A stretch of DNA of 63,126 bases from an uncultured Muribaculaceae bacterium (GTDB taxonomy: Bacteria; Bacillota_I; Bacilli_A; RF39; UBA660): contig CAZTRF010000001.1 in assembly GCA_964616495.1 (NCBI GenBank), positions 3,759 to 66,884 on the forward strand, read 5' to 3'. The first letter of the stretch is position 1, and each line of letters begins with the position of its first letter. The position numbers and the translations under genes were made by a program. Shown here one piece after another: positions 1 through 63,126 of this stretch. Below the pieces are notes generated by a model. It did not search any database. It had not been told where the DNA came from and saw only the letters and a list, made by a program, of their open reading frames with translations.

Positions 1-192
1 TATTTAAACTCTGCATCTAGTATTATATGTCTTCATAACCATCCTTCAGGAGAGGTAGTTCCTAGTCAAAGTGATATTAATCTTACTAAAAGTATTAAAG
101 AAATTGGTGAAATATTATTAATTCCTTTATTAGATCATATGATAATAGGCACTAATAGCTACTATAGTTTCTTGGAAGAAGGGACTTTATGA
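1..192 (+). CDS. radC: RadC/JAMM-family protein, C-terminal fragment (5' end outside window)
   Basis: Frame 1 reads ...SIICLHNHPSGEVVPSQSDINLTKSIKEIGEILLIPLLDHMIIG...EEGTL*. HNHPSG...S.D is the RadC JAMM motif. The TGA stop at 190-192 overlaps the mreC ATG (ATGA). Confidence 0.8.
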   Translation, partial: YLNSASSIICLHNHPSGEVVPSQSDINLTKSIKEIGEILLIPLLDHMIIGTNSYYSFLEEGTL

Positions 193-848
193 GAAAGTTT
201 ATCTATGAAAATGGTTTATTAATTTTAACTTTTTTAATCTTATTAATATTTTCTAATTCTATAGCTAAATTATATCGAAATGTTGATGATGAACCTATCG
301 AAAAATATGTTTTAGAAATCGAAAATCAAACCTTAAGACAAGAATTAAATTATTATTTACAAGATATTAATTCTAAACTTTATACCAATTATGATTATAA
401 AATAAGTAAATTGTTATTTAATAATCCTTACAATCTATTTAATACTGGTACCATATTATTAGGAAGTAAAGATGATATTGTTAAAGATATGGTTGTCTTG
501 TATCAAGATAACCTAATTGGGACTATCGATCGAGTATATTCAAATATTAGTTATATTGAATTATTAAATAACAAAGATTATTTTCCAATCAGAATAAATG
601 ATAATATTGGAAGTATTTGTGATTTTAATAATAAAAATAAAACCTATAAAATATGTAATATCGATAATTATGGTAATATTAAAATAGGGGATATTGTTTA
701 CACCTCTAATTATTCAGCCTATCCTCAAAATATAAAAGTAGGAGTAGTATCAGATATTAAGAAAGAAGATAAAATTGAAAAAGAAGTTTATATGAAAAAC
801 AATTTGGACTATAAAAATATTAATTATGTAGTTGTTATTTTAAGGTAA
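189..848 (+). CDS. mreC: Rod shape-determining protein MreC
   Basis: 219 aa with an N-terminal membrane anchor (LLILTFLILLIFS), a coiled-coil stretch (EIENQTLRQELNYYLQ) and a beta-rich C-terminal part. It lies between radC and mreD as in the Bacillus radC-mreBCD locus. Confidence 0.7.
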   Translation: MRKFIYENGLLILTFLILLIFSNSIAKLYRNVDDEPIEKYVLEIENQTLRQELNYYLQDINSKLYTNYDYKISKLLFNNPYNLFNTGTILLGSKDDIVKDMVVLYQDNLIGTIDRVYSNISYIELLNNKDYFPIRINDNIGSICDFNNKNKTYKICNIDNYGNIKIGDIVYTSNYSAYPQNIKVGVVSDIKKEDKIEKEVYMKNNLDYKNINYVVVILR

Positions 849-850
849 TT

Positions 851-1231
851 ATGATCTTTTTATTTGTTGACCTTTTAATAAACAAACTATGTTATTTTAA
901 TAGTTATTTATTTTTAATACCTTTAATTTATTATAAAAAAAATTTTTTCTATTACTTAATTATTGGCCTTACATTAGACATTTTTATTTGTAATACCTAT
1001 TTAAATACCCTTATTTTGTCTTTATTATATTTAGCAAATAGATACCTCTTAATTAAAGTTCAAAATAAAGAAATTATTTATTTTATTAATTATTTATTTT
1101 ATTTTATATTAATAAGTCTTGTAATAGGCCACTCCCCATCATTATTAGATCTTTTTAATTTAATTACTAATACCATGATTTTTAAAATATGGGATATTTA
1201 TCATCATCAAAGAATAAAATTAATTGGGTGA
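851..1231 (+). CDS. mreD: Rod shape-determining protein MreD (multi-TM)
   Basis: 126 aa, almost entirely hydrophobic helices. It starts 2 nt after the mreC stop. The call is by position and composition. Confidence 0.55.
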   Translation: MIFLFVDLLINKLCYFNSYLFLIPLIYYKKNFFYYLIIGLTLDIFICNTYLNTLILSLLYLANRYLLIKVQNKEIIYFINYLFYFILISLVIGHSPSLLDLFNLITNTMIFKIWDIYHHQRIKLIG

Positions 1232-1235
1232 ATTT

Positions 1236-1838
1236 ATGGATAATTATATTGAAGAAGTAAAAAGAAGAATTAGAAGAAAAGAAACTAAACCAAAAGAAAA
1301 GAAATATGTTAGTGGTTTAATATCAAGGGTACTAGGAAGTATTATTTTTTTATTAGTTTCCTTAATTTTTATTAAGTCATCAGACAAAAACCTATTACTT
1401 TATAAAGAAGAAGTTTTAACAAAATCACTTCCCTTTACTAAGATTAAAACCACTATTGAAAGTTTTTTAGGTAAAGAAGATATTCTTAATAAAATAGTTA
1501 AAGAACCAGAAGTACCAGTTTTTAATGAGAATTTAAGTTATAAAGAAACCTCTATATTTATGAATGGGGTTCGTTTAGAAGTAAATGATAATTATTTAAC
1601 TCCTTTATTAGAAAGTGGAATAGTGGTTTTTATTGGCGAAAAAGAAAATTATGGTAATACGGTTATTGTTCAAGGAATCGATGGAATAGATATCTGGTAT
1701 GGGAATGTTACTAATTTAAATGTTAAGATGTATGAATATGTAGAAAAAGGTAACCTTTTGGGAGAAACAACTAATAATGAACTTTACTTGGTCTTTATGA
1801 AAGATGGAGCCTATTTAAATTACGAAGAACATCTTTAA
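1236..1838 (+). CDS. Degenerate M23/LytM-domain membrane protein (SpoIVFA-like)
   Basis: It has a basic N-terminus, one TM segment (VLGSIIFLLVSLIFI) and a C-terminal LytM-like block: VVFIGEKENYGNTVIVQGIDGIDIWYGNVTNLNVKMYEYVEKGNLLG. The metal-binding His residues are missing. It sits before the M50 protease and rplU, as spoIVFA does in Bacillus. ATG 1236 is preferred over TTG 1224, which lies inside mreD. Confidence 0.5.
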   Translation: MDNYIEEVKRRIRRKETKPKEKKYVSGLISRVLGSIIFLLVSLIFIKSSDKNLLLYKEEVLTKSLPFTKIKTTIESFLGKEDILNKIVKEPEVPVFNENLSYKETSIFMNGVRLEVNDNYLTPLLESGIVVFIGEKENYGNTVIVQGIDGIDIWYGNVTNLNVKMYEYVEKGNLLGETTNNELYLVFMKDGAYLNYEEHL

Positions 1839-1950
1839 GATTTCTTTTCTAACTTTTTTAACCCTTTTAATAGCCTTTTTAGAAGGTTTTATTCTTAATG
1901 CCATAATTATCTTAGGAATAGTTATAATTCATGAACTAGGCCATGTTACA

Positions 1951-2583
1951 ATGGCCCTAATAAGTAAATACCAAATTGAAGAAATTTTAATTCTTCCTTT
2001 TGGAGGAATAACCAAAATAAAAAAAGATCTTAATAGTGATATTAAAAAAGACTTGTTATTAGCAAGCGGAGGAATTATTTTTCAAATAATCTTTTTAACC
2101 ATTTTAATAATTATCTACTTATTAGGTTTTTTAGCTTACAAACCATTTTATTTACTTATCTATTATAATCTAATTATAATTATTTTTAATTTAATACCAA
2201 TCATCCCTTTAGATGGACATTATATTTTAAGATATTTAATAGAACTTTTTTTACCTTACTATAAAGCTTTTTATATAACACTCACTATTTCAATCATTCT
2301 TCTTACTTCATTTGTTATACTAAATATAATTACTGGTTTAAATAATTATCTGATTATTGGTTTTTTAGTTTATAAACTGATTATTGAATTTAAAAACTTT
2401 AAATATCAATTTAATCGTTTTTTATTAGAACGGATTATAAAAGAATTTAATTTTAAAAAAATTAAGATTATTAATGGGATAAACCTCAAAAAGATGTATC
2501 GTAATAAATATCATTTCTTTTTAGATAAAGGAAAAGTGATAAGTGAAAAGAATGTTTTATATAAATTAAAAGGCAATGATTAA
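1951..2583 (+). CDS. M50 site-2 metalloprotease (SpoIVFB-like); true start probably upstream (ATT 1819?)
   Basis: The NxxPxxxLDG motif is present (FNLIPIIPLDGHYIL). The HExxH motif (IIHELGHV, nt 1927-1947) is in the same frame but upstream of the first ATG. That frame is open from 1819 with no ATG/GTG/TTG. Confidence 0.6.
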   Translation: MALISKYQIEEILILPFGGITKIKKDLNSDIKKDLLLASGGIIFQIIFLTILIIIYLLGFLAYKPFYLLIYYNLIIIIFNLIPIIPLDGHYILRYLIELFLPYYKAFYITLTISIILLTSFVILNIITGLNNYLIIGFLVYKLIIEFKNFKYQFNRFLLERIIKEFNFKKIKIINGINLKKMYRNKYHFFLDKGKVISEKNVLYKLKGND

Positions 2584-2612
2584 GAAACTTGCCAAATTTA
2601 TAGTAAAAACAT

Positions 2613-2641
2613 TTGACAAAGCTCCTATTTACTGGTAGAAT
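2613..2641 (+). promoter_or_regulatory. Sigma-A type promoter for the rplU-prp-rpmA operon
   Basis: TTGACA (2613-2618), 17-nt spacer, extended -10 TGgTAGAAT (2633-2641). Confidence 0.65.
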
Positions 2642-2647
2642 TATCAT

Positions 2648-2743
2648 GTTTTAAGGGCTTTCTTTAAAACCGCACTAAAAAGGTTTAAGCGATTATATCC
2701 ACCTTAAAGGCGTGTCTTACAAATATTAGAAGTGGAGGGAAAT
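2648..2743 (+). ncRNA. Probable L21 ribosomal-protein leader (autoregulatory 5' UTR)
   Basis: A roughly 95-nt untranslated leader lies between the strong promoter and the rplU RBS (GGAGGG). Firmicute rplU operons are known to carry a structured L21 leader. The structure was not verified here. Confidence 0.4.
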
Positions 2744-3046
2744 ATGAAAGCTATATTCGTTACTGGTGGTAAACAATATTTAGTTAGTGAAGGCGATACT
2801 ATCTATGTTGAAAAACTAGAGGGTGAAGCTGGAGCTAGTGTATCATTTGATGAAGTATTGTTTGTTGATGGAGTATCTGGAACACCTACTGTTAAAGGTG
2901 CAAAAGTTACTTGTGAAATAGTAAAACAAGGTAAACAAAAGAAAATTTTAGTGTTTAAATATAAACCTAAAAAGAAATATCGTTTAACTCAAGGTCATAG
3001 ACAACCATATACAAAGTTAGTTGTTAAAAAAATAGAAGTTAAATAA
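2744..3046 (+). CDS. rplU: 50S ribosomal protein L21
   Basis: The protein reads [25 protein letters not shown]...[22 protein letters not shown] 2744 follows a GGAGGG RBS; the GTG 2732 start in the ORF track overlaps that RBS. Confidence 0.95.
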
Positions 3047-3048
3047 TA

Positions 3049-3354
3049 ATGATTAAAATAATGGTAAAAGAAACTGATAATATTTTATCAGTGACTATTA
3101 AAGGACATGCTAATTATAGTAAAATTGGGACGGACATTGTCTGTGCTGGAGTAAGTAGCATTGTTACTACCACAATTAATGGTATTTTAAGTATTGATGA
3201 TAAATCGATTATTTATGAAAATAAAGAAGGTTTTGTTTCAATAGAAAATGTTAAACAGGATAAAATAACTAATGAATTATTAAATAATATGGTAAATATG
3301 TTTAGTGATTTAGAAAGTAAATATCCAAAAAATATACAAATGAAAAGAGGATAA
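3049..3354 (+). CDS. prp: Ribosomal-processing cysteine protease Prp (YsxB family)
   Basis: It lies between rplU and rpmA and carries the motif [20 protein letters not shown] (catalytic His/Cys pair). Confidence 0.85.
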
Positions 3355-3356
3355 TT

Positions 3357-3644
3357 ATGAAATTTTTAGAATTAAATCTTCAATTATTTGCTCACGTTAA
3401 ATCTCAAGGTTCTACACAAAATGGTAGAGATTCTGCTGGTCGTAGATTAGGAGCTAAAGCAGCTGATGGACAAACCATTAAAGCTGGTTCTATTATATAT
3501 AGACAAAGAGGGACCAAGATTTATCCAGGAAATAATGTAGGAATGGGTAAAGATCATACTTTATTTGCTTTAGTAGAAGGCGTAGTAAAATTTGAAAGAT
3601 TAGGAAGAGATAAGAAAAAAGTAAGTGTTTATCCTACAAAATAA
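3357..3644 (+). CDS. rpmA: 50S ribosomal protein L27 with N-terminal Prp-cleaved extension
   Basis: The N-terminus [26 protein letters not shown] carries the LQLFA propeptide cleavage motif. The core reads GRRLGAK...[24 protein letters not shown]. Confidence 0.95.
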
Positions 3645-3656
3645 ACACTTTTTTTA
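3624..3656 (+). terminator. Rho-independent terminator after rpmA
   Basis: The stem AGTGTTTAT/ATAAACACT has an 8-nt loop and is followed by T7. The left arm lies in the last rpmA codons. Confidence 0.7.
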
Positions 3657-3676
3657 TTACTTAAAAAGATCTTGAG

Positions 3677-6518
<2,842 letters not shown>

Positions 6519-6519
<1 letters not shown>

Positions 6520-7265
6520 TGTTTGAAAAAATTAAATCATCAAAAAAATATGGGCTTTTATGTGAAGATATAATAAGACGGATAATATCAGAAGAAGTTG
6601 TAAAATATAAAAAAATTAAAGATGCAGAGAACAGTGTTAAAACAAAACTTCATATATCATATGGTGCATTCTTTAAAGCTAAATGCCATGAAACAGCCCT
6701 AAGAATGTATGAAGAAGGTAGAAATTTGGAAGATATATTAAGATTACATGTTTCTACTGAAGAGCGTCTTCCTTTTTTAAAAGAATTTTATGATTATATT
6801 TTTACACTAGCAAAAGGTGATAGTATTATAGATTTGGGATGTGGCTTTAATCCTCTAACTTATCATTATCAAGGGGATATTTCAAAGTACTATGCTTATG
6901 ATTTAGATTTTAGAACCAAAAATTTAATAAATGCATATTTTGAAGCTGAAAAAATAGATGGAAAAGCTGAAGTCGTAGATTTATTATCTAAAGTTCCTGA
7001 TGAAAAGGCAGATATAACGTATTTATTTAAACTTCTTCCTCTTTTAGAAGCTCAAAAAAAAGGCCGTGCTGTTGATATACTAAATGCATTACAAACAAAA
7101 TATTGTATAATTACTTATCCCTTAAAATCAATCTCTGGTAAAGAAAAAAATATGGGTGATAGTTATTCAAAACAATTTGAATCAATTATTGCTAGGACTG
7201 ATTTAGAAGTTATTGGAGAAAATAAAATTGAAAACGAATTAATTTATGTAACAAAAAGAAAGTAA
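6519..7265 (+). CDS. 16S rRNA (guanine1405-N7)-methyltransferase family protein (ArmA/Rmt/FmrO-like)
   Basis: Blocks match my recollection of ArmA: SSKKYG, TKLH.SYGAF, LRLHVSTEERL, FYDYIF, IIDLGCGFNPLTY (SAM site), YYAYDLD, LFKLLPLLE, ITYPLKSISGKEKNMG and NELIYVT. ATG 6519 overlaps the upstream stop (TAATG). Confidence 0.75.
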
Positions 7266-7268
7266 TTG

Positions 7269-8273
7269 ATGAATATGATAGAATTAAAAAAAATTAAGAT
7301 GTCATATGATAAAAAAGTTATATTAAAAAATATATCTTTTAATATAAACAAAGGAGAATTTGTTGTTGTTTTAGGTCCAAATGGTAGTGGTAAATCTACA
7401 ATTTTGAATATTATTAGTGGCATTTTAAAATGTGATTCCGGGAAATTATTATTTGAAAATAAAGACATTACTAAGTATGAACCATATAGAAGAAATATTT
7501 CTATGATTTTTCAGAACTATGCCTTATATCCTCAAATGACAGTCTATGATAATTTAGCTTTTAGTTTAAAGTGTCACAAAGTTGACAAAAATTCTATTAA
7601 CGAAAAAGTAAAAAATATCAGTAATAAATTAAGTTTAAATGATAAATTAGAAAAATATCCTAATGAATTGTCGGGAGGTGAACAACAAAGGGTTGCAATT
7701 GCAAGGGCTTTAGTAAAAAACTCGAATATTTGTTTAATGGATGAACCATTGGCTAATTTAGATTCTCATTATCGCCAAGAAATGATAAAAGTAATACTGA
7801 GTAATTTTAAAGATGAAAATCATAGTATTGTTTATGTGACGCACAATCAAACTGAAGCAATGATATTGGCAGATAAAATAATTGTTTTAAATGAAGGAAA
7901 AGTAGAACAGATAGGAAATTATGAAGAATTGTATAATAATCCAACTAATATGTTTGTAGCCGAATTTATTGGTGATCCTAAAATGAATATTATAGAATTT
8001 AACAATAAGCAAAGCAAATTTTATTTAGGGTTTAGAGCAGAAAAAACAAGTTTTGAATCAATTGATGATAGCATTAAACTTGAAGCAAATTACTTGTCTT
8101 CCATTTTTGCCGGAAAGTATCAGATGATTGATTGCCTTATTAATAATACCGTTTGTCAACTGATAGTCTTTAATAATATAAAAAAAGTTAATAAAAAATT
8201 TAACATATTTATATCCAAAAAAAACTTATATTATTTTGATATAAATACAAAAGAAAGAGTGAGTGAAATATGA
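7269..8273 (+). CDS. Sugar-type ABC transporter ATP-binding protein (MalK/MsmK/UgpC-like)
   Basis: Walker A GPNGSGKST, Q-loop, signature LSGGEQQRVAIARAL, Walker B CLMDEPLANLD, H-loop VYVTHNQ, and a C-terminal regulatory-type domain. Confidence 0.85.
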   Translation: MNMIELKKIKMSYDKKVILKNISFNINKGEFVVVLGPNGSGKSTILNIISGILKCDSGKLLFENKDITKYEPYRRNISMIFQNYALYPQMTVYDNLAFSLKCHKVDKNSINEKVKNISNKLSLNDKLEKYPNELSGGEQQRVAIARALVKNSNICLMDEPLANLDSHYRQEMIKVILSNFKDENHSIVYVTHNQTEAMILADKIIVLNEGKVEQIGNYEELYNNPTNMFVAEFIGDPKMNIIEFNNKQSKFYLGFRAEKTSFESIDDSIKLEANYLSSIFAGKYQMIDCLINNTVCQLIVFNNIKKVNKKFNIFISKKNLYYFDINTKERVSEI

Positions 8274-9493
8274 AAAGAAAAAAAATTATATTTGTTGGAT
8301 TAATAATTGTTATTATTGTAATAATAACAATTGCTATTTTAAATAAAAAGAAAGATCAAATTACGATTGCAACTTGGGATAGTAATTTAGTTGATTCTAT
8401 TAAAAAAAGTTTTATTGAATTTAACAAAAATCACGATTATGAAGTGGTGGTTACATCGTTACCATGGGATGAATATTGGGTAGCTGTTGATAATGCCATT
8501 ACTAATGAAAGTGGTATAGATATTTTTATAATGCATACAGACAAAATAGAAGAGTATGCTAAAAGTGGAAAAATGTTAAAGATGGATGATATTTTAACTA
8601 AAGATGATTTAAAAAATTATGAATCAGATCTTATTAATTTATTTAGTTATCAAGGAAGTATATATGGTATTCCCTTAGATATTTCAAGTATTGGTTTGTT
8701 TTATAATAAAGAAATATTTGATGATAAAAAAGTTTCTTATCCGACAAATGATTGGACTTGGGAAGATTTAGTTGAAACATCTAAATTATTAAATGATGAC
8801 AAAAAAGAGATTAGTGGCTTTTTAGCAGAATGCTGGGGAGAAGATGGTTATTATAATACTATTTTTCAAAATAAAGGATTTATTTATAATGAGAAAACTG
8901 GTAAATGGGGATTTAACGAAAATAGTGCTAGTGGAGGATTAAAATATTATTATGATTTTATTTATAAATATGGAGTGTCTTTGACTCCAGAAGAAATAGG
9001 AGATTTGGATACTAATGATTTATTTACTTCCGGAAAAGTTGCTATGTTCTTTAGAGGAAGTTGGGAATTATATAATTTTAAATTTAATGAAGATATAAGT
9101 GGAAAATTTGGAGTTGTTGAGTTACCAAAAGGTAAAATTGAAGCCAACACTGGAAATGCAACTGTTTTTTCTAGTTATACTGATAATAAAAATATAGAAA
9201 AAGTAAAAGAGGTATTATTAGTATTAAAAAGTGATGAATTATATAAAAATATAGCAAATGATGGTATTAGTATTCCAGCTAATATTAATTATCGAAATTT
9301 ATGGGCAGAACAAGGAAAAGAGTTTGGAGCTGTTAATTTAGTAAATAGTATAAAACATTCTAAATTTATGCCTTCATTTACCGGAAATAAAAAATGGAAA
9401 GATATAGAATCTGAGGAAATATATAAAATATTTATTAACGAAACCAATTTAAAAAATGGTTTGGATAAAATATATGAAGAACTCAAAAAGTAA
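8270..9493 (+). CDS. Extracellular solute-binding protein (family 1, sugar-type), signal-anchored
   Basis: N-terminal KRKK plus a hydrophobic anchor with no lipobox Cys. It is about 400 aa and rich in aromatic and acidic residues, as SBPs are. It sits between the ATPase and permeases. The start overlaps the upstream stop (ATGA). Confidence 0.7.
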   Translation: MKRKKIIFVGLIIVIIVIITIAILNKKKDQITIATWDSNLVDSIKKSFIEFNKNHDYEVVVTSLPWDEYWVAVDNAITNESGIDIFIMHTDKIEEYAKSGKMLKMDDILTKDDLKNYESDLINLFSYQGSIYGIPLDISSIGLFYNKEIFDDKKVSYPTNDWTWEDLVETSKLLNDDKKEISGFLAECWGEDGYYNTIFQNKGFIYNEKTGKWGFNENSASGGLKYYYDFIYKYGVSLTPEEIGDLDTNDLFTSGKVAMFFRGSWELYNFKFNEDISGKFGVVELPKGKIEANTGNATVFSSYTDNKNIEKVKEVLLVLKSDELYKNIANDGISIPANINYRNLWAEQGKEFGAVNLVNSIKHSKFMPSFTGNKKWKDIESEEIYKIFINETNLKNGLDKIYEELKK

Positions 9494-10367
9494 AAAAATT
9501 TTATTTACATTAACGATAATATTAGTATTATTTATAATATTAATATATATATATCCTTTTATAAAAACAGTAGTAAATAGTTTTTATAGCATTAATTTAA
9601 ATAATAGCACATACGTCGGTTTTAGCAATTACATAGAACTATTTAAAAATGAAGCATTTGGAAAAGCAATAGTAAATTCAATACTATTTTCGATAGTTAC
9701 AACAATTACTATTGTTTTTCTAGCATCTTTTTATATGTATTTAATAAATTATAAAATTAAGTCTTTAAAAATAAAAAATTTTTTAATCATTATTATTGTA
9801 ATTCCTTCTATTATATCCATTATTTCTGTTTCTAGTATTTTTGCAAATATGTTTAATTATAAATATGGATTTATCAATAATGTGTTACAATCATTTAATA
9901 TTTCAAAAGTATTTTGGTTAACTAGTAATAAAGTTACTCCATTAGTTATAATAATTATATATATATGGAGAAATGTTGGATATACATTATTAATATTTAT
10001 TACTGCGTATAAAACTATTCCCCAAAATATTATAAAAGCAGCTTTTTTAGAAACAAATAAAAGTATAAAAATATACTTGAAAATAGTCATTCCATATATA
10101 TTTAATTATTTTTTAATTTCAGTAATTATTAACATTATTGATGCAACTAAACAATATGATCTTATTTATATGCTTATTGGGTATAAAAAAGCTCAGTTTA
10201 TTGGATACGAAACAATGCTATCTTCTTTTTATAAATACTTTTATGTTTATAATGACAAAGGTATGTCTTCGGCAGTTATAGTAATAACAACACTAATTAT
10301 TTTATTAATATTATTATTTTGTGTTTTAATTTTAAAAAGGAGAAAAAAATATGAAACTAAAAAATAA
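9456..10367 (+). CDS. ABC transporter permease (MalF/UgpA-like)
   Basis: Six predicted TM helices and an EAA-like loop (KAAFLETNKSIKIYLKIVIPYI). The start is uncertain (ATG 9456 or 9474). Confidence 0.7.
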   Translation: MVWIKYMKNSKSKKILFTLTIILVLFIILIYIYPFIKTVVNSFYSINLNNSTYVGFSNYIELFKNEAFGKAIVNSILFSIVTTITIVFLASFYMYLINYKIKSLKIKNFLIIIIVIPSIISIISVSSIFANMFNYKYGFINNVLQSFNISKVFWLTSNKVTPLVIIIIYIWRNVGYTLLIFITAYKTIPQNIIKAAFLETNKSIKIYLKIVIPYIFNYFLISVIINIIDATKQYDLIYMLIGYKKAQFIGYETMLSSFYKYFYVYNDKGMSSAVIVITTLIILLILLFCVLILKRRKKYETKK

Positions 10368-11151
10368 AATATCACATATTTTTATTTGGATGTTGACCAT
10401 TTTATTTTTTATATTGCCTATTTTTATAACCATTTTAACGACTTTAAAATCAAATACAGAATTTACTATGGTGCCAAGGACAATAATTCCTAATGAAATT
10501 TATTTGGGGAATTTTTTAAATGTTTTTAAAAAAATGCCTTTCTTATCATTATTTGCTAACACTATTTTTTTGTGTCTAGCATCAGGAATTATATCAATAA
10601 CAATTAGTATATTTTTAGGGTATATATTAGCGTACAAAGAGTTTAAGGGAAAAAAATTGCTTGTTTTATTTGTGATTTTAAATTTAATAATTCCTACAGA
10701 AATATATATGTCAACTTGGTTAAAATATATTGGAATAATAGGCCTATATAATAATTTATTAGCTTTATTATTACCATTTTTATTTTCATCTTTTGGAATA
10801 TTATTTATGTGGAAAGTATTTAAAAATATTCCTACTAATATAATTACGATATTAAAATTAGAATGTAAAAATGATTTTGAAATAGTAAGAAGATTTTTAA
10901 TTACCTATATTTTTGAAGATTTAAAAATATTGTTTATATATCTTTCTTTGTTTTGCTGGGAAAGTTTTATGTGGCCAATATTAGTTAATTATTCAACCAA
11001 AAAATTAACTTTGACTTCTGGATTGTCACAATTTATGGGAGCTTATTATATTGATATGCCTTTATTAATAACAGCTACTTTGTTTTCAACTTTGCCATAT
11101 ATTTTTTTATCTATCTTTTTATTTAAAAAAAATAAAAAAGGTGGTAAATAA
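10351..11151 (+). CDS. ABC transporter permease (MalG/UgpE-like, divergent EAA loop)
   Basis: Multi-TM protein with an AGGAG RBS. It overlaps the upstream permease by 17 nt. The call is by position and topology. Confidence 0.65.
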   Translation: MKLKNKISHIFIWMLTILFFILPIFITILTTLKSNTEFTMVPRTIIPNEIYLGNFLNVFKKMPFLSLFANTIFLCLASGIISITISIFLGYILAYKEFKGKKLLVLFVILNLIIPTEIYMSTWLKYIGIIGLYNNLLALLLPFLFSSFGILFMWKVFKNIPTNIITILKLECKNDFEIVRRFLITYIFEDLKILFIYLSLFCWESFMWPILVNYSTKKLTLTSGLSQFMGAYYIDMPLLITATLFSTLPYIFLSIFLFKKNKKGGK

Positions 11152-11152
11152 T

Positions 11153-12469
11153 ATGATTAAAGAAGATTTTAATTTTCATACTCACACGTTTAGATGTGGT
11201 CATGCTTTCGGAAAAGAAGAAGAATATATAAAAGCGGCTATAGATAAAAATATAAGAGTGTTAGGATTTTCAGATCATATGCCATATTATCCATTATTTG
11301 TTAATGATATAGAGCAAAGAATGACATATTTTGATATTCCGGATTATTACTATACTATTAAAAATTTAAAAAAGAAATACTATGAAGATATTACAATATT
11401 ATTTGGTTTTGAAGGAGAATATGATGAATTACAATTAAAGCATTTAATAACATTGGGTAATATAAGCGATTTTATGATTTTGGGTCAGCACTATGTTAGA
11501 GGGGAAAACCCAAATAATAATTATCTATATCCTCAAAAATATGCGGATATTATAATACGGGGAATAAAAAGTGGAATATTTGATATTTTAGGTCATCCAG
11601 ATTATTTTTTGCGTTTTAGAGATTCGATATCTTTTGATACTCTATCGAGCACCAATAAATCGTATTTTGGCTCTAAAAAAAGGTATTTAGAAGCATATAA
11701 TGAAGAAACTAATAAAGCAATTAGAAGAATATTAGAAGTAGCTCAAGAAACAAAAATTCCCATCGAACTTAATTATGGCGCAATATATGACGATGAAAGA
11801 CAAAGCGACGGTTATTGTTACTATCCTCATCCATTCTTTTGGGATATAGCTAAAAATTATAAAATTACCGTTTTTCCAGCAATTGATGCTCATAGTCCAG
11901 ATCAAATTTCTTCATTTTCAATAGAATTTTTTGAAAAAGAATTAAATACCAAACTAACAGAATTATTAACTACATCAGAAGGTTTATCTTTTCAATATTC
12001 ATCTGCATTTTTAGCAAAAACGCAAAAATATTTTCCAGGCATTTATAATGCTGAAACTGTTTATATTATTAATTTAGTAGAAAAAAATAAAGATAAACTT
12101 TCTTTTTCAAATTGGAAAAGGGCCTTAATTACAATTCTACAAAAAGTTTTGTTAGATGAGTATGAAAAATTACAAACCTCAAAAAATAGAATTAAGTTTT
12201 ATTTTTCTAATCAAGCAATTGATTGGAGTACCTATCAACTATATACACCCAAAAAAGCAGAAGAATTAATAAATAGACAAATAGAAGTAGAAGAAAATGC
12301 TTTAGTAGAATTAAATGAATTAATTAATATATGTATTAATATATTAAAATCTACGCCAGAAATAAAAACCAATTCCCTTGAAGAATCATTAAAAATATTT
12401 TATACTCAAATTGATCGTATGTACAATAATTATGGTCGATTAAAACAAATGCTTGTGAAAGGAATTTAA
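11153..12469 (+). CDS. PHP-domain phosphoesterase (HisJ-like histidinol-phosphatase family) with a roughly 170-aa C-terminal helical extension
   Basis: N-terminal FNFHTHTFRCGHA (PHP motif I), then GFSDHMPY, GHPDY and IDAHSP metal-ligand motifs. The C-terminal third is charged and helical and not part of canonical PHP. Confidence 0.6.
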   Translation: MIKEDFNFHTHTFRCGHAFGKEEEYIKAAIDKNIRVLGFSDHMPYYPLFVNDIEQRMTYFDIPDYYYTIKNLKKKYYEDITILFGFEGEYDELQLKHLITLGNISDFMILGQHYVRGENPNNNYLYPQKYADIIIRGIKSGIFDILGHPDYFLRFRDSISFDTLSSTNKSYFGSKKRYLEAYNEETNKAIRRILEVAQETKIPIELNYGAIYDDERQSDGYCYYPHPFFWDIAKNYKITVFPAIDAHSPDQISSFSIEFFEKELNTKLTELLTTSEGLSFQYSSAFLAKTQKYFPGIYNAETVYIINLVEKNKDKLSFSNWKRALITILQKVLLDEYEKLQTSKNRIKFYFSNQAIDWSTYQLYTPKKAEELINRQIEVEENALVELNELINICINILKSTPEIKTNSLEESLKIFYTQIDRMYNNYGRLKQMLVKGI

Positions 12470-12470
12470 T

Positions 12471-13289
12471 ATGAAAATAGATAAATATCTAAAATATTAT
12501 GATATTAAATATTTAGGGGAAGGATTTCGTAGTAAATCTTATATTATTGATAATAAATATATATTTTTAGAGGGTAATAATGATAAATCTTACAAAACTT
12601 ACAAGAAAGATTATAAAGTATTGAACTTTCTTAAAGATAAAATTAAAACAGTTTTAATACCTAATAATGTTATTTTAGTAAAAAAAGATAACGATAATCC
12701 TACTGGGGGTTTAATATATAAAATTATTAATGATCAGGTTTTTAATTATGATAAATTAAAAACCTATAATTTAGATAATATAGCTTTTGAAATTAGTGTA
12801 TTTTTAAATGAATTACATAGTATCAAAATAGCCTATAATTATGAAAAAATAATTACTAAAGACTTAAAAAATATAAAATCTAATATTAACAAAATAAAGA
12901 AATTTATATCTAAAAAATACTTTGAAAATTTAGATAGCTTTTATAAAGAGTATGAAAATTTTACTAAACATAATAAAAAATTATATTTAGTTCATGGTGA
13001 TTTATGGTATGAAAATTATATTATCTCTAAAGACGGAAATCATCTAAAAGGAATTATTGATTTTGAAAATTGTAAATATTTTTATAAAGAAGATGATTTA
13101 GTTCCTATGACCTATTTAGGAAATAAATTTTTAGACAAAGTTATACTTAATTATAAATACAAAGTTTTAAAAGAAAATATCAAAATTTTTAAAATAAGAA
13201 GAGAAGTAATTAGTTTTAATTACTTATTAAAATATTTTCCAGAAGAAAAAGAAGATCAACTAAAGAAAATAATTGATTCACTAAAATAG
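12471..13289 (+). CDS. APH-fold (aminoglycoside/small-molecule) phosphotransferase family kinase
   Basis: Catalytic loop HGDLWYENYII (HxDxxxxN) and IIDFENC (DFE/DFG-like Mg site). At about 270 aa it has the size of APH/choline-kinase-like enzymes. Confidence 0.6.
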   Translation: MKIDKYLKYYDIKYLGEGFRSKSYIIDNKYIFLEGNNDKSYKTYKKDYKVLNFLKDKIKTVLIPNNVILVKKDNDNPTGGLIYKIINDQVFNYDKLKTYNLDNIAFEISVFLNELHSIKIAYNYEKIITKDLKNIKSNINKIKKFISKKYFENLDSFYKEYENFTKHNKKLYLVHGDLWYENYIISKDGNHLKGIIDFENCKYFYKEDDLVPMTYLGNKFLDKVILNYKYKVLKENIKIFKIRREVISFNYLLKYFPEEKEDQLKKIIDSLK

Positions 13290-13303
13290 TTTTAGTGAAT
13301 CAA
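13273..13303 (+). terminator. Perfect 14-bp hairpin at the operon end (terminator-like, no clear U tract)
   Basis: TTGATTCACTAAAA (13273-13286), loop TAG (the stop codon), TTTTAGTGAATCAA (13290-13303). Confidence 0.45.
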
Positions 13304-13341
13304 TTATAGATAGGTGTATAGAAACAGATAATAAAAACTAA

Positions 13342-13370
13342 TTGACAAATCCTTAATAATAAAGTAATAT
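13342..13370 (+). promoter_or_regulatory. Promoter upstream of the leader ORF / short RSH gene
   Basis: TTGACA (13342-13347), 17-nt spacer, TAATAT (13365-13370). Confidence 0.55.
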
Positions 13371-13400
13371 CAATTCAATACTTTTATTTAAGGAGATATT

Positions 13401-13484
13401 ATGAATAGATTAATGTGTACATTTAAAACCTATAAAATGATATGCAAAGATATTTGCTTAAATATTTATGATGAAATTAAATAG
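13401..13484 (+). CDS. 27-codon leader-like ORF (MNRLMCTFKTYKMICKDICLNIYDEIK)
   Basis: AAGGAG RBS 6-7 nt upstream of the ATG. The stop codon ends 1 nt before the base of the intrinsic terminator hairpin. It is not in the ORF track because it is under 60 aa. Confidence 0.35.
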   Translation: MNRLMCTFKTYKMICKDICLNIYDEIK

Positions 13485-13516
13485 ACTCAAACCAATTAAT
13501 TGGTTTGGGTCTTTTT
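13485..13516 (+). terminator. Intrinsic terminator/attenuator immediately upstream of the short RSH gene
   Basis: The 11-bp stem ACTCAAACCAA/TTGGTTTGGGT (one G-U pair) has loop TTAA and is followed by CTTTTTG. Only 16 nt separate it from ATG 13533. Confidence 0.65.
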
Positions 13517-13532
13517 GTTAGGAGTGATAGTA

Positions 13533-14957
13533 ATGAAAAAAGAGTTAATTAAATTAATAAGGCTTTATAATAATAATGAAGAAGAAATTAAAAAGATAGA
13601 AATGGCTTATGACTATGCAGAGCATGCTCATGAAGGAATGTATCGAGATAGTGGAGAGCCTTATATTACTCACCCTGTAGCAGTTGCAGTAATGCTTATT
13701 GAAAGACATGCCGATGCGGATACTATCTGTGCTGCTTTACTTCATGATACACTAGAAGATACCAAAGCTACTAAAGAAGAAATAGCTGATTTATTTGGTA
13801 GTGAAGTAGCTAAATTGGTTGATGGAGTTACTAAAATAACTAATTTTAATAATAAAACTAGTGATAATAGAGCAACTAAAAGAAAATTAATTACTAGTAT
13901 CAATGCTGATGTTAGAATTATCATCATTAAATTATTAGATCGTCTTCATAATATGAAAACCTTATCTTATAAATCTTTAGAAAGTCAAAAAAGAAATGCT
14001 ATGGAGACCTTAGAAATATATACTCATATAGCTAATTATTTAGGTGAATATGAGATTAAAGAACAATTAGAAGATCTTTGTTTAAGTTTTTTAAAAAGAG
14101 ATGAATATTTAAAAATAAAAGAAGAATTAGAAAGAATTAAATTAGATAGTACTGGTTCTTTAAAAGAAATGTATGATACCATTACCTATATATTAACTAG
14201 TAATGATATTCCTTGTGAAATAAAATATCGAGTTAAAAATATTTATGATATTTATCAAAAAGTAAGTAAAGGTGGTAAAATAATTGATATCCATAACTTA
14301 TTAGCTCTTAGAATAATTTTAAATAGAAGTTTAGAATGTTATATGGCTATGGGTTTAATTCATCAACAATATCATCCTTTAACAGGCCTTTTTAAAGACT
14401 ATATATGTAGTCCTAAAAAGAATGGATATAAAAGTATCCATACTACCGTTTTTGGCCCAAATGAAACTTTAGTTCAAGCTAGAATTAGAACTAAAGAAAT
14501 GGATTTAATTAATAACTATGGACTATCTTCATTTTGGTTTACTAAAGGGAATGAGGCCAGTAGTGAAATGCAAAGTACATTAATGAGAGAATTTCAGTTT
14601 ATTAAATCGCTAAGTGAAATAGATCATGAATGTTTAGATGATATAGAATTTGAACGTCAAATAAAAAAAGACCTTTTTTCAGGTAATATTTATGTGTGTA
14701 CACCTAATGGAGAAGTAATAGAATTACCAATAGAATCTAATTCAATAGATTTTGCCTATCATATTCATACTGATTTAGGAAATAAAATAATAAGAGCAAT
14801 TGTAAATGGAGAAGAAATATCAATATTTACTCCTTTAAAAGATAATGATATAGTAAAGATAATAACTGATGAAAATTCTTTAGGGCCCCACATTGGATGG
14901 ATTAATAAAGTTCATACAATTACCGCTAAAAGAAAAATAAAAGAGTTTGGAAAGTAA
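13533..14957 (+). CDS. Truncated long-RSH paralog (HD hydrolase + degenerate synthetase + TGS; no C-terminal ZFD/ACT)
   Basis: The hydrolase motifs are intact: HEGMYRDSGEPYITHP, LLHDTLEDT and DRLHNMKT. The synthetase block is recognisable (YRVKNIYDIYQKV, NGYKSIHTTV) but reads DIHNLLALR and VQARIRT where catalytic D and E are expected. The TGS domain is IYVCTPNGEVIELP...DFAYHIH. ATG 13533 follows a GGAG RBS; the TTG 13500 start in the track lies inside the terminator. Confidence 0.85.
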   Translation: MKKELIKLIRLYNNNEEEIKKIEMAYDYAEHAHEGMYRDSGEPYITHPVAVAVMLIERHADADTICAALLHDTLEDTKATKEEIADLFGSEVAKLVDGVTKITNFNNKTSDNRATKRKLITSINADVRIIIIKLLDRLHNMKTLSYKSLESQKRNAMETLEIYTHIANYLGEYEIKEQLEDLCLSFLKRDEYLKIKEELERIKLDSTGSLKEMYDTITYILTSNDIPCEIKYRVKNIYDIYQKVSKGGKIIDIHNLLALRIILNRSLECYMAMGLIHQQYHPLTGLFKDYICSPKKNGYKSIHTTVFGPNETLVQARIRTKEMDLINNYGLSSFWFTKGNEASSEMQSTLMREFQFIKSLSEIDHECLDDIEFERQIKKDLFSGNIYVCTPNGEVIELPIESNSIDFAYHIHTDLGNKIIRAIVNGEEISIFTPLKDNDIVKIITDENSLGPHIGWINKVHTITAKRKIKEFGK

Positions 14958-15012
14958 TTAAAATATATATTGATAAATTAAAGAAAATAATATTTATAGG
15001 AGATGGAAAATT

Positions 15013-15798
15013 ATGAGCAAAAAAATAGTAGCTATAAGCGGTGGAGAAAATGGAAGATTATTAAAAAATGGTAAATTTTCACCATATGAAACTGAACTAA
15101 TGGATAAAGAAATTATAAAATTAACTGCTAAAGGAAAACCGAATTTCTTGTTTTTAGGTCATTCTCAAAGTTCTTCTTTAGAAATACAAGAAGGATACTT
15201 TCAAACAATGAAAAATATATATCAAGATAAGTTTGGATGCGTTTGTAAGGATTTAAAAAGTAATGAATTGGATGATATAAAGGTTGTAAAAGAAAAAATA
15301 GACTGGGCAGATATTATATATGAAGGTGGTGGTGATACACCGTCAATGATAAAATTATGGCAACAAAAAGGTTTTGATAAAATATTGAAAGATGCTTGGA
15401 ATAAAGGAAAAGTAATATGTGGTATTTCTGCTGGAGCTATATGTTGGTTTAAAGCCTGTAACTCAGACTTTATAGATAATAATGAATTATCTTTTGAAGA
15501 TGTCAGTTGCTTAAATTGGTTTAATGCTCATTTTACACCTCATTGTGATGAAAAAGGTAGATATGAATCAGCAAAAGAACAATTAAAAGAAAACAATTTA
15601 GTTGGTTTATTATTATCAAATTGTTCAGCCTTAGAAATAATAGACAATAAATACAGAATCATCACTAGCGATTCAAAATGGCATGAAATAAAAAAAGCTT
15701 ATGGAATTAAGGCCTATTGGGAAAATGACAAATTTATTGAAGAAAAAATAAAAATTTCAAATAATTTTGAAGATTTAGAAAAATTAATAAATAAATAA
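15013..15798 (+). CDS. Peptidase S51 (dipeptidase E-like) family protein
   Basis: YEGGGDT and the nucleophile-elbow motif GISAGAICW, with a later His (HFTPHCDE). Size is about 260 aa. Confidence 0.65.
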   Translation: MSKKIVAISGGENGRLLKNGKFSPYETELMDKEIIKLTAKGKPNFLFLGHSQSSSLEIQEGYFQTMKNIYQDKFGCVCKDLKSNELDDIKVVKEKIDWADIIYEGGGDTPSMIKLWQQKGFDKILKDAWNKGKVICGISAGAICWFKACNSDFIDNNELSFEDVSCLNWFNAHFTPHCDEKGRYESAKEQLKENNLVGLLLSNCSALEIIDNKYRIITSDSKWHEIKKAYGIKAYWENDKFIEEKIKISNNFEDLEKLINK

Positions 15799-15823
15799 CC
15801 ATTAATAAGATTATATACATTTT

Positions 15824-15869
15824 AAAAAGTAAGTAGCTTAATACTTTTTCTTAAGTCTACTTACTTTTT
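15824..15869. terminator. Bidirectional hairpin terminator between convergent genes
   Basis: AAAAAGTAAGTAGCTTAA (15824-15841), loop, then TTAAGtCTACTTACTTTTT (15851-15869). A-run and T-run flanks allow function on both strands. It overlaps the last codons of the minus-strand HTH gene. Confidence 0.6.
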
Positions 15870-16149
15870 CTATTTTAACAGTATATCCGATAGGCCCTAA
15901 TATCTGTATTAAGGCCTTAATACTAGGAGAATGCATTTTATTTTCAATACGAGCTATCTTTTCTCGATTTACTCCTGAATATTCTCCATATAAGGCCTGG
16001 GTTAAGTTATTTTCTTTTCTTACACTAATAAATTCTTTTAAAAACATATCTTCTAATTCATCTAATGTATAATCGTTTTCAATATAGTTAGTTAATTTAG
16101 CCAATTTTATCACCAAATTAATTGTATCACAAATGACACATAAAAACAA
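15838..16149 (-). CDS. XRE-family helix-turn-helix transcriptional regulator
   Basis: HTH_3-like segment NNLTQALYGEYSGVNREKIARIENKMHSPSIKALIQIL. It is divergent from the acyl-AMP ligase gene. An internal ATG at 16047 would give a more typical 68-aa protein. Confidence 0.65.
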   Translation of the reverse strand: MFLCVICDTINLVIKLAKLTNYIENDYTLDELEDMFLKEFISVRKENNLTQALYGEYSGVNREKIARIENKMHSPSIKALIQILGPIGYTVKIEKVSRLKKKY

Positions 16150-16158
16150 GTGGAAATA

Positions 16159-16197
16159 TTGTTATAACCTTTCTTAAAAGATATAATTTTCTTAAAG
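16159..16197 (+). promoter_or_regulatory. Candidate promoter with flanking direct repeats (possible operator of the XRE regulator)
   Basis: TTGTTA (16159-16164), 17-nt spacer, TATAAT (16182-16187). The -10 box is flanked by TTTCTTAAA at 16170 and 16188. Confidence 0.35.
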
Positions 16198-16210
16198 AAA
16201 GAGGGATTTT

Positions 16211-18262
16211 ATGAAAATAGGTATTCAAATAAATACCATTGAAACAAGTGCCAGTGCACCTTTAACCTTAGAACAAATAAATATTATTAAAAAATTAAAA
16301 GCTGATGGCCACAAAATAGCCATAGTTTTAAACATGAAACAATTTGAAGGAGAGCTAGAATTTCTAAATCAAACCAGTAAATATATTGAAGAAGTTATTA
16401 CAGATTTTTTAACAGAAAATGATGTGCCGTTTGATGAAATCGTTACTACAAATGATTCTCAAAGAGATATATGTGTTAATAATGGTATAAATTACTTAGT
16501 AAAAGATCAATTAGCTGAAGAAACATATGAGTCTATATCAAAGATGACAGGTTATGCTTCTATAGATAGGCCATGGCTACAGTATTATAGTGAAGAACAA
16601 AAACATTTTAGCGTTCCCGGAAAATTAATTTATTCTTATATGAAAGAATCAAATTTAGGAGAGTTAAATGGAATAGCATTAAATTATTTTGGTAAAAAAA
16701 TAACCTATAAAGAGTTATTGGTGCAAATAGATTTATGTGCTAAAGCCTTTTTGGCACAAGATGTAAAAGATGGAGACATAGTATCTGTTTGTATGCCCAC
16801 TACGCCAGAATCAATTATTATATTATATGCTTTAAATAAAATAGGGGCAGTATCTAGTTTTATTGATCCAAGAAAAACTTCCGATCAAATAGCACATTGT
16901 GTAGAAGATAGCAAATCTAAAATACTAATTACATTAGATACAGTGTATCCTAAATTACAAAAGACCGCTAATACTAAAATTATTGGAATATCTGCATTAG
17001 AATCATTCGGACAAATTCCTCAAGCTTTTTTAAATCCCAAAAATCATTATATTTCAAAGAGAAGAATCGCTAATGGGGAATATATGTCATGGAATGATTT
17101 TATTTTAAAAGGAAACCATGTAAAAAATGAATATACGGCAAAATATTATAAAGATAGGCTTGCTATTATTGAATATACCAGTGGTACTACTGCTGAACCA
17201 AAAGGGGTAGAGTTATCTAATGATACAATTAATGCTAGAGTGCAACAGTATAAAAATAATGGTATGATATATCATCGTAACGATGTATATACCGATATTA
17301 TACCAATATTTTTAGCATTTGGGGTGGTAGTAGGAATACATCTTCCTCTTTCAATGGGCATGCAAGATTTTTTGGTTCCCGCTTTTGATGAAAGAAAGAC
17401 AATTGCTTTAATGAAAAAAAGTAATCCTCAACATTTAACATTTACTCCTTCATCATTTGTTAGGATAGCACAAAATTCTAAAATATCTCAAATAGATTTT
17501 TCTAATAAAATTACTTTAGGTTGTGGTGGAGATGGAATGAGTTCAGCATTAAACATAATAATTAATGACACATTTGAAAAATATGGCTGTAAATATAAAT
17601 TGTGTAACGGATATGGTGGAACTGAAGTTGGGGCACCATTTTGTACAGAAAATCATAAGGCAAATAAATCAGGAAGTGTTGGAATTCCTTTACCAAAAAG
17701 TAAAGTTATTATTCTTAATCCATTTACACATGAGGAATTACAATATAATCAAATTGGTGAAATATGTATGGTAGATGATTATCCAATGATAGGGTACAGA
17801 AATCGACCTGATTTAACTGAGAAAGCAAAAATAAAACTTGCTAATGGAAAAACTGGTATAATTCTTGGAGATTATGGATACATGGATGAAAATGGATTTC
17901 TCTTTGTAAAAGGAAGAAAAGAATATGCGATTCATTTATTGTCAGGATGTGTAATTTGGCCTGTGGATATTGAGAATATATTAATTAATTCTAATTTATT
18001 ATATAATTGTGGAGTTGTTCAAAGTGGAAGTGCTATGGCAACAGCATTTATAGTAAAAAAAGATAATTGTAATTTAGATGATGAATCTTTGAAACAAAAA
18101 TTATATGAAAGCATTTTAAAGTCAGAAATTCCCAGCGAATGTTTTATAGATATTGTATTATTAAAATCTTTACCACTAACTGGTAGCGGTAAAATTGATA
18201 GGAGTAAATTAACTGAAATGGCTTTATCAGAAGCACATTTAATTTTGAAAAAAGCATTTTAA
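16211..18262 (+). CDS. AMP-dependent synthetase/ligase (acyl-CoA ligase-like) with an extra N-terminal domain of about 110 aa
   Basis: AMP-binding core motifs YTSGTTAEPKGVELSN and GYGGTEVG, plus C-terminal GSGKIDRSKL. The N-terminal 110 aa are not part of the standard ANL fold. Confidence 0.75.
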   Translation: MKIGIQINTIETSASAPLTLEQINIIKKLKADGHKIAIVLNMKQFEGELEFLNQTSKYIEEVITDFLTENDVPFDEIVTTNDSQRDICVNNGINYLVKDQLAEETYESISKMTGYASIDRPWLQYYSEEQKHFSVPGKLIYSYMKESNLGELNGIALNYFGKKITYKELLVQIDLCAKAFLAQDVKDGDIVSVCMPTTPESIIILYALNKIGAVSSFIDPRKTSDQIAHCVEDSKSKILITLDTVYPKLQKTANTKIIGISALESFGQIPQAFLNPKNHYISKRRIANGEYMSWNDFILKGNHVKNEYTAKYYKDRLAIIEYTSGTTAEPKGVELSNDTINARVQQYKNNGMIYHRNDVYTDIIPIFLAFGVVVGIHLPLSMGMQDFLVPAFDERKTIALMKKSNPQHLTFTPSSFVRIAQNSKISQIDFSNKITLGCGGDGMSSALNIIINDTFEKYGCKYKLCNGYGGTEVGAPFCTENHKANKSGSVGIPLPKSKVIILNPFTHEELQYNQIGEICMVDDYPMIGYRNRPDLTEKAKIKLANGKTGIILGDYGYMDENGFLFVKGRKEYAIHLLSGCVIWPVDIENILINSNLLYNCGVVQSGSAMATAFIVKKDNCNLDDESLKQKLYESILKSEIPSECFIDIVLLKSLPLTGSGKIDRSKLTEMALSEAHLILKKAF

Positions 18263-18323
18263 TTTTTTAATCTCTGGTATCAAATATATGATATAATAAG
18301 ATAAGATATAGGAGTTGGAATAC

Positions 18324-20150
18324 ATGAATAGTATTTTTTTTCAAATACTTAGTTTAATATATATGTTATTATTAATAATTTTGTTTTTCTCAAAAAAAAG
18401 AATACATACAATAGAAAACAAACTTTTTAAAATACTAATGATTTCTAATTTAACTGGATTATTGTTAGATATTATCACTTATTTTGTAGCATTAAACAAT
18501 ACTTTAGAATTAATTGCAATGGTGTTGTGCAGATTTATTCTTATTTATTATCTAACTTGGATCATTCTATTTACACTATACATTTATGTTATATCATTTG
18601 GAATTACTTACAATAACTTTGATAATAAAAAATATTCAATAATTAAAAAATTACTATTTATAGTATACTGTATATCATTTGTGCTATCTTGGGTATTGCC
18701 ACTATCTTTTATTGGAGAAAAAGGAGCAACATATTCTTATGGATTAGCAGTTAACTATTGCTATACTATAAGTGGAATTTGTATTATATCATGGATAATA
18801 TGGATGCTTATGAATATAAGACATGTATCCGCAAAAAAATATTATCCTCTTTTTGCTTTTATAGTTATAGGAATTATAGTAGTCATTATACAATATTACA
18901 ATCCTATGCTTTTGCTAATGTCTGCTATGCAATCTTTTGTTACCTTTTTAATGTACTTTACAATTGAAAATCCCGATATGAAACTTATTGAGCAATTGAA
19001 TATAGAACGTGATCGTGCTGATAAGGCTAATAATGCAAAAAGTGAATTTTTAAGTAATATGAGTCATGAAATTAGGACTCCTCTAAATGCTATAGTAGGA
19101 TTTAGTAATTCTTTAGCTGATGAAGATTTGACTCCTGATGCTAGAGATCAATTGAAAGATATTATTATGGCCAGTGATAACCTAATAGAATTGGTTAATG
19201 GAATATTGGATATTTCTAAGATTGAAGCTAATAAACTAGAAATAATAGACGTTGATTATAGTCTTAGAAAGATATTTGATGAATTGTGTTCTCTAACTAA
19301 GGCTAGAATGGGTGATAAGGGTTTAGAATTTAGAATTTATTATGATGAATCAATTCCACCTGTTTTGTATGGAGATCAAATAAGATTAAAGCAAATTATT
19401 TTAAATTTACTTACTAATGCCGTAAAATATACCAAAGAAGGATATATAGAGTTTAAGGTTAGTGGAGTAATAAAAGAAGACGTTTGTCGTTTAATAATTA
19501 GTATTGAAGATTCTGGTATTGGTATTAAAAAAGAAAGTATTGATAAATTATTTACTAAATTTGAACGATTAGGAGTAGAAAGAGAATCAACAATAGAAGG
19601 TACAGGATTGGGATTGGCCATTACTAAGAAATTAGTTGAATTAATGAGTGGTCGAATTCTTGTTCAAAGTGAGTATGGTAAAGGAAGCAAATTTACTGTA
19701 GCTATTGATCAAAAGATAGTTAAAGGTAAACAATTGGAAGACTTAAGTAAAACTCAAAAAATTGATATTGCTTCTATTCATGCTCAAGATAAAAAAGTTT
19801 TAATAGTTGATGATAATACTTTAAATTTAAAAGTAGCTGAAAGATTATTAAAAAAATACAATTTAGAAGTAATATGTGCTAATAGTGGAGATGAATGTTT
19901 AAATAAAATTAATAGTGGAGAACATTTCGATTTAATATTATTAGATGATATGATGCCTAAATTAAGCGGTATTGAAACTTTAAAATTGTTAAAGTCTAAA
20001 GAAGGGTTTAGTATTCCAGTAGTAGCCCTAACCGCTAATGCGATTAGTGGAATGAAAGAAAAATATCTAGCTGAAGGTTTTGACGATTATCTTGCTAAAC
20101 CAATTGAATTACCGGAATTAAACAGAGTAGTAAAAAAATACTTGGGTTAA
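18324..20150 (+). CDS. Hybrid sensor histidine kinase (multi-TM sensor + HisKA + HATPase + receiver)
   Basis: About 6-7 N-terminal TM helices. H-box SHEIRTPLNAI; N box LLTNAVKYT; G boxes DSGIGI and GTGLGLAI. The C-terminal receiver reads VLIVDD...DLILLDDMMPKLSG...LAKP. ATG 18324 lies 9 nt after a GGAG. Confidence 0.85.
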   Translation: MNSIFFQILSLIYMLLLIILFFSKKRIHTIENKLFKILMISNLTGLLLDIITYFVALNNTLELIAMVLCRFILIYYLTWIILFTLYIYVISFGITYNNFDNKKYSIIKKLLFIVYCISFVLSWVLPLSFIGEKGATYSYGLAVNYCYTISGICIISWIIWMLMNIRHVSAKKYYPLFAFIVIGIIVVIIQYYNPMLLLMSAMQSFVTFLMYFTIENPDMKLIEQLNIERDRADKANNAKSEFLSNMSHEIRTPLNAIVGFSNSLADEDLTPDARDQLKDIIMASDNLIELVNGILDISKIEANKLEIIDVDYSLRKIFDELCSLTKARMGDKGLEFRIYYDESIPPVLYGDQIRLKQIILNLLTNAVKYTKEGYIEFKVSGVIKEDVCRLIISIEDSGIGIKKESIDKLFTKFERLGVERESTIEGTGLGLAITKKLVELMSGRILVQSEYGKGSKFTVAIDQKIVKGKQLEDLSKTQKIDIASIHAQDKKVLIVDDNTLNLKVAERLLKKYNLEVICANSGDECLNKINSGEHFDLILLDDMMPKLSGIETLKLLKSKEGFSIPVVALTANAISGMKEKYLAEGFDDYLAKPIELPELNRVVKKYLG

Positions 20151-20191
20151 TTTATAAATATGATATAATAAAAAAGGAATAGGTGATAAAG

Positions 20192-20971
20192 ATGAAAGAT
20201 GCTAATTTTCTTGTTGCTAATGGGGTTGATGTTAAAAAGAGTTTAGAGTTATTTGGAGATATGGAAACATATAATGCTACTTTAGAAGATTTCTTGAGTG
20301 CTATTGAAGAAAAGCTAAAAAATATTAGGACGTATAAAGAGGCTTCTGATATGGCTAATTATGCAATACTAGTGCATTCGTTAAAGAGTGATTCAAAATA
20401 CTTTGGGTTTATGAAACTAGCTGATATATCCTATCAGCATGAATTAAAAAGTAAAGAAAATGATTCAGACTGGGTTTTTAATAACTTTGAACCATTAATG
20501 GCCGAAGCTAATCGAGTTCATCGTTTAGTAAAAATTTATTTAGGAAAAGAAAAAGCCGATGATATAATCCCTGAAAGGCCTTTTTACGTTAGAGATAAAG
20601 CTATTATTGTGGTTGATGACTCTAATATAGTTAGATCATTTGTTGAAAAAATATTTAATAATGAATATCAAGTATTACTTGCTAATGATGGTGATGAAGC
20701 TTTAAAAATAATTAATAATAATCCTCATAGTAAATTAGTAGCTATGTTACTTGATCTTAATATGCCTAATGTTAATGGGTTTGAAGTTTTAGATTATTTA
20801 AAAACTAATAATTTATTTAAAGAGGTTCCTGTTTCAATTATTACTGGAGAAGATAGTAAAGAAATAATTGAAAAGGCCTTTAAATATGAAATAGTTGATA
20901 TGTTAACTAAACCATTTAATGAAAGAGATATCAAAAGAATAGTTGAAAAAACTATTAATTATGGAAAATAG
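20192..20971 (+). CDS. Hpt-receiver fusion protein (phosphorelay component, no output domain)
   Basis: The N-terminal Hpt domain has HSLKSDSKYFG. The C-terminal receiver reads IIVVDDS...MLLDLNMPNVNG...LTKP. No DNA-binding or enzymatic output domain is present. Confidence 0.8.
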   Translation: MKDANFLVANGVDVKKSLELFGDMETYNATLEDFLSAIEEKLKNIRTYKEASDMANYAILVHSLKSDSKYFGFMKLADISYQHELKSKENDSDWVFNNFEPLMAEANRVHRLVKIYLGKEKADDIIPERPFYVRDKAIIVVDDSNIVRSFVEKIFNNEYQVLLANDGDEALKIINNNPHSKLVAMLLDLNMPNVNGFEVLDYLKTNNLFKEVPVSIITGEDSKEIIEKAFKYEIVDMLTKPFNERDIKRIVEKTINYGK

Positions 20972-20997
20972 ATACACTTTAGTGTATCTTTTATTTT
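20971..20997 (+). terminator. Rho-independent terminator
   Basis: GATACAC/GTGTATC stem with a 4-nt loop, followed by TTTTATTTT. Confidence 0.65.
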
Positions 20998-21078
20998 GCA
21001 AAAAGTGTCAAATAATCAATAGTTTTGGAAAAACATTTCCAAAACTGACAATTATATAAATTAATATATAATTAATTT

Positions 21079-22295
21079 ATGGAGATGAGCGACATAATCG
21101 AAAGAGCAGAGTATCTTAATGAACTTAAAAATTGGAAAGATAAAGGCTTAATTAAAGTTATAACCGGTATTAGAAGATGTGGTAAATCTACTTTATTTGA
21201 TCTATTTATAGAATATTTAAAAAGTATTGATATATCAGAAAATCAAATAATAAAAATTAATTTAGAAGATCCGGCCTATCAATTTAAAAATTATTTAGAA
21301 TTATACAATTTTGTTAATTTGAAAATAAAAAGGAAATAAAAAATATTATGTTTTTTTAGATGAGGTTCAGAATGTTGGTTCATTTCAAAAAGCAGTTGAT
21401 GGATTATATATAAAGAAGAACGCAGATGTTTATATAACAGGCTCTAATGTTTATTTATTATCTGGAGAGTTAGCTACTTTATTATCCGAAGATATATTGA
21501 AATAAAAATGTTACCATTATCTTTTAAAGAATATTTAAGTGCTTTTGAGCAAAAAGAAGACATTTATGGTTTATTTTTAGAATACATGAAAAATGGTGGA
21601 ATGCCAGGAATGGTTAATATCTTAAAATAAATCCAGATGAAATTAATAAATACTTAGATGGGATTTTTTCCACTGTGGTATATAAAGATATAATGGCAAG
21701 AAATAATATTAATGATAAATTTCTGTTAGAAAATATTTTGAAGGTTATATTTGATAGTGTTGGTAGTCCTATATCTACAAAAAAAATAAGCGATACATTA
21801 ACTAGTAAAAATATAAAAACAAGTAATCATACAGTAGAAAATTATATAAATGCTTTCTTAGAAAGTTATCTAGTATATAAATCTGAAAGATATGATGTAA
21901 AAGGCAAAAATTTACTCGCAAGAGATTATAAATATTATATTGTTGATACGGGTCTAAGAAGTTATTTGTTAGGTAAAAAAGCTGATGCAGATATGGGTCA
22001 TATATTAGAAAACATAGTTTATTTAGAACTTATTTGCAGAGGGCATAGAGTTTATATTGGAAAAATTGATGATTTAAAAGTGGATTTTGTAGCTGAAAAT
22101 AGAGAAGGATTAAAATATTTTCAAGTTGCTTTATCGGTTCGTGATAAAAAAGTTTTAGAACGTGAATTAAAATCTTTGCAGAAAACGGGAGATCATTATC
22201 CAAAATATTTGCTTACCTTAGATAGAGATTTAGAAACAGATTATGAGGGAATAGTAAAAATAAATATTATTGATTGGTTGCTAGATAAGAAATAA
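21079..22295 (+). pseudogene. Disrupted AAA ATPase (AAA_14 + DUF4143 family)
   Basis: The N-terminal fragment carries Walker A (GIRRCGKST). The expected continuation KYYVFLDEVQNV...YITGSNVYLLSGELATLLS, then RYIEIKMLPLSFKEYL, then ...GGMPGMVNILK* can only be read by changing frame at about 21340 and about 21490 and crossing a stop at about 21628. The C-terminal 206-aa ORF (21675-22295) is the DUF4143 part. Confidence 0.75.
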
Positions 22296-22318
22296 AAAAA
22301 CGATTAAATCGTTTTTTT
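22294..22318. terminator. Bidirectional terminator
   Basis: A7-CGATTAAATCG-T7 palindrome between convergent genes. The stop codon of the minus-strand gene lies in the loop. Confidence 0.65.
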
Positions 22319-22879
22319 ATCTACTTTAGTATATTGTATTAATTCATTTAAGATAGCCATAGTATCAAAGATTAGATCACTATCTTGCATTTCTGATACG
22401 TAACCGGCCATTTTTCTTAAGTCTCTAGATTTTTTACCTTTTACTTGTTGAAAGAAAGGTTTACTAACATTAAGAGATACGCCAAAAGGATGGTTATCTC
22501 TAAACTCAGTTAAAGTTCCTTCTTGATGAATATTTCTAGTATCAATAATAGGTATTTCCATACCAGTAGATACCTCATAACACTTATTACCAATTTTAGC
22601 TATTAATAAAGGCATAAATTCTCCATAACTAGGATCAGCTATTTCAACTAAATCATAGCCATAACTTTGATAATCTCCTCCATAAATAAAAAATCCTGAA
22701 AAATGTAAGTTGGTTTTAGGGAATGTTCTTAATACCTCTGGAGTAATAAGAAGGGGTGATACAAATAATTTCATATCATCAACGCATCCAGTTATTGGCT
22801 TTACTTTTGGTTCTTTGCTTAGTACATATTTAGCTAATGACGCACTTAATTGTTGTTCTCTTTTGGTTTCTTCTTTCAT
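22304..22879 (-). CDS. Hypothetical protein (191 aa), no recognisable family
   Basis: A long ORF with a GGAG RBS upstream (rc of ...aaggagaacaatatg). No motif was recognised. Confidence 0.5.
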   Translation of the reverse strand: MKEETKREQQLSASLAKYVLSKEPKVKPITGCVDDMKLFVSPLLITPEVLRTFPKTNLHFSGFFIYGGDYQSYGYDLVEIADPSYGEFMPLLIAKIGNKCYEVSTGMEIPIIDTRNIHQEGTLTEFRDNHPFGVSLNVSKPFFQQVKGKKSRDLRKMAGYVSEMQDSDLIFDTMAILNELIQYTKVDKKTI

Positions 22880-22973
22880 ATTGTTCTCCTTTAAATAATA
22901 AAGTATATCTTAAAATAAATAGATAGAATAGTCAACTAAAATATGTTATTATTTATCTGTTAGGAATGATTAT

Positions 22974-24254
22974 ATGTTTATAGATGAATTAGTAATAAAG
23001 GTAACTGCTGGTAAAGGTGGAGATGGATGTACTTCTTTTCGTCATGAAAAGTATATTGAAATGGGTGGACCTGATGGTGGGAATGGTGGCAGAGGCAGTG
23101 ACATTATTTTTAAGGTTGATAAAAATCTTCGTACTTTGTTAGATTTAAAATATCAAAAGCATATTAAGGGAGATAAAGGTACTAATGGTGAAGGATCTAA
23201 TAAATATGGTAAAAGTGCTGAGCCAATTATTATTAAAGTTCCTGAAGGAACAACCATCACTGATATAGATACTAATTTAGTTATTTGTGATTTGGTATCT
23301 GACAAAGAAGAATTTGTTATATGTAAGGGTGGCAGAGGTGGAAAAGGTAATAAAGCCTATGCTACTAAGTTTGATAAAGCACCTAGAATGAGTGAATTAG
23401 GCGAACCAGGAGAAGAAAGATTAATTAAATGTGAATTAAAGGTTTTGGCGGATATTGGTTTAGTGGGATTACCCAGTGTTGGTAAAAGTTCAATATTATC
23501 ATTAATTAGTGCTTCTAAGCCTAAAATAGCAGCTTATCACTTTACCACATTAAGTCCTAATTTAGGAGTAGTAAAATTAAAAGATCATCGTGAATTTGTT
23601 ATAGCAGACCTTCCGGGGCTTATTAAGGGAGCTAGTGAAGGGATTGGCCTTGGAGATAAATTTCTTAAACATACTAGTAGATGCAAAATAATTGCCCATG
23701 TAGTTGATATGGGTAGTTCCGAAGGAAGAGATCCTATTTTAGATTATTTAGAAATAAATGAAGAACTTTCAAAATATAGTGATAACTTAAAAAATAAAAA
23801 ACAAATAGTTATTGCTAATAAAATGGATTTAGATAGTTCTAAAGAAAATTTAAAAAAGTTTAAAGCAAAATTTAAAGACTTAGAAGTTATTGAAATAAGC
23901 GCTTTATTTAATGTGGGCCTTGATGAAATGTTAAATAAATTTGCTAATACTTTAGATGAAATTAAAAATGAACCTTTATACCAAAAAGATGAATTTGAAG
24001 AAGAAATATTATATAAGTTCGAAGAAGAAAAACCCTTTGAAATAATTAAAGATAATGATGTTTGGGTACTAAAAAGTAAATTAATTGAAAAATTATTTAA
24101 AATGACTCGTTTTGATAATGAAGAAGCTGTTAAAAGGTTTGGTTTAAAGTTAAAAAGAATGGGTGTAGATAATGAATTAGAACACTTAGGAGCACATCCT
24201 GGTGATATGGTTCAAATATTAGATTATATGTTTGAATTTAAAAATGATAGATAA
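22974..24254 (+). CDS. obg: GTPase Obg/CgtA
   Basis: The glycine-rich Obg fold reads MFIDELVIKVTAGKGGDGCTSFRHEKY...GGPDGGNGGRGSDI. G motifs are GLPSVGKSS, DLPGLI and NKMD. A C-terminal OCT/TGS-like domain is present. Confidence 0.95.
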   Translation: MFIDELVIKVTAGKGGDGCTSFRHEKYIEMGGPDGGNGGRGSDIIFKVDKNLRTLLDLKYQKHIKGDKGTNGEGSNKYGKSAEPIIIKVPEGTTITDIDTNLVICDLVSDKEEFVICKGGRGGKGNKAYATKFDKAPRMSELGEPGEERLIKCELKVLADIGLVGLPSVGKSSILSLISASKPKIAAYHFTTLSPNLGVVKLKDHREFVIADLPGLIKGASEGIGLGDKFLKHTSRCKIIAHVVDMGSSEGRDPILDYLEINEELSKYSDNLKNKKQIVIANKMDLDSSKENLKKFKAKFKDLEVIEISALFNVGLDEMLNKFANTLDEIKNEPLYQKDEFEEEILYKFEEEKPFEIIKDNDVWVLKSKLIEKLFKMTRFDNEEAVKRFGLKLKRMGVDNELEHLGAHPGDMVQILDYMFEFKNDR

Positions 24255-24520
24255 TCTCCTATATGGTAATTAATACTGGTGTATTTAGGTAATTCTAAAA
24301 CACTGGTATTTTTATTTACAACAATTATTTGATTAGGCAAAACATTAACAAAATGAAATAAAATTTTATTATTATCTAAGAATAAAATATCGATATTATC
24401 TAGCATATTATAGGTATGAACAGCATTACATTTAGGAATTAATAATCCTTCAGTAATGTTTTTCTTTCCCATAAGACCTATTACTTTAGTATTTAAGTCG
24501 CGAGCAATATTAATTTTCAT
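24224..24520 (-). CDS. DUF192 (COG1430) family protein
   Basis: GLMGKK...GLLIP.CNAVHTYNM...IDILFLD matches the DUF192 pattern (GLM...M.F.lD..F.D). Its 3' end overlaps the obg 3' end by 31 nt (convergent). Confidence 0.55.
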   Translation of the reverse strand: MKINIARDLNTKVIGLMGKKNITEGLLIPKCNAVHTYNMLDNIDILFLDNNKILFHFVNVLPNQIIVVNKNTSVLELPKYTSINYHIGDYLSFLNSNI

Positions 24521-24575
24521 AATTATCTTCCTTTTTAAATAATATATGATAAAATTATAATGGAGGTAACGTATA

Positions 24576-25976
24576 ATGAAGTATGATGTAGTTATAGTAG
24601 GGGCCGGACCAGCTGGGTTATTTACGGCTTATGAATTAATTACTAAAAATCCAAAATTAAAGGTATTATTAGTTGATAAAGGCCATTCAGTTAAAAATAG
24701 ACATTGTCCAATGAATGAAAAAAATATTCCTTGTGCTAATTGCAATCCTTGCAATATTTTAAGTGGTTATGGTGGGGCAGGAACTTTTAGCGATGGTAAA
24801 CTTAATTATGTTCCTAAATTAGGCAAAAGTGATTTATTTAAATATATGTCTAATGAAGAGGCCTATCAAATAATTGATGATACTGAAGAAATATTTAATA
24901 GATTTGAAATGGATAGTGAAGTATTTCCTAGTAATATGAAAGATGCTATTAATTTTCAAAAAGAAGTGGCTAAGCATGGGGCACGCTATCTTTTAATAAA
25001 ACAAAAACATATTGGTAGTGACATTTTACCTAGCAAAATTACTTTGATGTGTGACTATTTAGAAAAACAAGGCGTAATTTTAAACGAAAATTGTTATGTT
25101 GAAGATATTACTAGTAAAAGTGCCAGTGAGCATCACCTATCTTTAATAAATAATGGTAAGACCGAAAAAATAATTACTAAAAAAGTAGTAATTGCTCCTG
25201 GTAGAGTTGGAGCTAAATGGGTTCAAGAACTTGCTGATAAATATCAAATATCTTATTTATCTCAAAGTATTGAAATAGGAGTAAGAGTTGAAGTAAGAAA
25301 AGAAATTCTAGAAGATTTGTGTAATGTTATATATGATCCAACTATTTTTATTAAAACCAATACTTATAATGATCAGGTAAGAACCTTTTGTACTAATCCG
25401 GGTGGTTATGTTACTAAGGAAAATTATTATGGCTATATCTGTGTTAATGGTCATTCTTTAAAAAATAAAAAATCTCAAAATTCAAATTTTGCTTTTATTT
25501 CTAAAGTAGGTCTTACAGAACCAGTTACTAACACTAGAGCATATGGAGAATCTATTGCTAAAATAGCTAATTGCTTAGGAGATTCTAAACCCATTATTCA
25601 AAGTCTTAAAGATTTAAAGAAAGGTCGCCGAAGTACTTGGCATCGTTTAGAAAAAAACTTTGTAGAACCAACCTTAAAAGACTGTGTGGCAGGTGATTTG
25701 GCTTTAGTAATGCCTTATCGAATAATTACAAATATCTTAGAAGGACTAGAAAAGTTAGACAAAATAATTCCAGGTGTTAATAATGATGAAACTCTTTTAT
25801 ACGGACCAGAAATAAAGTTTTTTAGTAATGAAATAGAAACTAATAAAAAGTTCAAACTAAATAATTATGATATTTATTTTATAGGAGATGGAGCTGGTAA
25901 AGCAGGAAACATTGTTACGGCAGCAGCAACAGGTTTAATAGCTGCCCGTGATATTATAGAAAATATCAAGAAGTAA
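24576..25976 (+). CDS. FAD-dependent oxidoreductase (COG2509-like)
   Basis: N-terminal dinucleotide fold YDVVIVGAGPAGLFTAYEL and C-terminal FIGDGAGKAGNIV. Confidence 0.7.
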   Translation: MKYDVVIVGAGPAGLFTAYELITKNPKLKVLLVDKGHSVKNRHCPMNEKNIPCANCNPCNILSGYGGAGTFSDGKLNYVPKLGKSDLFKYMSNEEAYQIIDDTEEIFNRFEMDSEVFPSNMKDAINFQKEVAKHGARYLLIKQKHIGSDILPSKITLMCDYLEKQGVILNENCYVEDITSKSASEHHLSLINNGKTEKIITKKVVIAPGRVGAKWVQELADKYQISYLSQSIEIGVRVEVRKEILEDLCNVIYDPTIFIKTNTYNDQVRTFCTNPGGYVTKENYYGYICVNGHSLKNKKSQNSNFAFISKVGLTEPVTNTRAYGESIAKIANCLGDSKPIIQSLKDLKKGRRSTWHRLEKNFVEPTLKDCVAGDLALVMPYRIITNILEGLEKLDKIIPGVNNDETLLYGPEIKFFSNEIETNKKFKLNNYDIYFIGDGAGKAGNIVTAAATGLIAARDIIENIKK

Positions 25977-25977
25977 A

Positions 25978-26006
25978 TTGACACTTAAGACATTTTTAAG
26001 TATAAT
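25978..26006 (+). promoter_or_regulatory. Consensus sigma-A promoter of the Tad-like operon
   Basis: TTGACA (25978-25983), exact 17-nt spacer, TATAAT (26001-26006). Confidence 0.65.
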
Positions 26007-26073
26007 TATAAATAATAGGGAGATTGGAAAATAGATTCTAAATATTTTAAAAAAGAAAAAAAGGGGAATAAAA

Positions 26074-26847
26074 ATGGCTAGAAAACAAGGCAAAGCTATT
26101 TGTGTTTTTAGTGCTAAAGGTGGAGTAGGTAAAACTTCTACCGTTTTAAATATGGCCGGAATTTATGAATCCATTAAAAAAAAGGTCCTAATAATGGACT
26201 TTGATCTTTCTAATGGAGGAATATCTTTAGTATTAAATAAAGGAATTGATAAATCAATTTATAATGCTATTGATGATATTAATAATAATCGTTTTAGGGG
26301 TTTAGAAGCATATGTAACCAAATATAATGATTTTATTGATTACCTACCAGCTCCTAAAGATCCTAGACAAGCCCTAAAAATAGATAGCAAATATGTAAAA
26401 CTTTTAATTGATCATGCTATATATGCTTATGACATTGTTTTAATAGATACCACTCACTCATTAAGTGAAATAAATATTAATATTTTAGATAAAGTTGATG
26501 ATATTTTATTTTTAGTGACTAATGATCAATATGATTTGAAAAATTTAAAGTCATTAATTAGTATTTTTAAAGATAATGGAATCTCTAATTATGTAGTAGC
26601 CTTAAATAATAGCATTGCTCCTCATAGAAAATATTTTTCAATATATGATATTAGAAATATTTTAAAAACTAATATTGATTTTGTTATACCTGAAAATTTC
26701 TTTAATAAAAATTATGATAAAATCACTTTAAATGATGGTATTTATTGTTTATCTAAAAAGATTCCAATGAATTCGTCGGCTGGAATTGAAATTATTTCTA
26801 AGATGGCCATGTATTTTATTGAGAAAGGTGGGAATAAAAATGACTAG
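26074..26847 (+). CDS. ParA/MinD-type ATPase, CpaE/TadZ-like pilus-assembly localisation protein
   Basis: Deviant Walker A FSAKGGVGKTSTVLN. It lies directly upstream of, and overlaps, the CpaF-type ATPase gene. Confidence 0.7.
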   Translation: MARKQGKAICVFSAKGGVGKTSTVLNMAGIYESIKKKVLIMDFDLSNGGISLVLNKGIDKSIYNAIDDINNNRFRGLEAYVTKYNDFIDYLPAPKDPRQALKIDSKYVKLLIDHAIYAYDIVLIDTTHSLSEININILDKVDDILFLVTNDQYDLKNLKSLISIFKDNGISNYVVALNNSIAPHRKYFSIYDIRNILKTNIDFVIPENFFNKNYDKITLNDGIYCLSKKIPMNSSAGIEIISKMAMYFIEKGGNKND

Positions 26848-28177
26848 TCTTTCTGAAGCTTTTGAAATAAAAAGTCAAGCAACCTACGAAACAATGTCTG
26901 ATTATGAAGTGTTTAAAGATAAAGAGTTGTTAGATAATTTACGAGAAAAAGTTATTACTTCAATAGCTAATAAAACTCTTCCTAAAGAAGAGGGAATAAA
27001 AGAATTTATTGATGACGAAATCAATAAAAATACTGAAGGATTTGATTTAAGTAATATAGAAAGAGAACATCTTTTTAATCTTATTTATGATGAAATATGT
27101 GGCTATGGACCGATAACAACTTTATTAAATGATTCAAATGTTACTGAAATAATGGTTAATGCCCCTGATCAAATATATATTGAAGTTAATGGAGAAATTA
27201 TCAAAGAAGAAGATGTATCATTTATTAATGAAAATCATATTCTAAGAACTATTAATCGTTTAATTGAAGATACTGGTGAAGTAATAGATGCTAACAATCC
27301 TATTGTAGATGTTAGAATAAATGAGAAAACGAGAATTAATGCGGTTATTCCTCCGCTTAGTTTGAATGGACCAATTATAACTATTAAAAAATATCAAGAT
27401 AATATTGCAACAATTGATGAATTAATCGGAATGGGTACCCTAACTATTGATATGGCTAAGTTTTTATACGCTGCCGTTAAAGCTAAATTAAATATAGTCA
27501 TTTCGGGGGGATCCGGTAGTGGAAAATCAACCTTATTAAGTATATTAACTACTTTAATTCCAGAAAAAGAGAGAGTTATTGTAATTGAAAATAATGCTGA
27601 ACTTAGAATTAAAAGAGATAATATTGTTTTTTTGGAAAGCAAGAAAAATCAAGAAAAGGGTTTTACTACTCATGATTTAGTAATTAATTCATTAAAAATG
27701 AGACCAGATCGAATAATAGTAAGCGAATGCCAAGGTAATGAGGCTTTTGATATGCTAGAAGCTATGAATACCGGACATGATGGATCTATCACTACTATCC
27801 ATGCCAGCAGTCCTAAAGATGCCTTTAATAGATTAGTAACTATGATTTTAATGAGTGATAAGGATTTTTCAAAAGATGCCATTAGCAGTTACTTAAATAA
27901 TGCGGTTGATTTAATTATTAATATTGAAAGAATGAGTGATGGCAAAAGAAAAATAACCAATATTTCTGAAGTAACCAATTTATTGAATGGGGCCGTTGAA
28001 ACCAAAGATATCTTTATCTTCCGTCAAATTGGAATTATGGCTAATAATGAGGTGAATGGTGAGTTTTTAAAAACAAATTATATTCCTTTTATATATAATA
28101 AAATTAAAAAAAGGGGTATTAAAGATATTGATTATTTATTTAAAATGTGGGATGACGAAAAACCAATGTTAAAATAA
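26840..28177 (+). CDS. CpaF/TadA-type secretion ATPase (VirB11/PilB superfamily)
   Basis: Walker A GGSGSGKSTLLS, a Walker B/Asp box, and ECQGNEAFDMLEAMNTGHDGSITTIHA (His box). ATG 26840 follows a GGTGGGA RBS and overlaps the upstream stop. Confidence 0.85.
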   Translation: MTSLSEAFEIKSQATYETMSDYEVFKDKELLDNLREKVITSIANKTLPKEEGIKEFIDDEINKNTEGFDLSNIEREHLFNLIYDEICGYGPITTLLNDSNVTEIMVNAPDQIYIEVNGEIIKEEDVSFINENHILRTINRLIEDTGEVIDANNPIVDVRINEKTRINAVIPPLSLNGPIITIKKYQDNIATIDELIGMGTLTIDMAKFLYAAVKAKLNIVISGGSGSGKSTLLSILTTLIPEKERVIVIENNAELRIKRDNIVFLESKKNQEKGFTTHDLVINSLKMRPDRIIVSECQGNEAFDMLEAMNTGHDGSITTIHASSPKDAFNRLVTMILMSDKDFSKDAISSYLNNAVDLIINIERMSDGKRKITNISEVTNLLNGAVETKDIFIFRQIGIMANNEVNGEFLKTNYIPFIYNKIKKRGIKDIDYLFKMWDDEKPMLK

Positions 28178-28190
28178 AAGGAGTGATAAA

Positions 28191-29207
28191 ATGATAGTTC
28201 AATTAATAAAAGACAGTTTTTATGTTCAAATACTATTATTTGTTATTCTTTTTCTTACAATTAATTATGTAATATTAACTATTAAATCTATAAGATATGA
28301 AAAAAAATTTAATTTTTATGCTCTTAATTATTACGAAACTAAAGATAATTCTTTAGGAGATAAGATATATAACTTTATTTGGAAATTTATTTTAAATGTT
28401 TCATCCTTTATTAATAAAATTCCCTTTATCAAAAAATATGCCCTTAGATATGATAAATATGCTAACTATAAAGATGAAAGAGAAGGAATAGATTATATTT
28501 CATTAAAAATAATATTTTCTTTTATAACGGTTATATTAGCAATGACCATTTTTAAATTTAAATTTACTATTTTTAATATAATTATTTATTTAATGTCCTT
28601 ACTAGGAGGTTTTCTATTTCCTAACATTTATTTAAAACTAAAATACTATCAAAAATGCCATAATATTAAGAATGATTTCTACAAATCATTAATTATTTTA
28701 AAAAATTCATTTGAAAGTAATTGCAATCTTAATATGGCTATTAAATCAGTAATTAAAAGTAATGATGGCGATATAAGATTTGAGTATAGCCATATTTTAA
28801 ATGATTTAAAATGTGGTTTAACTATTGATAAGGCTTTTTTAAGATTGAAAGATAGAATTAGAGTTGATGAAATTAATTTTATGATTGATCGTTTTGTTTC
28901 TTTAACCAAAGTTAATGAAGATTATTTATTAGTTTTGGAAATGGTTTTAGAAGAAACAAAAGAAAATAGTGCCTTTAAAAAAGAAAATGTTCTTAGTACA
29001 TTGTTTTTAAAAATATTAAGTGTTTTATTTATAATGGCTCCACTCATAATAACTATTATCTATTTAAAAAAAGACGCCTATTATTTTGATAATCTTTATA
29101 ATAATAGTTATGGTATGATACTATGTTTGATTTTTATAATAATTTATCTTTTATATTTAATAATAATTAATTTTTTATTTAAGGCAGGTAGATATTATGA
29201 AAAATAA
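28191..29207 (+). CDS. TadB-like T2SS-F domain inner-membrane platform protein
   Basis: TM helices flank a soluble block: DFYKSLIILKNSFESNCNLNMAIKSVI...ILNDLKCGLTIDKAFLRLKDRI. This block is typical of GspF/TadB repeats. Confidence 0.55.
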   Translation: MIVQLIKDSFYVQILLFVILFLTINYVILTIKSIRYEKKFNFYALNYYETKDNSLGDKIYNFIWKFILNVSSFINKIPFIKKYALRYDKYANYKDEREGIDYISLKIIFSFITVILAMTIFKFKFTIFNIIIYLMSLLGGFLFPNIYLKLKYYQKCHNIKNDFYKSLIILKNSFESNCNLNMAIKSVIKSNDGDIRFEYSHILNDLKCGLTIDKAFLRLKDRIRVDEINFMIDRFVSLTKVNEDYLLVLEMVLEETKENSAFKKENVLSTLFLKILSVLFIMAPLIITIIYLKKDAYYFDNLYNNSYGMILCLIFIIIYLLYLIIINFLFKAGRYYEK

Positions 29208-29901
29208 ACCAAACTTTATAAATAAAATATATCGTAATAAGACTATAGTTTCTTTAAATGATAAAATAAAAATGTTGGGCGATACTAAATTTAATATTAA
29301 TAGATTTTTATTGTTTAGATTGATTTTTACGATTATTATTTTTTTATTAGTGCTCTTATTTGTTCCGTATGGCCTTTATTTATCATTAATTGTAACTATA
29401 TTATTTTATATATCTTTTGAATGGCTTTTTATAGATATACCCTTAAATAACCGTAAAATGATTATTAATAGAGATGCTATTTTATTTTTTGAAGAACTTT
29501 CATTAGCTTATCAAAAAAATTCTAATTTAAAAGAAAGTTTTATTTTGGTTTGTTCTACTGATGATGGAAATGAAATAAAGAAAGAAATTAATAATCTTAC
29601 CTATAAAATAGATAAATCATTTACCAATTCATTAGAAGAAATTATTACTAAATTACCATCTCTAAGTGTTAGAACAACTTTTTTAAACATTTTAGAAACT
29701 TATAACCATAATAATAAATTAAATCTAAATAAAGAAATTTCTTTTTTAAAAAATAATTATTATTTTAAGAAAAAAAATTTTCTAATAAAATCTATAATTA
29801 AATTTTTAATTATTTCATTAATATTAATTGGATTTATTTCATTTGGTTTAATATACTATGAAAAAATAATAAAATTATGGTTGTTTTTAATTAACAAATA
29901 A
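29197..29901 (+). CDS. TadC-like T2SS-F domain membrane protein
   Basis: The architecture matches the upstream gene (TM, soluble helical block FFEELSLAYQKNSNLKESF..., C-terminal TM). It overlaps the tadB-like gene by 11 nt. Confidence 0.5.
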   Translation: MKNKPNFINKIYRNKTIVSLNDKIKMLGDTKFNINRFLLFRLIFTIIIFLLVLLFVPYGLYLSLIVTILFYISFEWLFIDIPLNNRKMIINRDAILFFEELSLAYQKNSNLKESFILVCSTDDGNEIKKEINNLTYKIDKSFTNSLEEIITKLPSLSVRTTFLNILETYNHNNKLNLNKEISFLKNNYYFKKKNFLIKSIIKFLIISLILIGFISFGLIYYEKIIKLWLFLINK

Positions 29902-29933
29902 TATATAATATTTTTAGATAGGAGGTACGTTTT

Positions 29934-30353
29934 GTGAGTAAGTTTTGTAAAAATTGCGGTAAAGAGTTAAAAGAGGGCGCTGATGTATGTGTAGCATGTG
30001 GAAAAGCTATTGAAGAAACTCCAACTGTTGCTGCTGGCACACCTAATCCTGCTCAAGGAAAAAGTGTAGCTGCTTTAATTACTGGTATTGCATCAATCGT
30101 ATTATGCTGGATTCCATTTGTTAGTTTTGCATGTATTGGTTCTGGGATAGCAGCTATTGTTTTAGGCTCAAAAGCTCGTAAAGAATCACCACAAGGAAAG
30201 ACTGGAATGGCTACTGCTGGACTAGTTCTTGGAATTATTGGTGTATGTTTATCAGCAATCTATAGCATTTGCTATGTATGTACATGTGCAGCTGCTGGAG
30301 AAATTGAAAATGCTTTTGGTGACATAGACTGGTCTGACTATACAAACTATTAA
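29934..30353 (+). CDS. Zinc-ribbon + DUF4190-like membrane protein
   Basis: N-terminal CKNCG...CVACG zinc ribbon, a Pro/Ala linker and two Gly/Ala-rich TM helices. It has a GTG start after a strong GGAGG RBS and looks visibly more GC-rich than its neighbours. Confidence 0.6.
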   Translation: MSKFCKNCGKELKEGADVCVACGKAIEETPTVAAGTPNPAQGKSVAALITGIASIVLCWIPFVSFACIGSGIAAIVLGSKARKESPQGKTGMATAGLVLGIIGVCLSAIYSICYVCTCAAAGEIENAFGDIDWSDYTNY

Positions 30354-30404
30354 TAATAGGAGCTCTAAAAGCTCTTTTTTTGTGTCTGAAAATATAGTAT
30401 ACTT

Positions 30405-30502
30405 AAAAAAGAAAAAGAGTGAGAGTTATGTTGCCAACAGTTAATTTTTTAGGAAAAGAATTAGGAATGTATCCAATAATGGCCACTATAGGATTATTTG
30501 CT
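30405..30502 (+). repeat. Direct repeat copy 1: duplicated lgt RBS plus first 25 codons
   Basis: 97 of 98 nt are identical to 32766-32863. The only mismatch is C30484 versus T32845. Confidence 0.95.
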
Positions 30503-30514
30503 TTAGCCATATGA
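30428..30514 (+). pseudogene. Truncated lgt 5' fragment (28 codons)
   Basis: It encodes MLPTVNFLGKELGMYPIMATIGLFALAI*. The first 25 residues are identical to the intact lgt N-terminus at 32789. Confidence 0.85.
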
Positions 30515-30614
30515 ATTTTTCTTTCTTTATTCGCATGAATTTAGTTTATAACATTATATGTCTTTTTTAATTTCATTTGTTGCACTTCATATTTAAATTA
30601 TGTTTACATTTAAC

Positions 30615-30644
30615 TTGATAATATGATAAACTTATCCTGATAAT
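30615..30644 (+). promoter_or_regulatory. Weak candidate promoter for the glycine-rich protein gene
   Basis: TTGATA (30615-30620), 18-nt spacer, GATAAT (30639-30644). Confidence 0.3.
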
Positions 30645-30681
30645 AGGAAATTTTTTTTGTGTAACAAAAAGAAGGTGTCGG

Positions 30682-32529
30682 ATGTTACCAGAGTTTTTAA
30701 GAAATAGAAAAATTTTTATTCTTGGTGCTATAGCCAGTACAATTGTTTTGGCATTAGGTCTTTCTTATGCCTTCTTTTCACGTGAAAGCTTGTTAGGAGA
30801 AACAAGCAATAATACGATAAATATTAATACGATAAGTAGTGGAAGTATTAGTCAATCATTTACGGCAACTTATGATAATGCTAGTAATGAGATTATGACA
30901 GGTATTTTAAATTTAGACACTATTAGTTATCGTAAGTTATCAAAATTTTATGTAGAAAATGAATATCCAGATTCTTTAGATATTTCAATTAATTGGGCCT
31001 TTGTTACAAGCACATTAATTCAAAGTGATAGTTCTTATAATTTATATGAATGTAGTCAATCTAATTATGAAAATGCGACTATATCAAATATAAGTACAAA
31101 TTGTACTTTGATAAGTCCATCAACCGGTAATTATTTACCAAATACTGGAGAATCTTCTAAATTGCAAAGCACTAATGAAATAAGTATTAGTGCAAATACA
31201 ACAAAGTATTATGCAGTCTTAGTTACAATAGGTGTGTCTAATAACACAAGAAGTTTCCAAGGAATAATTAAAGTAAAGGATCGTTTAACTCATGTTTTAA
31301 CCCTAGATTTAAATGGGGGAACAATAAATACGGCTATATCAATGGATTTAAAAAATGGCGATAGTGTAACAATTCCAAATCCAACAAAGACCGGTTATAC
31401 ATTTGGCTCATGGAATTTAACTGTAGGTTTAGATAGTACCCTAGTATCATCAACTTTTACTATGGGAACAACCGATTCGACTTTACAAGCAATATGGGTG
31501 GCTAATACATATACAGTGACTTATAATTGTAATGGTGGCACTGGTGGTAGCACTGCAAATAGTATTCACACTTACGATGTGTCTAAAAGTTTAACAACTA
31601 ATGGATGCTATAAGCTTACTGCAGGCAGTGGTGGAATGGTTTATTATCTGAAGGGGTGGGCGACAACTTCAACAGCAACAACTCCAAACTACACAAACGG
31701 ACAGAGTATACTAAATTTAACATCAATTGGCAATGATACAATTAATTTATATGCAGTTTGGAGTGCTTTATTTAGTTATTCTACATCATATTTAGTATTA
31801 GATGATTATGCCAATACTGGTATTGCAGGTGATTGGCGGATTAAACTATTAACTAATGGAATTTTTACTTCTTTAGCTAATAACTCGATTGACGTATTTT
31901 TAGTTGGCGGAGGAGGCGGCGGAGCAAATTCTGGTAGTAAAGCAAGTAGTAGTGAAGGAATAGGTGGCGGTGGCGGAGGAGGCTATACAAATACAACGTC
32001 TGTTTTCTCTTTATCTGGAAATACCGATTATGCTGTTGTCGTTGGAGCTGGCGGTTCAAATGGAAATCCAGGCTTAAATGGAGGAAGTTCTTCATTTGGT
32101 AACTTGTCTGTACAAGGTGGAGAAGGCGGATGCCGAAAGACAAACAATTGTGGTGGAGATGGTGGTTCTGGAGGGAGTTCTTATTATGGAGCAGGTGGAA
32201 GCAATGGAAGCAATGGTGCTAATTTCACAACAACGCGCGGAATTGGACAAGGAACTACAACTTGTGAATTTGGACAAGGCTTATTAGGATCTGGTTGTAA
32301 TACTGGAGTAACTCTTTACGCTGGAGGTGGATCAGCAGGTACTTGGAATGCATCAGCCTTAGCTGGAGGATTAGGTGGTGGTGGTAGTGGTGGAGCATCA
32401 AATGCTAGCGGTAGTGCTGGTACTGTCAATACTGGTGGTGGTGGTGGCGGTGGCGGAGGTAACGATGGTGGAAATCCTAGCGGAGCAGCTGGTGGATCAG
32501 GTATTGTCATTATTAGAAACGCTAGATAA
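30682..32529 (+). CDS. Secreted surface protein: SipW/TasA-type signal + TasA-like N-domain + Listeria-Bacteroides (Flg_new) repeats + glycine-rich C-terminal domain
   Basis: The signal reads ...IVLALGLSYAFFS, compared with the camelysin/TasA motif GGTFAYFSD. Flg_new repeats are LTLDLNGGT...PTKTGYTFGSWN and YTVTYNCNGGTG...YLKGWA. The last 230 aa or so are Gly-rich (VFLVGGGGGGANSG...GGSGIVIIRNAR). The protein is paralogous to 47147-49759 over the first 290 aa or so. Confidence 0.75.
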   Translation: MLPEFLRNRKIFILGAIASTIVLALGLSYAFFSRESLLGETSNNTININTISSGSISQSFTATYDNASNEIMTGILNLDTISYRKLSKFYVENEYPDSLDISINWAFVTSTLIQSDSSYNLYECSQSNYENATISNISTNCTLISPSTGNYLPNTGESSKLQSTNEISISANTTKYYAVLVTIGVSNNTRSFQGIIKVKDRLTHVLTLDLNGGTINTAISMDLKNGDSVTIPNPTKTGYTFGSWNLTVGLDSTLVSSTFTMGTTDSTLQAIWVANTYTVTYNCNGGTGGSTANSIHTYDVSKSLTTNGCYKLTAGSGGMVYYLKGWATTSTATTPNYTNGQSILNLTSIGNDTINLYAVWSALFSYSTSYLVLDDYANTGIAGDWRIKLLTNGIFTSLANNSIDVFLVGGGGGGANSGSKASSSEGIGGGGGGGYTNTTSVFSLSGNTDYAVVVGAGGSNGNPGLNGGSSSFGNLSVQGGEGGCRKTNNCGGDGGSGGSSYYGAGGSNGSNGANFTTTRGIGQGTTTCEFGQGLLGSGCNTGVTLYAGGGSAGTWNASALAGGLGGGGSGGASNASGSAGTVNTGGGGGGGGGNDGGNPSGAAGGSGIVIIRNAR

Positions 32530-32544
32530 TTATTTGTATCAAAC

Positions 32545-32573
32545 TTGACATTATTAATTGCTTGCGATATAAC
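32545..32573 (+). promoter_or_regulatory. Candidate promoter inside the cassette, upstream of intact lgt
   Basis: TTGACA (32545-32550), 17-nt spacer, TATAAC (32568-32573). It is embedded in an imperfect inverted repeat, GACATtatTAATTG...CAATTAgcATGTC. Confidence 0.4.
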
Positions 32574-32765
32574 AATTAGCATGTCAAATGGGGGTGATGT
32601 GAATAATTATAAACCTTCATATAAAAACAATAGAACTATTTATCTATCTAATTTAGACAATCATTTTTATCTGATTTTGATGCTTCAGAAACTAATTTAA
32701 TAATTGATTGTGATTTGAAATAAGTGAATACGAAGATTAAGATAAAGAAAGAATTTAAAAAACTA

Positions 32766-32863
32766 AAAAAAGAAAAAGAGTGAGAGTTATGTTGCCAACA
32801 GTTAATTTTTTAGGAAAAGAATTAGGAATGTATCCAATAATGGCTACTATAGGATTATTTGCT
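32766..32863 (+). repeat. Direct repeat copy 2 (native lgt 5' end)
   Basis: See copy 1; the two copies are offset by 2361 bp. Confidence 0.95.
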
Positions 32864-33589
32864 ACGGCTATTTATTGTATTAGAATGGGTAAAAAAGAAA
32901 ATATTGATGATAATGATTTTATATCAATATTTATTAGAATGGGAATTGGTATCTTTATAGGCGGGCATTTATTATATGCTCTTACTAACTATAAACTATT
33001 TATTATCTTTTTTAATAGTTTAGAAAAAGTAACTAGTTTTAAAATACTTATTAATTGTTTACAAAAATTATTTGGTGGATCCGTGTTTTATGGTGGCCTT
33101 ATTGGTGGATTAATAGCTGTTTTAATATATACAAAAAAACATAAAATGAATATTAAAAGAATTTTTGATATTTTAGCTCCTGGAATTCCTTTATTTCACT
33201 TTTTTGGTAGAATAGGTTGTTTTTTAGGTGGATGTTGTTACGGTATTCCTTCAAAGTTTGGTTTTATCTATACTCATTCTTTGGTAGAGGAAGCTAATCA
33301 TATAAGAAGATTCCCTATTCAATTAATTGAGGCTCTCTTTTGCTTAGGACTATTCTTCTTTTTGGATTATCTCCTTAAAAATAAAAAATGGCGTAATAAA
33401 CTAATATATATATATTTTATTGTATATCCTTGTGGGCGTTTTATATTAGAATTTTTTAGAGGTGATAGTATTAGAGGTATTTGGTTTGGGCTATCAACAT
33501 CACAAATAATTAGCATATGTTTAATAATTTATGGTATTATTAGATTAATTACAAAAAAGGAGGAAAAAAAGAATGGCAAAATTTTGTGA
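32789..33589 (+). CDS. lgt: Prolipoprotein diacylglyceryl transferase
   Basis: Multi-TM protein with Lgt motifs FGRIGCFLGGCCYG and RFPIQLIEA. ATG 32789 is preferred over GTG 32780. Confidence 0.85.
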   Translation: MLPTVNFLGKELGMYPIMATIGLFATAIYCIRMGKKENIDDNDFISIFIRMGIGIFIGGHLLYALTNYKLFIIFFNSLEKVTSFKILINCLQKLFGGSVFYGGLIGGLIAVLIYTKKHKMNIKRIFDILAPGIPLFHFFGRIGCFLGGCCYGIPSKFGFIYTHSLVEEANHIRRFPIQLIEALFCLGLFFFLDYLLKNKKWRNKLIYIYFIVYPCGRFILEFFRGDSIRGIWFGLSTSQIISICLIIYGIIRLITKKEEKKNGKIL

Positions 33590-33917
33590 AAACTGCGGTA
33601 ACGAAATAAAAGAAGGGGCCGATATTTGTATTAAATGTGGCAAAATAATTAATAAAACAGGTGCTACCTTTAGTGATCCGAATGCCAAATCAAGAATAGC
33701 AGCCGGATTATTAGCATTTTTCTTAGGTAGTTTAGGAGTTCATAACTTTTATCTAGGATATGTAGGAAAGGCCGTTACTCAATTATTACTTACAGTAGTA
33801 GGATGGATTTTAATAGTTGGACCTATAGCTTCAGGAATATGGGCTTTAGTAGAAGCAATAATGATATTAACTGGTAGTATTAGTACTGATGCTACAGGAA
33901 AAGCGTTAAGAGATTGA
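33573..33917 (+). CDS. Zinc-ribbon + TM2-domain membrane protein
   Basis: N-terminal CENCG...CIKCG, then the TM2 motif LLAFFLGSLGVHNFYLGYVGKAVTQLLL. An AGGAGG RBS is present. It overlaps the lgt 3' end by 17 nt. Confidence 0.7.
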   Translation: MAKFCENCGNEIKEGADICIKCGKIINKTGATFSDPNAKSRIAAGLLAFFLGSLGVHNFYLGYVGKAVTQLLLTVVGWILIVGPIASGIWALVEAIMILTGSISTDATGKALRD

Positions 33918-33939
33918 GACTTATTATTAAGTCTTTTTT
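33917..33939 (+). terminator. Rho-independent terminator
   Basis: AGACTTA/TAAGTCT stem with a 4-nt loop, followed by T5-6. Confidence 0.65.
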
Positions 33940-34001
33940 ATTTACGAACGAATGTTTGTGTATTATAATTATAATGATGATGATATAATGATAAGGGTGA
34001 T

Positions 34002-34556
34002 ATGATGTTTGATTATATTAAAGGCCAAGTAATAGCTAATGAAAACAATTATATTGTAATAGATAATAATGGTCTTGGTTATAAAATATTTGTGGGGAAT
34101 CCTTTTGCATTTGAACCAAATACTGAAGTGATAGTATATTTATATAATCATATTAGAGAAAATGAATTTTCTTTGTATGGGTTTAAATCATTAGATGAAA
34201 AAAAATTGTTTTTAAAATTAATTAATGTTAAGGGATTAGGCCCTAAAATGGCTATGCCAATGTTAGCCACCGGTAGTATTAATGGAATTATGGATGCCAT
34301 TGAAAGAGAAAATATTTTATATTTAACTAAGTTTCCTAAAATAGGAGAAAAATTGGCGCGTCAAATTATATTAGATTTAAAAGGCAAATTAATAAAACAA
34401 GAAGAAATCAGTCTAAGTACTAATGATGAATTGGTAAGTGTATTAGAAAGTTTAGGCTATAAAGCAATTGATATTAAAAAAATTATTCCTAAAGTTGATT
34501 CTTCATTAAAAATAGAAGAACAAGTTAAAGAAGCTTTAAGACTTATTATGAAATAG
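34002..34556 (+). CDS. ruvA: Holliday junction DNA helicase RuvA
   Basis: M(M)FDYIKG...NGLGYKI...HiH motifs ([21 protein letters not shown]) and a C-terminal domain III. Confidence 0.9.
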
Positions 34557-34564
34557 GAGGGTTT

Positions 34565-35569
34565 ATGGAAAAAAGAATGCTTAGTAATGAAGAATTAGAC
34601 ACTGACTCATTTGATCAGAATTTAAGACCTCAATATTTAAATGAATATATTGGACAAAAAGAAGTAAAAGAAAACATTGACATTTTTATAAAGGCAAGTA
34701 AAATGCGCAAAGAAGCTCTAGACCACGTTTTATTATATGGGCCTCCCGGATTAGGGAAGACAACCCTTGCCCATATTATAGCTAATGAACTAGGAGTAAA
34801 AATAAAGTCAACTAGTGGTCCAGCAATTGAAAAAAGTGGAGATTTAGCAGCTATTTTATCTACTTTAGAACCTGGTGATGTTTTATTTATTGATGAAATA
34901 CATCGAATGCCAAAGTTTATAGAAGAAATTTTATATCCAGCTATGGAAGATTTTGAATTAGATATTATCATTGGCAATGAAACCGGATCAAAAAGCATTA
35001 AAATAGATTTACCACCTTTTACTTTAATTGGAGCGACAACTAGAGCAGGGGATATATCAAGTCCTTTAAGGGATCGTTTTGGAATAGTTTCAAAATTAAA
35101 TTATTATACTCAAAATGAATTAAAAGAAATAATTAAAAGAACTAGTAAAGTATTAAATGCCGAAATTACTGATGAGGCGGCTATGGATTTAGCTAAAAGA
35201 TGTCGAAGGACTCCTCGTATAGCTAATCGTTTATTTAAAAGAATAAGTGATTTTGCTTTAGTTGAGGGGGAAGGATTAATTGATAAGAAAATTTTAGAAA
35301 AGTCTTTAAAGCGTTTAAATGTTGATGAAGATGGACTCGATCAAATTGATATTGAGTATTTAGAATCATTAATTAACAAATTTAATGGAGGCCCAGTAGG
35401 AGTAGAAACTATAGCTACTTCAATTGGGGAAGAAGTAACTACTATTGAAGATGTGGTGGAACCATTTTTAATGCAAGAAGGATTTATAAAAAGAACTCAA
35501 AGAGGAAGAATGGCTACCGAAAAGGCTTACAAGCACTTAAAAATAGATCATAATGTAACACTTTTATAG
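34565..35569 (+). CDS. ruvB: Holliday junction DNA helicase RuvB
   Basis: [12 protein letters not shown], Walker [10 protein letters not shown], Walker B LFIDEIHR, sensor GATTRAG and RTPRIANRL. Confidence 0.95.
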
Positions 35570-35579
35570 GAGGTATATA

Positions 35580-36977
35580 GTGAAAGTAGCATTATTAGGA
35601 ATAAATGATAAAAAACATATTAAAGAACAAATTAAAATATTATCAGCTGCCGGAAGATTATCAAGATTTAAAGGAAATGTTAGTGAAGTATTAGAAATAT
35701 GTAATGATTATGATAAAAATTTAAATTTTATTAAAAGAGTTATTGGAATGGGCCATGAATCTATTACTGATCATGACTATTTAGTTTTTTCAATTATTGA
35801 TGTAACACCAATAATTGAGCAAACAATTATTGAAGAAAGATTATGCTCATTTACAATCAAATCAAGACGGGAAGTAGACTTTAGCAAAGCTGGATTTTAT
35901 ACGCCCATCTTTAGAGATAAATTTGGTAAACCAATAAATAATCAAGATAAATGGAAAATGAAATATCGCAATCATATGAAATATTTATTTAAGAGCTATA
36001 GTAAATTATTAGAAAAAGGTATTAATAAAGAAGATGCCCGATTTATTCTTCCATACTCATATCATAGTAATATTATTATGGGCGTTGATGCTCATATTTT
36101 GAAAAATTTAATTATTAGGTTTACCAAAGGTAAAGAAAGTAGAATAGCAGAATTAAAAGAGTTTGGGGAAAAACTACTTAAAATTGCTACTAAAAGAACC
36201 CCTTATTTAATAGAATTAATCGAAAAGGAAATTCCAAATTATGAGGCAGAAAAATTTATTGATAGTAAAATTAAAGATAAAGATTATAAAATAGTACCAA
36301 ATGTTACACTTTTAAGCTATACTTCTAATGTCGATGAAACTATATTTGTAACCTATTTAATGCAACATTATCAGTATGATTATAAAAAAGCTTTGGAAAT
36401 ATATCATGGTATTTTAAATGAAAATAAAGATATATTAGAAAAGTGGATTAAATTAATAGGCGAGTCTTATGAAAAAGAAGTTTTAACAGCTATTAATTTT
36501 AGATTTCAAATACCTTTATCCTTAGCTGTTTTAACTCATTTATCTCGTCATCGAACACATGATATTATTGTCCCAGATTTTGTTCCAATTCATAATTTAA
36601 TGGCTTATAAAACTCCAGAATCGATTAATAAGAATTGCAAAAATGAATATGATCAAATATATGCTAATAACAATAAAATATATGAAGAATTTAAACAAGC
36701 GGGCATTATGGCTGAAGATTTAATTTATTTTCATTTAAGTGGTAATATGGTGAATGTTTTAACTAATATGAATGGGAAAGATATACATTGGATTCTTCAT
36801 TTAAGAGAATGTACTAAAGCTCAATGGGAAATTAGGAGTGTGGCTCAAAGTATTCATCATGAAATAAGTAAAGTATCAAAATATTTTCCAATGATTTTAG
36901 GACCCACTTGTATAACTAAAGGTTTCTGCCCTGAAGGCAAAGAATCATGTGGTAGAATAAAAAACATTAAAAAGTAG
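35580..36977 (+). CDS. Double-length ThyX-like (flavin-dependent thymidylate synthase family) protein
   Basis: 465 aa. The N-half has GHESITDHDYLVFSI...EERLCSFTIKSRRE, with the ThyX RHR motif degenerated to EER. The C-half has LTHLSRHRTHD, an intact RHR motif. GTG start after a GGAGG RBS. Confidence 0.5.
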   Translation: MKVALLGINDKKHIKEQIKILSAAGRLSRFKGNVSEVLEICNDYDKNLNFIKRVIGMGHESITDHDYLVFSIIDVTPIIEQTIIEERLCSFTIKSRREVDFSKAGFYTPIFRDKFGKPINNQDKWKMKYRNHMKYLFKSYSKLLEKGINKEDARFILPYSYHSNIIMGVDAHILKNLIIRFTKGKESRIAELKEFGEKLLKIATKRTPYLIELIEKEIPNYEAEKFIDSKIKDKDYKIVPNVTLLSYTSNVDETIFVTYLMQHYQYDYKKALEIYHGILNENKDILEKWIKLIGESYEKEVLTAINFRFQIPLSLAVLTHLSRHRTHDIIVPDFVPIHNLMAYKTPESINKNCKNEYDQIYANNNKIYEEFKQAGIMAEDLIYFHLSGNMVNVLTNMNGKDIHWILHLRECTKAQWEIRSVAQSIHHEISKVSKYFPMILGPTCITKGFCPEGKESCGRIKNIKK

Positions 36978-36997
36978 TAGAAATATACTACTTTTTT
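36970..36997 (+). terminator. Rho-independent terminator
   Basis: AAAAGTAGTA/TACTACTTTT stem with a 6-nt loop and a T-run. It overlaps the stop codon. Confidence 0.65.
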
Positions 36998-37055
36998 TAT
37001 TCTAATTATGATATATTTATATAAGAAAAAATAACCATAAAAAGGAGTGAGTGAT

Positions 37056-38225
37056 ATGAGAAAAATATTACAAAGTATAGGATTATTTTTAATTGCTTTT
37101 ATCATTGCTATTCCTGGAGTTTTGGCTGATAGTATATCAACTTCAATCTCAGGAGCAAGTGAAATCGAAGCTGGAGAGGAGTTTACTTTAACCTTTAAAG
37201 CAACCAGTGGTACTAACATATGGGGACTTACTGCTAAACTCAACTATGATAGCAGTAAACTATCAATAGTATCAAGTAGTGCTGGTAGTGGGTTTAATTT
37301 AACTTTAGGTGCCAATATTGTTATTGATGCTACTAGTGGAGTTAATGCCCCTTTTATTATCTGTACTATTAAATTTAAAGCTTTGACAGGCTTTGTAGCT
37401 AATGAATCAACTACTGTGTCTCTTTCAAATGTTCAAGGCTCAGATGGAAATGTTGATATTAATGGTAGTGGTTCATCTAAAATTATAAAAGTTGTTCCAC
37501 CAAAATCAAGCAATAACTATTTAAGCGGTTTAGCAGTTGATGTTGGGACAATAAAATTTAATAAAGCAACTAATTCTTACACTATAGTAGTTGAAAACGC
37601 TGTAACTACGGCTAACATTACAGCTACTGCTGAAGATGCTACCGCTAAAATAAGTGGAACTGGATCAAAGCAATTAAGCGTATATACCAATACTTTTAGT
37701 ATCGTTGTAACAGCTGAAAATGGAACCAAAAGAACATATAAAATCTATATAAAAAGAAAAGATCAAGATGGAAATACTGCCAAAATAAGTAGTGATAATT
37801 TTTTAAAAGAATTAACTATTACAGGTTACAACATTGACTTTAATAAGGCTACTACTGAATATAGCATAGAAGTAGAAAATGATGTTGAAGTACTAGAAAT
37901 AATAGCTAGTGCTAATGATAGTGGAGCTACTGTTAATGTTATAAAGCCAGATGCTTTAGTTACCGGTGAAAATATTATCACAGTTGAAGTAACTAGTAAA
38001 AGTGGTGAAAAAGCCACTTACACTATTAAAGTAAATAAAAAAGAAAAACAAGTAGATCCGGAACCAATAGTGGATGATAAAAAAGAAGAAGAAAAAGAAA
38101 ACAAAGATACTTCTTTCAGTCATACAAAGTGCTATATATTTATTGGAGTGTTAGGAGTTTTATTTGTTGCATCATTTATATTAAATATCTTATTCTATAA
38201 AAAAATAAAAAATAGAGGTGTTTAA
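37056..38225 (+). CDS. Membrane-anchored cohesin-domain protein with two cadherin-like beta-sandwich (Cadg) modules (mini-scaffoldin/anchor)
   Basis: Signal peptide ...IPGVLA|DS. The cohesin-like module (nt 37128-37502) reads ISGASEIEAGEEFTLTFKA...GLTAKLNYDSSKLSIVS...ICTIKFKA. The two Cadg modules read NNYLSGLAV...YTIVVEN...ITATAEDATAKISG...IVVTAENGTKRTYKIYIKR and NFLKELTI...YSIEVEN...ASANDSGATVNV...VEVTSKSGEKATYTIKVNK. A K/E-rich linker and a C-terminal TM anchor follow. ATG 37056 lies 8 nt after an AAAGGAG. Confidence 0.65.
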   Translation: MRKILQSIGLFLIAFIIAIPGVLADSISTSISGASEIEAGEEFTLTFKATSGTNIWGLTAKLNYDSSKLSIVSSSAGSGFNLTLGANIVIDATSGVNAPFIICTIKFKALTGFVANESTTVSLSNVQGSDGNVDINGSGSSKIIKVVPPKSSNNYLSGLAVDVGTIKFNKATNSYTIVVENAVTTANITATAEDATAKISGTGSKQLSVYTNTFSIVVTAENGTKRTYKIYIKRKDQDGNTAKISSDNFLKELTITGYNIDFNKATTEYSIEVENDVEVLEIIASANDSGATVNVIKPDALVTGENIITVEVTSKSGEKATYTIKVNKKEKQVDPEPIVDDKKEEEKENKDTSFSHTKCYIFIGVLGVLFVASFILNILFYKKIKNRGV

Positions 38226-38228
38226 TAT

Positions 38229-41200
38229 ATGAAAAAAACATTCAAAAAACTAATTAGTTTAATAAGCATTATTTTAATGCTTTTTCCAGAATTATTTCCT
38301 TTTGTAGGAATAATGAAAGTTGATGCTGCTTTATATGAAGGACCAACTGTAATTGAAAATATTGATTTAAACTTTACAGATCATCAATCTCAAGACATTA
38401 CTCTTGGTGAGGGCGAAACATTTTCAAGCTGTTCTTCTGAATCACCTAGAATAGCATCAACTACGATATCAGCTGATAATAAGGTTTGTACTATAACTGC
38501 TTTATCTTACGGAATATCATCTGTTTATTTAAATATATATGCCGGTGGTAGCTATGAGAAAACAATATTTGTTAATGTTGATAACAATACTTTCTTAAAT
38601 AGCTTTTTAGATTCAATTCCTAATGAAATGACAATGACTTATCCCGAATATCAAAAATACATTCAAAATTATAGTCTAAATAGTAATAACCCAAATGATG
38701 TTAACGTTTATTTTGAAGAAAACTCTTTTGAAAATGGAACCTTCATAACTACAGCTGAAGTAACTGATAAAAATTATTACTATTTTAATAATGATGGTCA
38801 GGTTCACTATTACGAAAATGAGGACGATGCCACCATTTCTAAAGAAGTTCGTTTTAATATAATCGGCACGATGCTTTATGGTGACCTAGTTCATGCTTCA
38901 TTATCTTATTTATCAAAGATTGATTTTGTAACAAATACTGAAGTTAATTATGATAATTTAATATTTGTAAGCAGTGATAATAATATCTTTACTGTTGATA
39001 ATAAAGGCTATGTTAAGGGTGTATCTCTCGGCAATGGATATGTTTATGTATATGATAAAGAATCTGATGTGTATTACAAATTAGAGGTAAATGTTCAAGC
39101 TGGTTTTAATAATAATCCTGATTTCTCAGCTATTACTAGTTATTTTAACAATCAAACATTTGATGTTAATATAAGTACTAGTACGATAGCCAAAAAAGCT
39201 ATAAAATATACAGAAGGTGGTACATATACTATTGACCCAGCATCTTATTTTACAGCACTATATAACGAGCATTTTACACCAATATATGGTAGCAATATGC
39301 CTTATTTTAATAGTTTATCTTGTACCAACAATGTTTGCTCAGGTAGCGGTAGTTATTATTATGGCTCATCAGGATCTATCGATATAACAAATGCGACCTT
39401 TAATTTTAATGGAATAAAATTATTAGAAACTTATCTTATAGCTGATCCAAGTTCAAGTTTTGATTTAAACATTATAAAGTTAGGGGCAAGTGCTGATTCA
39501 GAAATCAGCTTTACTTATGATAGCGATTATTTAACTGAAAATGCTAACGGAACATTTTCTGCATTAAAAACGGGAGTTACAGAAGTAACCGCCAGTGATG
39601 GAACTTATCAGAGTACTGCTAAAATGTTTATTTCACCAACATATACTGATATTGCCCCAATTACAAATTATTTTAATAATTTATCGTCTATTACCTTGAC
39701 TTATCCTGTAACAGTTTTTAATGATTTAAATTTTTTATCAAAAGCTGTTAAAAACTATCTTACTGAAAACACACCTGAAAGTAATGGATATAAAAATTTA
39801 TATGAATATGATGTTAAATGCATAAATACTAATATGTGTCAAATCAAAAAGAATGAATATTATGATGCTGAGCATCTATATCCATCAGGTTTTTATTTAT
39901 CTTCTTTCAATTCTAAGATAATTCGCATAAATTATTCATTGGCTGAAGCTACAGAACTTACAGCTGCTGTTAATGAATTAAATAATATTGATAGTAAAAT
40001 TAATATTGCTTTTGAAGATATAGAAAAAGCTTATTATAGCTGTGATGCTTCAGACACTTGTTTTAACGAAAAAATTATAGAGGCAGCAGAATTGCAATTT
40101 AATTCATCAATGTTAAGTTTAAGCGACTTCGTTACAATTGAACAAATACCTGATATTTACTATACTATGGAAGGAAAAGTTCAGCTATCACTATATGGTG
40201 AAGTATTGTATAGCAAGCCAGTAGTAATAACTTATAATAAAATTCATACTCTTTCTCATTTATTAGAAAGAACCGAAGAATATAAAATAAATAATTATAA
40301 AGAAAAAATAGTTGATATGAGTACAACTCTTAATAATTATTCATTAACCACTAATGATATTACCATTACCTTAGTAAGAGATAAAATTTATAATATTGCA
40401 TATCATAATGATAATGAGCATGAAATCACATATAATTTTATGATCGATCAAAAAGAAAAAGTAAAAATAACAGGATTATCATTTGGGTCAAATTTTCCAG
40501 GTAAAAATATGGAAATTGGTGATGAAGAAGTTCTATATTATTCTGTTTATCCGGAAAATGCTAATTATGGTACCGTAGAATTTGTAAGTGCAGATCCAAC
40601 AATTATATCGGTTAATAATACTACTAGAACTATTACTGCTCTAAAAAAAGGTTATACAACTATTTATCCAAAGATAAATGGTAAAGTCCAAAAACATAGT
40701 GGTTATCTATCATGTGTAGATACCACCTATGAAGATATTCTTAATGATATGTTAGAAGCTAATGGCCCAAGTAATGTTACTATAACTTATTATGATTTAC
40801 TAAACTTTGATTTGATAAGTGCCATAACTAATGAAGTAAGTAATCAAATAAATAATAATTTAAATAGGCCGTTAAGTTCAACGGTTGAAGTTGAAGAGAT
40901 TGGAACAACTGGAACATATAAATATCGTTTAGTTTATTCAGAATATATTTACGGATCATCTGAATCCTCTTTTAGTTATTCTCAATATAAAAATATTACC
41001 TATGATAAAAAAGGAATAAGTACTACTGATAACGAATATAAAATAGATATTAATGAAATAGTGGATACTAAATTATCATTTAGTGAAGCTGATAATATAA
41101 ACTTAAATATTAGAATTGAAGATCCAAGTATTGTTTCATATAGTAATAGTGGGATTTTAAAAGGACTTAAAACAGGCAAAACTTATATTTCTATTTATGA

Positions 41201-42875
41201 TAAGTTTGATAAATACTATAATGATATTTATGTTACTGTAGATGGGGATACTCTTTATACAAATATTATTGATGAGTTAAATGATATCGATACAGTCATA
41301 CTTCCTAGCTCAGCAATTGCTAATACGTATGGTTCATATAATCAGATTTTTGATACAGTACTTTTAAGAAAAGTCGATAAATATGATTTATTTAATACCC
41401 ATACTACAATATGCAATAATGTAAATAGTACTTGTACTTTATCACTTAACTATGAATTAAATGGTCAAGAAGAAGAATTTTCAAAAACATATGCTTTTTT
41501 AATACAAGGTTTAACTATAGAAAACAATGACATTGAATTAGCAACTGGAGAGTCATATACATTAGAATATACTTCAATTCCTAATACTGACCCAGTGACT
41601 ATAACCTCTTTAACACCAGAAACTTGTAGTATTGTTGATGATGAGGTATTGGCTTTACAACGAGGAGGATGTTACGTAAAAATTAAAAATAGCACTGATT
41701 TTGATGTTTTAAAAGTAGCCATTGATAAAGATGATATTATTGCCGAATATCAAGATTTACTTGACTCGCTTCCTAATGAAATAACTTTAAAAATAGAAGA
41801 GTATAATGGTGATATAGGTATGGAAGATTATAGTTATATGGCTGCATATTCAATGCTCTTTAAATTAGCTATTGTTGATTTATTAGACTTAAACGAAAGT
41901 GAAATCACCAATTTTTATCCAAGCTTTTTTGATTTAAATGAAGATGATGGAACAATGCCAGTTTCTTTATATCCTAATTTATCATACCATGATGAAATTA
42001 GTGGTGAATATTATGGAGTTAATATTAGTCCAGTTGAAAAAGCGGAACCAATAAAAATATTATACGATAATGATTTTATTGCTGATCAAGAAGAGGTTGA
42101 TGCTATAGTTGCCACTTTGCCTAAAGAATATCGTCTAAGTATTGATCAAATAATTAAATATCGTCTATTGGGTGGACAGATGATTGATTATACAGACTTT
42201 TCTAATATCTTAGATGCTTATCCCGATTATGAATTACAATATGATATGGCCGGAGCTGGTGGAAGTATGGCTATGGTAGGGCAAAATTATGCTTATACTG
42301 TTTTAAAAGATGGATATGTAGTGGCTTTTGGAAGTGTTGATGTTTATATGTATTTTGAAGATGAAAACACCACGGTTATGACACAAGAAGAATACATTGA
42401 ATATTTAAAAGGCCTTGTTACTGATGAATATATTTCTGTTCAAAATGAAATATCAAATTTAACAACTTTAGCTGTTAGAATGGATATTAGCGAGCCAACT
42501 GAATTATTAGAAGATTCAATATATGGCTTAGGAGATACAACCCCGGAAGTTACTGTTACTTATATTAGAAACAGTGCTGACCCAACAGTTGATACTTACG
42601 ATATTCGAGTTGAAGATATTGCCTTTAGATTAACGGTTGGTAAAAAAATAGCTCAAGGAGCAACTTATGATGCTAGTTATCTAATAGGAGATTTAACTGG
42701 AGATAATGTTATTTCAACAACCGACTTGGTCAAACTAAGAAGACATTTAGCGGGAATTGAATCAGTTACTGGTAATAAACTAAAAGCCGCTGATATTAAT
42801 CGTGATAATAATGTTACAACAACTGACTTGGTCAAACTAAGAAGACACTTAGCGGGAATTGAATCAATAGCTTAA
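38229..42875 (+). CDS. 1548-aa secreted multi-domain protein with Big_2 Ig-like domains and a C-terminal type-I-like dockerin
   Basis: It has an N-terminal signal/anchor. Big_2-like segments include VEFVSADPTIISVNNTTRTITALKKGYTTIY and FVSSDNNIFTVDNKGYVKGVSLGNGYVYV. The C-terminus GDLTGDNVISTTDLVKLRRHLAGIE...ADINRDNNVTTTDLVKLRRHLAGIE forms the two Ca-binding F-hand repeats of a dockerin. Confidence 0.7.
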   Translation: MKKTFKKLISLISIILMLFPELFPFVGIMKVDAALYEGPTVIENIDLNFTDHQSQDITLGEGETFSSCSSESPRIASTTISADNKVCTITALSYGISSVYLNIYAGGSYEKTIFVNVDNNTFLNSFLDSIPNEMTMTYPEYQKYIQNYSLNSNNPNDVNVYFEENSFENGTFITTAEVTDKNYYYFNNDGQVHYYENEDDATISKEVRFNIIGTMLYGDLVHASLSYLSKIDFVTNTEVNYDNLIFVSSDNNIFTVDNKGYVKGVSLGNGYVYVYDKESDVYYKLEVNVQAGFNNNPDFSAITSYFNNQTFDVNISTSTIAKKAIKYTEGGTYTIDPASYFTALYNEHFTPIYGSNMPYFNSLSCTNNVCSGSGSYYYGSSGSIDITNATFNFNGIKLLETYLIADPSSSFDLNIIKLGASADSEISFTYDSDYLTENANGTFSALKTGVTEVTASDGTYQSTAKMFISPTYTDIAPITNYFNNLSSITLTYPVTVFNDLNFLSKAVKNYLTENTPESNGYKNLYEYDVKCINTNMCQIKKNEYYDAEHLYPSGFYLSSFNSKIIRINYSLAEATELTAAVNELNNIDSKINIAFEDIEKAYYSCDASDTCFNEKIIEAAELQFNSSMLSLSDFVTIEQIPDIYYTMEGKVQLSLYGEVLYSKPVVITYNKIHTLSHLLERTEEYKINNYKEKIVDMSTTLNNYSLTTNDITITLVRDKIYNIAYHNDNEHEITYNFMIDQKEKVKITGLSFGSNFPGKNMEIGDEEVLYYSVYPENANYGTVEFVSADPTIISVNNTTRTITALKKGYTTIYPKINGKVQKHSGYLSCVDTTYEDILNDMLEANGPSNVTITYYDLLNFDLISAITNEVSNQINNNLNRPLSSTVEVEEIGTTGTYKYRLVYSEYIYGSSESSFSYSQYKNITYDKKGISTTDNEYKIDINEIVDTKLSFSEADNINLNIRIEDPSIVSYSNSGILKGLKTGKTYISIYDKFDKYYNDIYVTVDGDTLYTNIIDELNDIDTVILPSSAIANTYGSYNQIFDTVLLRKVDKYDLFNTHTTICNNVNSTCTLSLNYELNGQEEEFSKTYAFLIQGLTIENNDIELATGESYTLEYTSIPNTDPVTITSLTPETCSIVDDEVLALQRGGCYVKIKNSTDFDVLKVAIDKDDIIAEYQDLLDSLPNEITLKIEEYNGDIGMEDYSYMAAYSMLFKLAIVDLLDLNESEITNFYPSFFDLNEDDGTMPVSLYPNLSYHDEISGEYYGVNISPVEKAEPIKILYDNDFIADQEEVDAIVATLPKEYRLSIDQIIKYRLLGGQMIDYTDFSNILDAYPDYELQYDMAGAGGSMAMVGQNYAYTVLKDGYVVAFGSVDVYMYFEDENTTVMTQEEYIEYLKGLVTDEYISVQNEISNLTTLAVRMDISEPTELLEDSIYGLGDTTPEVTVTYIRNSADPTVDTYDIRVEDIAFRLTVGKKIAQGATYDASYLIGDLTGDNVISTTDLVKLRRHLAGIESVTGNKLKAADINRDNNVTTTDLVKLRRHLAGIESIA
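42687..42872 (+). other. Dockerin module (two F-hand repeats)
   Basis: See above. The two repeats share a block of about 50 nt that is nearly identical at nucleotide level (about 42718-42768 and 42823-42873). Confidence 0.7.
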
Positions 42876-42902
42876 AAGAGTGGGGAAGCCCATTCTTTTT
42901 TA
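42876..42902 (+). terminator. Rho-independent terminator
   Basis: AAGAGTGGG/CCCATTCTT stem (one G-U pair), loop GAAG, followed by T6. Confidence 0.75.
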
Positions 42903-42926
42903 ATGTAAATAATTAAGTAATATTTA

Positions 42927-42955
42927 TAGACAAAACGCCCATTAAAGCCTATAAT
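42927..42955 (+). promoter_or_regulatory. Promoter of the hydrolase-queA-amidoligase-ATP-grasp operon
   Basis: TAGACA (42927-42932), 17-nt spacer, TATAAT (42950-42955). Confidence 0.55.
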
Positions 42956-42980
42956 ACACTTACGAGAGGAGAAGAGTATT

Positions 42981-43667
42981 ATGGTTTCAAAAGAACATCT
43001 AAAAGAATTAGAAAGTACTTTTAGTCAAAATGAAAAACATGGTAATCTTTTAGTACCTAGTCATAATTTTACTAAAGGGCTTGGAAATATTATATTGACT
43101 GCTCCCCATACCGTTATTACAAGCAAAATTAAAAATGGAATTGAAACTATAAAAGAAAATGAATCTTATACTGGGGCTATTACTTTAATGTGTGGTGAAA
43201 TTGCTGGATGTCATACCATGACCCGTAACAATTATAATGATGTTACTGCTATCACTAATTTTTATAATGAATATTTACAAGATTATATTTCTTCTTATGG
43301 AATAGTTGGTCATTTAGATATTCATGGTGCTGCCAGGACTAATCCTTATGATGTATCAATAGGTACTAATCATCTTGAACATATTTTTTACGATCAACAG
43401 GTTTACGAAATTGTTAATGATGGATTTAATGATTATGGAATTAATAATGTGGTTTGGAATTCTAAATTTCAAGCCTCTACTAAAGCAACTTTATGTCGTC
43501 AGGTATTCTTAGGTAAAATGATTCATACTCTTCAACTAGAGATAAATAAAAATTATCGCGATTTAAATGATTTTGAGAAAATGGTAGCTCTTATTAAGGC
43601 CATTTCTGAAATAGCTATAAATTTAAATGAGCATTTATCTTCCGGTGGTTTAGGATATGGCAGATAA
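42981..43667 (+). CDS. Metal-dependent amidohydrolase-like protein (N-formylglutamate amidohydrolase / PghP poly-glutamate hydrolase-like fold, tentative)
   Basis: The conserved pattern APH...ENESYTG...HLDIHGA...GTNH...LQLEINKNYR (H, E, H, E candidate ligands) is shared with the C-terminal domain of the next gene. The family assignment is from memory only. Confidence 0.4.
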   Translation: MVSKEHLKELESTFSQNEKHGNLLVPSHNFTKGLGNIILTAPHTVITSKIKNGIETIKENESYTGAITLMCGEIAGCHTMTRNNYNDVTAITNFYNEYLQDYISSYGIVGHLDIHGAARTNPYDVSIGTNHLEHIFYDQQVYEIVNDGFNDYGINNVVWNSKFQASTKATLCRQVFLGKMIHTLQLEINKNYRDLNDFEKMVALIKAISEIAINLNEHLSSGGLGYGR

Positions 43668-45330
43668 TAGTTTATTAAATATTAATACCTATGATTATCC
43701 ATTAGACAAAAACTTGATTGCTCAAACGCCTATAAAAAATCGCGATCAATCAAAATTAATGGTTGTCAATCGTAAAAATGGTGATATTTCTCACCATATT
43801 TTTTCTGATATTATAAATTACTTAAATAAGGGCGATTGCCTAGTACTAAATGATACTAAAGTAATACCCGCCAGACTATTTGGAGTAAAAGAAGCAACAA
43901 AAGCTCATATTGAAATACTTTTATTAAAAGATAATGGTAATAACTTATGGGATTGCCTTATTAGAAATTCCAGAAGATTAAAACAAGAAGATATTATTTC
44001 TTTTGGTGAAGGATTATTAAAAGGGAAAGTCATTTCTAAGGCCTCTGATGGGGTAATAAAACTTCAATTAATATATGATGGCATTTTATATGAAATACTT
44101 GATAAACTAGGAGAAATGCCCTTACCGCCATATATTCATAAACATTTAAAAGAACAAGATCGTTATCAAACGGTATATGCTAAAAATATTGGTAGTGCTG
44201 CAGCTCCTACTGCCGGATTACATTTTACAAAAAAATTACTTGACGATATTGAAAAAAAAGGTATAATAATTTGCTACGTCACATTGCATGTTGGTTTAGG
44301 TACTTTTAGACCAGTTGAAGAAGATAATATTTTAAATCACCATATGCATAGTGAATATTATGAAATGACTTCGGATGTGGCAAAATTATTAAATGATGCT
44401 AAAGAAAGTCATCATAAAATTATTGCTGTAGGAACAACCTCTACTAGAGTATTAGAAACCGTCTATAGTAAATATAATTCCTTTAAAGAATCTTTTGGAA
44501 ATACCGATATTTTTATCTATCCGGGATATACCTTTAAAGCAATTGATTCTTTAATTACTAATTTTCATTTGCCAAAATCAACTTTAATGATGCTAGTAAG
44601 TGCTTTTAGTAGTAAAGATATTATTATGAATGCTTATAGAGAAGCTATGAATAAAAAATATCGTTTCTTTTCATTTGGTGATGCCATGCTTTTGGATATT
44701 CCTAATTATGAAAAATTGTTAGACGAGTTTAAAAATCAAAAGATTTATTTAAAAAAAGATAATTTTAAAATTTTAAAAGGAACCATTCCTATAATGATAT
44801 CAGTTCCTCATAGTAAAAAGCATTTACGAGATGGAATGGTTAAAAATAATGAACATAATACAGCTAGAATTGCTAAACTATTATATTGTTTAACTAATTG
44901 TCATTTAATCTATGCCTATAAACAGGGAGATAATGACCATAACTATGATGAAAGTTCTAATTATAAAAAAAAGTTAAAAGCCTATATAAAAGAAAATAAC
45001 ATTAAGATATTAATAGATATTCATGGTATGGCTGATTCTTATGACATCGAGTTAGGAACTAACCATTATCAAAATATTTTTAATGATAAAGATATTATAA
45101 ATAATATTAAAGATATATTTTATAAAAATAATATAAAGAATGTATTTGTCGACCGAAAATTTAAAGCTAAAAGACATAATACTATTAGCAATTACATAAA
45201 TAAAGAATGTAATATTAAAACTATTCAACTAGAAATAGGCCCTAAGTATCGTAAAATCAAATTAAGACCAAAATCATTTAATAAAATTATAATAAGTTTA
45301 GAAGAAATCATAAATAAGAATAAGGAGTGA
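43657..45330 (+). CDS. queA: S-adenosylmethionine:tRNA ribosyltransferase-isomerase QueA fused to a C-terminal amidohydrolase-like domain
   Basis: Residues 1 to about 347 are canonical QueA (LIAQTPIKNRDQSKLMVV, LVLNDTKVIPARLFG, PLPPYI, AAPTAGLHFT, GTTS.RVLE, NFHLPKSTL, RFFSFGDAMLL). Residues from about 365 to 557 repeat the pattern of 42981-43667 (VPH...NNEHNTA...LIDIHGM...GTNH...IQLEIGPKYR). Confidence 0.85.
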   Translation: MADNSLLNINTYDYPLDKNLIAQTPIKNRDQSKLMVVNRKNGDISHHIFSDIINYLNKGDCLVLNDTKVIPARLFGVKEATKAHIEILLLKDNGNNLWDCLIRNSRRLKQEDIISFGEGLLKGKVISKASDGVIKLQLIYDGILYEILDKLGEMPLPPYIHKHLKEQDRYQTVYAKNIGSAAAPTAGLHFTKKLLDDIEKKGIIICYVTLHVGLGTFRPVEEDNILNHHMHSEYYEMTSDVAKLLNDAKESHHKIIAVGTTSTRVLETVYSKYNSFKESFGNTDIFIYPGYTFKAIDSLITNFHLPKSTLMMLVSAFSSKDIIMNAYREAMNKKYRFFSFGDAMLLDIPNYEKLLDEFKNQKIYLKKDNFKILKGTIPIMISVPHSKKHLRDGMVKNNEHNTARIAKLLYCLTNCHLIYAYKQGDNDHNYDESSNYKKKLKAYIKENNIKILIDIHGMADSYDIELGTNHYQNIFNDKDIINNIKDIFYKNNIKNVFVDRKFKAKRHNTISNYINKECNIKTIQLEIGPKYRKIKLRPKSFNKIIISLEEIINKNKE

Positions 45331-45336
45331 TTTATT

Positions 45337-46194
45337 ATGGAAGAAGAAATTAATTATCGTGAAAGATTTGACACCCTTTTAAATATTCAACCCAATTATG
45401 GAATAGATCATGTTAAAAAACCAGTCAAATTTAATTATATTGGATTAGAAATTGAAATTGCAGTTATCTATGATCGTAGTCGTTATACCTTCATTAGGAC
45501 TTTAATTAAACAGGTCATTAAATTAGTTGGCAATAATGGCTATTTTACTAGTGATGGAACAATTATAGGAGATTATTCTTTTGAAATAGTAATGAAACCA
45601 ATGAGTGTTCCAAAAATAGTTAAGTTTTATCGAACCCTCAAAAAAATAATTAAATTTAGTGATGGATCCCTTGCTTTTGATAAGGAACATAATTGTGGTC
45701 TTCATATGAATTTTAATCAATATGATGTTCCTAATATTGAAGAGGCTCATAAAAGGTTATTACTATTATGTAATGAAAAACCTGAGTATTTTGATGAAAA
45801 CGTTTATAAAAGAACCATTTATAACTTTACATTTAAAGATTATGTGGAGTTCCAAAAGACCGTTGCCAACAAGTATATTGGCATTAACTATTTAAATAAG
45901 AAAATAGTTGAAATAAGAAATATAAAAGTTAGTTTATCATCTTCTAAATTAGAAGAAATAATGAAAGACTTATTATATTGTTTGTTTGAAGAAAAATTAC
46001 CATCTCATAAAGAAAAAATGAAAGTTCGTAAACTAAAACATGTCGTTAATGCAGCCTTTGCTAAAGAAAATAATAAAAGTTTAAATGAAGGATTAGATGA
46101 AGGATATATCTTAATAAAATTTGATAAAACCATTCCTAAAGTAATTGAAATTACCGACGAAGTGAAATCTGTTTTAGATGAGGTTACAAAATGA
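45337..46194 (+). CDS. Amidoligase-family (glutamine-synthetase-fold COOH-NH2 ligase, PF12224-like) protein, tentative
   Basis: YIGLEIEIAV...FTSDGTIIGDYSFEIVMKPM...CGLHMNFN matches the remembered GxExE ... DxS ... E.v..P ... GlHvH pattern of that family. Confidence 0.5.
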   Translation: MEEEINYRERFDTLLNIQPNYGIDHVKKPVKFNYIGLEIEIAVIYDRSRYTFIRTLIKQVIKLVGNNGYFTSDGTIIGDYSFEIVMKPMSVPKIVKFYRTLKKIIKFSDGSLAFDKEHNCGLHMNFNQYDVPNIEEAHKRLLLLCNEKPEYFDENVYKRTIYNFTFKDYVEFQKTVANKYIGINYLNKKIVEIRNIKVSLSSSKLEEIMKDLLYCLFEEKLPSHKEKMKVRKLKHVVNAAFAKENNKSLNEGLDEGYILIKFDKTIPKVIEITDEVKSVLDEVTK

Positions 46195-47090
46195 AAAGAA
46201 TAGATGCATGGCTATTTTTTGCTAATGTTTCATATAAGGAAAAAGAAAAAAATGGTTATATTAAAGAAATAATTAAAAAGGCTCAAAAAGAATATGATTT
46301 TAATTTAGAGGTTAAAAATGTTCAAAAGTTTCACATTGTTTCCGGTGAAAAAAACGAACTTTATTATGATGGAAAGCTAGTGAAACAATTACCTACATAT
46401 GCCATTATTAGAAGGTATGAAATTTATTTAATGAGACAATTAGAACTAATGGGAGTTCAAGTATTTAATAGTGTTTCAGCAATGATTGATGCTCGTAATA
46501 AGATGAAAGTTCATCAAATATTAGCTTCTAATCATATAAATACTCCTAAAACCGTTTACACAGTATTTAAAAGTAATTGTGATAATGTTCTATATAAAGA
46601 TATTACAAAAATATTAGGTAGTAAAAAATTTATTTTAAAATGGATATATGGTTCTCAAGGAAAACATGTTTATCTAGTACAAAATGAAGCAGCATTTAAT
46701 GAATTAGTCAAAAAATATAAAGGCAGAATTCTTTGTCAAGAATTTATTGAAGAAAGTTTTGGAATGGATATTAGAGCTTATGTCATTAATAGTAAATTTA
46801 TTGGTGCAGCCATTAGAAAAAGTAATGGTGATAACTTCAAAAGTAATCTAGCTCAAGGAGGAGAAGCTCTTCCAGTAGAATATAATGATGAAATAATTAA
46901 TATTGCTGAAAAAAGTGCTAAAGCAGTTGGACTTGATATTTGTGGCGTCGATATTTTAGTATCTAAAAAAGGTTATTATATCTGTGAAGTAAACGCTTTA
47001 CCAGGTTTCAAATCAATAAAAAAGGTATGCGACATTGATGAAAAAGATATTCTTTTAGGCCTTATCAAAAATAAAATAGATAATAAATAA
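46191..47090 (+). CDS. RimK-family ATP-grasp ligase (alpha-L-glutamate ligase-like)
   Basis: ARNKMKVHQILASNHINTPKT, ILKWIYGSQGKHVYLV, LCQEFIEESFGMDIRAYVI, FKSNLAQGGEA and GLDICGVDIL...YICEVNALPGF. The start overlaps the upstream stop (ATGA). Confidence 0.85.
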   Translation: MKRIDAWLFFANVSYKEKEKNGYIKEIIKKAQKEYDFNLEVKNVQKFHIVSGEKNELYYDGKLVKQLPTYAIIRRYEIYLMRQLELMGVQVFNSVSAMIDARNKMKVHQILASNHINTPKTVYTVFKSNCDNVLYKDITKILGSKKFILKWIYGSQGKHVYLVQNEAAFNELVKKYKGRILCQEFIEESFGMDIRAYVINSKFIGAAIRKSNGDNFKSNLAQGGEALPVEYNDEIINIAEKSAKAVGLDICGVDILVSKKGYYICEVNALPGFKSIKKVCDIDEKDILLGLIKNKIDNK

Positions 47091-47092
47091 TG

Positions 47093-47121
47093 TTGAAATA
47101 TTCTAACTCCTATCTTATAAT
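47093..47121 (+). promoter_or_regulatory. Promoter for the second glycine-rich protein gene, interleaved with the upstream terminator
   Basis: TTGAAA (47093-47098), 17-nt spacer, TATAAT (47116-47121). The -10 box sits in the loop of the 47105-47141 hairpin. Confidence 0.55.
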
Positions 47122-47145
47122 AAACCTATAGGATAGGAGTTTTTG
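47105..47145 (+). terminator. Rho-independent terminator of the queA operon
   Basis: AACTCCTATC (47105-47114) pairs with GATAGGAGTT (47132-47141), followed by TTTTG. The 3' arm contains the AGGAG RBS of the next gene. Confidence 0.65.
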
Positions 47146-47146
47146 T

Positions 47147-49759
47147 ATGTGGAAAGAACTTTCTAAAAAAACTAAAATGATCATTATTGGAATATTGTCT
47201 ATTACCATTCTTTTAGTAGTGGGAATAACCTATGCCTATTTTACAGCAGCCACCGTAGGAGGAAACGCCAGTGCCAATTCAATCCAATTACTAACTGGTA
47301 CTCACGGAAATATAACTGTTAATTATCTTAATGGGAATGGCCTTATTAATATGAATAATGTTGATTTAAAAGAAAATGAAAAAGGAACCATAAAAAAAGA
47401 AATGGTTAAGTTTAGTGTAAATTATCCCGGCAGTGAAGAAGAAAATATATCAATTAATTGGAAAGAAGTAACTAATAACTTTTGTCAATATCAACTGGGA
47501 AATATATGTACTAATAACGATGAAGACAACTATGTTGGAGATGAAATATATTTTGATTTATATGAGTGCAATACTCAAAGTGATTTACAAAATGCCACTA
47601 CAACTATTTTGAATAATTGTACAAATATAACCAATGAAAATAATAGTGCGCCTTTAACCGGGGAAGAAAAACAATTACAAAATGTAGAAGTTATCCCAAT
47701 AATTAATGAAGTTAAATATTATATAATGATTTTAAATATTAATAATCTAAATGTTTTGCAAGACTATAATCAAGGAAAAGCCTTTCAAGGAAGAATTGAA
47801 GTTGTCCTTCGTAATGAGTTTGTTTTAACTTTAAACTTAAATGGAGGGGTTAGTGAAGATTTATTAACTCAAAACATTCGAACTGGTGAAACCATTATTC
47901 TTACCGAGCCAACTAAAGAAGATTATACTTTTATCGAATGGAAAGTAAATGTAGGAGGAACCGATGCTTTATTATCAGGAAATACTTTTACTATGGGTAA
48001 AGAAAATACAACCTTAAAAGCAATTTTTGCAAAAACCATCACTGAATTTTCAGCTAATAACTTAATTACTTATGAAGAATTTAATCCAGAAGCAGATGGT
48101 TATTATAAAGTAGAACTATGGGGTGCAAAAGGTGGAAATTCTAATTATACTGGCGGAGCTGGAGCTTATGTTAGTGGTAGCATTGAAATGAAAGAGGGAG
48201 AAACCTACTATATTTATATTGGGGGTTTAGGTAACCTCACAAGTACCGGTGGATATAATGGTGGAGGAAGAGGGCAAAGCAAGAATCCATCTGGAATGAG
48301 TGGTGGTGGTGGTGGAGCCACTGACATCAGGTACTTTGGTAACATAACCCCTTCGGCAGAGGAATTATTATGGAATTCTTCTTTAGGACTTAACTCTAGG
48401 ATTATGGTTGCTGGTGGCGGAGGTGGCGGTGGAAATAACGGTGACGGAATAAGTGGCAATGGTGGAGCTGGTGGAAATACAATTGGTGGAAGCGGAACTT
48501 CATCAGGTTCTGACTGTTGTGGAAATTCTGCAAATGCTAGTTATAATGGAAAAGGTGGTTCCCAAATTGCTGGGGGTAGTGGCGGTATGGCAGCTGGCAG
48601 TTTTGGTGTTGGAGCAATTGATTCTAATGTCAAAGGCGGTTCTGGTGGCGGTGGCTACTATGGAGGAGGCAGCGGATATTATGGCGGTGGCGGTGGCGGT
48701 GGTAGCTCATATATAAGTGGCTCTTTAGGAAGTATAGCTATTACTGCATCTGACAATCGTACCGCTAAGTGTAGTGCTGAAGTTGCTGCATCAGATTTAA
48801 CTTGCTCTTTCCACTATAGTGAAAAAGCATTTTACTTAACCACTATGAATCAAGGAACGAATTCAGAAGCGGGAAAGGCAAAGATAACTTATGTAGGAAA
48901 ACAATTAAATGTTCCAAGTTATAATATTAGTACTACCACAACTTCCAGTAGTCCTTTAATTATCGATTACATGAATACTTATCAAGAAATAAACGTCTTG
49001 TCTTCAGGATATTATAAAATAGAATTATGGGGAGCAAGTGGAGCAACATATAGCACAAGCTGGGCGCCTTCTGGAAAAGGTGGCTATACGCAAGGCACAA
49101 TATACATGGAGCAGGGAGAAAAATACTACGCTTTTGTTGGAAGCGAAGGACTAAGAAGAAATACCATTAATGGTGGTTATAATGGGGGTGGCGAGGCCTT
49201 AAGTAACTATGCTGCTGGTGGTGGTGGAGCCACTGATATTAGGTACTTTAGTACAACACCGTCTATTGAACAATTACAATGGAATTCCCCTTTAGGATTA
49301 AATAATCGTATTATGGTAGCTGGTGGTGGCGGTGCTGGTGGCTATAATGGAGATAATAAATATGGTACTGGTGGGGCTGGTGGAGGATTAACCGGTGGTA
49401 CAGGAACTATTGGAATTTTAAATTCGACCTATTGGGTTGTAGAAGCAGATTCTTCTAGCAATTGGACAAGAGGTACCGGAGGAACACAAAATGCTGGAGG
49501 AACCAATTATCCAGTAGGAGGCTTTGGTGTTCCAGGAACTCCAGGAGGAACAACATATTCTGGGGCTGGTGGTGGTTATTATACTGGTGGTGGCGGTTAT
49601 TATGGTGGTGGTGCTGGTGGCGGATCTTCATATATTAGTGGCCATTCAGGATGCACAACCCATTTAAATGGCAAAACTTTTGCTTCTACTGAAACTACTT
49701 CAGGAGTAAAATCTGGGAATGGTCAAGCCAAAATAACATATATTGGAAATAGTCTTTAA
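47147..49759 (+). CDS. 870-aa secreted protein: SipW/TasA-type signal + TasA-like N-domain + Flg_new repeat + two tandem ALK/LTK-type glycine-rich (PF12810-like) domains
   Basis: Signal ...LLVVGITYAYFTAA. Flg_new repeat LTLNLNGGV...PTKEDYTFIEWK. The first Gly-rich copy (about 48035-48905) reads YYKVELWGAKGG...GGAGAYVSG...GETYYIYIGG...GGYNGGGRG...GGGGGATDIRYF...RIMVAGGGGGGG...KAKITYVG. The second copy (about 48950-49756) reads YYKIELWGASG...GGYNGGGEA...GGGGATDIRYF...RIMVAGGGGAGG...QAKITYIG. Confidence 0.8.
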   Translation: MWKELSKKTKMIIIGILSITILLVVGITYAYFTAATVGGNASANSIQLLTGTHGNITVNYLNGNGLINMNNVDLKENEKGTIKKEMVKFSVNYPGSEEENISINWKEVTNNFCQYQLGNICTNNDEDNYVGDEIYFDLYECNTQSDLQNATTTILNNCTNITNENNSAPLTGEEKQLQNVEVIPIINEVKYYIMILNINNLNVLQDYNQGKAFQGRIEVVLRNEFVLTLNLNGGVSEDLLTQNIRTGETIILTEPTKEDYTFIEWKVNVGGTDALLSGNTFTMGKENTTLKAIFAKTITEFSANNLITYEEFNPEADGYYKVELWGAKGGNSNYTGGAGAYVSGSIEMKEGETYYIYIGGLGNLTSTGGYNGGGRGQSKNPSGMSGGGGGATDIRYFGNITPSAEELLWNSSLGLNSRIMVAGGGGGGGNNGDGISGNGGAGGNTIGGSGTSSGSDCCGNSANASYNGKGGSQIAGGSGGMAAGSFGVGAIDSNVKGGSGGGGYYGGGSGYYGGGGGGGSSYISGSLGSIAITASDNRTAKCSAEVAASDLTCSFHYSEKAFYLTTMNQGTNSEAGKAKITYVGKQLNVPSYNISTTTTSSSPLIIDYMNTYQEINVLSSGYYKIELWGASGATYSTSWAPSGKGGYTQGTIYMEQGEKYYAFVGSEGLRRNTINGGYNGGGEALSNYAAGGGGATDIRYFSTTPSIEQLQWNSPLGLNNRIMVAGGGGAGGYNGDNKYGTGGAGGGLTGGTGTIGILNSTYWVVEADSSSNWTRGTGGTQNAGGTNYPVGGFGVPGTPGGTTYSGAGGGYYTGGGGYYGGGAGGGSSYISGHSGCTTHLNGKTFASTETTSGVKSGNGQAKITYIGNSL

Positions 49760-50931
<1,172 letters not shown>

Positions 50932-50971
50932 TTAACTATTTGATAATATTTAAAAGTAGGGAAGTGGGATT

Positions 50972-51283
50972 ATGAATATTAAAAAAGTTATAATAATAAT
51001 GACTATTATAGCAATATTTTTAATAATAGGAATTCCTACTATGGCCAAATTAAAAGATGAACAAGATAAAAGTATTGAATTGGTTATTACAAATAAGATA
51101 AAAGATAATGCTAATAGGTGTTGGAATACCAACACCTGTACCTCTAATAAGGTTTATCTAAAAGACTTATATAATTTAGGATATTTAGAACAGATTATTA
51201 ATCCTAAAACTAAAGAATATATAAGCGAAGAGTCATATGCTATTAAAGAAAGTAACTTAGTAAAGGTAACTATTATTTATTAA
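50972..51283 (+). CDS. Small membrane-anchored protein with pilin-like layout but no prepilin cleavage motif
   Basis: The N-terminal hydrophobic helix VIIIMTIIAIFLIIGIPTM is followed by KLKDEQDKS...LKDLYNLGYLEQIINPKTKEY, reminiscent of ComGC-type pseudopilin bodies. No G-F-T-L-I-E motif is present. Confidence 0.35.
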   Translation: MNIKKVIIIMTIIAIFLIIGIPTMAKLKDEQDKSIELVITNKIKDNANRCWNTNTCTSNKVYLKDLYNLGYLEQIINPKTKEYISEESYAIKESNLVKVTIIY

Positions 51284-51644
51284 TAGTTTCTTTTTTTTGA
51301 GCTTTTCCAATCATCCCGCCTAATACGTTGAATAAAGCTATTATTGAATAATAAGTTAATAGCTTTAAGTTATAGTTTGGATTATAAAAAATAAAATTAA
51401 TAATATATAAAATTAATATTGATAATACTCCTATTTTAAGCCCTTCAAAATACCCCTTTTTAGTAGTTTTTTTACCATGAACTAGTCCAGTCATTAATGA
51501 TAACACTCCTACCAATATAATCATCAAAATGGATATTAAATTGCTTTCTAAGCCTATTAATTGCAATAATGATAACAAAAGACTTATTAATAGAATGCCA
51601 CCTATATAAATTCCAATACATTTTAAATATTTTAATAGTTTCAT
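51273..51644 (-). CDS. Small multi-TM membrane protein (YrzE/TIGR04086-like)
   Basis: 123 aa with 4 predicted TM helices. It sits next to tgt and a DUF421 gene, as yrzE does in the Bacillus tgt region. Confidence 0.45.
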   Translation of the reverse strand: MKLLKYLKCIGIYIGGILLISLLLSLLQLIGLESNLISILMIILVGVLSLMTGLVHGKKTTKKGYFEGLKIGVLSILILYIINFIFYNPNYNLKLLTYYSIIALFNVLGGMIGKAQKKETINK

Positions 51645-51707
51645 AATTCACCTAATTAATATTATGACTAAAATATTAAAATATGTTTCATAATAGTGAT
51701 AGGTGAT

Positions 51708-52358
51708 ATGATGGAATTATTAAATATTGTATTTAGGACCGGATTTTTTTATTTTTTTATTGTTATTGCTTACCGCATAATGGGTAAAAGAGAAGTAGGG
51801 CAATTAGGAATTATCGATTTAATAGTCTCTATTTTAATAGCTGAATTAGTAGCTATAAGTATCGAAAAAATTGAAAATAATATTTTATTTACCATTATTC
51901 CAATATTGCTTTTAGTTATTTTAGAAGTAATATTGGCTAAAATATCTTTAAAATCTAGAAAATTTAGAAGTATGATTAGTGGCAAACCATCAACAATTAT
52001 CTTAAATGGTAAAATTAATTATAAAGAAATGGTTCGTCAAAGATACTGCCTAGATGATTTATTGCTTCATTTAAGACAATTAAAAGTTAAGAGTCTAGAT
52101 GAAGTGGAGTATGCTGTCTTAGAAACAAATGGTAAATTATCGGTATTTAAATATAATTTGTTTAAAACTAAAAGTAATTATCCCATCGCCCTCATTATAG
52201 ATGGTAAAATTCAATATCAAGCTTTAAAAGACCTTAATAAAACTCCCACTTGGTTAATTAAGAAAATAGAAGATATGAATATAAAAGTAGATGATATTTT
52301 TTATGCTTTTTATAAGAAACTAGGACTTTATATAATTAGAAATACTGATCTTAGATAA
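51708..52358 (+). CDS. DUF421 (YetF/YrbG-like) membrane protein
   Basis: N-terminal TM helices with YRIMGKREVGQLGIIDLIVSILIAE, then a soluble domain with LRQ.KV.SLDEVEYAVLETNGKLSV, typical of DUF421. Confidence 0.6.
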   Translation: MMELLNIVFRTGFFYFFIVIAYRIMGKREVGQLGIIDLIVSILIAELVAISIEKIENNILFTIIPILLLVILEVILAKISLKSRKFRSMISGKPSTIILNGKINYKEMVRQRYCLDDLLLHLRQLKVKSLDEVEYAVLETNGKLSVFKYNLFKTKSNYPIALIIDGKIQYQALKDLNKTPTWLIKKIEDMNIKVDDIFYAFYKKLGLYIIRNTDLR

Positions 52359-53642
52359 TTCTTTTTTTAGGAATGCATAGTTAAATCCTACTACAATAAA
52401 AATATTAATTATTTCACTAATAATTAAGCTATAAAGGCCTATTTTTAAATAAGAAAAAACTATTAAAGATAGACTTTTAATAATTGTTCCTATTAAAGTT
52501 ATTTTAAAGGTAGTGCCTGCCTTATCAATGGCCTGTAAACTGCTTATAAGGGGTCCCTCTAAATAAAAAATAGTAAAGAAAGGAATTAAGGCCTTTAAAT
52601 ATTTAATTCCTTTAGTGGTATTATAAACAGCCTCTAATATGGGATTGGCAAACAAAAAGATTAAAGTATTAATAGCAATACCAATTAATAAAGAAAAAAT
52701 AAGCCCTTCCTTAATTCTTTTTTTAACCATTCTAAAATTTCCTTGATAATAAAGTTTGCTTATTTCAGGTATAAGAGATTGACTAATGGCACTTATAAAA
52801 AAAGAAGGAATCATTAAAAGCGTAATAACATAGGCATTATAAATACCATATTCAGAAATAATAAAATGCTTGGAATAACCAACTGATAATAAAATGTTAG
52901 TCAAAATAATAGGCTCAAAAAAGTATCCAACATTGCCAATAAATCTTGATGATACAGTAGGAATACTTATTTTAAAAATTTCTTTAATGGTATATAAATC
53001 CGGTTTAACATCATTTTTAGTTATTTTGACTCTTTTAGGAAAATAAATAATAAAAATAATAATCGAAATAGTTTCAGATAAAATGCTTATTAAAATAAGC
53101 CCATTGACAGTAATTAAGGTTCCATATTTTAGTAATTTTGGTAATATTAAAAGAACTATTCCTAATTTAAAGGCTTGTTCAACGATATTAGAAATAGTAT
53201 GAGGCATCATTTGTTGTTTACCAAAAAAATATCCTCTAATTAAACTAGATAAACTAATAAAAGGTAAGACTAAACTCATCGATATTAGAAGTGTTTTGGT
53301 CTTTTCTTCATGTAATAGTACTTCACTAATATAAGAAGAAGAAAAAACAATAATTAAAATAATTATTAAATTAATACCTATAATAACAGGAACCATAGAA
53401 AGAAGAACATTAAGACTTCTTTTTTTACCTTCGGCTACCACCTTAGAAATGGCTATGGGAAGTCCTAAAGTAGCAATACTCACCATTAAACTATAACTAG
53501 GTATAACAAGCATATATAAAGCAATTCCTTCTTCTCCAACAATTCTTGTATAAACTATTCTAATAATAAAACCTAATAATTTAGTAAATACTCCTCCTAC
53601 CATTAAAATAAAGGTTGTTTTAAAAAATTTATTTTTAAACAT
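52320..53642 (-). CDS. MOP-superfamily flippase (SpoVB/MurJ-like polysaccharide biosynthesis protein)
   Basis: 440 aa with about 12-14 TM helices. The N-terminus reads FKTTFILMVGGVFTKLLGFIIRIVYTRIVGEEGIALY, as in SpoVB. Its position is syntenic with Bacillus spoVB. Confidence 0.7.
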   Translation of the reverse strand: MFKNKFFKTTFILMVGGVFTKLLGFIIRIVYTRIVGEEGIALYMLVIPSYSLMVSIATLGLPIAISKVVAEGKKRSLNVLLSMVPVIIGINLIIILIIVFSSSYISEVLLHEEKTKTLLISMSLVLPFISLSSLIRGYFFGKQQMMPHTISNIVEQAFKLGIVLLILPKLLKYGTLITVNGLILISILSETISIIIFIIYFPKRVKITKNDVKPDLYTIKEIFKISIPTVSSRFIGNVGYFFEPIILTNILLSVGYSKHFIISEYGIYNAYVITLLMIPSFFISAISQSLIPEISKLYYQGNFRMVKKRIKEGLIFSLLIGIAINTLIFLFANPILEAVYNTTKGIKYLKALIPFFTIFYLEGPLISSLQAIDKAGTTFKITLIGTIIKSLSLIVFSYLKIGLYSLIISEIINIFIVVGFNYAFLKKELSKISISNYIKS

Positions 53643-53725
53643 ATTTTCATCCTTTTATAAAACAAATAAATGTTATATAATAAAAATGTATGAAATAAAT
53701 TATAATTTATTAAGGAGTGTTCATT

Positions 53726-54013
53726 ATGGATGATATTAAATTTAGTTCTTTAACTGAGTTATACCAAAGAGTAAGCCCTGCTTTAAAATGTCGAGCCGAA
53801 GAAATTAGGAAACATAATATTCCTTATATAAAAGAAGAAGATATTTGGAACTATTTAAAAGAACATACTTGGAATACTTCAAAAGAGCTAACTCTTGACC
53901 AAATGGTTGATGATATTCTAAATGCCGATCATTATTTGGTTGATGAATATTTAAAAGATAAAATGGTACGAATTAAAAGAGAAGTCAATATTGATGATGA
54001 TAATCTTTTATAA
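53726..54013 (+). CDS. Post-transcriptional regulator ComN/YrzD-like small protein (tentative)
   Basis: About 95 aa, acidic, with the EEDIWNYLKEHTW segment. It is divergent from the spoVB-like gene, as yrzD is in Bacillus. ATG 53726 follows an AAGGAG RBS. Confidence 0.4.
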   Translation: MDDIKFSSLTELYQRVSPALKCRAEEIRKHNIPYIKEEDIWNYLKEHTWNTSKELTLDQMVDDILNADHYLVDEYLKDKMVRIKREVNIDDDNLL

Positions 54014-54022
54014 GGTGATGAA

Positions 54023-56170
54023 ATGGAAAAAAATATAACAATTGATGATTTAATTTCTAAAATGGATGGTTTAGTAGAATCTAAAAAAGAATTAGATGAT
54101 ATTAATGAGGCTTATCTGTTTGCTAAAGAAAGTCACAAAGGGAAAAAAAGAAAAACTAACGAGGAATTTATTACTCATCCTTTGAATGTGGCTTATATTT
54201 TAGCTGGTTTAAATGTTGACACCAAAACAATAGTAGCTGCTTTATTACATGAAACAATTAATCATGGTTCTTCTACTTATGAAAGCATCTGTGATACATT
54301 TGGGAGTGAAATAGCTAATATAGTTTTATCTATATCTAAAATTAACAAATTAGAATTAACCGATGATTCAGAATCATCAAGTATTTATTTAAGAAAAATA
54401 TTGGTAGGACTTTCAGAAGATGTTCGAGTTTTGTTTATAAAATTAGCCGATCGCCTTCACAATATGAGAACTGTTTATGCGTTAACACCGGAAGAACAAA
54501 AGCAAAAGGCCAACGAAACAATGAAAGTTTTAATTCCCATTGCCCATCGTTTAGGTATTAATAAAATTAAAAGTGAATTAGAAGACCTATGTCTAAAATA
54601 TTTAAAACCTGATGTTTATGCCGATATTGAAAAAGAATTGACTAAAGGTAGAGCCGAATTAAATGAAGTTTTAAATGAGATGAAAGAAAATATTTCTAAT
54701 ATTTTAATTGATTATGGGCTTCGTTTTGAAATAAAAGGCCGCGTCAAAAGCATTAATAGTATATATGAAAAATTGGCTAAAGGGCGTAAATTTAGTGATA
54801 TATATGATATTTTAGCTTTAAGAATATTGCTTCCTAAAGAAAATGATTGCTATTTAGCGGTAGGTCTTATCCATGCCAAATATCGTCCCATTCCTAAAAG
54901 ATTTAAAGATTATATTGCTATGCCTAAAGAAAATATGTATCAAAGTCTTCATACAACTGTCTTTGGGATAGATGGTTATTTATTTGAAATTCAATTACGT
55001 ACATATGAAATGGATGAAATAGCCGAAAAGGGGATTGCTTCTCATTGGTCATATAAAGAATCTGGTACTCAAAAAATTCAAAATATGATGGAACAAAAGC
55101 TAGAAATGTTCAGAAATCTAATTGAAGCAAATAGTGATACTTTAAATGATGAAACCCTTACTAATATCTCTAATGAATATATTAGTAATTTAATTTATGT
55201 CTATACTCCTAAGGGAGATGTCGTAGAGCTTCCCGAAGGGGCAACACCAATAGACTTTGCCTATCGAATTCACTCAGGAGTAGGAGATACAATGGTTGGA
55301 GCCTTAGTTAATGATCAAATAGTTCCTCTAGATCATAGTCTTTCTGATGGCGATATAGTTAAAATTAGAATTGATAAAAACTCTCATCCTAAAGAAGATT
55401 GGTTAAAAATTGTTAAAACCACTCAAGCCAAAGATAAAATAAAAGCTTATTTTAGTAAACAAGATAAAATTGAATATATAAAAAAAGGGGAGCTTTTATT
55501 AGATAAGGAACTTAAGAAAAGAAAAATATCAGCTAATAGTATTTTAGATGAGGAAGCTTTAAACAAAATATTTAAAGGTTTAAAATTAAAAGATTTAGAC
55601 GATTTATATTTAGCTATTGGAACATTAAGATATTTACCTAGTTATATTATTGAATACAATTCAAAAGAAAAAGATGAGTTAAAAGATCCTTTACTTATGA
55701 GAAATAGAGGAACTATTCTTAAAGAAAAAATTTATAATGGCAATATTATAGTAAGTGGCTGTGATGATATAAAAGTAACTATTGCTAATTGTTGCAAACC
55801 AGTTAAAGGAGACACCATAGTAGGATATATTACAAAGGGTCGAGGAGTAAGTGTTCATTTAAAAGATTGTCCTAATATTAGTAGTAACGAAGACCGCTTT
55901 ATTGATGTTAAATGGAATGAAGAAAATGATAACTTTTATTATACTGATGTTACTATTGAAACTGATTCTTTAAGTGATCATTTAATGGAAATAATTAGTA
56001 AGACTGGCCAAAAAGAAGTATTTATTGAAAGCATTAATAAAAAAGAAATAGAAAATGGAATTAATTATACTTTAACGGTCAAACTTAAAACTTTAAAAGA
56101 ACTAAACAGTTATCTTCTAGACTTAGAAAAACTAAACTATATTAAAAAAGTAGGGAGGACAAATAAGTGA
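54023..56170 (+). CDS. relA: Full-length RelA/SpoT homolog with intact synthetase and degenerate hydrolase site
   Basis: Synthetase motifs are GRVKSINSIYEKL, DIYDILALRILL, ENMYQSLHTTV, FEIQLRT and ASHWSYKE. TGS (VYTPKGDVVELPEGATPIDFAYRIH), ZFD (CCKP...GYIT.GRGVSVH..DC) and ACT-like domains are present. The HD-domain motifs read LLHETINHG and KRKTNEEF in place of LLHD..EDT and R.SGEPY. Confidence 0.9.
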   Translation: MEKNITIDDLISKMDGLVESKKELDDINEAYLFAKESHKGKKRKTNEEFITHPLNVAYILAGLNVDTKTIVAALLHETINHGSSTYESICDTFGSEIANIVLSISKINKLELTDDSESSSIYLRKILVGLSEDVRVLFIKLADRLHNMRTVYALTPEEQKQKANETMKVLIPIAHRLGINKIKSELEDLCLKYLKPDVYADIEKELTKGRAELNEVLNEMKENISNILIDYGLRFEIKGRVKSINSIYEKLAKGRKFSDIYDILALRILLPKENDCYLAVGLIHAKYRPIPKRFKDYIAMPKENMYQSLHTTVFGIDGYLFEIQLRTYEMDEIAEKGIASHWSYKESGTQKIQNMMEQKLEMFRNLIEANSDTLNDETLTNISNEYISNLIYVYTPKGDVVELPEGATPIDFAYRIHSGVGDTMVGALVNDQIVPLDHSLSDGDIVKIRIDKNSHPKEDWLKIVKTTQAKDKIKAYFSKQDKIEYIKKGELLLDKELKKRKISANSILDEEALNKIFKGLKLKDLDDLYLAIGTLRYLPSYIIEYNSKEKDELKDPLLMRNRGTILKEKIYNGNIIVSGCDDIKVTIANCCKPVKGDTIVGYITKGRGVSVHLKDCPNISSNEDRFIDVKWNEENDNFYYTDVTIETDSLSDHLMEIISKTGQKEVFIESINKKEIENGINYTLTVKLKTLKELNSYLLDLEKLNYIKKVGRTNK

Positions 56171-56616
56171 GAGTCCTAGTTCAAAGAAGCAAACATAGTA
56201 CGGTATCAGTTAATAATAAAATAGTAGGGGAAATTGATAAAGGATTAGTTCTTTTAGTAGGATTTACTCATCATGATACCGTTAAAGAGATTGACTATTT
56301 AATAAATAAAATAATTAATTTAAGAATTTTTGATGATGAAAATGGTATTATGAATAGAAGTGTTTTAGATGTTGGTGGAAGTGTTTTATCAATATCTCAA
56401 TTTACTTTATATGCTGATACAAAAAAAGGACATCGTCCTAGCTATTTAGAAAGTCTTAATAAAGAAGAAGCCAGCATTCTATATGATACCTTTAATGAGC
56501 GTATGTCAGATAAAATACTCTTGGAAAAAGGCATATTTCATGAAGAAATGTTAGTTAATATAGAAAATGATGGACCAATAACCATTATGTTAGATAGTGC
56601 TAATTACAAGATATAA
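56167..56616 (+). CDS. dtd: D-aminoacyl-tRNA deacylase
   Basis: MRVLVQRS...GLVLLVGF...SQFTLYADTKKGHRPS...NDGPITI. The GTG start overlaps the relA stop (GTGA). Confidence 0.9.
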   Translation: MRVLVQRSKHSTVSVNNKIVGEIDKGLVLLVGFTHHDTVKEIDYLINKIINLRIFDDENGIMNRSVLDVGGSVLSISQFTLYADTKKGHRPSYLESLNKEEASILYDTFNERMSDKILLEKGIFHEEMLVNIENDGPITIMLDSANYKI

Positions 56617-56654
56617 ATAAGAAAAAATTATAAAATAATATCAAAATATAAAGG

Positions 56655-56683
56655 TTGACTAAATTAATAAAAGATACTAAAAT
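56655..56683 (+). promoter_or_regulatory. Promoter of the hisS-aspS-gatCAB operon
   Basis: TTGACT (56655-56660), 17-nt spacer, TAAAAT (56678-56683). Confidence 0.5.
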
Positions 56684-56689
56684 ATAACT

Positions 56690-56838
56690 AGATTTCTATA
56701 AGAAAAGTTGACACCTTTTTATAAATTATAGAACGTAATAAATGCGTTAAATTAGAAATAAGAGTACTTCGGTAAAGTAAGGTGGCACCGCGGGGTTATC
56801 CCGTCCTTACAATAAAAGTACTTTTTTTAATAGGAGGA
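56690..56838 (+). promoter_or_regulatory. Compact T-box leader (tRNA-sensing riboswitch) with terminator
   Basis: The T-box core GGTGGCACCGCG lies at 56781-56792. A helix follows whose 3' arm (CCTTAC..AAAAGTACT) runs into T7 at 56822-56828, just before the hisS RBS. hisS-aspS is T-box controlled in Bacillus. Confidence 0.6.
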
Positions 56839-56844
56839 TTAAAT

Positions 56845-58089
56845 ATGTTAGCAAAACCAAAAGGAACTTACGATGTTTATGGAGAATATGGGAAAAAGGT
56901 CAAATTCATTGAAAATTATCTTGGATCTTTTATAGAGACTTATAATTATGAATATGTTAGAACTCCCATATTTGAAAGCAGTGATTTATTTCATCGAAAT
57001 ATAGGAGAAACTACCGATATAGTTACCAAAGAAACCTACAACTTTAAAGATCGAGGAGACAGAGATTTAACTCTTAGGCCAGAAGGAACAGCAGGAGTAG
57101 CTAGAATGATATTAGAAAACAAGCTATCATTAAGTATTCCACTTCCTTTAAAATATTGGTATTATGGTCCTAACTATCGTTATGAAAGACCACAAAGCGG
57201 TCGATTTAGAGAATTTTATCAATTTGGAATAGAAACATATGGTAGTGTTGATCCGGCCATGGATGCAGAAATTATTAGTTTAGGATATCAACTATTTAAT
57301 GGCTTAGGACTTGATAATGTTAAAGTATGTTTAAATACATTAGGTAATCAAAAATCTAGAGACATGTATCGTAGTGCTCTAATAGAATATTTTAAAGATA
57401 AATTAGGAAATTTATGTGAAGATTGCCAAGAAAGATATTTAAAAAATCCTTTAAGAATATTAGATTGTAAAGTAGATGCAGAGTCAGAAATAATTACGAA
57501 TGCTCCTAAAACAGTTGATTATTTAGACGAAGAAAGTAAATTATTTTTTGAAAAAATTAAAACTTATTTGGATGATTTAGACATTAACTATGAAATAGAT
57601 ACCAATATTGTTAGAGGTCTTGATTATTATACTCATACCATATTTGAATATAAAGATGCATCAAATGTTACTATTGGTGGTGGTGGAAGATATGATAACC
57701 TATTGGAAAATATTGGAGGCCCTAGCACTCCAGCCATCGGAATGGCCGTAGGTATTGAAAGATTAATTACTTCTTTAGAAGAAAATGATATTAACATTGA
57801 TTTTAAATCCGATTTAGATTGCTTTATTATGTATGTTAATGAAGAAGAAAAAGAACAAGCGTTAGTCCTTTTACAAGAATTAAGATTAAATGGGTTTAAA
57901 ACTGATATGGAATATACTGCTAGATCATTAAAAGCTCAGTTTAAACAAGGGGATAGATTTAATGCTAAATTATTTATTATTATAAATAGTGAGGATTTAA
58001 GTATGGTAACAGTTAAAGACACTGTTACTAAAGAAGAAACAAAAGTAAAATTAACCGAATTGGTTTCTTACTTAGATATGAATATATAG
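56845..58089 (+). CDS. hisS: Histidine--tRNA ligase
   Basis: MLAKPKGTYD..., class II motifs (RPEGTA, FREFYQFG, GGGGRYD). ATG 56845 follows an AGGAGG RBS. The upstream extension to 56782 in the ORF track runs through the T-box. Confidence 0.95.
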   Translation: MLAKPKGTYDVYGEYGKKVKFIENYLGSFIETYNYEYVRTPIFESSDLFHRNIGETTDIVTKETYNFKDRGDRDLTLRPEGTAGVARMILENKLSLSIPLPLKYWYYGPNYRYERPQSGRFREFYQFGIETYGSVDPAMDAEIISLGYQLFNGLGLDNVKVCLNTLGNQKSRDMYRSALIEYFKDKLGNLCEDCQERYLKNPLRILDCKVDAESEIITNAPKTVDYLDEESKLFFEKIKTYLDDLDINYEIDTNIVRGLDYYTHTIFEYKDASNVTIGGGGRYDNLLENIGGPSTPAIGMAVGIERLITSLEENDINIDFKSDLDCFIMYVNEEEKEQALVLLQELRLNGFKTDMEYTARSLKAQFKQGDRFNAKLFIIINSEDLSMVTVKDTVTKEETKVKLTELVSYLDMNI

Positions 58090-58097
58090 GAGGAAAT

Positions 58098-59849
58098 ATG
58101 AAAAAATATAAAAATGGTTTATTTACAGCAAAAGATATTAATAAAGAGGTTGAACTTTTTGGGTGGGTTCATAAAGAAAGAAAATTAGGAGGAATGATTT
58201 TTATTCTTCTTAGAGATAAAAGTGGATTAGTTCAACTAGTATTTAATGATCAAACTGATAAAAACATATTTAAAATAGCCGAAACTTTAAAAAATGAATA
58301 TTGTATTAGAGTAGAAGGAAAAATTATTGCTCGTACTCCTGACATGATTAATAAGACCATGCCAACAGGTAAAATAGAAGTTGAGGTTAAAAAATTAGAA
58401 ATATTAAGTGAGAGCATTCCTCTTCCTTTTAACATTTTTGAAGAAACTGATGCCAATGAAAATATTGGCTTAAAATATCGTTATTTACAACTAAGAAAGC
58501 CTAAATATCAAGAAATATTAAAATTAAGACATAATGTATGTAGAGCTATTAGAGAGTATTTAGACAACGAATTTGTTGAAGTAGAAACACCTATTTTATG
58601 TAAAAGTACTCCTGAAGGAGCTAGAGATTACGTTGTACCATCTAGATTAAATAAAGGATCTTTTTATGCACTTCCTCAAAGCCCCCAAATATTTAAACAA
58701 TTATTAATGGTTGGCGGATTAGAAAAATATTATCAAATAGCAAAATGTTTTAGAGATGAGGATTTAAGGGCCGACCGCCAACCGGAATTTACTCAAATAG
58801 ATATTGAAATGAGCTTTGCTAATGAAGAAGACGTTTGGGAAATGGCCGAAGGAATGTTAAAGCATGTTGTTAAAAAAATTAAAAATATTGAATTGCCAAA
58901 ATTTCCAAGAATGAAATATGAAGAGGCTATGGAAAAATATGGCACTGATAAACCCGATACCCGTTTTGAACTATTATTAAATGACATAACCAATATTATA
59001 GATAAAACTAAAATGGAAATGTTCCAAAATATTATTGATAATAATGGGATTATTAAATGCTTTGTAGTAAACGATGGAGCATCAAAATATAGTCGTAATG
59101 AATTAGACCATTTAACTACTTTTGTCAAAAACTTAGAAGCTAAAGGATTAATATGGCTAAAGTATGAAAATGATACATTTAATGGGTCAATTGTCAAAAA
59201 CATTGAAGCCGAAAAATTAGAAGCTTTAAAAAATAAATTAAATATTCAAAATGGAGATTTAATTTTAATGGTGGCTGATAAAAAGAAAATAGTTAATATG
59301 GCTCTAGGACAATTAAGAAATAAAATTGGTAAAGATTTAGGTCTAATAGATATAAATAAATTAAATTTTTTATGGATTACTGACTTCCCAATGTTTGAAT
59401 ATTCTGAAACTGAAAACAGATGGATGGCTGCTCATCACCCTTTCACAATGCCTAATGATGTAAAATTAATGAAAGATCCTGAACATTGTTATGCTCGTAG
59501 TTATGATATTGTCATTAATGGTTATGAGCTAGCTAGCGGAAGTGTAAGAATTCATGATTCTAAAATTCAATCAGAAGTATTTGATGCTTTAGGGATAAGT
59601 AAAGAAGAAGCTAAAAACAAATTTGGTTTCTTTGTAGAAGCCTTTACTTATGGAGCTCCTCCTCATGCTGGTATTGCTCCCGGAATTGATCGTTTAGTTA
59701 TGATATTGGCTGGCACTGATAATATTAAAGATGTTATCGCTTTCCCAAAAACTCAAAGTGCTTCAGATTTAATGAATGAATGTCCTAATAGTATAAGTGA
59801 AAAACAATTAAAAGAATTAGGAATAAAGGTAATTAATAATGGAGAGTAA
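58098..59849 (+). CDS. aspS: Aspartate--tRNA ligase (probably non-discriminating; coupled to gatCAB)
   Basis: OB-fold N-domain, then QSPQIFKQLLM, FRDEDLRADRQPEFTQID, GSVRIH and the GIAPGIDRLVM motifs. Confidence 0.95.
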   Translation: MKKYKNGLFTAKDINKEVELFGWVHKERKLGGMIFILLRDKSGLVQLVFNDQTDKNIFKIAETLKNEYCIRVEGKIIARTPDMINKTMPTGKIEVEVKKLEILSESIPLPFNIFEETDANENIGLKYRYLQLRKPKYQEILKLRHNVCRAIREYLDNEFVEVETPILCKSTPEGARDYVVPSRLNKGSFYALPQSPQIFKQLLMVGGLEKYYQIAKCFRDEDLRADRQPEFTQIDIEMSFANEEDVWEMAEGMLKHVVKKIKNIELPKFPRMKYEEAMEKYGTDKPDTRFELLLNDITNIIDKTKMEMFQNIIDNNGIIKCFVVNDGASKYSRNELDHLTTFVKNLEAKGLIWLKYENDTFNGSIVKNIEAEKLEALKNKLNIQNGDLILMVADKKKIVNMALGQLRNKIGKDLGLIDINKLNFLWITDFPMFEYSETENRWMAAHHPFTMPNDVKLMKDPEHCYARSYDIVINGYELASGSVRIHDSKIQSEVFDALGISKEEAKNKFGFFVEAFTYGAPPHAGIAPGIDRLVMILAGTDNIKDVIAFPKTQSASDLMNECPNSISEKQLKELGIKVINNGE

Positions 59850-60144
59850 GTTTACAAAGGAAAAAATCAATGATTTGGCAGATAAACTATTAATTGGCTT
59901 ATCTCCTTTAGAAAATGATTTAGTTTTAAATGAATTTGAATTTATTAAAGAAGAAATGGATATCATTAATAATATTCCTAATATTAATAAAATTGAACCA
60001 ATGACTCATCCTTTTCCAGTAGAAGTATCTCTTAGAGAAGATATACCATTAGAGAGTGAGACCATTAATAATATTCTAGCTAATTGTGATTTATATGATG
60101 AAAGAGAAATAGAAGTACCAAAGGTGGTGGGTAATGAAAATTAA
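59839..60144 (+). CDS. gatC: Asp/Glu-tRNA amidotransferase subunit C
   Basis: About 100 aa, with the ...IEPMTHPF... motif. It overlaps aspS by 11 nt and gatA by 11 nt. Confidence 0.85.
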   Translation: MESKFTKEKINDLADKLLIGLSPLENDLVLNEFEFIKEEMDIINNIPNINKIEPMTHPFPVEVSLREDIPLESETINNILANCDLYDEREIEVPKVVGNEN

Positions 60145-61576
60145 TATTTTAGAAACTCATAATTTATTAAAAGAAAATAAATTAAATAGTGGTACCTTAG
60201 TCAAAGAATCTTTAAATAAGGCTCATAAAAGCCAACTAAATGCTTTCGTAACTATTTGTGATGAAGAAAAAGAAGCAAAAATAGCCGATAATCCTTTAAG
60301 TGGTATTCCTTGTGCTATAAAAGATAATTTCTCAACTAAAGGCATATTATCTACCGGTTCATCTAATACCCTTAAAGATTATATTCCTTTCTTTGATGCT
60401 ACTTGCGTTAAAAAGCTAAAAGATGCTGGAGCCGTTATTATCGGTAAAACCGTCTTAGATGAACTAGGAATGGGTGGAACTGGGACTACTGGCCATACTG
60501 GAGTTGTTTTAAATCCTTGGGATAATAAAAGAATATGTGGTGGATCTAGTGCAGGAAGTGCAGCTGCTGTTGCTAGTGGTATTATTTCATATGCCATAGG
60601 AAGCGACACTGGAGATTCAGTTCGTAAACCAGCAGCATTTTGTGGAATAGTAGGTTACAAACCAACCTATGGGATGATTAGCAGATATGGGTTATATCCT
60701 TTTGCATGTTCGTTAGATCATGTTGGAGTATTAACCAGAAATGTTTATGATGCCGGTTTAGTTACTAATCAAATTAAAGGTTTAGATAAATTAGATATGA
60801 CTACTTTTGATAGTGGCAATATTAATTTAACTCTTAATATAGACAAAGATGTAACAGGCAAAAAGTTATGTTATATCAAAGAAATTTGTAATATAGAAAA
60901 CTATTCTAATCCTAGTAAAGAATTAAAAGAAATCCTAAATATATTTAAAGAAACCGTTGATAAAATCAAATCTTTAGGCATTAAAGTAGAAGAAGTTTCA
61001 TTTGATAAAGAACTTCTTAATGCTATATATCCTACATATTTATGTATTTCATGTGCTGAAGCTACCAGCAATTACTCTAATCTAACTGGTATTAGTTTTG
61101 GACCTCGAGGAGAAGGCAAAACAATTAACGAAATGATAAAGGATCATCGTACTAAAGGTTTTTCAACCTTAATCAAAAGAAGATTTATTATCGGCTCATA
61201 TGTGTTACAAAAAGAAAATCAAGAAAAGTATTTTGTTAATGCTCAAAGAGCTCGAAGACTAATAGTTGATGAAGCAAATAAATTGCTAAGTAAATATGAT
61301 GGCTTAATTCTTCCTTGTAGTGGGAAAATAGCTCCTTTAATTAATGAAACTGATGAGATAATTACTCCAGAAGGTCAAATATTAGAAAATCATTTAGCAA
61401 TAGCTAATTTTGGAGGAATGCCTAGTATTACTATTCCTAATGGTAAGGTATCAGACATGCCTATTGGGATTAACATTACTGGCAAGATTAAAGATGATGC
61501 CAATATTTTAAATATAGCCAATAAAATTGAAAGTATTTTAGAATATAAAAATCAAATAGCAGGGGAGGAAAGATAA
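60134..61576 (+). CDS. gatA: Asp/Glu-tRNA amidotransferase subunit A (amidase signature)
   Basis: Amidase signature GGSSAGSAAAVASG...GSDTGDSVRKPAAFCG, plus KDNF.TKG. Confidence 0.95.
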   Translation: MKINILETHNLLKENKLNSGTLVKESLNKAHKSQLNAFVTICDEEKEAKIADNPLSGIPCAIKDNFSTKGILSTGSSNTLKDYIPFFDATCVKKLKDAGAVIIGKTVLDELGMGGTGTTGHTGVVLNPWDNKRICGGSSAGSAAAVASGIISYAIGSDTGDSVRKPAAFCGIVGYKPTYGMISRYGLYPFACSLDHVGVLTRNVYDAGLVTNQIKGLDKLDMTTFDSGNINLTLNIDKDVTGKKLCYIKEICNIENYSNPSKELKEILNIFKETVDKIKSLGIKVEEVSFDKELLNAIYPTYLCISCAEATSNYSNLTGISFGPRGEGKTINEMIKDHRTKGFSTLIKRRFIIGSYVLQKENQEKYFVNAQRARRLIVDEANKLLSKYDGLILPCSGKIAPLINETDEIITPEGQILENHLAIANFGGMPSITIPNGKVSDMPIGINITGKIKDDANILNIANKIESILEYKNQIAGEER

Positions 61577-63006
61577 TGAAATATCAAACTGTTGTCGGAT
61601 TAGAACTTCACTGTGAACTGAATACTCAATCGAAAGTATTTTCTAGCGCCAAAAATAATTATGATTCAATTCCTAATTCGAATGTTCTACCACTTGATAT
61701 GGCCTTTCCAGGTAATTTACCAGTAGTCAATAAAGAAGCAGTTAAAAAAGCTTTAAAAATGGCAATGTGCTTAAATTGTAAAATACCCAAAGAATTAACT
61801 TTTGATCGTAAAAATTATTACTATCCAGATCTTCCTAAAGGCTACCAGATTACTCAAACCCACAATCCTGTAGGAACTAGCGGAAAACTATTAATTGATG
61901 TTAATGAACACGATGAAGAAATTTTAATTCATGATATTCATTTAGAAGAAGATACCGCTTCACTAGATCACCTTTATGATTATTCATTAATTGATTACAA
62001 TCGAAGTGGAGTTCCTTTAGTTGAAATAGTTACTGACCCATGTATATATAGTGCTGAAGCAGCTATTAGTTTCCTAGAAACCTTAGTTGGAATTTTTAAA
62101 TATTGCGATATATCTGAAGCGGACACTAAAAAAGGCCAAATCAGATGTGATGTTAACGTTAATTTAAAAGATCCTACAAATAATAAGTATCTAACCCCTA
62201 AAGTAGAAATTAAAAACATTAATTCATTTTCCAATGTAGCAAGTGCTATCAATTATGAAGTTAAAAGACAAACTGAAGCTTTAGAAAACAATAATAAAGA
62301 TAGTTTAGTCCAAGAAACCAGAAGATATGACGAAGCTACTGATACAACTATTAGTATGAGAGTAAAAGTTGAAAGTGTTGATTATAAATATTTTATTGAA
62401 CCAAATATTCCTATAATCAAAATTGATGACAATTGGATAGAAAGCATTAAAAAGGAAATACCTAGACTGGCCCTAGAAAGAAAAAAGAAATATATAAAAG
62501 ACTATAATTTAAGCCATTATGATGCTTCTATTATTGTAAAAGATATTAATATTTCTAACTATTTTGAAGAATGCATAAGTTTAGGAATAGATCCTAAACT
62601 ATCATCTAATTGGATTACTTCTGAAATACTAGGAATTTTAAACAAAGAGAATTTAAAAATTAAAGACTTTTTTATTACTCCTAATATGTTATTTCAAATA
62701 TTAGATAAAATGAATAAAGGGGAGATATCTTCTAAACAAGCAAAAGAAATATTTAATAAAGTTTTAAGCGATAAAGTTTCTCCTAATAATTTACTATCTG
62801 GTTATAGACAAATATCTGATGAGGGGGAATTAGTAGTTATTATTAAAAACATCTTAGATAATAACAAAAATTTAATTGAAGAATATAAAAATGGCAAGAA
62901 CAATGTCTTTGACTACTTTGTTGGTCAAATCATGAAAGAAACTAAAGGAAAAGCAAATCCTGTTCTTACAAAAGATTTATTAATGAAAAAAATTAAAGAA
63001 AGATAA
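61576..63006 (+). CDS. gatB: Asp/Glu-tRNA amidotransferase subunit B
   Basis: VVGLELHCEL, DRKNYYYPDLPKGYQITQ, HLEEDTA, NRSGVPLVEIVT, and a C-terminal YqeY-like tail ending GKANP. Confidence 0.95.
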   Translation: MKYQTVVGLELHCELNTQSKVFSSAKNNYDSIPNSNVLPLDMAFPGNLPVVNKEAVKKALKMAMCLNCKIPKELTFDRKNYYYPDLPKGYQITQTHNPVGTSGKLLIDVNEHDEEILIHDIHLEEDTASLDHLYDYSLIDYNRSGVPLVEIVTDPCIYSAEAAISFLETLVGIFKYCDISEADTKKGQIRCDVNVNLKDPTNNKYLTPKVEIKNINSFSNVASAINYEVKRQTEALENNNKDSLVQETRRYDEATDTTISMRVKVESVDYKYFIEPNIPIIKIDDNWIESIKKEIPRLALERKKKYIKDYNLSHYDASIIVKDINISNYFEECISLGIDPKLSSNWITSEILGILNKENLKIKDFFITPNMLFQILDKMNKGEISSKQAKEIFNKVLSDKVSPNNLLSGYRQISDEGELVVIIKNILDNNKNLIEEYKNGKNNVFDYFVGQIMKETKGKANPVLTKDLLMKKIKER

Positions 63007-63059
63007 TGAAAATTATCTTTTTTTGTGATATATTAGAAGTAATATAAAGGATGATAAAA

Positions 63060-63126
63060 ATGAAAAAAGGATTTACCTTAATTGAAATGATTGCAACAAT
63101 AGTGATAATTTCAATAGTCAGTATTG
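63060..63126 (+). CDS. Type IV pilin/competence pseudopilin, N-terminal fragment (continues beyond window)
   Basis: MKKGFTLIEMIATIVIISIVSI... carries the class III signal (KKG|FTLIEM) with the conserved Glu at +5. An AAGGATGA RBS is present. Confidence 0.75.
   Translation, partial: MKKGFTLIEMIATIVIISIVSI

Follow-up and report, generated by a model that had tools for sequence, protein, structure and literature searches.

A conserved fusion of QueA with a predicted amidohydrolase domain, encoded beside two putative ATP-dependent ligases, points to a possible additional step in queuosine metabolism

Introduction

Queuosine (Q) is a micronutrient-like tRNA modification that is passed between gut microbes and their hosts. 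The bacterial pathway is regarded as complete and proceeds from Tgt to QueA and then to QueG or QueH. QueA is the tRNA preQ1(34) S-adenosylmethionine ribosyltransferase-isomerase. To our knowledge neither amides nor carboxylates take part in any step of the canonical QueA and Tgt chemistry, and we know of no N-acyl-preQ1. Glutamyl-queuosine is the only amino acid decoration of bacterial Q34 of which we are aware; the ester is made by GluQRS (YadB), a truncated paralogue of glutamyl-tRNA synthetase. A stretch of 63,126 nt of DNA from an uncultured bacterium, referred to here as the window, raises the question of why a QueA enzyme should carry an amidohydrolase-like domain at its C-terminus, with a paralogue of that domain encoded directly upstream and two ligases encoded downstream.

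Results

The fusion ORF spans positions 43657-45330 on the + strand and encodes 557 amino acids. The QueA domain (residues 1-347; 43657..44697, +) was recognized by three profiles: NF001140 matched residues 8-346 across the whole model with 468.4 bits against an equivalog cut-off of 324, TIGR00113 scored 427.2 bits (cut-off 267.45), and PF02547 covered residues 10-346 with 447.5 bits (cut-off 25). By these curated profiles the QueA part is assigned as a full-length, equivalog-level QueA. Residues 8-346 match canonical bacterial QueA, the gene for which usually is arranged as queA-tgt, from end to end, and tgt lies downstream as it does in relatives, but the locus differs in the 210-residue C-terminal amidohydrolase domain, in the paralogous gene upstream, and in the amidoligase (AL) and RimK-like genes that stand between queA and tgt. 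An earlier note on this DNA had proposed that QueA proper stops near residue 347 and continues in frame for ~210 residues as a genuine domain paralogous to the preceding ORF. Both proposals were borne out: the matches to the QueA profiles stop at residue 346, and the extension, FG2 (residues 348-557; nt 44698-45327, or 44698..45330 with the stop codon, +), aligned with the product of ORF 42981-43667 in BLASTP over 208 columns with 29% identity and 48% positives (E=3e-19). Each of the motifs considered to be shared was found and the series is collinear in the two proteins: (A/V)PH (VPH at 383-385 in the fusion and APH at 41-43 in FG1), xNExxT (NNE(H) at 397-400; ENE(S) at 59-62), DIHG (454-457; 113-116), GTNH (467-470; 128-131), and QLEI..YR (524-532; 185-193). 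The limits of FG2 rest on this paralogy together with the structural model and the alignments described below.

The upstream gene (42981..43667, +) encodes FG1, a stand-alone 228-residue paralogue that BLASTP and the alignment with FG2 identify as a putative FGase/PghP-like amidohydrolase, and its 3′ end overlaps the start of queA by 11 nt. The residues H43, E61, D113/H115, and Q185/E187 are intact in FG1, which lacks a DxN motif that is present in the remainder of the family. As FG1 and FG2 belong to clades that share only 28% identity and FG1 is without this motif, the two represent old, distinct clades and not the products of a recent duplication.

The junction between QueA and FG2 includes an out-of-frame ATG at 44708 and a run of five A residues at 44711-44715. 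A single-nucleotide error there could in principle join two distinct genes, and scaffold L088 is interrupted at the corresponding place by a gap and a piece of foreign sequence. Nevertheless, an assembly or frameshift artefact has a negligible probability. The same protein of 557 amino acids was recovered, residue for residue, in separate assemblies from SRR8925790 and SRR8925795, the contigs of which show 3-4 SNPs relative to the window outside the fusion gene. Moreover, fused orthologues of 556-563 amino acids occur in more than 15 loci of other lineages with linkers that are quite different from that in the window. The identical protein in two independent assemblies and the orthologous fusions with different linkers together exclude an artefact. 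L088 was dropped as a candidate for an unfused or frameshifted gene: this scaffold, with a gap of 10 Ns and a DnaX-like fragment, belongs to the L103 type, which carries the fusion. Thus, QueA::FG2 is a real fusion that has been conserved in evolution. As no start codon lies in frame close to the junction, FG2 can be produced solely as part of the fusion.

The structure of FG2 was modelled with AF2 at a pLDDT of 96. The best PDB match of this model in Foldseek was 2odf (E=2.5e-6, TMq 0.65, range 0.62-0.66), the N-formylglutamate amidohydrolase Atu2144 of family PF05013, with which FG2 shares ~10% sequence identity. Further matches were PghL (5onj), PghP (3a9l; TMq 0.58), AstE (1yw4), 4b6z, and M14 carboxypeptidases. 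The predicted active site of FG2 comprises His385 (VPH), Glu399 (NNE), Asp454/His456 (DIHG), Gln524/Glu526 (QLEI), and Arg532 (YR), and the predicted metal-binding and catalytic residues fall within 44803..45252 (+). These positions are invariant or nearly so in alignments A1 and A2 and among 19 FG domains; in alignments of 19-21 domains, E/D52 (FG2 numbering) is conserved and H38, D107, H109, Q177, and E179 do not vary. In PghL zinc is liganded by His41, Glu46, and His102, and Glu165 is catalytic (PMC6506827). The candidate ligands and catalytic Glu of FG2, as assigned from the alignment, follow the same order at similar spacing, although the His-to-Glu interval is 13 residues in FG2 compared to 4 (HxxxxE) in PghP and PghL. 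The fold and the order of the candidate His, Glu, His, and distal Glu residues are those of these poly-γ-glutamate hydrolases (PF05908), which break amide bonds of glutamate and so run opposite to ligation of the RimK type. PghP and PghL are secreted or phage enzymes that act on a capsule polymer, whereas FG2 is predicted to be cytosolic and is fused to a tRNA enzyme. The view that the domain is a metallo-amidohydrolase thus gains from both the FGase/PghP/M14-like fold and the conserved H/E/H/E residues; on the structural model, FG2 is predicted to be a divergent N-formylglutamate-amidohydrolase- or poly-γ-glutamate-hydrolase-like zinc enzyme of the cytosol.

Profile searches place FG2 at the margin of known families. 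Its match to PF05013, which covers the C-terminal half of the domain, scored 16.6 bits (E=0.009) and missed the gathering score of 28.9, and FG1 gave no match to this profile. Other members of the FG family exceed the cut-off (P0319, 37.1; P0306, 36.2; P0351, 32.4), and FG1 and FG2 therefore are divergent relatives of PF05013 and not members by the curated threshold. Neither FG1 nor FG2 matched PF05908 at E≤1. Matches to PHROGs were weak (phrog_4175, E=3.4e-4), the FG profile found nothing among viral contigs, and tblastn with FG2 against GenBank phages retrieved one unannotated match. Sequence searches of the PDB with the FG and AL profiles returned matches at chance level. The FG2 domain is strongly basic with a net charge of +15 or +16 depending on the choice of domain boundary. 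This charge in the FG2 clade is compatible with an anionic substrate, for example tRNA or polyglutamate. However, FG-AL fusion proteins that are unlinked to QueA are likewise basic, and the charge therefore provides no specific support for tRNA binding through QueA.

Two genes for putative ATP-dependent ligases, which the earlier note had overlooked, follow the fusion gene and are essential to any functional reading of the locus. The first (45337..46194, +), which starts 6 nt beyond the end of the fusion gene, encodes AL, a protein of 285 residues with a predicted carboxylate-amine ligase fold of the glutamine synthetase (GS)/YbdK type. The AF2 model of AL (pLDDT 87) had the YbdK entries 1tt4 (E=5e-7) and 1r8g (E=3e-6) and glutamine synthetases as leading Foldseek matches at TM-scores of only 0.37-0.45, and 29 chains of the GS/YbdK type were retrieved at E≤1e-3. 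The residues G36, E38, E40, H123, E192, and R194 are invariant among 40 sequences. The Pfam profile Amidoligase_2 (PF12224) did not match AL of the window at E≤1 and weakly matched 10 of the 40 orthologues, the best at E=4.7e-4, which is below any curated threshold. The model and these weak matches suggest that AL is a divergent relative of Amidoligase_2 with a GS/YbdK fold. Homologues of AL number 81, and those inspected are located in the queA operon or are fused to FG. Comparison in hhalign of the AL profile with proteins of 676-680 residues that possess an N-terminal FG domain revealed no relationship, and tblastn with AL against GenBank phages gave no match. The second gene (46191..47090, +) overlaps the stop codon of AL by 4 nt (ATGA) and encodes a 299-residue ATP-grasp ligase of the RimK family, assigned by TIGR00768 (rimK_fam; 180.8 bits, cut-off 143.4) and PF08443 (134 bits). 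The equivalogs tested, namely RimK (S6 glutamate ligase), MptN, LysX, and CofF, were not reached by the protein, which fell under the cut-offs of NF007764 (125.5 vs. 331), NF040720 (142.8 vs. 350), TIGR02144 (115.8 vs. 275.6), and TIGR04443 (86.8 vs. 300).

The conserved order of the cluster is FG1, queA::FG2, amidoligase, rimK-like, and tgt. In the window, a consensus scan alone identified a promoter-like site (TAGACA-17-TATAAT; 11/12 matches) at 42927..42955 (+), beyond the hairpin and T-run that close the preceding dockerin-protein gene, and the FG1 start codon is preceded by the ribosome binding site GAGAGGAGAAG. A pattern scan alone revealed a hairpin with a 15-bp stem and a T-run at 47105..47141 (+). 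This terminator-like element would close a four-gene unit in the window lineage. A gene for an 870-residue surface protein (47147-49759) then intervenes before tgt (49804..50931, +; 375 aa). In other lineages tgt commences 1-110 nt after the rimK-like gene, and the interval is 1-4 nt in L102-L105. The Tgt proteins encoded beside the module have the same GGTSVGE pocket as those of relatives without it. No preQ1 riboswitch was detected by Rfam in the whole window, where an L21 leader was the sole match; a GluQRS-like gene is absent here; and the operon includes no gene for a transporter, carrier protein or target. The PADLOC anti-phage defence models did not match the four operon proteins at E≤0.01.

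The fusion initially appeared to be unique to the window, as the 13 proteins retrieved when FG2 alone was the query of a word-indexed search were all stand-alone, but this view was refuted when searches with AL and the full protein retrieved further examples. The fusions of 556-563 residues form eight clusters at 90% identity and include the loci L097, L099-L105, L108, L109, and L112-L114; in L107, L110, and L111 the contig is cut within queA. The AL and rimK-like genes follow in L097, L099-L105, and L107-L114, as does tgt where the contig extends far enough. Overlapping start and stop codons at queA are evident in the window, L108, and L097. The layout in which a stand-alone and a fused copy flank QueA, which the earlier note had described for the window, recurs in L108, where FG1 is 309 residues long owing to an insertion, and in L119, where the FG1 orthologue is 46% identical in a MAFFT alignment (48% in tblastn). 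In L097, L099, and L100, FG1 is reduced to a C-terminal remnant of 80 residues. The QueA of L119 is unfused and FG2 is joined instead to the amidoligase. In L115, the sole locus with such a loss of queA, FG2 is an 80-residue stump and AL is frameshifted. The module is absent from the nearest relatives, which have a plain queA: none of the 80 closest GTDB queA loci includes an FG, AL or RimK-like gene. The cluster is confined to one clade of uncultured, low-GC gut Bacilli. Of the 13 QueAs associated with FG, a neighbor-joining tree of the QueA domain united 10 in a clade that contains no others and placed those of L102, L103, and L119 elsewhere, but at 55-70% identity it is too poorly resolved to separate a single origin from transfer, and all of the fusions may trace to one or two ancestral events.

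Discussion

The earlier note regarded the fusion as strong evidence that the domain is functionally coupled to QueA. The conservation of the fusion upholds part of this argument. The strength claimed for it is reduced by the possible descent from one or two events, by the L119 arrangement and the FG-amidoligase fusions that are separate from queA (L106, L116-118), by the age and distinctness of FG1 and FG2, and by the nature of the queA-tgt spacer, which in relatives is a hot spot for insertions, at least 20 of these relatives having an ORF of ~150 residues there on the opposite strand. Fusion and operon together hint that queuosine metabolism includes a step not yet described but do not prove it.

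The reading that we prefer, tentatively and with a probability of roughly 0.4, is that the ligases and hydrolases reversibly glutamylate the aminomethyl side chain of preQ1 or Q and that FG2 exposes the amine to QueA. In this scheme both ligases, along with one or both hydrolases, would constitute a make-and-break module for an amino acid amide on the 7-deazaguanine side chain. By analogy with GS-like γ-glutamyl-amine synthetases, AL might join glutamate through its γ-carboxylate to preQ1 at the primary amine, which is the sole such amine in the pathway and the atom that QueA alkylates. The RimK-like enzyme would add α-linked glutamate, and the FG hydrolases would strip these residues off. The tethered FG2 would then free the amine, allowing QueA to turn preQ1(34) into epoxyqueuosine. 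Such a cycle could serve to retain or store a salvaged precursor, or to provide a reversible alternative modification. This proposal draws on the conservation of the fusion in eight clusters with the operon maintained and the module missing from the 80 closest GTDB loci, and on the amidohydrolase fold and residues of FG2, the GS/YbdK fold of AL, and the RimK family assignment. The link to QueA specifically is supported by the two FG clades that directly flank queA in the window, L108, and L119, by the start/stop overlaps and the 1-4 nt spacing between rimK and tgt, and by the decay of FG2 and AL in L115 where queA is missing. Against the proposal are the amide-free canonical chemistry, the occurrence of FG-AL fusions and of L004 away from Q genes, the FG2-AL fusion in L119, the acceptance of unrelated insertions by the spacer (in the window, the gene for the 870-residue surface protein), the possibility that one or two events followed by vertical inheritance account for the conservation, the decay of FG1 in some lineages, the lack of a preQ1 riboswitch, and the unchanged GGTSVGE pocket of Tgt.

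Several of these points would be expected if the association with queA is incidental, the main rival, for which the odds are only slightly lower than for the preferred reading and well below even. A self-contained FG/AL/RimK ligase/hydrolase toolkit with a non-queuosine target, which might (de)glutamylate a protein C-terminus, an acidic peptide polymer or a cofactor tail, would have entered the queA-tgt region, which is prone to insertions, in an ancestor. A stop codon then would have been lost in the tight operon and the fusion kept because both halves are needed separately; a change of one nucleotide in the A5 run would switch between the fused and unfused states. The module does not need adjacent Q genes, as FG-AL fusions in L106 and L116-118 are distant from queA, tgt, and rimK, and L004 brings together FG, a RimK-like ligase, and a Mur-ligase in an unrelated context. 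The alternative fusion partner in L119, the basic charge common to FG2 and the unlinked FG-AL proteins, and the canonical role of the RimK family in lengthening glutamate tails on proteins or cofactors also fit an incidental origin. That explanation accounts less readily for two different FG clades that adjoin queA in three divergent lineages, for a fusion with intact catalytic residues that persists over QueA divergence to 55-57% identity, for the decay in the single locus without queA, and for an operon that lacks a carrier-protein or target gene.

Relatives of the clade are described as users of Q precursors that lack de novo synthesis, a general statement made for Bacillota (PMC11130926). 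Together with the fact that, of all the components, the hydrolases have the closest association with queA, this description would accord with a role in salvage, in which FG1 and FG2 free a 7-deazaguanine precursor from a gut-derived amino acid conjugate such as glutamyl-queuosine-derived material, the ligases being unrelated or involved in recycling. Salvage in this form is quite improbable: it leaves two conserved ATP-dependent ligases unexplained, the operon has no transporter, and a free-base substrate predicts a fusion to Tgt and not to QueA.

Reversible glutamylation, as preferred above, could be part of a hitherto undescribed 7-deazaguanine branch in which preQ1, either free or at position 34 of tRNA, is glutamylated by AL and the RimK-like ligase and is unmasked by the QueA-fused hydrolase, the mask being removed on the tRNA immediately before ribosyl transfer. 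The existence of such a branch is rather unlikely. If true, it would imply a new natural tRNA nucleoside, an amino-acyl derivative of preQ1 or Q, or a polyglutamate-style retention of a scavenged micronutrient.

Reversible conjugation has precedents in glutathionylspermidine synthetase/amidase, in the polyglutamylation of folate and F420 with γ-glutamyl hydrolase, and in the γ-glutamylation of amines (PuuA/PuuD). In these systems, as may be the case here, the bond formed by an ATP-dependent carboxylate-amine ligase is undone by a hydrolase that acts as its partner or is even fused to it, and the FG-AL fusions (~490 aa) resemble the bifunctional synthetase/amidase layout. Folds and families differ for most of the components, and the likeness would be one of mechanism and not of membership. 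The GluQRS system uses glutamate, as proposed here, but the ligases at this locus are of the predicted GS-fold and ATP-grasp classes. The QueA-amidohydrolase architecture was not found in the searchable literature, nor was anything relevant that connects queuosine with ATP-grasp enzymes, amidoligases, RimK, formylglutamate amidohydrolase or RF39.

The conserved fusion, the second amidohydrolase, and the two putative amide ligases provide a testable lead to an extra chemical step which, if real, would entail a new Q-family nucleoside or the storage and unmasking of salvaged preQ1. Should the association instead be incidental, it would caution that a conserved fusion in a compact operon does not by itself prove a shared pathway. 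The analysis also defines two families: a large family of FG amidohydrolases with ~1,770 representatives at 50% identity, those looked up being without a functional name, and a compact family of amidoligases with a predicted GS fold that repeatedly are fused to FG.

A conserved QueA fusion with an amidohydrolase-like C-terminal domain

The ORF at positions 43657–45330 encodes a protein of 557 aa in which QueA models span residues 8–346 end to end with scores well over the curated cut-offs (NF001140, 468 bits against a cut-off of 324; PF02547, 447 bits). The last 210 residues (nt 44698–45327), designated FG2, had been proposed in the earlier note to be paralogous to the stand-alone ORF immediately upstream (42981–43667; 228 aa; FG1). 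Alignment of the two bore this out: the domains share 29% identity over 208 columns (E = 3e-19), the pairwise similarity on which that claim hinged thus being significant and far beyond chance, and all of the motifs listed for the pair are present and collinear.

The junction between the two parts reads ...GDAMLL-DIPNYEKLLDEF... and includes an A5 run (44711–44715), with an ATG in another frame at 44708. A single A added to this run would therefore yield two overlapping genes, and the earlier caution concerning an artefact was justified as a single-nucleotide change here could split the gene. However, independent assemblies of two sequencing runs yielded an identical protein of 557 aa, on contigs that differ from the window by 3–4 SNPs, all of which are located elsewhere. 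A full-length search also recovered eight 90%-identity clusters of QueA proteins of 556–563 aa that align over 98–100% of the query, compared to 340–350 aa for ordinary QueA. Moreover, gene-context look-ups and a metagenome scan revealed fused ORFs with quite different linkers at other loci (L097, L099–L105, L108, L109 and L112–L114); at L107, L110 and L111 the gene order matches and the contigs are cut within queA. The independent assemblies, the long QueA clusters and the diverse linkers rule out an assembly or frameshift artefact, which we regard as vanishingly improbable, and the queA::FG2 fusion is real and conserved. No in-frame start codon was found near the junction, and FG2 thus is producible only as part of QueA. 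A scaffold in which queA is in frame with a DnaX-like N-terminal fragment, followed by 10 Ns and FG2 (L088:2458–2700), was set aside as a probable mis-scaffold.

The AlphaFold2 model of FG2, built with 21 sequences, had a pLDDT of 96. When compared with the PDB using Foldseek, the best matches included Atu2144 (2odf; TMq 0.62–0.66), a member of the N-formylglutamate amidohydrolase (FGase) family, the poly-γ-glutamate hydrolases PghL/YndL (5onj) and PghP (3a9l), succinylglutamate desuccinylase (1yw4), and M14-type metallocarboxypeptidases. FG2 scored below the Pfam FGase threshold (16.6 bits vs. 28.9) and FG1 had no Pfam FGase match, but other members of the FG family exceed this threshold. In FG2 numbering, residues H38, D107, H109, Q177 and E179 do not vary among the 19–21 FG domains examined, and E/D52, T55 and R185 are nearly invariant. 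The His...Glu...His...Glu order and spacing match the zinc ligands His41/Glu46/His102 and catalytic Glu165 of PghL (PMC6506827), and the corresponding FG2 residues are predicted, from alignment rather than superposition, to bind metal and to act in catalysis. Thus, the predicted fold and the conserved residues support the metallo-amidohydrolase assignment that had been suggested for the domain.

An exhaustive profile search (E ≤ 1e-3) returned 1,767 FG representatives at 50% identity. Their architectures include stand-alone proteins of ~220 aa, tandem doublets, an N-terminal FG followed by ~450 aa of unknown sequence, FG placed after ADP-ribosylglycohydrolase or SLH domains, and the fusions with QueA and with AL, the amidoligase-like protein described below. 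Among individual proteins (P0319, P0351, P0330 and P0306), FG was observed alongside S-layer-homology domains or following either an ADP-ribosylglycohydrolase domain or a Peptidase_MA-like region. The FG family has been recruited to several unrelated contexts.

Organization and conservation of the operon

The fusion is part of a conserved operon in which QueA is joined by two putative ATP-dependent ligases of the carboxylate-amine type and by one or two predicted zinc amidohydrolases. In the window, FG1, queA::FG2, AL and a rimK-like gene form a four-gene unit whose members overlap or are 6 nt apart, bracketed by a promoter-like site (42927–42955; consensus scan) and a 15-bp terminator-like hairpin (47105–47141; pattern scan). 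AL (45337–46194; 285 aa) had no Pfam match of its own. Its predicted structure (pLDDT 87) matched glutamine synthetases (GS) and carboxylate-amine ligases of the YbdK type, with E values down to 5e-7 and TM scores of only ~0.4–0.45, ten of 40 orthologues weakly matched Amidoligase_2 (PF12224), and the motifs GxExE, CGxH and ExRN are invariant. The RimK-family ATP-grasp ligase (46191–47090; 299 aa) scored 181 bits against TIGR00768 (cut-off 143) and fell under the equivalog cut-offs of RimK-S6, MptN, LysX and CofF. The tgt gene (49804–50931) is located downstream of a gene (47147–49759), present only in the lineage of the window, for an 870-aa glycine-rich surface protein of secreted type with Pfam ALK_LTK_GRD and Flg_new matches. 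The local GC is 0.40, compared to ~0.27 for the window, and the gene looks like a recent insertion.

The order queA::FG2, AL, rimK-like, tgt recurs in L097, L099–L105, L109 and L112–L114, where rimK-like and tgt are separated by 1–110 nt, and L107, L108, L110 and L111 match as far as their contigs extend. In L119, QueA is normal and unfused (348 aa) and is followed by an FG2-AL fusion of 494 aa whose start overlaps the queA stop. FG-AL fusions of 485–510 aa were found in L106 and L116–L118, at sites away from queA, tgt and rimK. The stand-alone FG of L004 accompanies a RimK-like ligase and a Mur-ligase; this cluster (L004:6001–10967), from another organism and independent of that in the window, encodes FG (240 aa), a protein of 676 aa whose N-terminus weakly resembles FG, the RimK-like protein and a Mur-ligase-M protein, and adjoins a Card1-type endonuclease gene. 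The tgt gene in L102 (7657–8723) is split into ORFs of 94 and 255 aa by a frameshift or sequencing error.

An intact FG1 gene precedes queA in three loci, namely the window, L108 (an insertion-bearing copy of 309 aa) and L119 (240 aa), the window and L119 proteins sharing 46% identity by MAFFT alignment and 48% by tblastn. The gene is reduced to a C-terminal remnant of 80–82 aa in L097 (3163–3405), L099 (4092–4340) and L100, and is absent in L102–L105. The L097/L099 remnant, which overlaps the queA start and is 43% identical to FG1 (E = 4e-12), is without the entire metal-binding half. In the domain tree, the FG1 sequences branch off deeply as a clade of their own that lacks the DxN motif, and the QueA-fused FG2 clade is sister to the FG domains of FG-AL fusions. 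Thus, FG1 and FG2 are old paralogues rather than products of a recent duplication.

A possible link to queuosine

An amino-acid amide, most probably a glutamyl one, may be formed by the ligases and cleaved by the hydrolases. Enzymes of the RimK family attach α-glutamate at a terminal carboxylate, γ-glutamylation of amines is common among GS-fold enzymes, and FGase, PghP and AstE hydrolyse amides of the acyl-glutamate or glutamyl type. To our knowledge, the Tgt/QueA pathway of queuosine (Q) synthesis has a single primary amine, the preQ1 aminomethyl group that QueA alkylates, and reversible glutamylation of preQ1 is therefore the preferred proposal. PreQ1, free or in tRNA, would be reversibly glutamylated and the QueA-tethered FG2 would unmask the glutamylated form. 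We place the probability of a Q-linked role at roughly 40%. In favour of a link to QueA, members of two distinct FG clades lie on either side of queA in three divergent lineages, QueA proteins that have diverged to 55–57% identity still carry the fusion with its catalytic residues intact, and the compact operon leads into tgt. Furthermore, in the one locus that lacks queA (L115; 2594–3707), FG2 is an 80-aa C-terminal stump and AL is frameshifted, and rimK-like and tgt are intact.

The same genes could instead constitute an incidental module with a Q-independent function, a possibility that we consider only slightly less probable. FG-AL also occurs at other sites that have no Q genes alongside, FG2 is fused to either neighbour, QueA or AL, and all fusion cases may derive from one or two events. 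The insertion site also is pertinent. The window has a GC content of ~27% and comes from an uncultured bacterium of the Bacilli; the closest queA loci in GTDB (QueA identity ≤68%) are in MAGs labelled uncultured Bacilli, Tenericutes or 'Mycoplasma sp. CAG:611', and FG, AL and the RimK-like gene were found in none of the 80 closest. In 15 of these loci tgt directly follows queA, and in >20 (including L015, L018, L031, L035, L041, L042, L048 and L050) the two are separated by an unrelated ORF of ~150 aa that in most cases lies on the opposite strand, so that the queA-tgt spacer is insertion-prone in this group. The strong positive net charge of FG2 (+15 to +27) suggests an anionic substrate without singling out tRNA, as FG-AL fusions likewise are positive (+4 to +22; stand-alone FG average ~zero), which weakens the Q link. 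In addition, we know of no Q chemistry that involves an amide, which counts against it. A salvage-hydrolase variant is unlikely. The assertion that coupling to QueA is demonstrated by the fusion is supported only in part: the fusion is genuine and conserved, but the FG-AL units remote from Q genes, the fusion to either neighbour and the insertion hot spot detract from the inference.

The components belong to known superfamilies, namely QueA, FGase/PghP-like hydrolases, GS-fold amidoligases and RimK-like ATP-grasp ligases, with FG1, FG2 and AL all below curated Pfam thresholds and the RimK-like protein fitting no characterised equivalog. Mechanistic analogies, rather than membership, are offered by the synthetase/amidase pair of glutathionylspermidine synthetase/amidase, by folate or F420 polyglutamylation with γ-glutamyl hydrolase, and by PuuA/PuuD. 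Glutamyl-queuosine, the only amino-acid decoration of Q known to us, likewise is an analogy only. Full-text literature searches found no paper tying queuosine or QueA to ATP-grasp, RimK, amidoligase or FGase enzymes, and the fused proteins looked up bore no name in public sources. A recent survey of Q-gene fusions covered only Tgt-transporter fusions (PMC11130926). The fusion and its operon offer a genuine, though unproven, prospect that 7-deazaguanine metabolism has a new branch, and are a well-defined, testable lead for tRNA-modification specialists.

Other genes in the window

A second, divergent TGT-family paralogue (5401–6519; 372 aa; PF01702, 346 bits) is 40% identical to the operon-linked Tgt. 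It retains DSGGFQ and GVGKPDD, has GGWPLDS in place of the canonical GGTSVGE of the 7-substituent pocket, and possesses two insertions and a weak DpdA match (E = 3e-4). The gene follows one for an ABC-F ATPase and overlaps one for an FmrO-type rRNA methyltransferase (neighbours 3677–5323 and 6492–7265). Between ruvAB-thyX-like genes and FG1 (37047–42875) are genes for a cadherin-like protein (392 aa in the ORF list, 389 aa in Logan contigs) and a 1548-aa Big_2/dockerin protein, both absent from the syntenic L097 region. Two RelA/SpoT-type genes also are present (13500–14957 and 54023–56170): one product, of 485 aa, has HD_4, RelA_SpoT and TGS domains, and the other, of 715 aa, is syntenic with the 714-aa RelA of L097.

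Follow-up and report, generated by a model that had tools for sequence, protein, structure and literature searches.

The ALK/LTK glycine-rich domain (GRD; PF12810) is most familiar as a component of two human receptor kinases and of a small number of phage tail fibers. In structures of the ALK/LTK TG domain (PDB 7nwz, 7nx1, 7n00, 7lrz, 7ls0, and 7lir), two of which are complexes with ALKAL cytokines (7nwz and 7n00), a beta-sandwich core is combined with long, ordered Gly-rich segments. Phages carry the fold at the distal, receptor-binding end of tail-fiber tips, such as Pam3 gp24, the polyglycine-rich tip of S16 gp38 (PDB 6F45), and related proteins; in gp24, TNF-like and Gly-rich domains recognize the receptor and resemble the C. 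elegans ALK ectodomain (PMC9608196). A second point of reference is provided by the fiber subunits TasA, camelysin (CalY), and BsaA and their dedicated signal peptidase SipW (PF12389, TIGR04088, and TIGR02228). The leader cleavage site of these subunits has Ala in the P1 position and Phe in the P2' position and is followed by a beta-sandwich of ~200 aa. TasA-family proteins are treated as fiber subunits in current structural work (PMC9674648, PMC10151520) and are biofilm matrix scaffolds (PMC9674648). Third, type IV pilin-like GRD proteins from uncultured Bacilli lineages (PF07963 N_methyl plus PF12810; P0012, P0015, and P0023) bear a GRD payload, often in tandem, behind a filament-subunit N terminus.

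The gene described here comes from a low-GC bacterium of gut type, lies within a 63,126-nt stretch of DNA, referred to below as the window, and is an 870-aa open reading frame with an ATG start at 47147..49759 (stop codon included), as the initial annotation gave; this frame with its subdivisions, the promoter-like and hairpin elements beside it, and the second carrier gene described below are on the forward strand. Its product carries tandem ALK/LTK-type GRDs on a bacterial TasA-related carrier, and homologues from the lineage also bear such domains on pilin leaders. The ALK/LTK match extends over the HMM from end to end and includes the beta-sandwich core and ordered Gly-rich segments; however, the window protein has two tandem GRDs where ALK and LTK have one, lacks their transmembrane, kinase, EGF-like, and MAM/LDLa parts, belongs to a bacterial secretion context, has no known cytokine ligand, and is 14 to 19% identical in sequence to the solved structures. 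Pfam detected no kinase or other domain in it beyond Flg_new and PF12810. The ALK/LTK domain is thus held in common, yet the window protein is no receptor kinase.

Tandem GRD copies are found in the window protein and in some viral proteins alike, whereas the window gene is chromosomal, has native codon usage, housekeeping genes around it, and no adjacent chaperone gene, and encodes a secretion leader and TasA-like carrier in place of a trimeric helical shaft. The P1 Ala, P2' Phe, and ensuing beta-sandwich are as in TasA, and, like TasA/SipW systems, the family of the N-terminal module (N-module) includes stand-alone tandem subunits followed by a SipW-type peptidase gene. In contrast to TasA, the window module contains four Cys and is too diverged to reach the PF12389 and TIGR04088 cutoffs, the gene has no adjoining sipW or tapA-like gene, and the protein bears a C-terminal payload of ~645 aa, whereas the TasA-family members considered are described as fiber subunits and not as payload carriers. 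The GRD payload and Bacilli origin are shared with the pilin-like proteins, but the window protein has a TasA-type leader instead of their G↓F-T-L-I-E motif (neither the general prepilin motif G↓F/M-x-x-x-E nor PF07963 was found in it) and would therefore need different assembly machinery.

Tandem ALK/LTK-type domains behind a B-repeat

GRD copy 1 (aa 303 to 587; 48053..48907), which comprises a TNF-like beta-sandwich and a glycine-rich subdomain, is separated from copy 2 (aa 606 to 870; 48962..49756) by a Ser/Thr-rich linker (aa 588 to 605; 48908..48961; ...NVPSYNISTTTTSSSPLI...), with pLDDT <50 at aa 587 to 600. PF12810 scored 245.9 bits on the whole protein (cutoff 24.5) and 129 to 131 bits on each isolated half, and matched copy 1 (E = 3.1e-37; profile positions 7 to 242 of 243) and copy 2 (E = 7.7e-38; positions 5 to 243 of 243) over essentially full length. 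The two tandem domains claimed for this gene were thereby borne out by profile and, as described below, by fold, and we regard the PF12810 and Flg_new assignments as nearly certain. The series of six motifs that the initial annotation had listed for both halves was likewise recovered once per half and in the same order: YYK[VI]ELWGA (aa 319 and 622), GE.YY..[IV]G (aa 351 and 657), GGYNGGG (aa 368 and 676), GGGGATDIRYF (aa 387 and 691), NS.LGLN.RIMVAGGGG (aa 410 and 713), and [KQ]AKITY[VI]G (aa 577 and 860). The sole, minor deviation was WGASGA in copy 2, where WGA.GG had been given.

Aligned with each other, the halves are 56% identical over their first 131 aa (composition-corrected E = 2e-32), a similarity that, at the level of sequence, is far above chance for Gly-rich proteins. 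Their C-terminal Gly-rich halves did not align, and copy 1 obtained better scores with GRDs from elsewhere than with its neighbor, copy 2. A recent tandem duplication was rejected because both copies are nearer to the domains of other proteins.

Glycine makes up 27% of copy 1. In the AlphaFold model of this copy, pLDDT is mostly 70 to 92, including confident segments with no helix or strand; Gly-rich stretches such as aa 481 to 530 have pLDDT values of 74 to 91 with no DSSP helix or strand. Homology together with model confidence suggests that these segments may adopt polyglycine-II geometry. When the AF2 model was compared with the PDB by Foldseek, all 21 significant matches, which ranked first to 21st, were ALK/LTK TG/GRD structures (E = 2e-7 to 3e-5; probability 1.0; moderate TM on target, 0.31 to 0.49), followed by an InlB B-repeat. 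A phmmer search of PDB sequences with the whole protein retrieved no ALK, only scFv Gly-Ser linkers, so the link to ALK/LTK required both the Pfam HMM and the fold search. Viral proteins matched as well: 63 significant matches to the model were found in BFVD (best E = 2.9e-33), a large share of them from phage virions or tail fibers and including virion, short-tail-fiber, and tail-collar proteins of cyanophages and Caulobacter phages, with the best single-domain fits at an RMSD of 4.8 Å over ~320 columns and 28 to 30% identity.

Preceding the GRDs, an InlB-type B-repeat (Listeria-Bacteroides repeat, Flg_new; aa 227 to 292; 47825..48022) serves as a spacer domain. The presence of this repeat, proposed from inspection of the sequence, was upheld by PF09479 (29.7 bits; cutoff 27), by PF18998 (29.8 bits), and by Foldseek similarity of the model (pLDDT 75 to 85) to the InlB B-repeat 2y5p (TMt 0.73 to 0.75; RMSD 4.2 Å); the NCBIfam repeat model TIGR02543 remained below its cutoff on the protein (13.5 versus 20.95 bits).

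A divergent TasA/camelysin-like carrier

The leader (aa 1 to 30; 47147..47236) consists of a Lys-rich n-region, a hydrophobic core at aa ~11 to 27, and the G-I-T-Y-A/Y-F-T-A-A boundary, and is the only strongly hydrophobic segment of the protein; GITYAYFTAA is located at aa 26 to 35. Cleavage is predicted after Ala30 (TYA↓YF), where T-Y-A30/Y-F-T combines a small P1 residue with aromatic/Phe residues at P1' and P2', as in TasA and camelysin. Ala30 is invariant in the alignment of the 22-member N-module family, and Phe at P2' is described as a hallmark of SipW substrates (PMC10269814). The SipW signal model TIGR04088, by which the leader was to be recognized, matched aa 15 to 37 of the first 60 aa at 14.4 bits (E = 0.033), below its cutoff of 19, and no match was reported on the full-length protein. 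The TasA/SipW-type leader postulated by the initial annotation is strongly supported at the level of the family, given its Peptidase_M73 and TasA matches and SipW-linked arrays, but the signal model falls short on the window protein itself.

The N-module that follows (aa 31 to 225; 47237..47821) is predicted to be a beta-sandwich with four Cys. A search for Peptidase_M73 (PF12389), called for by the initial annotation, gave no direct match: Pfam returned nothing on aa 1 to 225, PF12389 included, even at E ≤ 10. A word-indexed search for homologues of the isolated N-module gave one match and missed known relatives, and was replaced by an exhaustive profile search of 1.84e9 representatives, which recovered 88 relatives, many of them stand-alone proteins of 200 to 260 aa. 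Among these 1.84e9 proteins, the window-type profile found P0150 at E = 8.3e-9, which itself passes Peptidase_M73 (41.8 bits; profile positions 13 to 188 of 196). Peptidase_M73 matched 5 of the 22 family members (best E = 1.4e-10) and NCBIfam TasA matched 2 of the 22, and HHalign aligned the N-module with the M73-positive P0017 at 96.7% probability (E = 4.3e-10). Since TIGR04088 is below cutoff and Peptidase_M73 undetected on the window protein, the TasA link is transitive; via these intermediate sequences and profiles, the data support a divergent TasA/camelysin-like fiber-subunit module.

Modeled separately, the N-module is an all-beta sandwich (pLDDT 70; pTM 0.68); it is poorly predicted in the full-length model. 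Foldseek of the separate model, signal helix included, found nothing in the PDB at E ≤ 0.001, and the TasA fiber 8aur_A appeared as a weak match at rank 10 (E = 0.027; TM 0.29). Residues 31 to 44, immediately after the predicted cleavage site, have low confidence in the monomer model, which is compatible with, and not diagnostic of, a donor strand. N-module profiles A1 and A3 retrieved no TasA from PDB sequences, and a scan of the genome collection with profile A1 gave no confirmed locus.

The wider N-module family matches the Pfam entry named "Camelysin metallo-endopeptidase," raising the alternative of a camelysin-type metalloprotease fused to substrate-targeting domains. This reading has next to no probability: the window protein has no direct Peptidase_M73 match, no HExxH or other metal-site motif (LPxTG is also absent), and four His in total, one of them in the N-module, and TasA-family proteins are regarded as fiber subunits (PMC9674648, PMC10151520). 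In the absence of a metal-binding motif, a metalloprotease role was rejected.

Interchangeable heads and SipW-linked relatives

The same carrier is found with other C-terminal regions. Within the window, a second gene of paralogous architecture (30682..32529; 615 aa) encodes a GLSYAFFS leader, an N-module, Flg_new (PF09479; E = 3.2e-11), and a Gly_rich_2 head (PF21722; E = 3.6e-17); the two N-modules are 32% identical (E = 4e-25). Outside the window, P0008, P0010, and P0011 are 59 to 70% identical to aa 1 to 222 of the window protein and bear a different C-terminal region; in these close relatives, DUF6273 exceeds the Pfam cutoff in P0011, falls short of it in P0010, and is undetected in P0008. 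The N-module is thus a carrier whose heads can be exchanged (a pair of GRDs, Gly_rich_2, or a DUF6273-type region), and these comparisons show that the family is modular. The 120 relatives listed include three that lack a GRD and match solely via the N-module. By a regular-expression count, the leaders of these 120 proteins are of the prepilin type in 48 cases and of the TasA type in at least 27, both being types that filament subunits carry. The number of GRDs per protein among the relatives listed ranges from 1 to 5.

Such copy numbers resemble structural repeats, and together with the conserved first half of the GRD and the described role of TasA-family proteins as biofilm matrix scaffolds (PMC9674648), they could indicate a structural matrix or coat protein in which the GRDs are rigid, self-associating blocks of a biofilm scaffold or surface layer and not binding heads. 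We consider this improbable. The fold binds a partner in every characterized setting (ALKAL in 7nwz and 7n00; the host receptor in the case of phage Pam3 gp24), the diverged C-terminal Gly-rich halves are more readily explained as binding surfaces that vary than as parts of a uniform scaffold, and swappable heads on one carrier point to specificity modules.

Genes for stand-alone N-module proteins are arranged in tandem arrays, with 5 of 5 genes on L007 being of this kind and 58 of 80 metagenome loci holding 2 to 4 copies. At 12 of the 62 loci with enough downstream sequence to be informative, a TIGR02228 archaeal-type signal peptidase I gene lies directly 3' of two tandem N-module genes; the peptidases score 91 to 114 bits (cutoff 51.85), and their second-best match is Bacillus SipW. 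One SipW-linked subunit passes TIGR04088, and the window-type profile matches the linked subunits weakly (best 31.5 bits). These loci show that the N-module family is genetically linked to SipW-type peptidases. At two loci (L155 and L166), two genes for stand-alone subunits are preceded, at a distance of ~2 to 3 kb, by a gene whose product combines a TasA-type leader with a GRD.

The signal peptidase appeared only where stand-alone subunits are encoded, in the metagenome loci. Scanning for signal peptidase I motifs revealed no SipW-type peptidase within the window, nor any candidate in the first N-module loci or in 1.2 Mb of sequence surrounding GRD genes, and stand-alone N-module genes were found neither in the window nor in the 1.2-Mb flanks of GRD genes in other genomes. 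In relatives, each GRD gene stands by itself among housekeeping genes, and assembly genes are absent from its surroundings. Taken with the subthreshold TIGR04088 score and an N-module model with no significant TasA match, these absences would suit a surface or secreted protein that stands alone and forms no fiber, whose ordinary Sec signal is cut by a general signal peptidase or kept as a membrane anchor and whose N-module is a stalk keeping the two GRDs at a distance from the cell. We judge this explanation possible but rather unlikely. Against it, the invariant Ala30 and aromatic-Phe pair are common to subunits adjoining SipW-type peptidases, and, owing to its P2' Phe, TasA is reported to be poorly suited as a substrate of a general signal peptidase (PMC10269814). 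Furthermore, the alternative leader of GRD homologues is of the prepilin type, likewise a filament leader, and GRD and subunit genes do cluster in L155 and L166.

Proposed model

We propose that the window gene encodes an exported surface or fiber-associated adhesin with swappable heads, a model whose cleavage, fiber incorporation, and binding steps may, taken together, be given about an even chance of being correct. The TasA/camelysin-class leader would be cut after Ala30 by an archaeal/SipW-type signal peptidase, and the N-module would then, in analogy to TasA donor-strand exchange, insert the protein in a fiber of stand-alone N-module subunits or attach it to the tip of one. The InlB-type B-repeat would serve as a spacer, and the two distal TNF-like/polyglycine-II ALK/LTK-type domains would act as ligand-binding heads by analogy with phage tail-fiber tips and ALK/LTK, which have the same fold. 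The window protein belongs to a catalogued family, and the literature searched contained no study or test of function for bacterial PF12810 proteins, so the label "adhesin" rests on analogy.

A wider and more tentative proposal, which we think doubtful as a whole, is that in uncultured gut Bacilli, SipW-processed TasA-like fibers may be built whose subunit module is a universal carrier of interchangeable distal heads (tandem GRDs, Gly_rich_2, and DUF6273), with the same heads borne in parallel on type IV pilins. Such plug-in adhesins would use the phage tail-fiber receptor-binding fold, and bacterial or phage adhesins could have been the source of the metazoan ALK/LTK domain.

If the fiber-adhesin model is true, it would give a first functional handle on bacterial PF12810 proteins, would extend the role of TasA-type fibers beyond that of a plain scaffold to the display of specificity heads, and would offer tractable bacterial models for polyglycine-II ligand binding and the origin of the animal domain. 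If it is false, an ordinary multidomain surface protein remains.

Locus organization and residence of the gene

In agreement with the location between queA and tgt assigned previously, the gene is flanked by QueA (43657..45330) and Tgt (49804..50931) and sits within an interrupted ruvA-ruvB...queA...tgt block. A promoter-like site (TTGAAA-17 nt-TATAAT; 47093..47121), recognized by consensus match alone at 11 of 12 positions, lies in the 56-bp gap 3' of a rimK-like gene, and its -10 hexamer falls within a 15-bp hairpin followed by UUUUGU (47105..47141). This hairpin (-18.7 kcal/mol; z = -5.2; 0 of 200 shuffles equally stable), which the consensus scan flagged as terminator-like, would fit as the terminator at the end of the preceding queA/rimK unit. 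The ribosome binding site AGGAG (47135 to 47139) is in its 3' arm, with the ATG 7 nt further on; a transcript from the gene's own promoter would probably start within that arm and leave the ribosome binding site free. Directly 3' of the stop codon, an AT-rich hairpin with a U-run (49758..49789; -9.8 kcal/mol; z = -5.3; 0 of 200 shuffles equally stable) resembles a terminator and closes the transcription unit; the consensus scan missed it because the stem has no G-C pairs. These features mark out an independently transcribed, hairpin-bracketed unit with native codon usage.

The gene interrupts a conserved queA-tgt pair, local GC is raised, and, ALK/LTK apart, the protein is structurally nearest to phage virion and tail-fiber proteins, all of which could suggest a phage-derived gene, whether a prophage or tailocin tail-fiber remnant or a recent horizontal insertion. 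Such an origin is very improbable. The neighbors are housekeeping genes (ruvAB, queA, tgt, relA, hisS, aspS, and gatAB) with no phage genes found among them, and tail fibers have neither the secretion leader nor the bacterial B-repeat present in the window protein. GC3 is 0.21 versus 0.13 to 0.17 in neighboring genes, with the same choice of Gly codons, in keeping with host genes, and the raised GC is due to Gly codons (positions 1 and 2). Codon usage shows a long-resident gene and not a recent import; together with gene context, it led to the rejection of recent horizontal insertion and prophage origin. Elsewhere in the window, an NCBIfam batch scan of 38 other open reading frames gave matches dominated by ABC-transporter families.

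Glycine-rich halves and their predicted fold

The open reading frame at 47147..49759 (+) begins with ATG and encodes 870 aa, in agreement with the coordinates first assigned to it, and glycine accounts for 19% of the whole protein and 25-27% of its C-terminal 570 aa. The initial annotation had described two collinear glycine-rich copies sharing six motif series; each series indeed occurs once per half with the order kept, except that WGA.GG reads WGASGA in copy 2. These halves are bona fide ALK/LTK-type glycine-rich domains (GRDs; copy 1, aa 303-587; copy 2, aa 606-870), as the Pfam family PF12810 (ALK_LTK_GRD) matches the protein in two stretches at 245.9 bits and either half by itself covers essentially the entire 243-position profile (E about 1e-37). 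The Listeria-Bacteroides repeat proposed to precede them is also genuine: Flg_new (PF09479) matches aa 227-292 at 29.7 bits against a cutoff of 27, and Flg_new_2 matches as well. When the PDB was searched by sequence alone, it returned Gly-Ser linkers only.

The two halves are 56% identical over their first 131 residues (composition-corrected E = 2e-32), with no alignment between their most glycine-rich C-terminal parts. Recent duplication of the copies was rejected, because copy 1 scores 137 bits against GRDs of other proteins and 108 bits against copy 2; across the family, just 49 of 221 GRDs find their best match within the same protein.

An AlphaFold2 model of the protein, computed with 21 collinear homologues as input, reached pLDDT 70-92 across both GRDs. 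Its only significant Foldseek matches in the PDB were 21 ALK/LTK TNF-like/Gly-rich chains (7nwz, 7nx1, 7n00, 7lrz, 7ls0, 7lir, and others; E 2e-7 to 3e-5, probability 1.0, TM on target 0.31-0.49); the InlB B-repeat 2y5p came next (TM 0.73-0.75). Glycine-rich stretches such as aa 481-530 were confidently placed in the model and assigned by DSSP to neither helix nor strand; polyglycine-II segments would be expected to look like this. Among predicted viral structures there were 63 significant matches (best E 2.9e-33), including "virion structural," "short tail fibre," and "tail collar" proteins of cyanophages and Caulobacter phages; the best single-domain superpositions, of ~320 columns and 28-30% identity, had an RMSD of 4.8 A. 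The tail fibre protein gp24 of cyanophage Pam3 recognizes its host via TNF-like and Gly-rich domains and resembles the Caenorhabditis elegans ALK ectodomain (PMC9608196). Thus, in each setting where its role is known, the TNF-like/Gly-rich fold is a distal binding head, and we infer a binding function for the GRDs described here from the analogous domains of phage fibres and ALK/LTK.

An N-terminal carrier module distantly related to TasA

Residues 1-222 share 59-70% identity with three related proteins (P0008, P0010, and P0011) whose C-terminal regions differ; DUF6273, for example, scores above its Pfam cutoff in P0011, scores below it in P0010, and is undetected in P0008. Since like N-termini precede unlike C-terminal regions, the first ~225 aa are, judged by sequence, a conserved carrier module that takes different payloads. 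A second window ORF, at 30682..32529 (+), is 32% identical to residues 1-222 (E 4e-25) and encodes a 615-aa protein with a GLSYAFFS leader, an N-module (the region corresponding to aa 31-225), Flg_new, and a glycine-rich domain of another kind, Gly_rich_2 (PF21722). It shares the plan of the GRD protein, and therefore at least two carrier-plus-head proteins are encoded in this genome.

The SipW-type signal originally proposed for the GRD protein fell short of its model's threshold when searched for directly: TIGR04088 aligned to aa 15-37 at 14.4 bits, below its cutoff of 19, and no direct Peptidase_M73 match to the protein was found. Searched exhaustively with an N-module profile, 1.84 billion representatives yielded just 88 relatives, many of them stand-alone proteins of 200-260 aa with a ...VGATFAYFTA... 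leader and a conserved C-terminal strand, Q(N/D)YNQGK.F.G.I.V, and Ala30, the predicted P1 residue, was invariant. Peptidase_M73 matched 5 of 22 family members, including P0150, which scores 41.8 bits and covers profile positions 13-188 of 196, while NCBIfam TasA matched two of the 22 and TIGR04088 three. Moreover, the family profile matched the M73-positive N-domain of P0017, a relative with the same overall architecture as the GRD protein, at 96.7% probability. The AlphaFold2 model of the N-module is an all-beta sandwich (pLDDT 70, pTM 0.68) for which the Foldseek match to the TasA fibre was not significant; the relation to TasA is thus one carried by sequence profiles and not by fold.

Stand-alone subunits and SipW-type peptidases

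Stand-alone N-module genes form tandem arrays, with two to four copies in 58 of 80 metagenome loci and all five genes of one locus (L007) belonging to the family. Sequence downstream of the array was sufficient at 62 loci, and at 12 of these a peptidase gene lies on the same strand no more than 600 bp 3' of the array; each of the 12 (L100, L104, L118, L120, L133, L142, L143, L153, L154, L156, L164, and L165) carries a conserved operon of two tandem TasA-like subunits with the leader VGATFAYFTA, followed by the peptidase. The peptidases bear the signature SGSMEP...GD(V/I)ITF...THR...TKGD and match TIGR02228, the model for archaeal-type signal peptidase I, at 91-114 bits (cutoff 51.85); Bacillus SipW ranks second among the models. 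An N-module array followed by a TIGR02228 peptidase is the tasA-sipW arrangement. Some of these peptidases have long C-terminal extensions of up to 360 aa.

On two human-gut contigs (L155, 1848..6580; L166, 5060..10654), two stand-alone subunit genes lie ~2-3 kb downstream of a gene for a GRD protein whose leader is of the TasA type, in a cluster that also encodes a 170-aa membrane protein and a 340-aa protein whose leader reads GFSYASFFS. Neither a SipW-type peptidase nor a stand-alone N-module subunit was found in the 63-kb window or in 1.2 Mb around the GRD genes of other genomes. At L004, just downstream of secG, a stand-alone subunit is immediately followed by a 443-aa protein (8770..10101; also in L005 and L006) containing two or three partial N-module-like segments. 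This protein may serve as an accessory or anchor subunit comparable to TapA.

Distribution, classification, and proposed mechanism

A whole-protein search returned 424 relatives, those with names being mostly from uncultured "Bacilli bacterium" MAGs or Candidatus Nomurabacteria; a genome scan added gut MAGs of Tenericutes and Erysipelotrichaceae, as well as Bacteroidales, Saccharibacteria, and others. Among the 120 matches listed, which include three N-module-only matches without a GRD, regular expressions identified 48 prepilin-type and at least 27 TasA-type leaders, and many of the 46 others carried an AYMAPNINN-type leader, M73-positive as judged from P0017. The GRD proteins listed contain one to five copies of the domain. 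As prepilin-type and TasA-type leaders both belong to filament subunits, this distribution independently suggests that GRDs are displayed on filaments.

The GRD protein is not an ALK/LTK receptor, a pilin, or a phage gene. Because the direct HMM tests of TasA/SipW membership failed whereas those of transitive homology and family linkage passed, we describe it as probably working like, and distantly related to, the TasA/SipW class without filing it as a member. Bacterial PF12810 proteins have already been catalogued, some as "glycine-rich protein" at NCBI, and the literature searched contained no functional study on these proteins; the new element is that carrier and head are combined in one architecture, which is linked to SipW-type operons.

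In the proposed mechanism, the protein would be exported through its N-terminal leader, as indicated by a single N-terminal hydrophobic segment, the family context, and the N-module with its four cysteines. The protein lacks LPxTG and HExxH motifs and any further hydrophobic segment. A SipW-type peptidase would then cleave after Ala30, which places Phe at P2'; PMC10269814 reports that Phe in this position renders TasA a poor substrate for a general signal peptidase. By analogy with TasA fibres, which assemble by donor-strand exchange (PMC9674648, PMC10151520), the mature protein may join or cap a fibre of N-module subunits. The B-repeat, clear as a domain, would serve as a spacer and the two GRDs as binding heads, with their variable C-terminal Gly-rich halves presumably setting specificity.

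Genomic neighbourhood and expression signals

The placement of the gene between the queA operon and tgt was borne out, the local order being lgt, ruvA, ruvB, a double thyX-like gene, a cadherin-like protein, a Big_2/dockerin protein, a 228-aa protein, queA, a 285-aa protein, a RimK-family ATP-grasp, the GRD gene, tgt, and a small pilin-like ORF. The ruvAB-queA-tgt block is conserved in Firmicutes; here it is interrupted at two points, and genes for surface proteins make up part of each interruption. Elsewhere, a related GRD gene lies between polC and yqfD/ybeY/era. The gene is resident: recent import was ruled out by GC3 (0.21, against 0.13-0.17 in the neighbours) and Gly codon usage that match those of its neighbours, and the local GC bump is due to Gly codons (GC2 0.58).

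A hairpin at 47105..47141 (+), with a perfect 15-bp stem and a U-run (-18.7 kcal/mol, z -5.2), occupies the gap between the rimK-like and GRD genes, and an AT-rich hairpin with a U-run follows the latter (-9.8 kcal/mol, z -5.3). A sigma-70-like promoter matching 11 of 12 consensus positions overlaps the upstream hairpin, whose 5' arm and loop contain the -10 hexamer of the GRD gene and whose 3' arm contains the Shine-Dalgarno AGGAG. A transcript initiated at this promoter would be without the 5' arm and would leave AGGAG exposed, while the full hairpin would sequester it. The element could have two roles, as a terminator and as a mask that keeps read-through transcripts from being translated.

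The 465-aa protein at 35580..36977 (+) has two Thy1 (ThyX) stretches and is about twice the usual length, apparently through tandem fusion of a flavin-dependent thymidylate synthase. Between ruvB/thyX and queA, 37047..42875 (+) encodes a cadherin-like beta-sandwich protein of 392 aa and a Big_2 protein of 1548 aa that has a type I dockerin at its end. In a low-GC lineage such as this one, a dockerin implies that the genome also encodes a cohesin partner. Within 43657..47090 (+), QueA is 557 aa long (usually ~345), with a C-terminal extension of ~200 aa that has a weak, sub-threshold match to N-formylglutamate amidohydrolase (FGase); it is followed by the 285-aa protein, which has no family match, and the RimK-family ATP-grasp ligase, whose gene overlaps that of the 285-aa protein by 4 bp. 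Together these may form a small peptide or metabolite ligase cassette within the queuosine operon. After tgt, a 103-aa ORF (50972..51283, +) has a weak ComGC-like pilin match (E 0.0034) and no canonical prepilin motif, and after gatB a classic prepilin start, MKKGFTLIEM..., occurs at 63051/63060 (63051..63126, +), the window ending within it; type IV pilin-like genes therefore coexist with TasA-type carriers. A ribosomal protein L21 leader at 2658..2727 (+; 40.7 bits) is the sole Rfam match in the window, and an MreC homologue at the window start (189..848, +) indicates a walled, rod-shaped organism.
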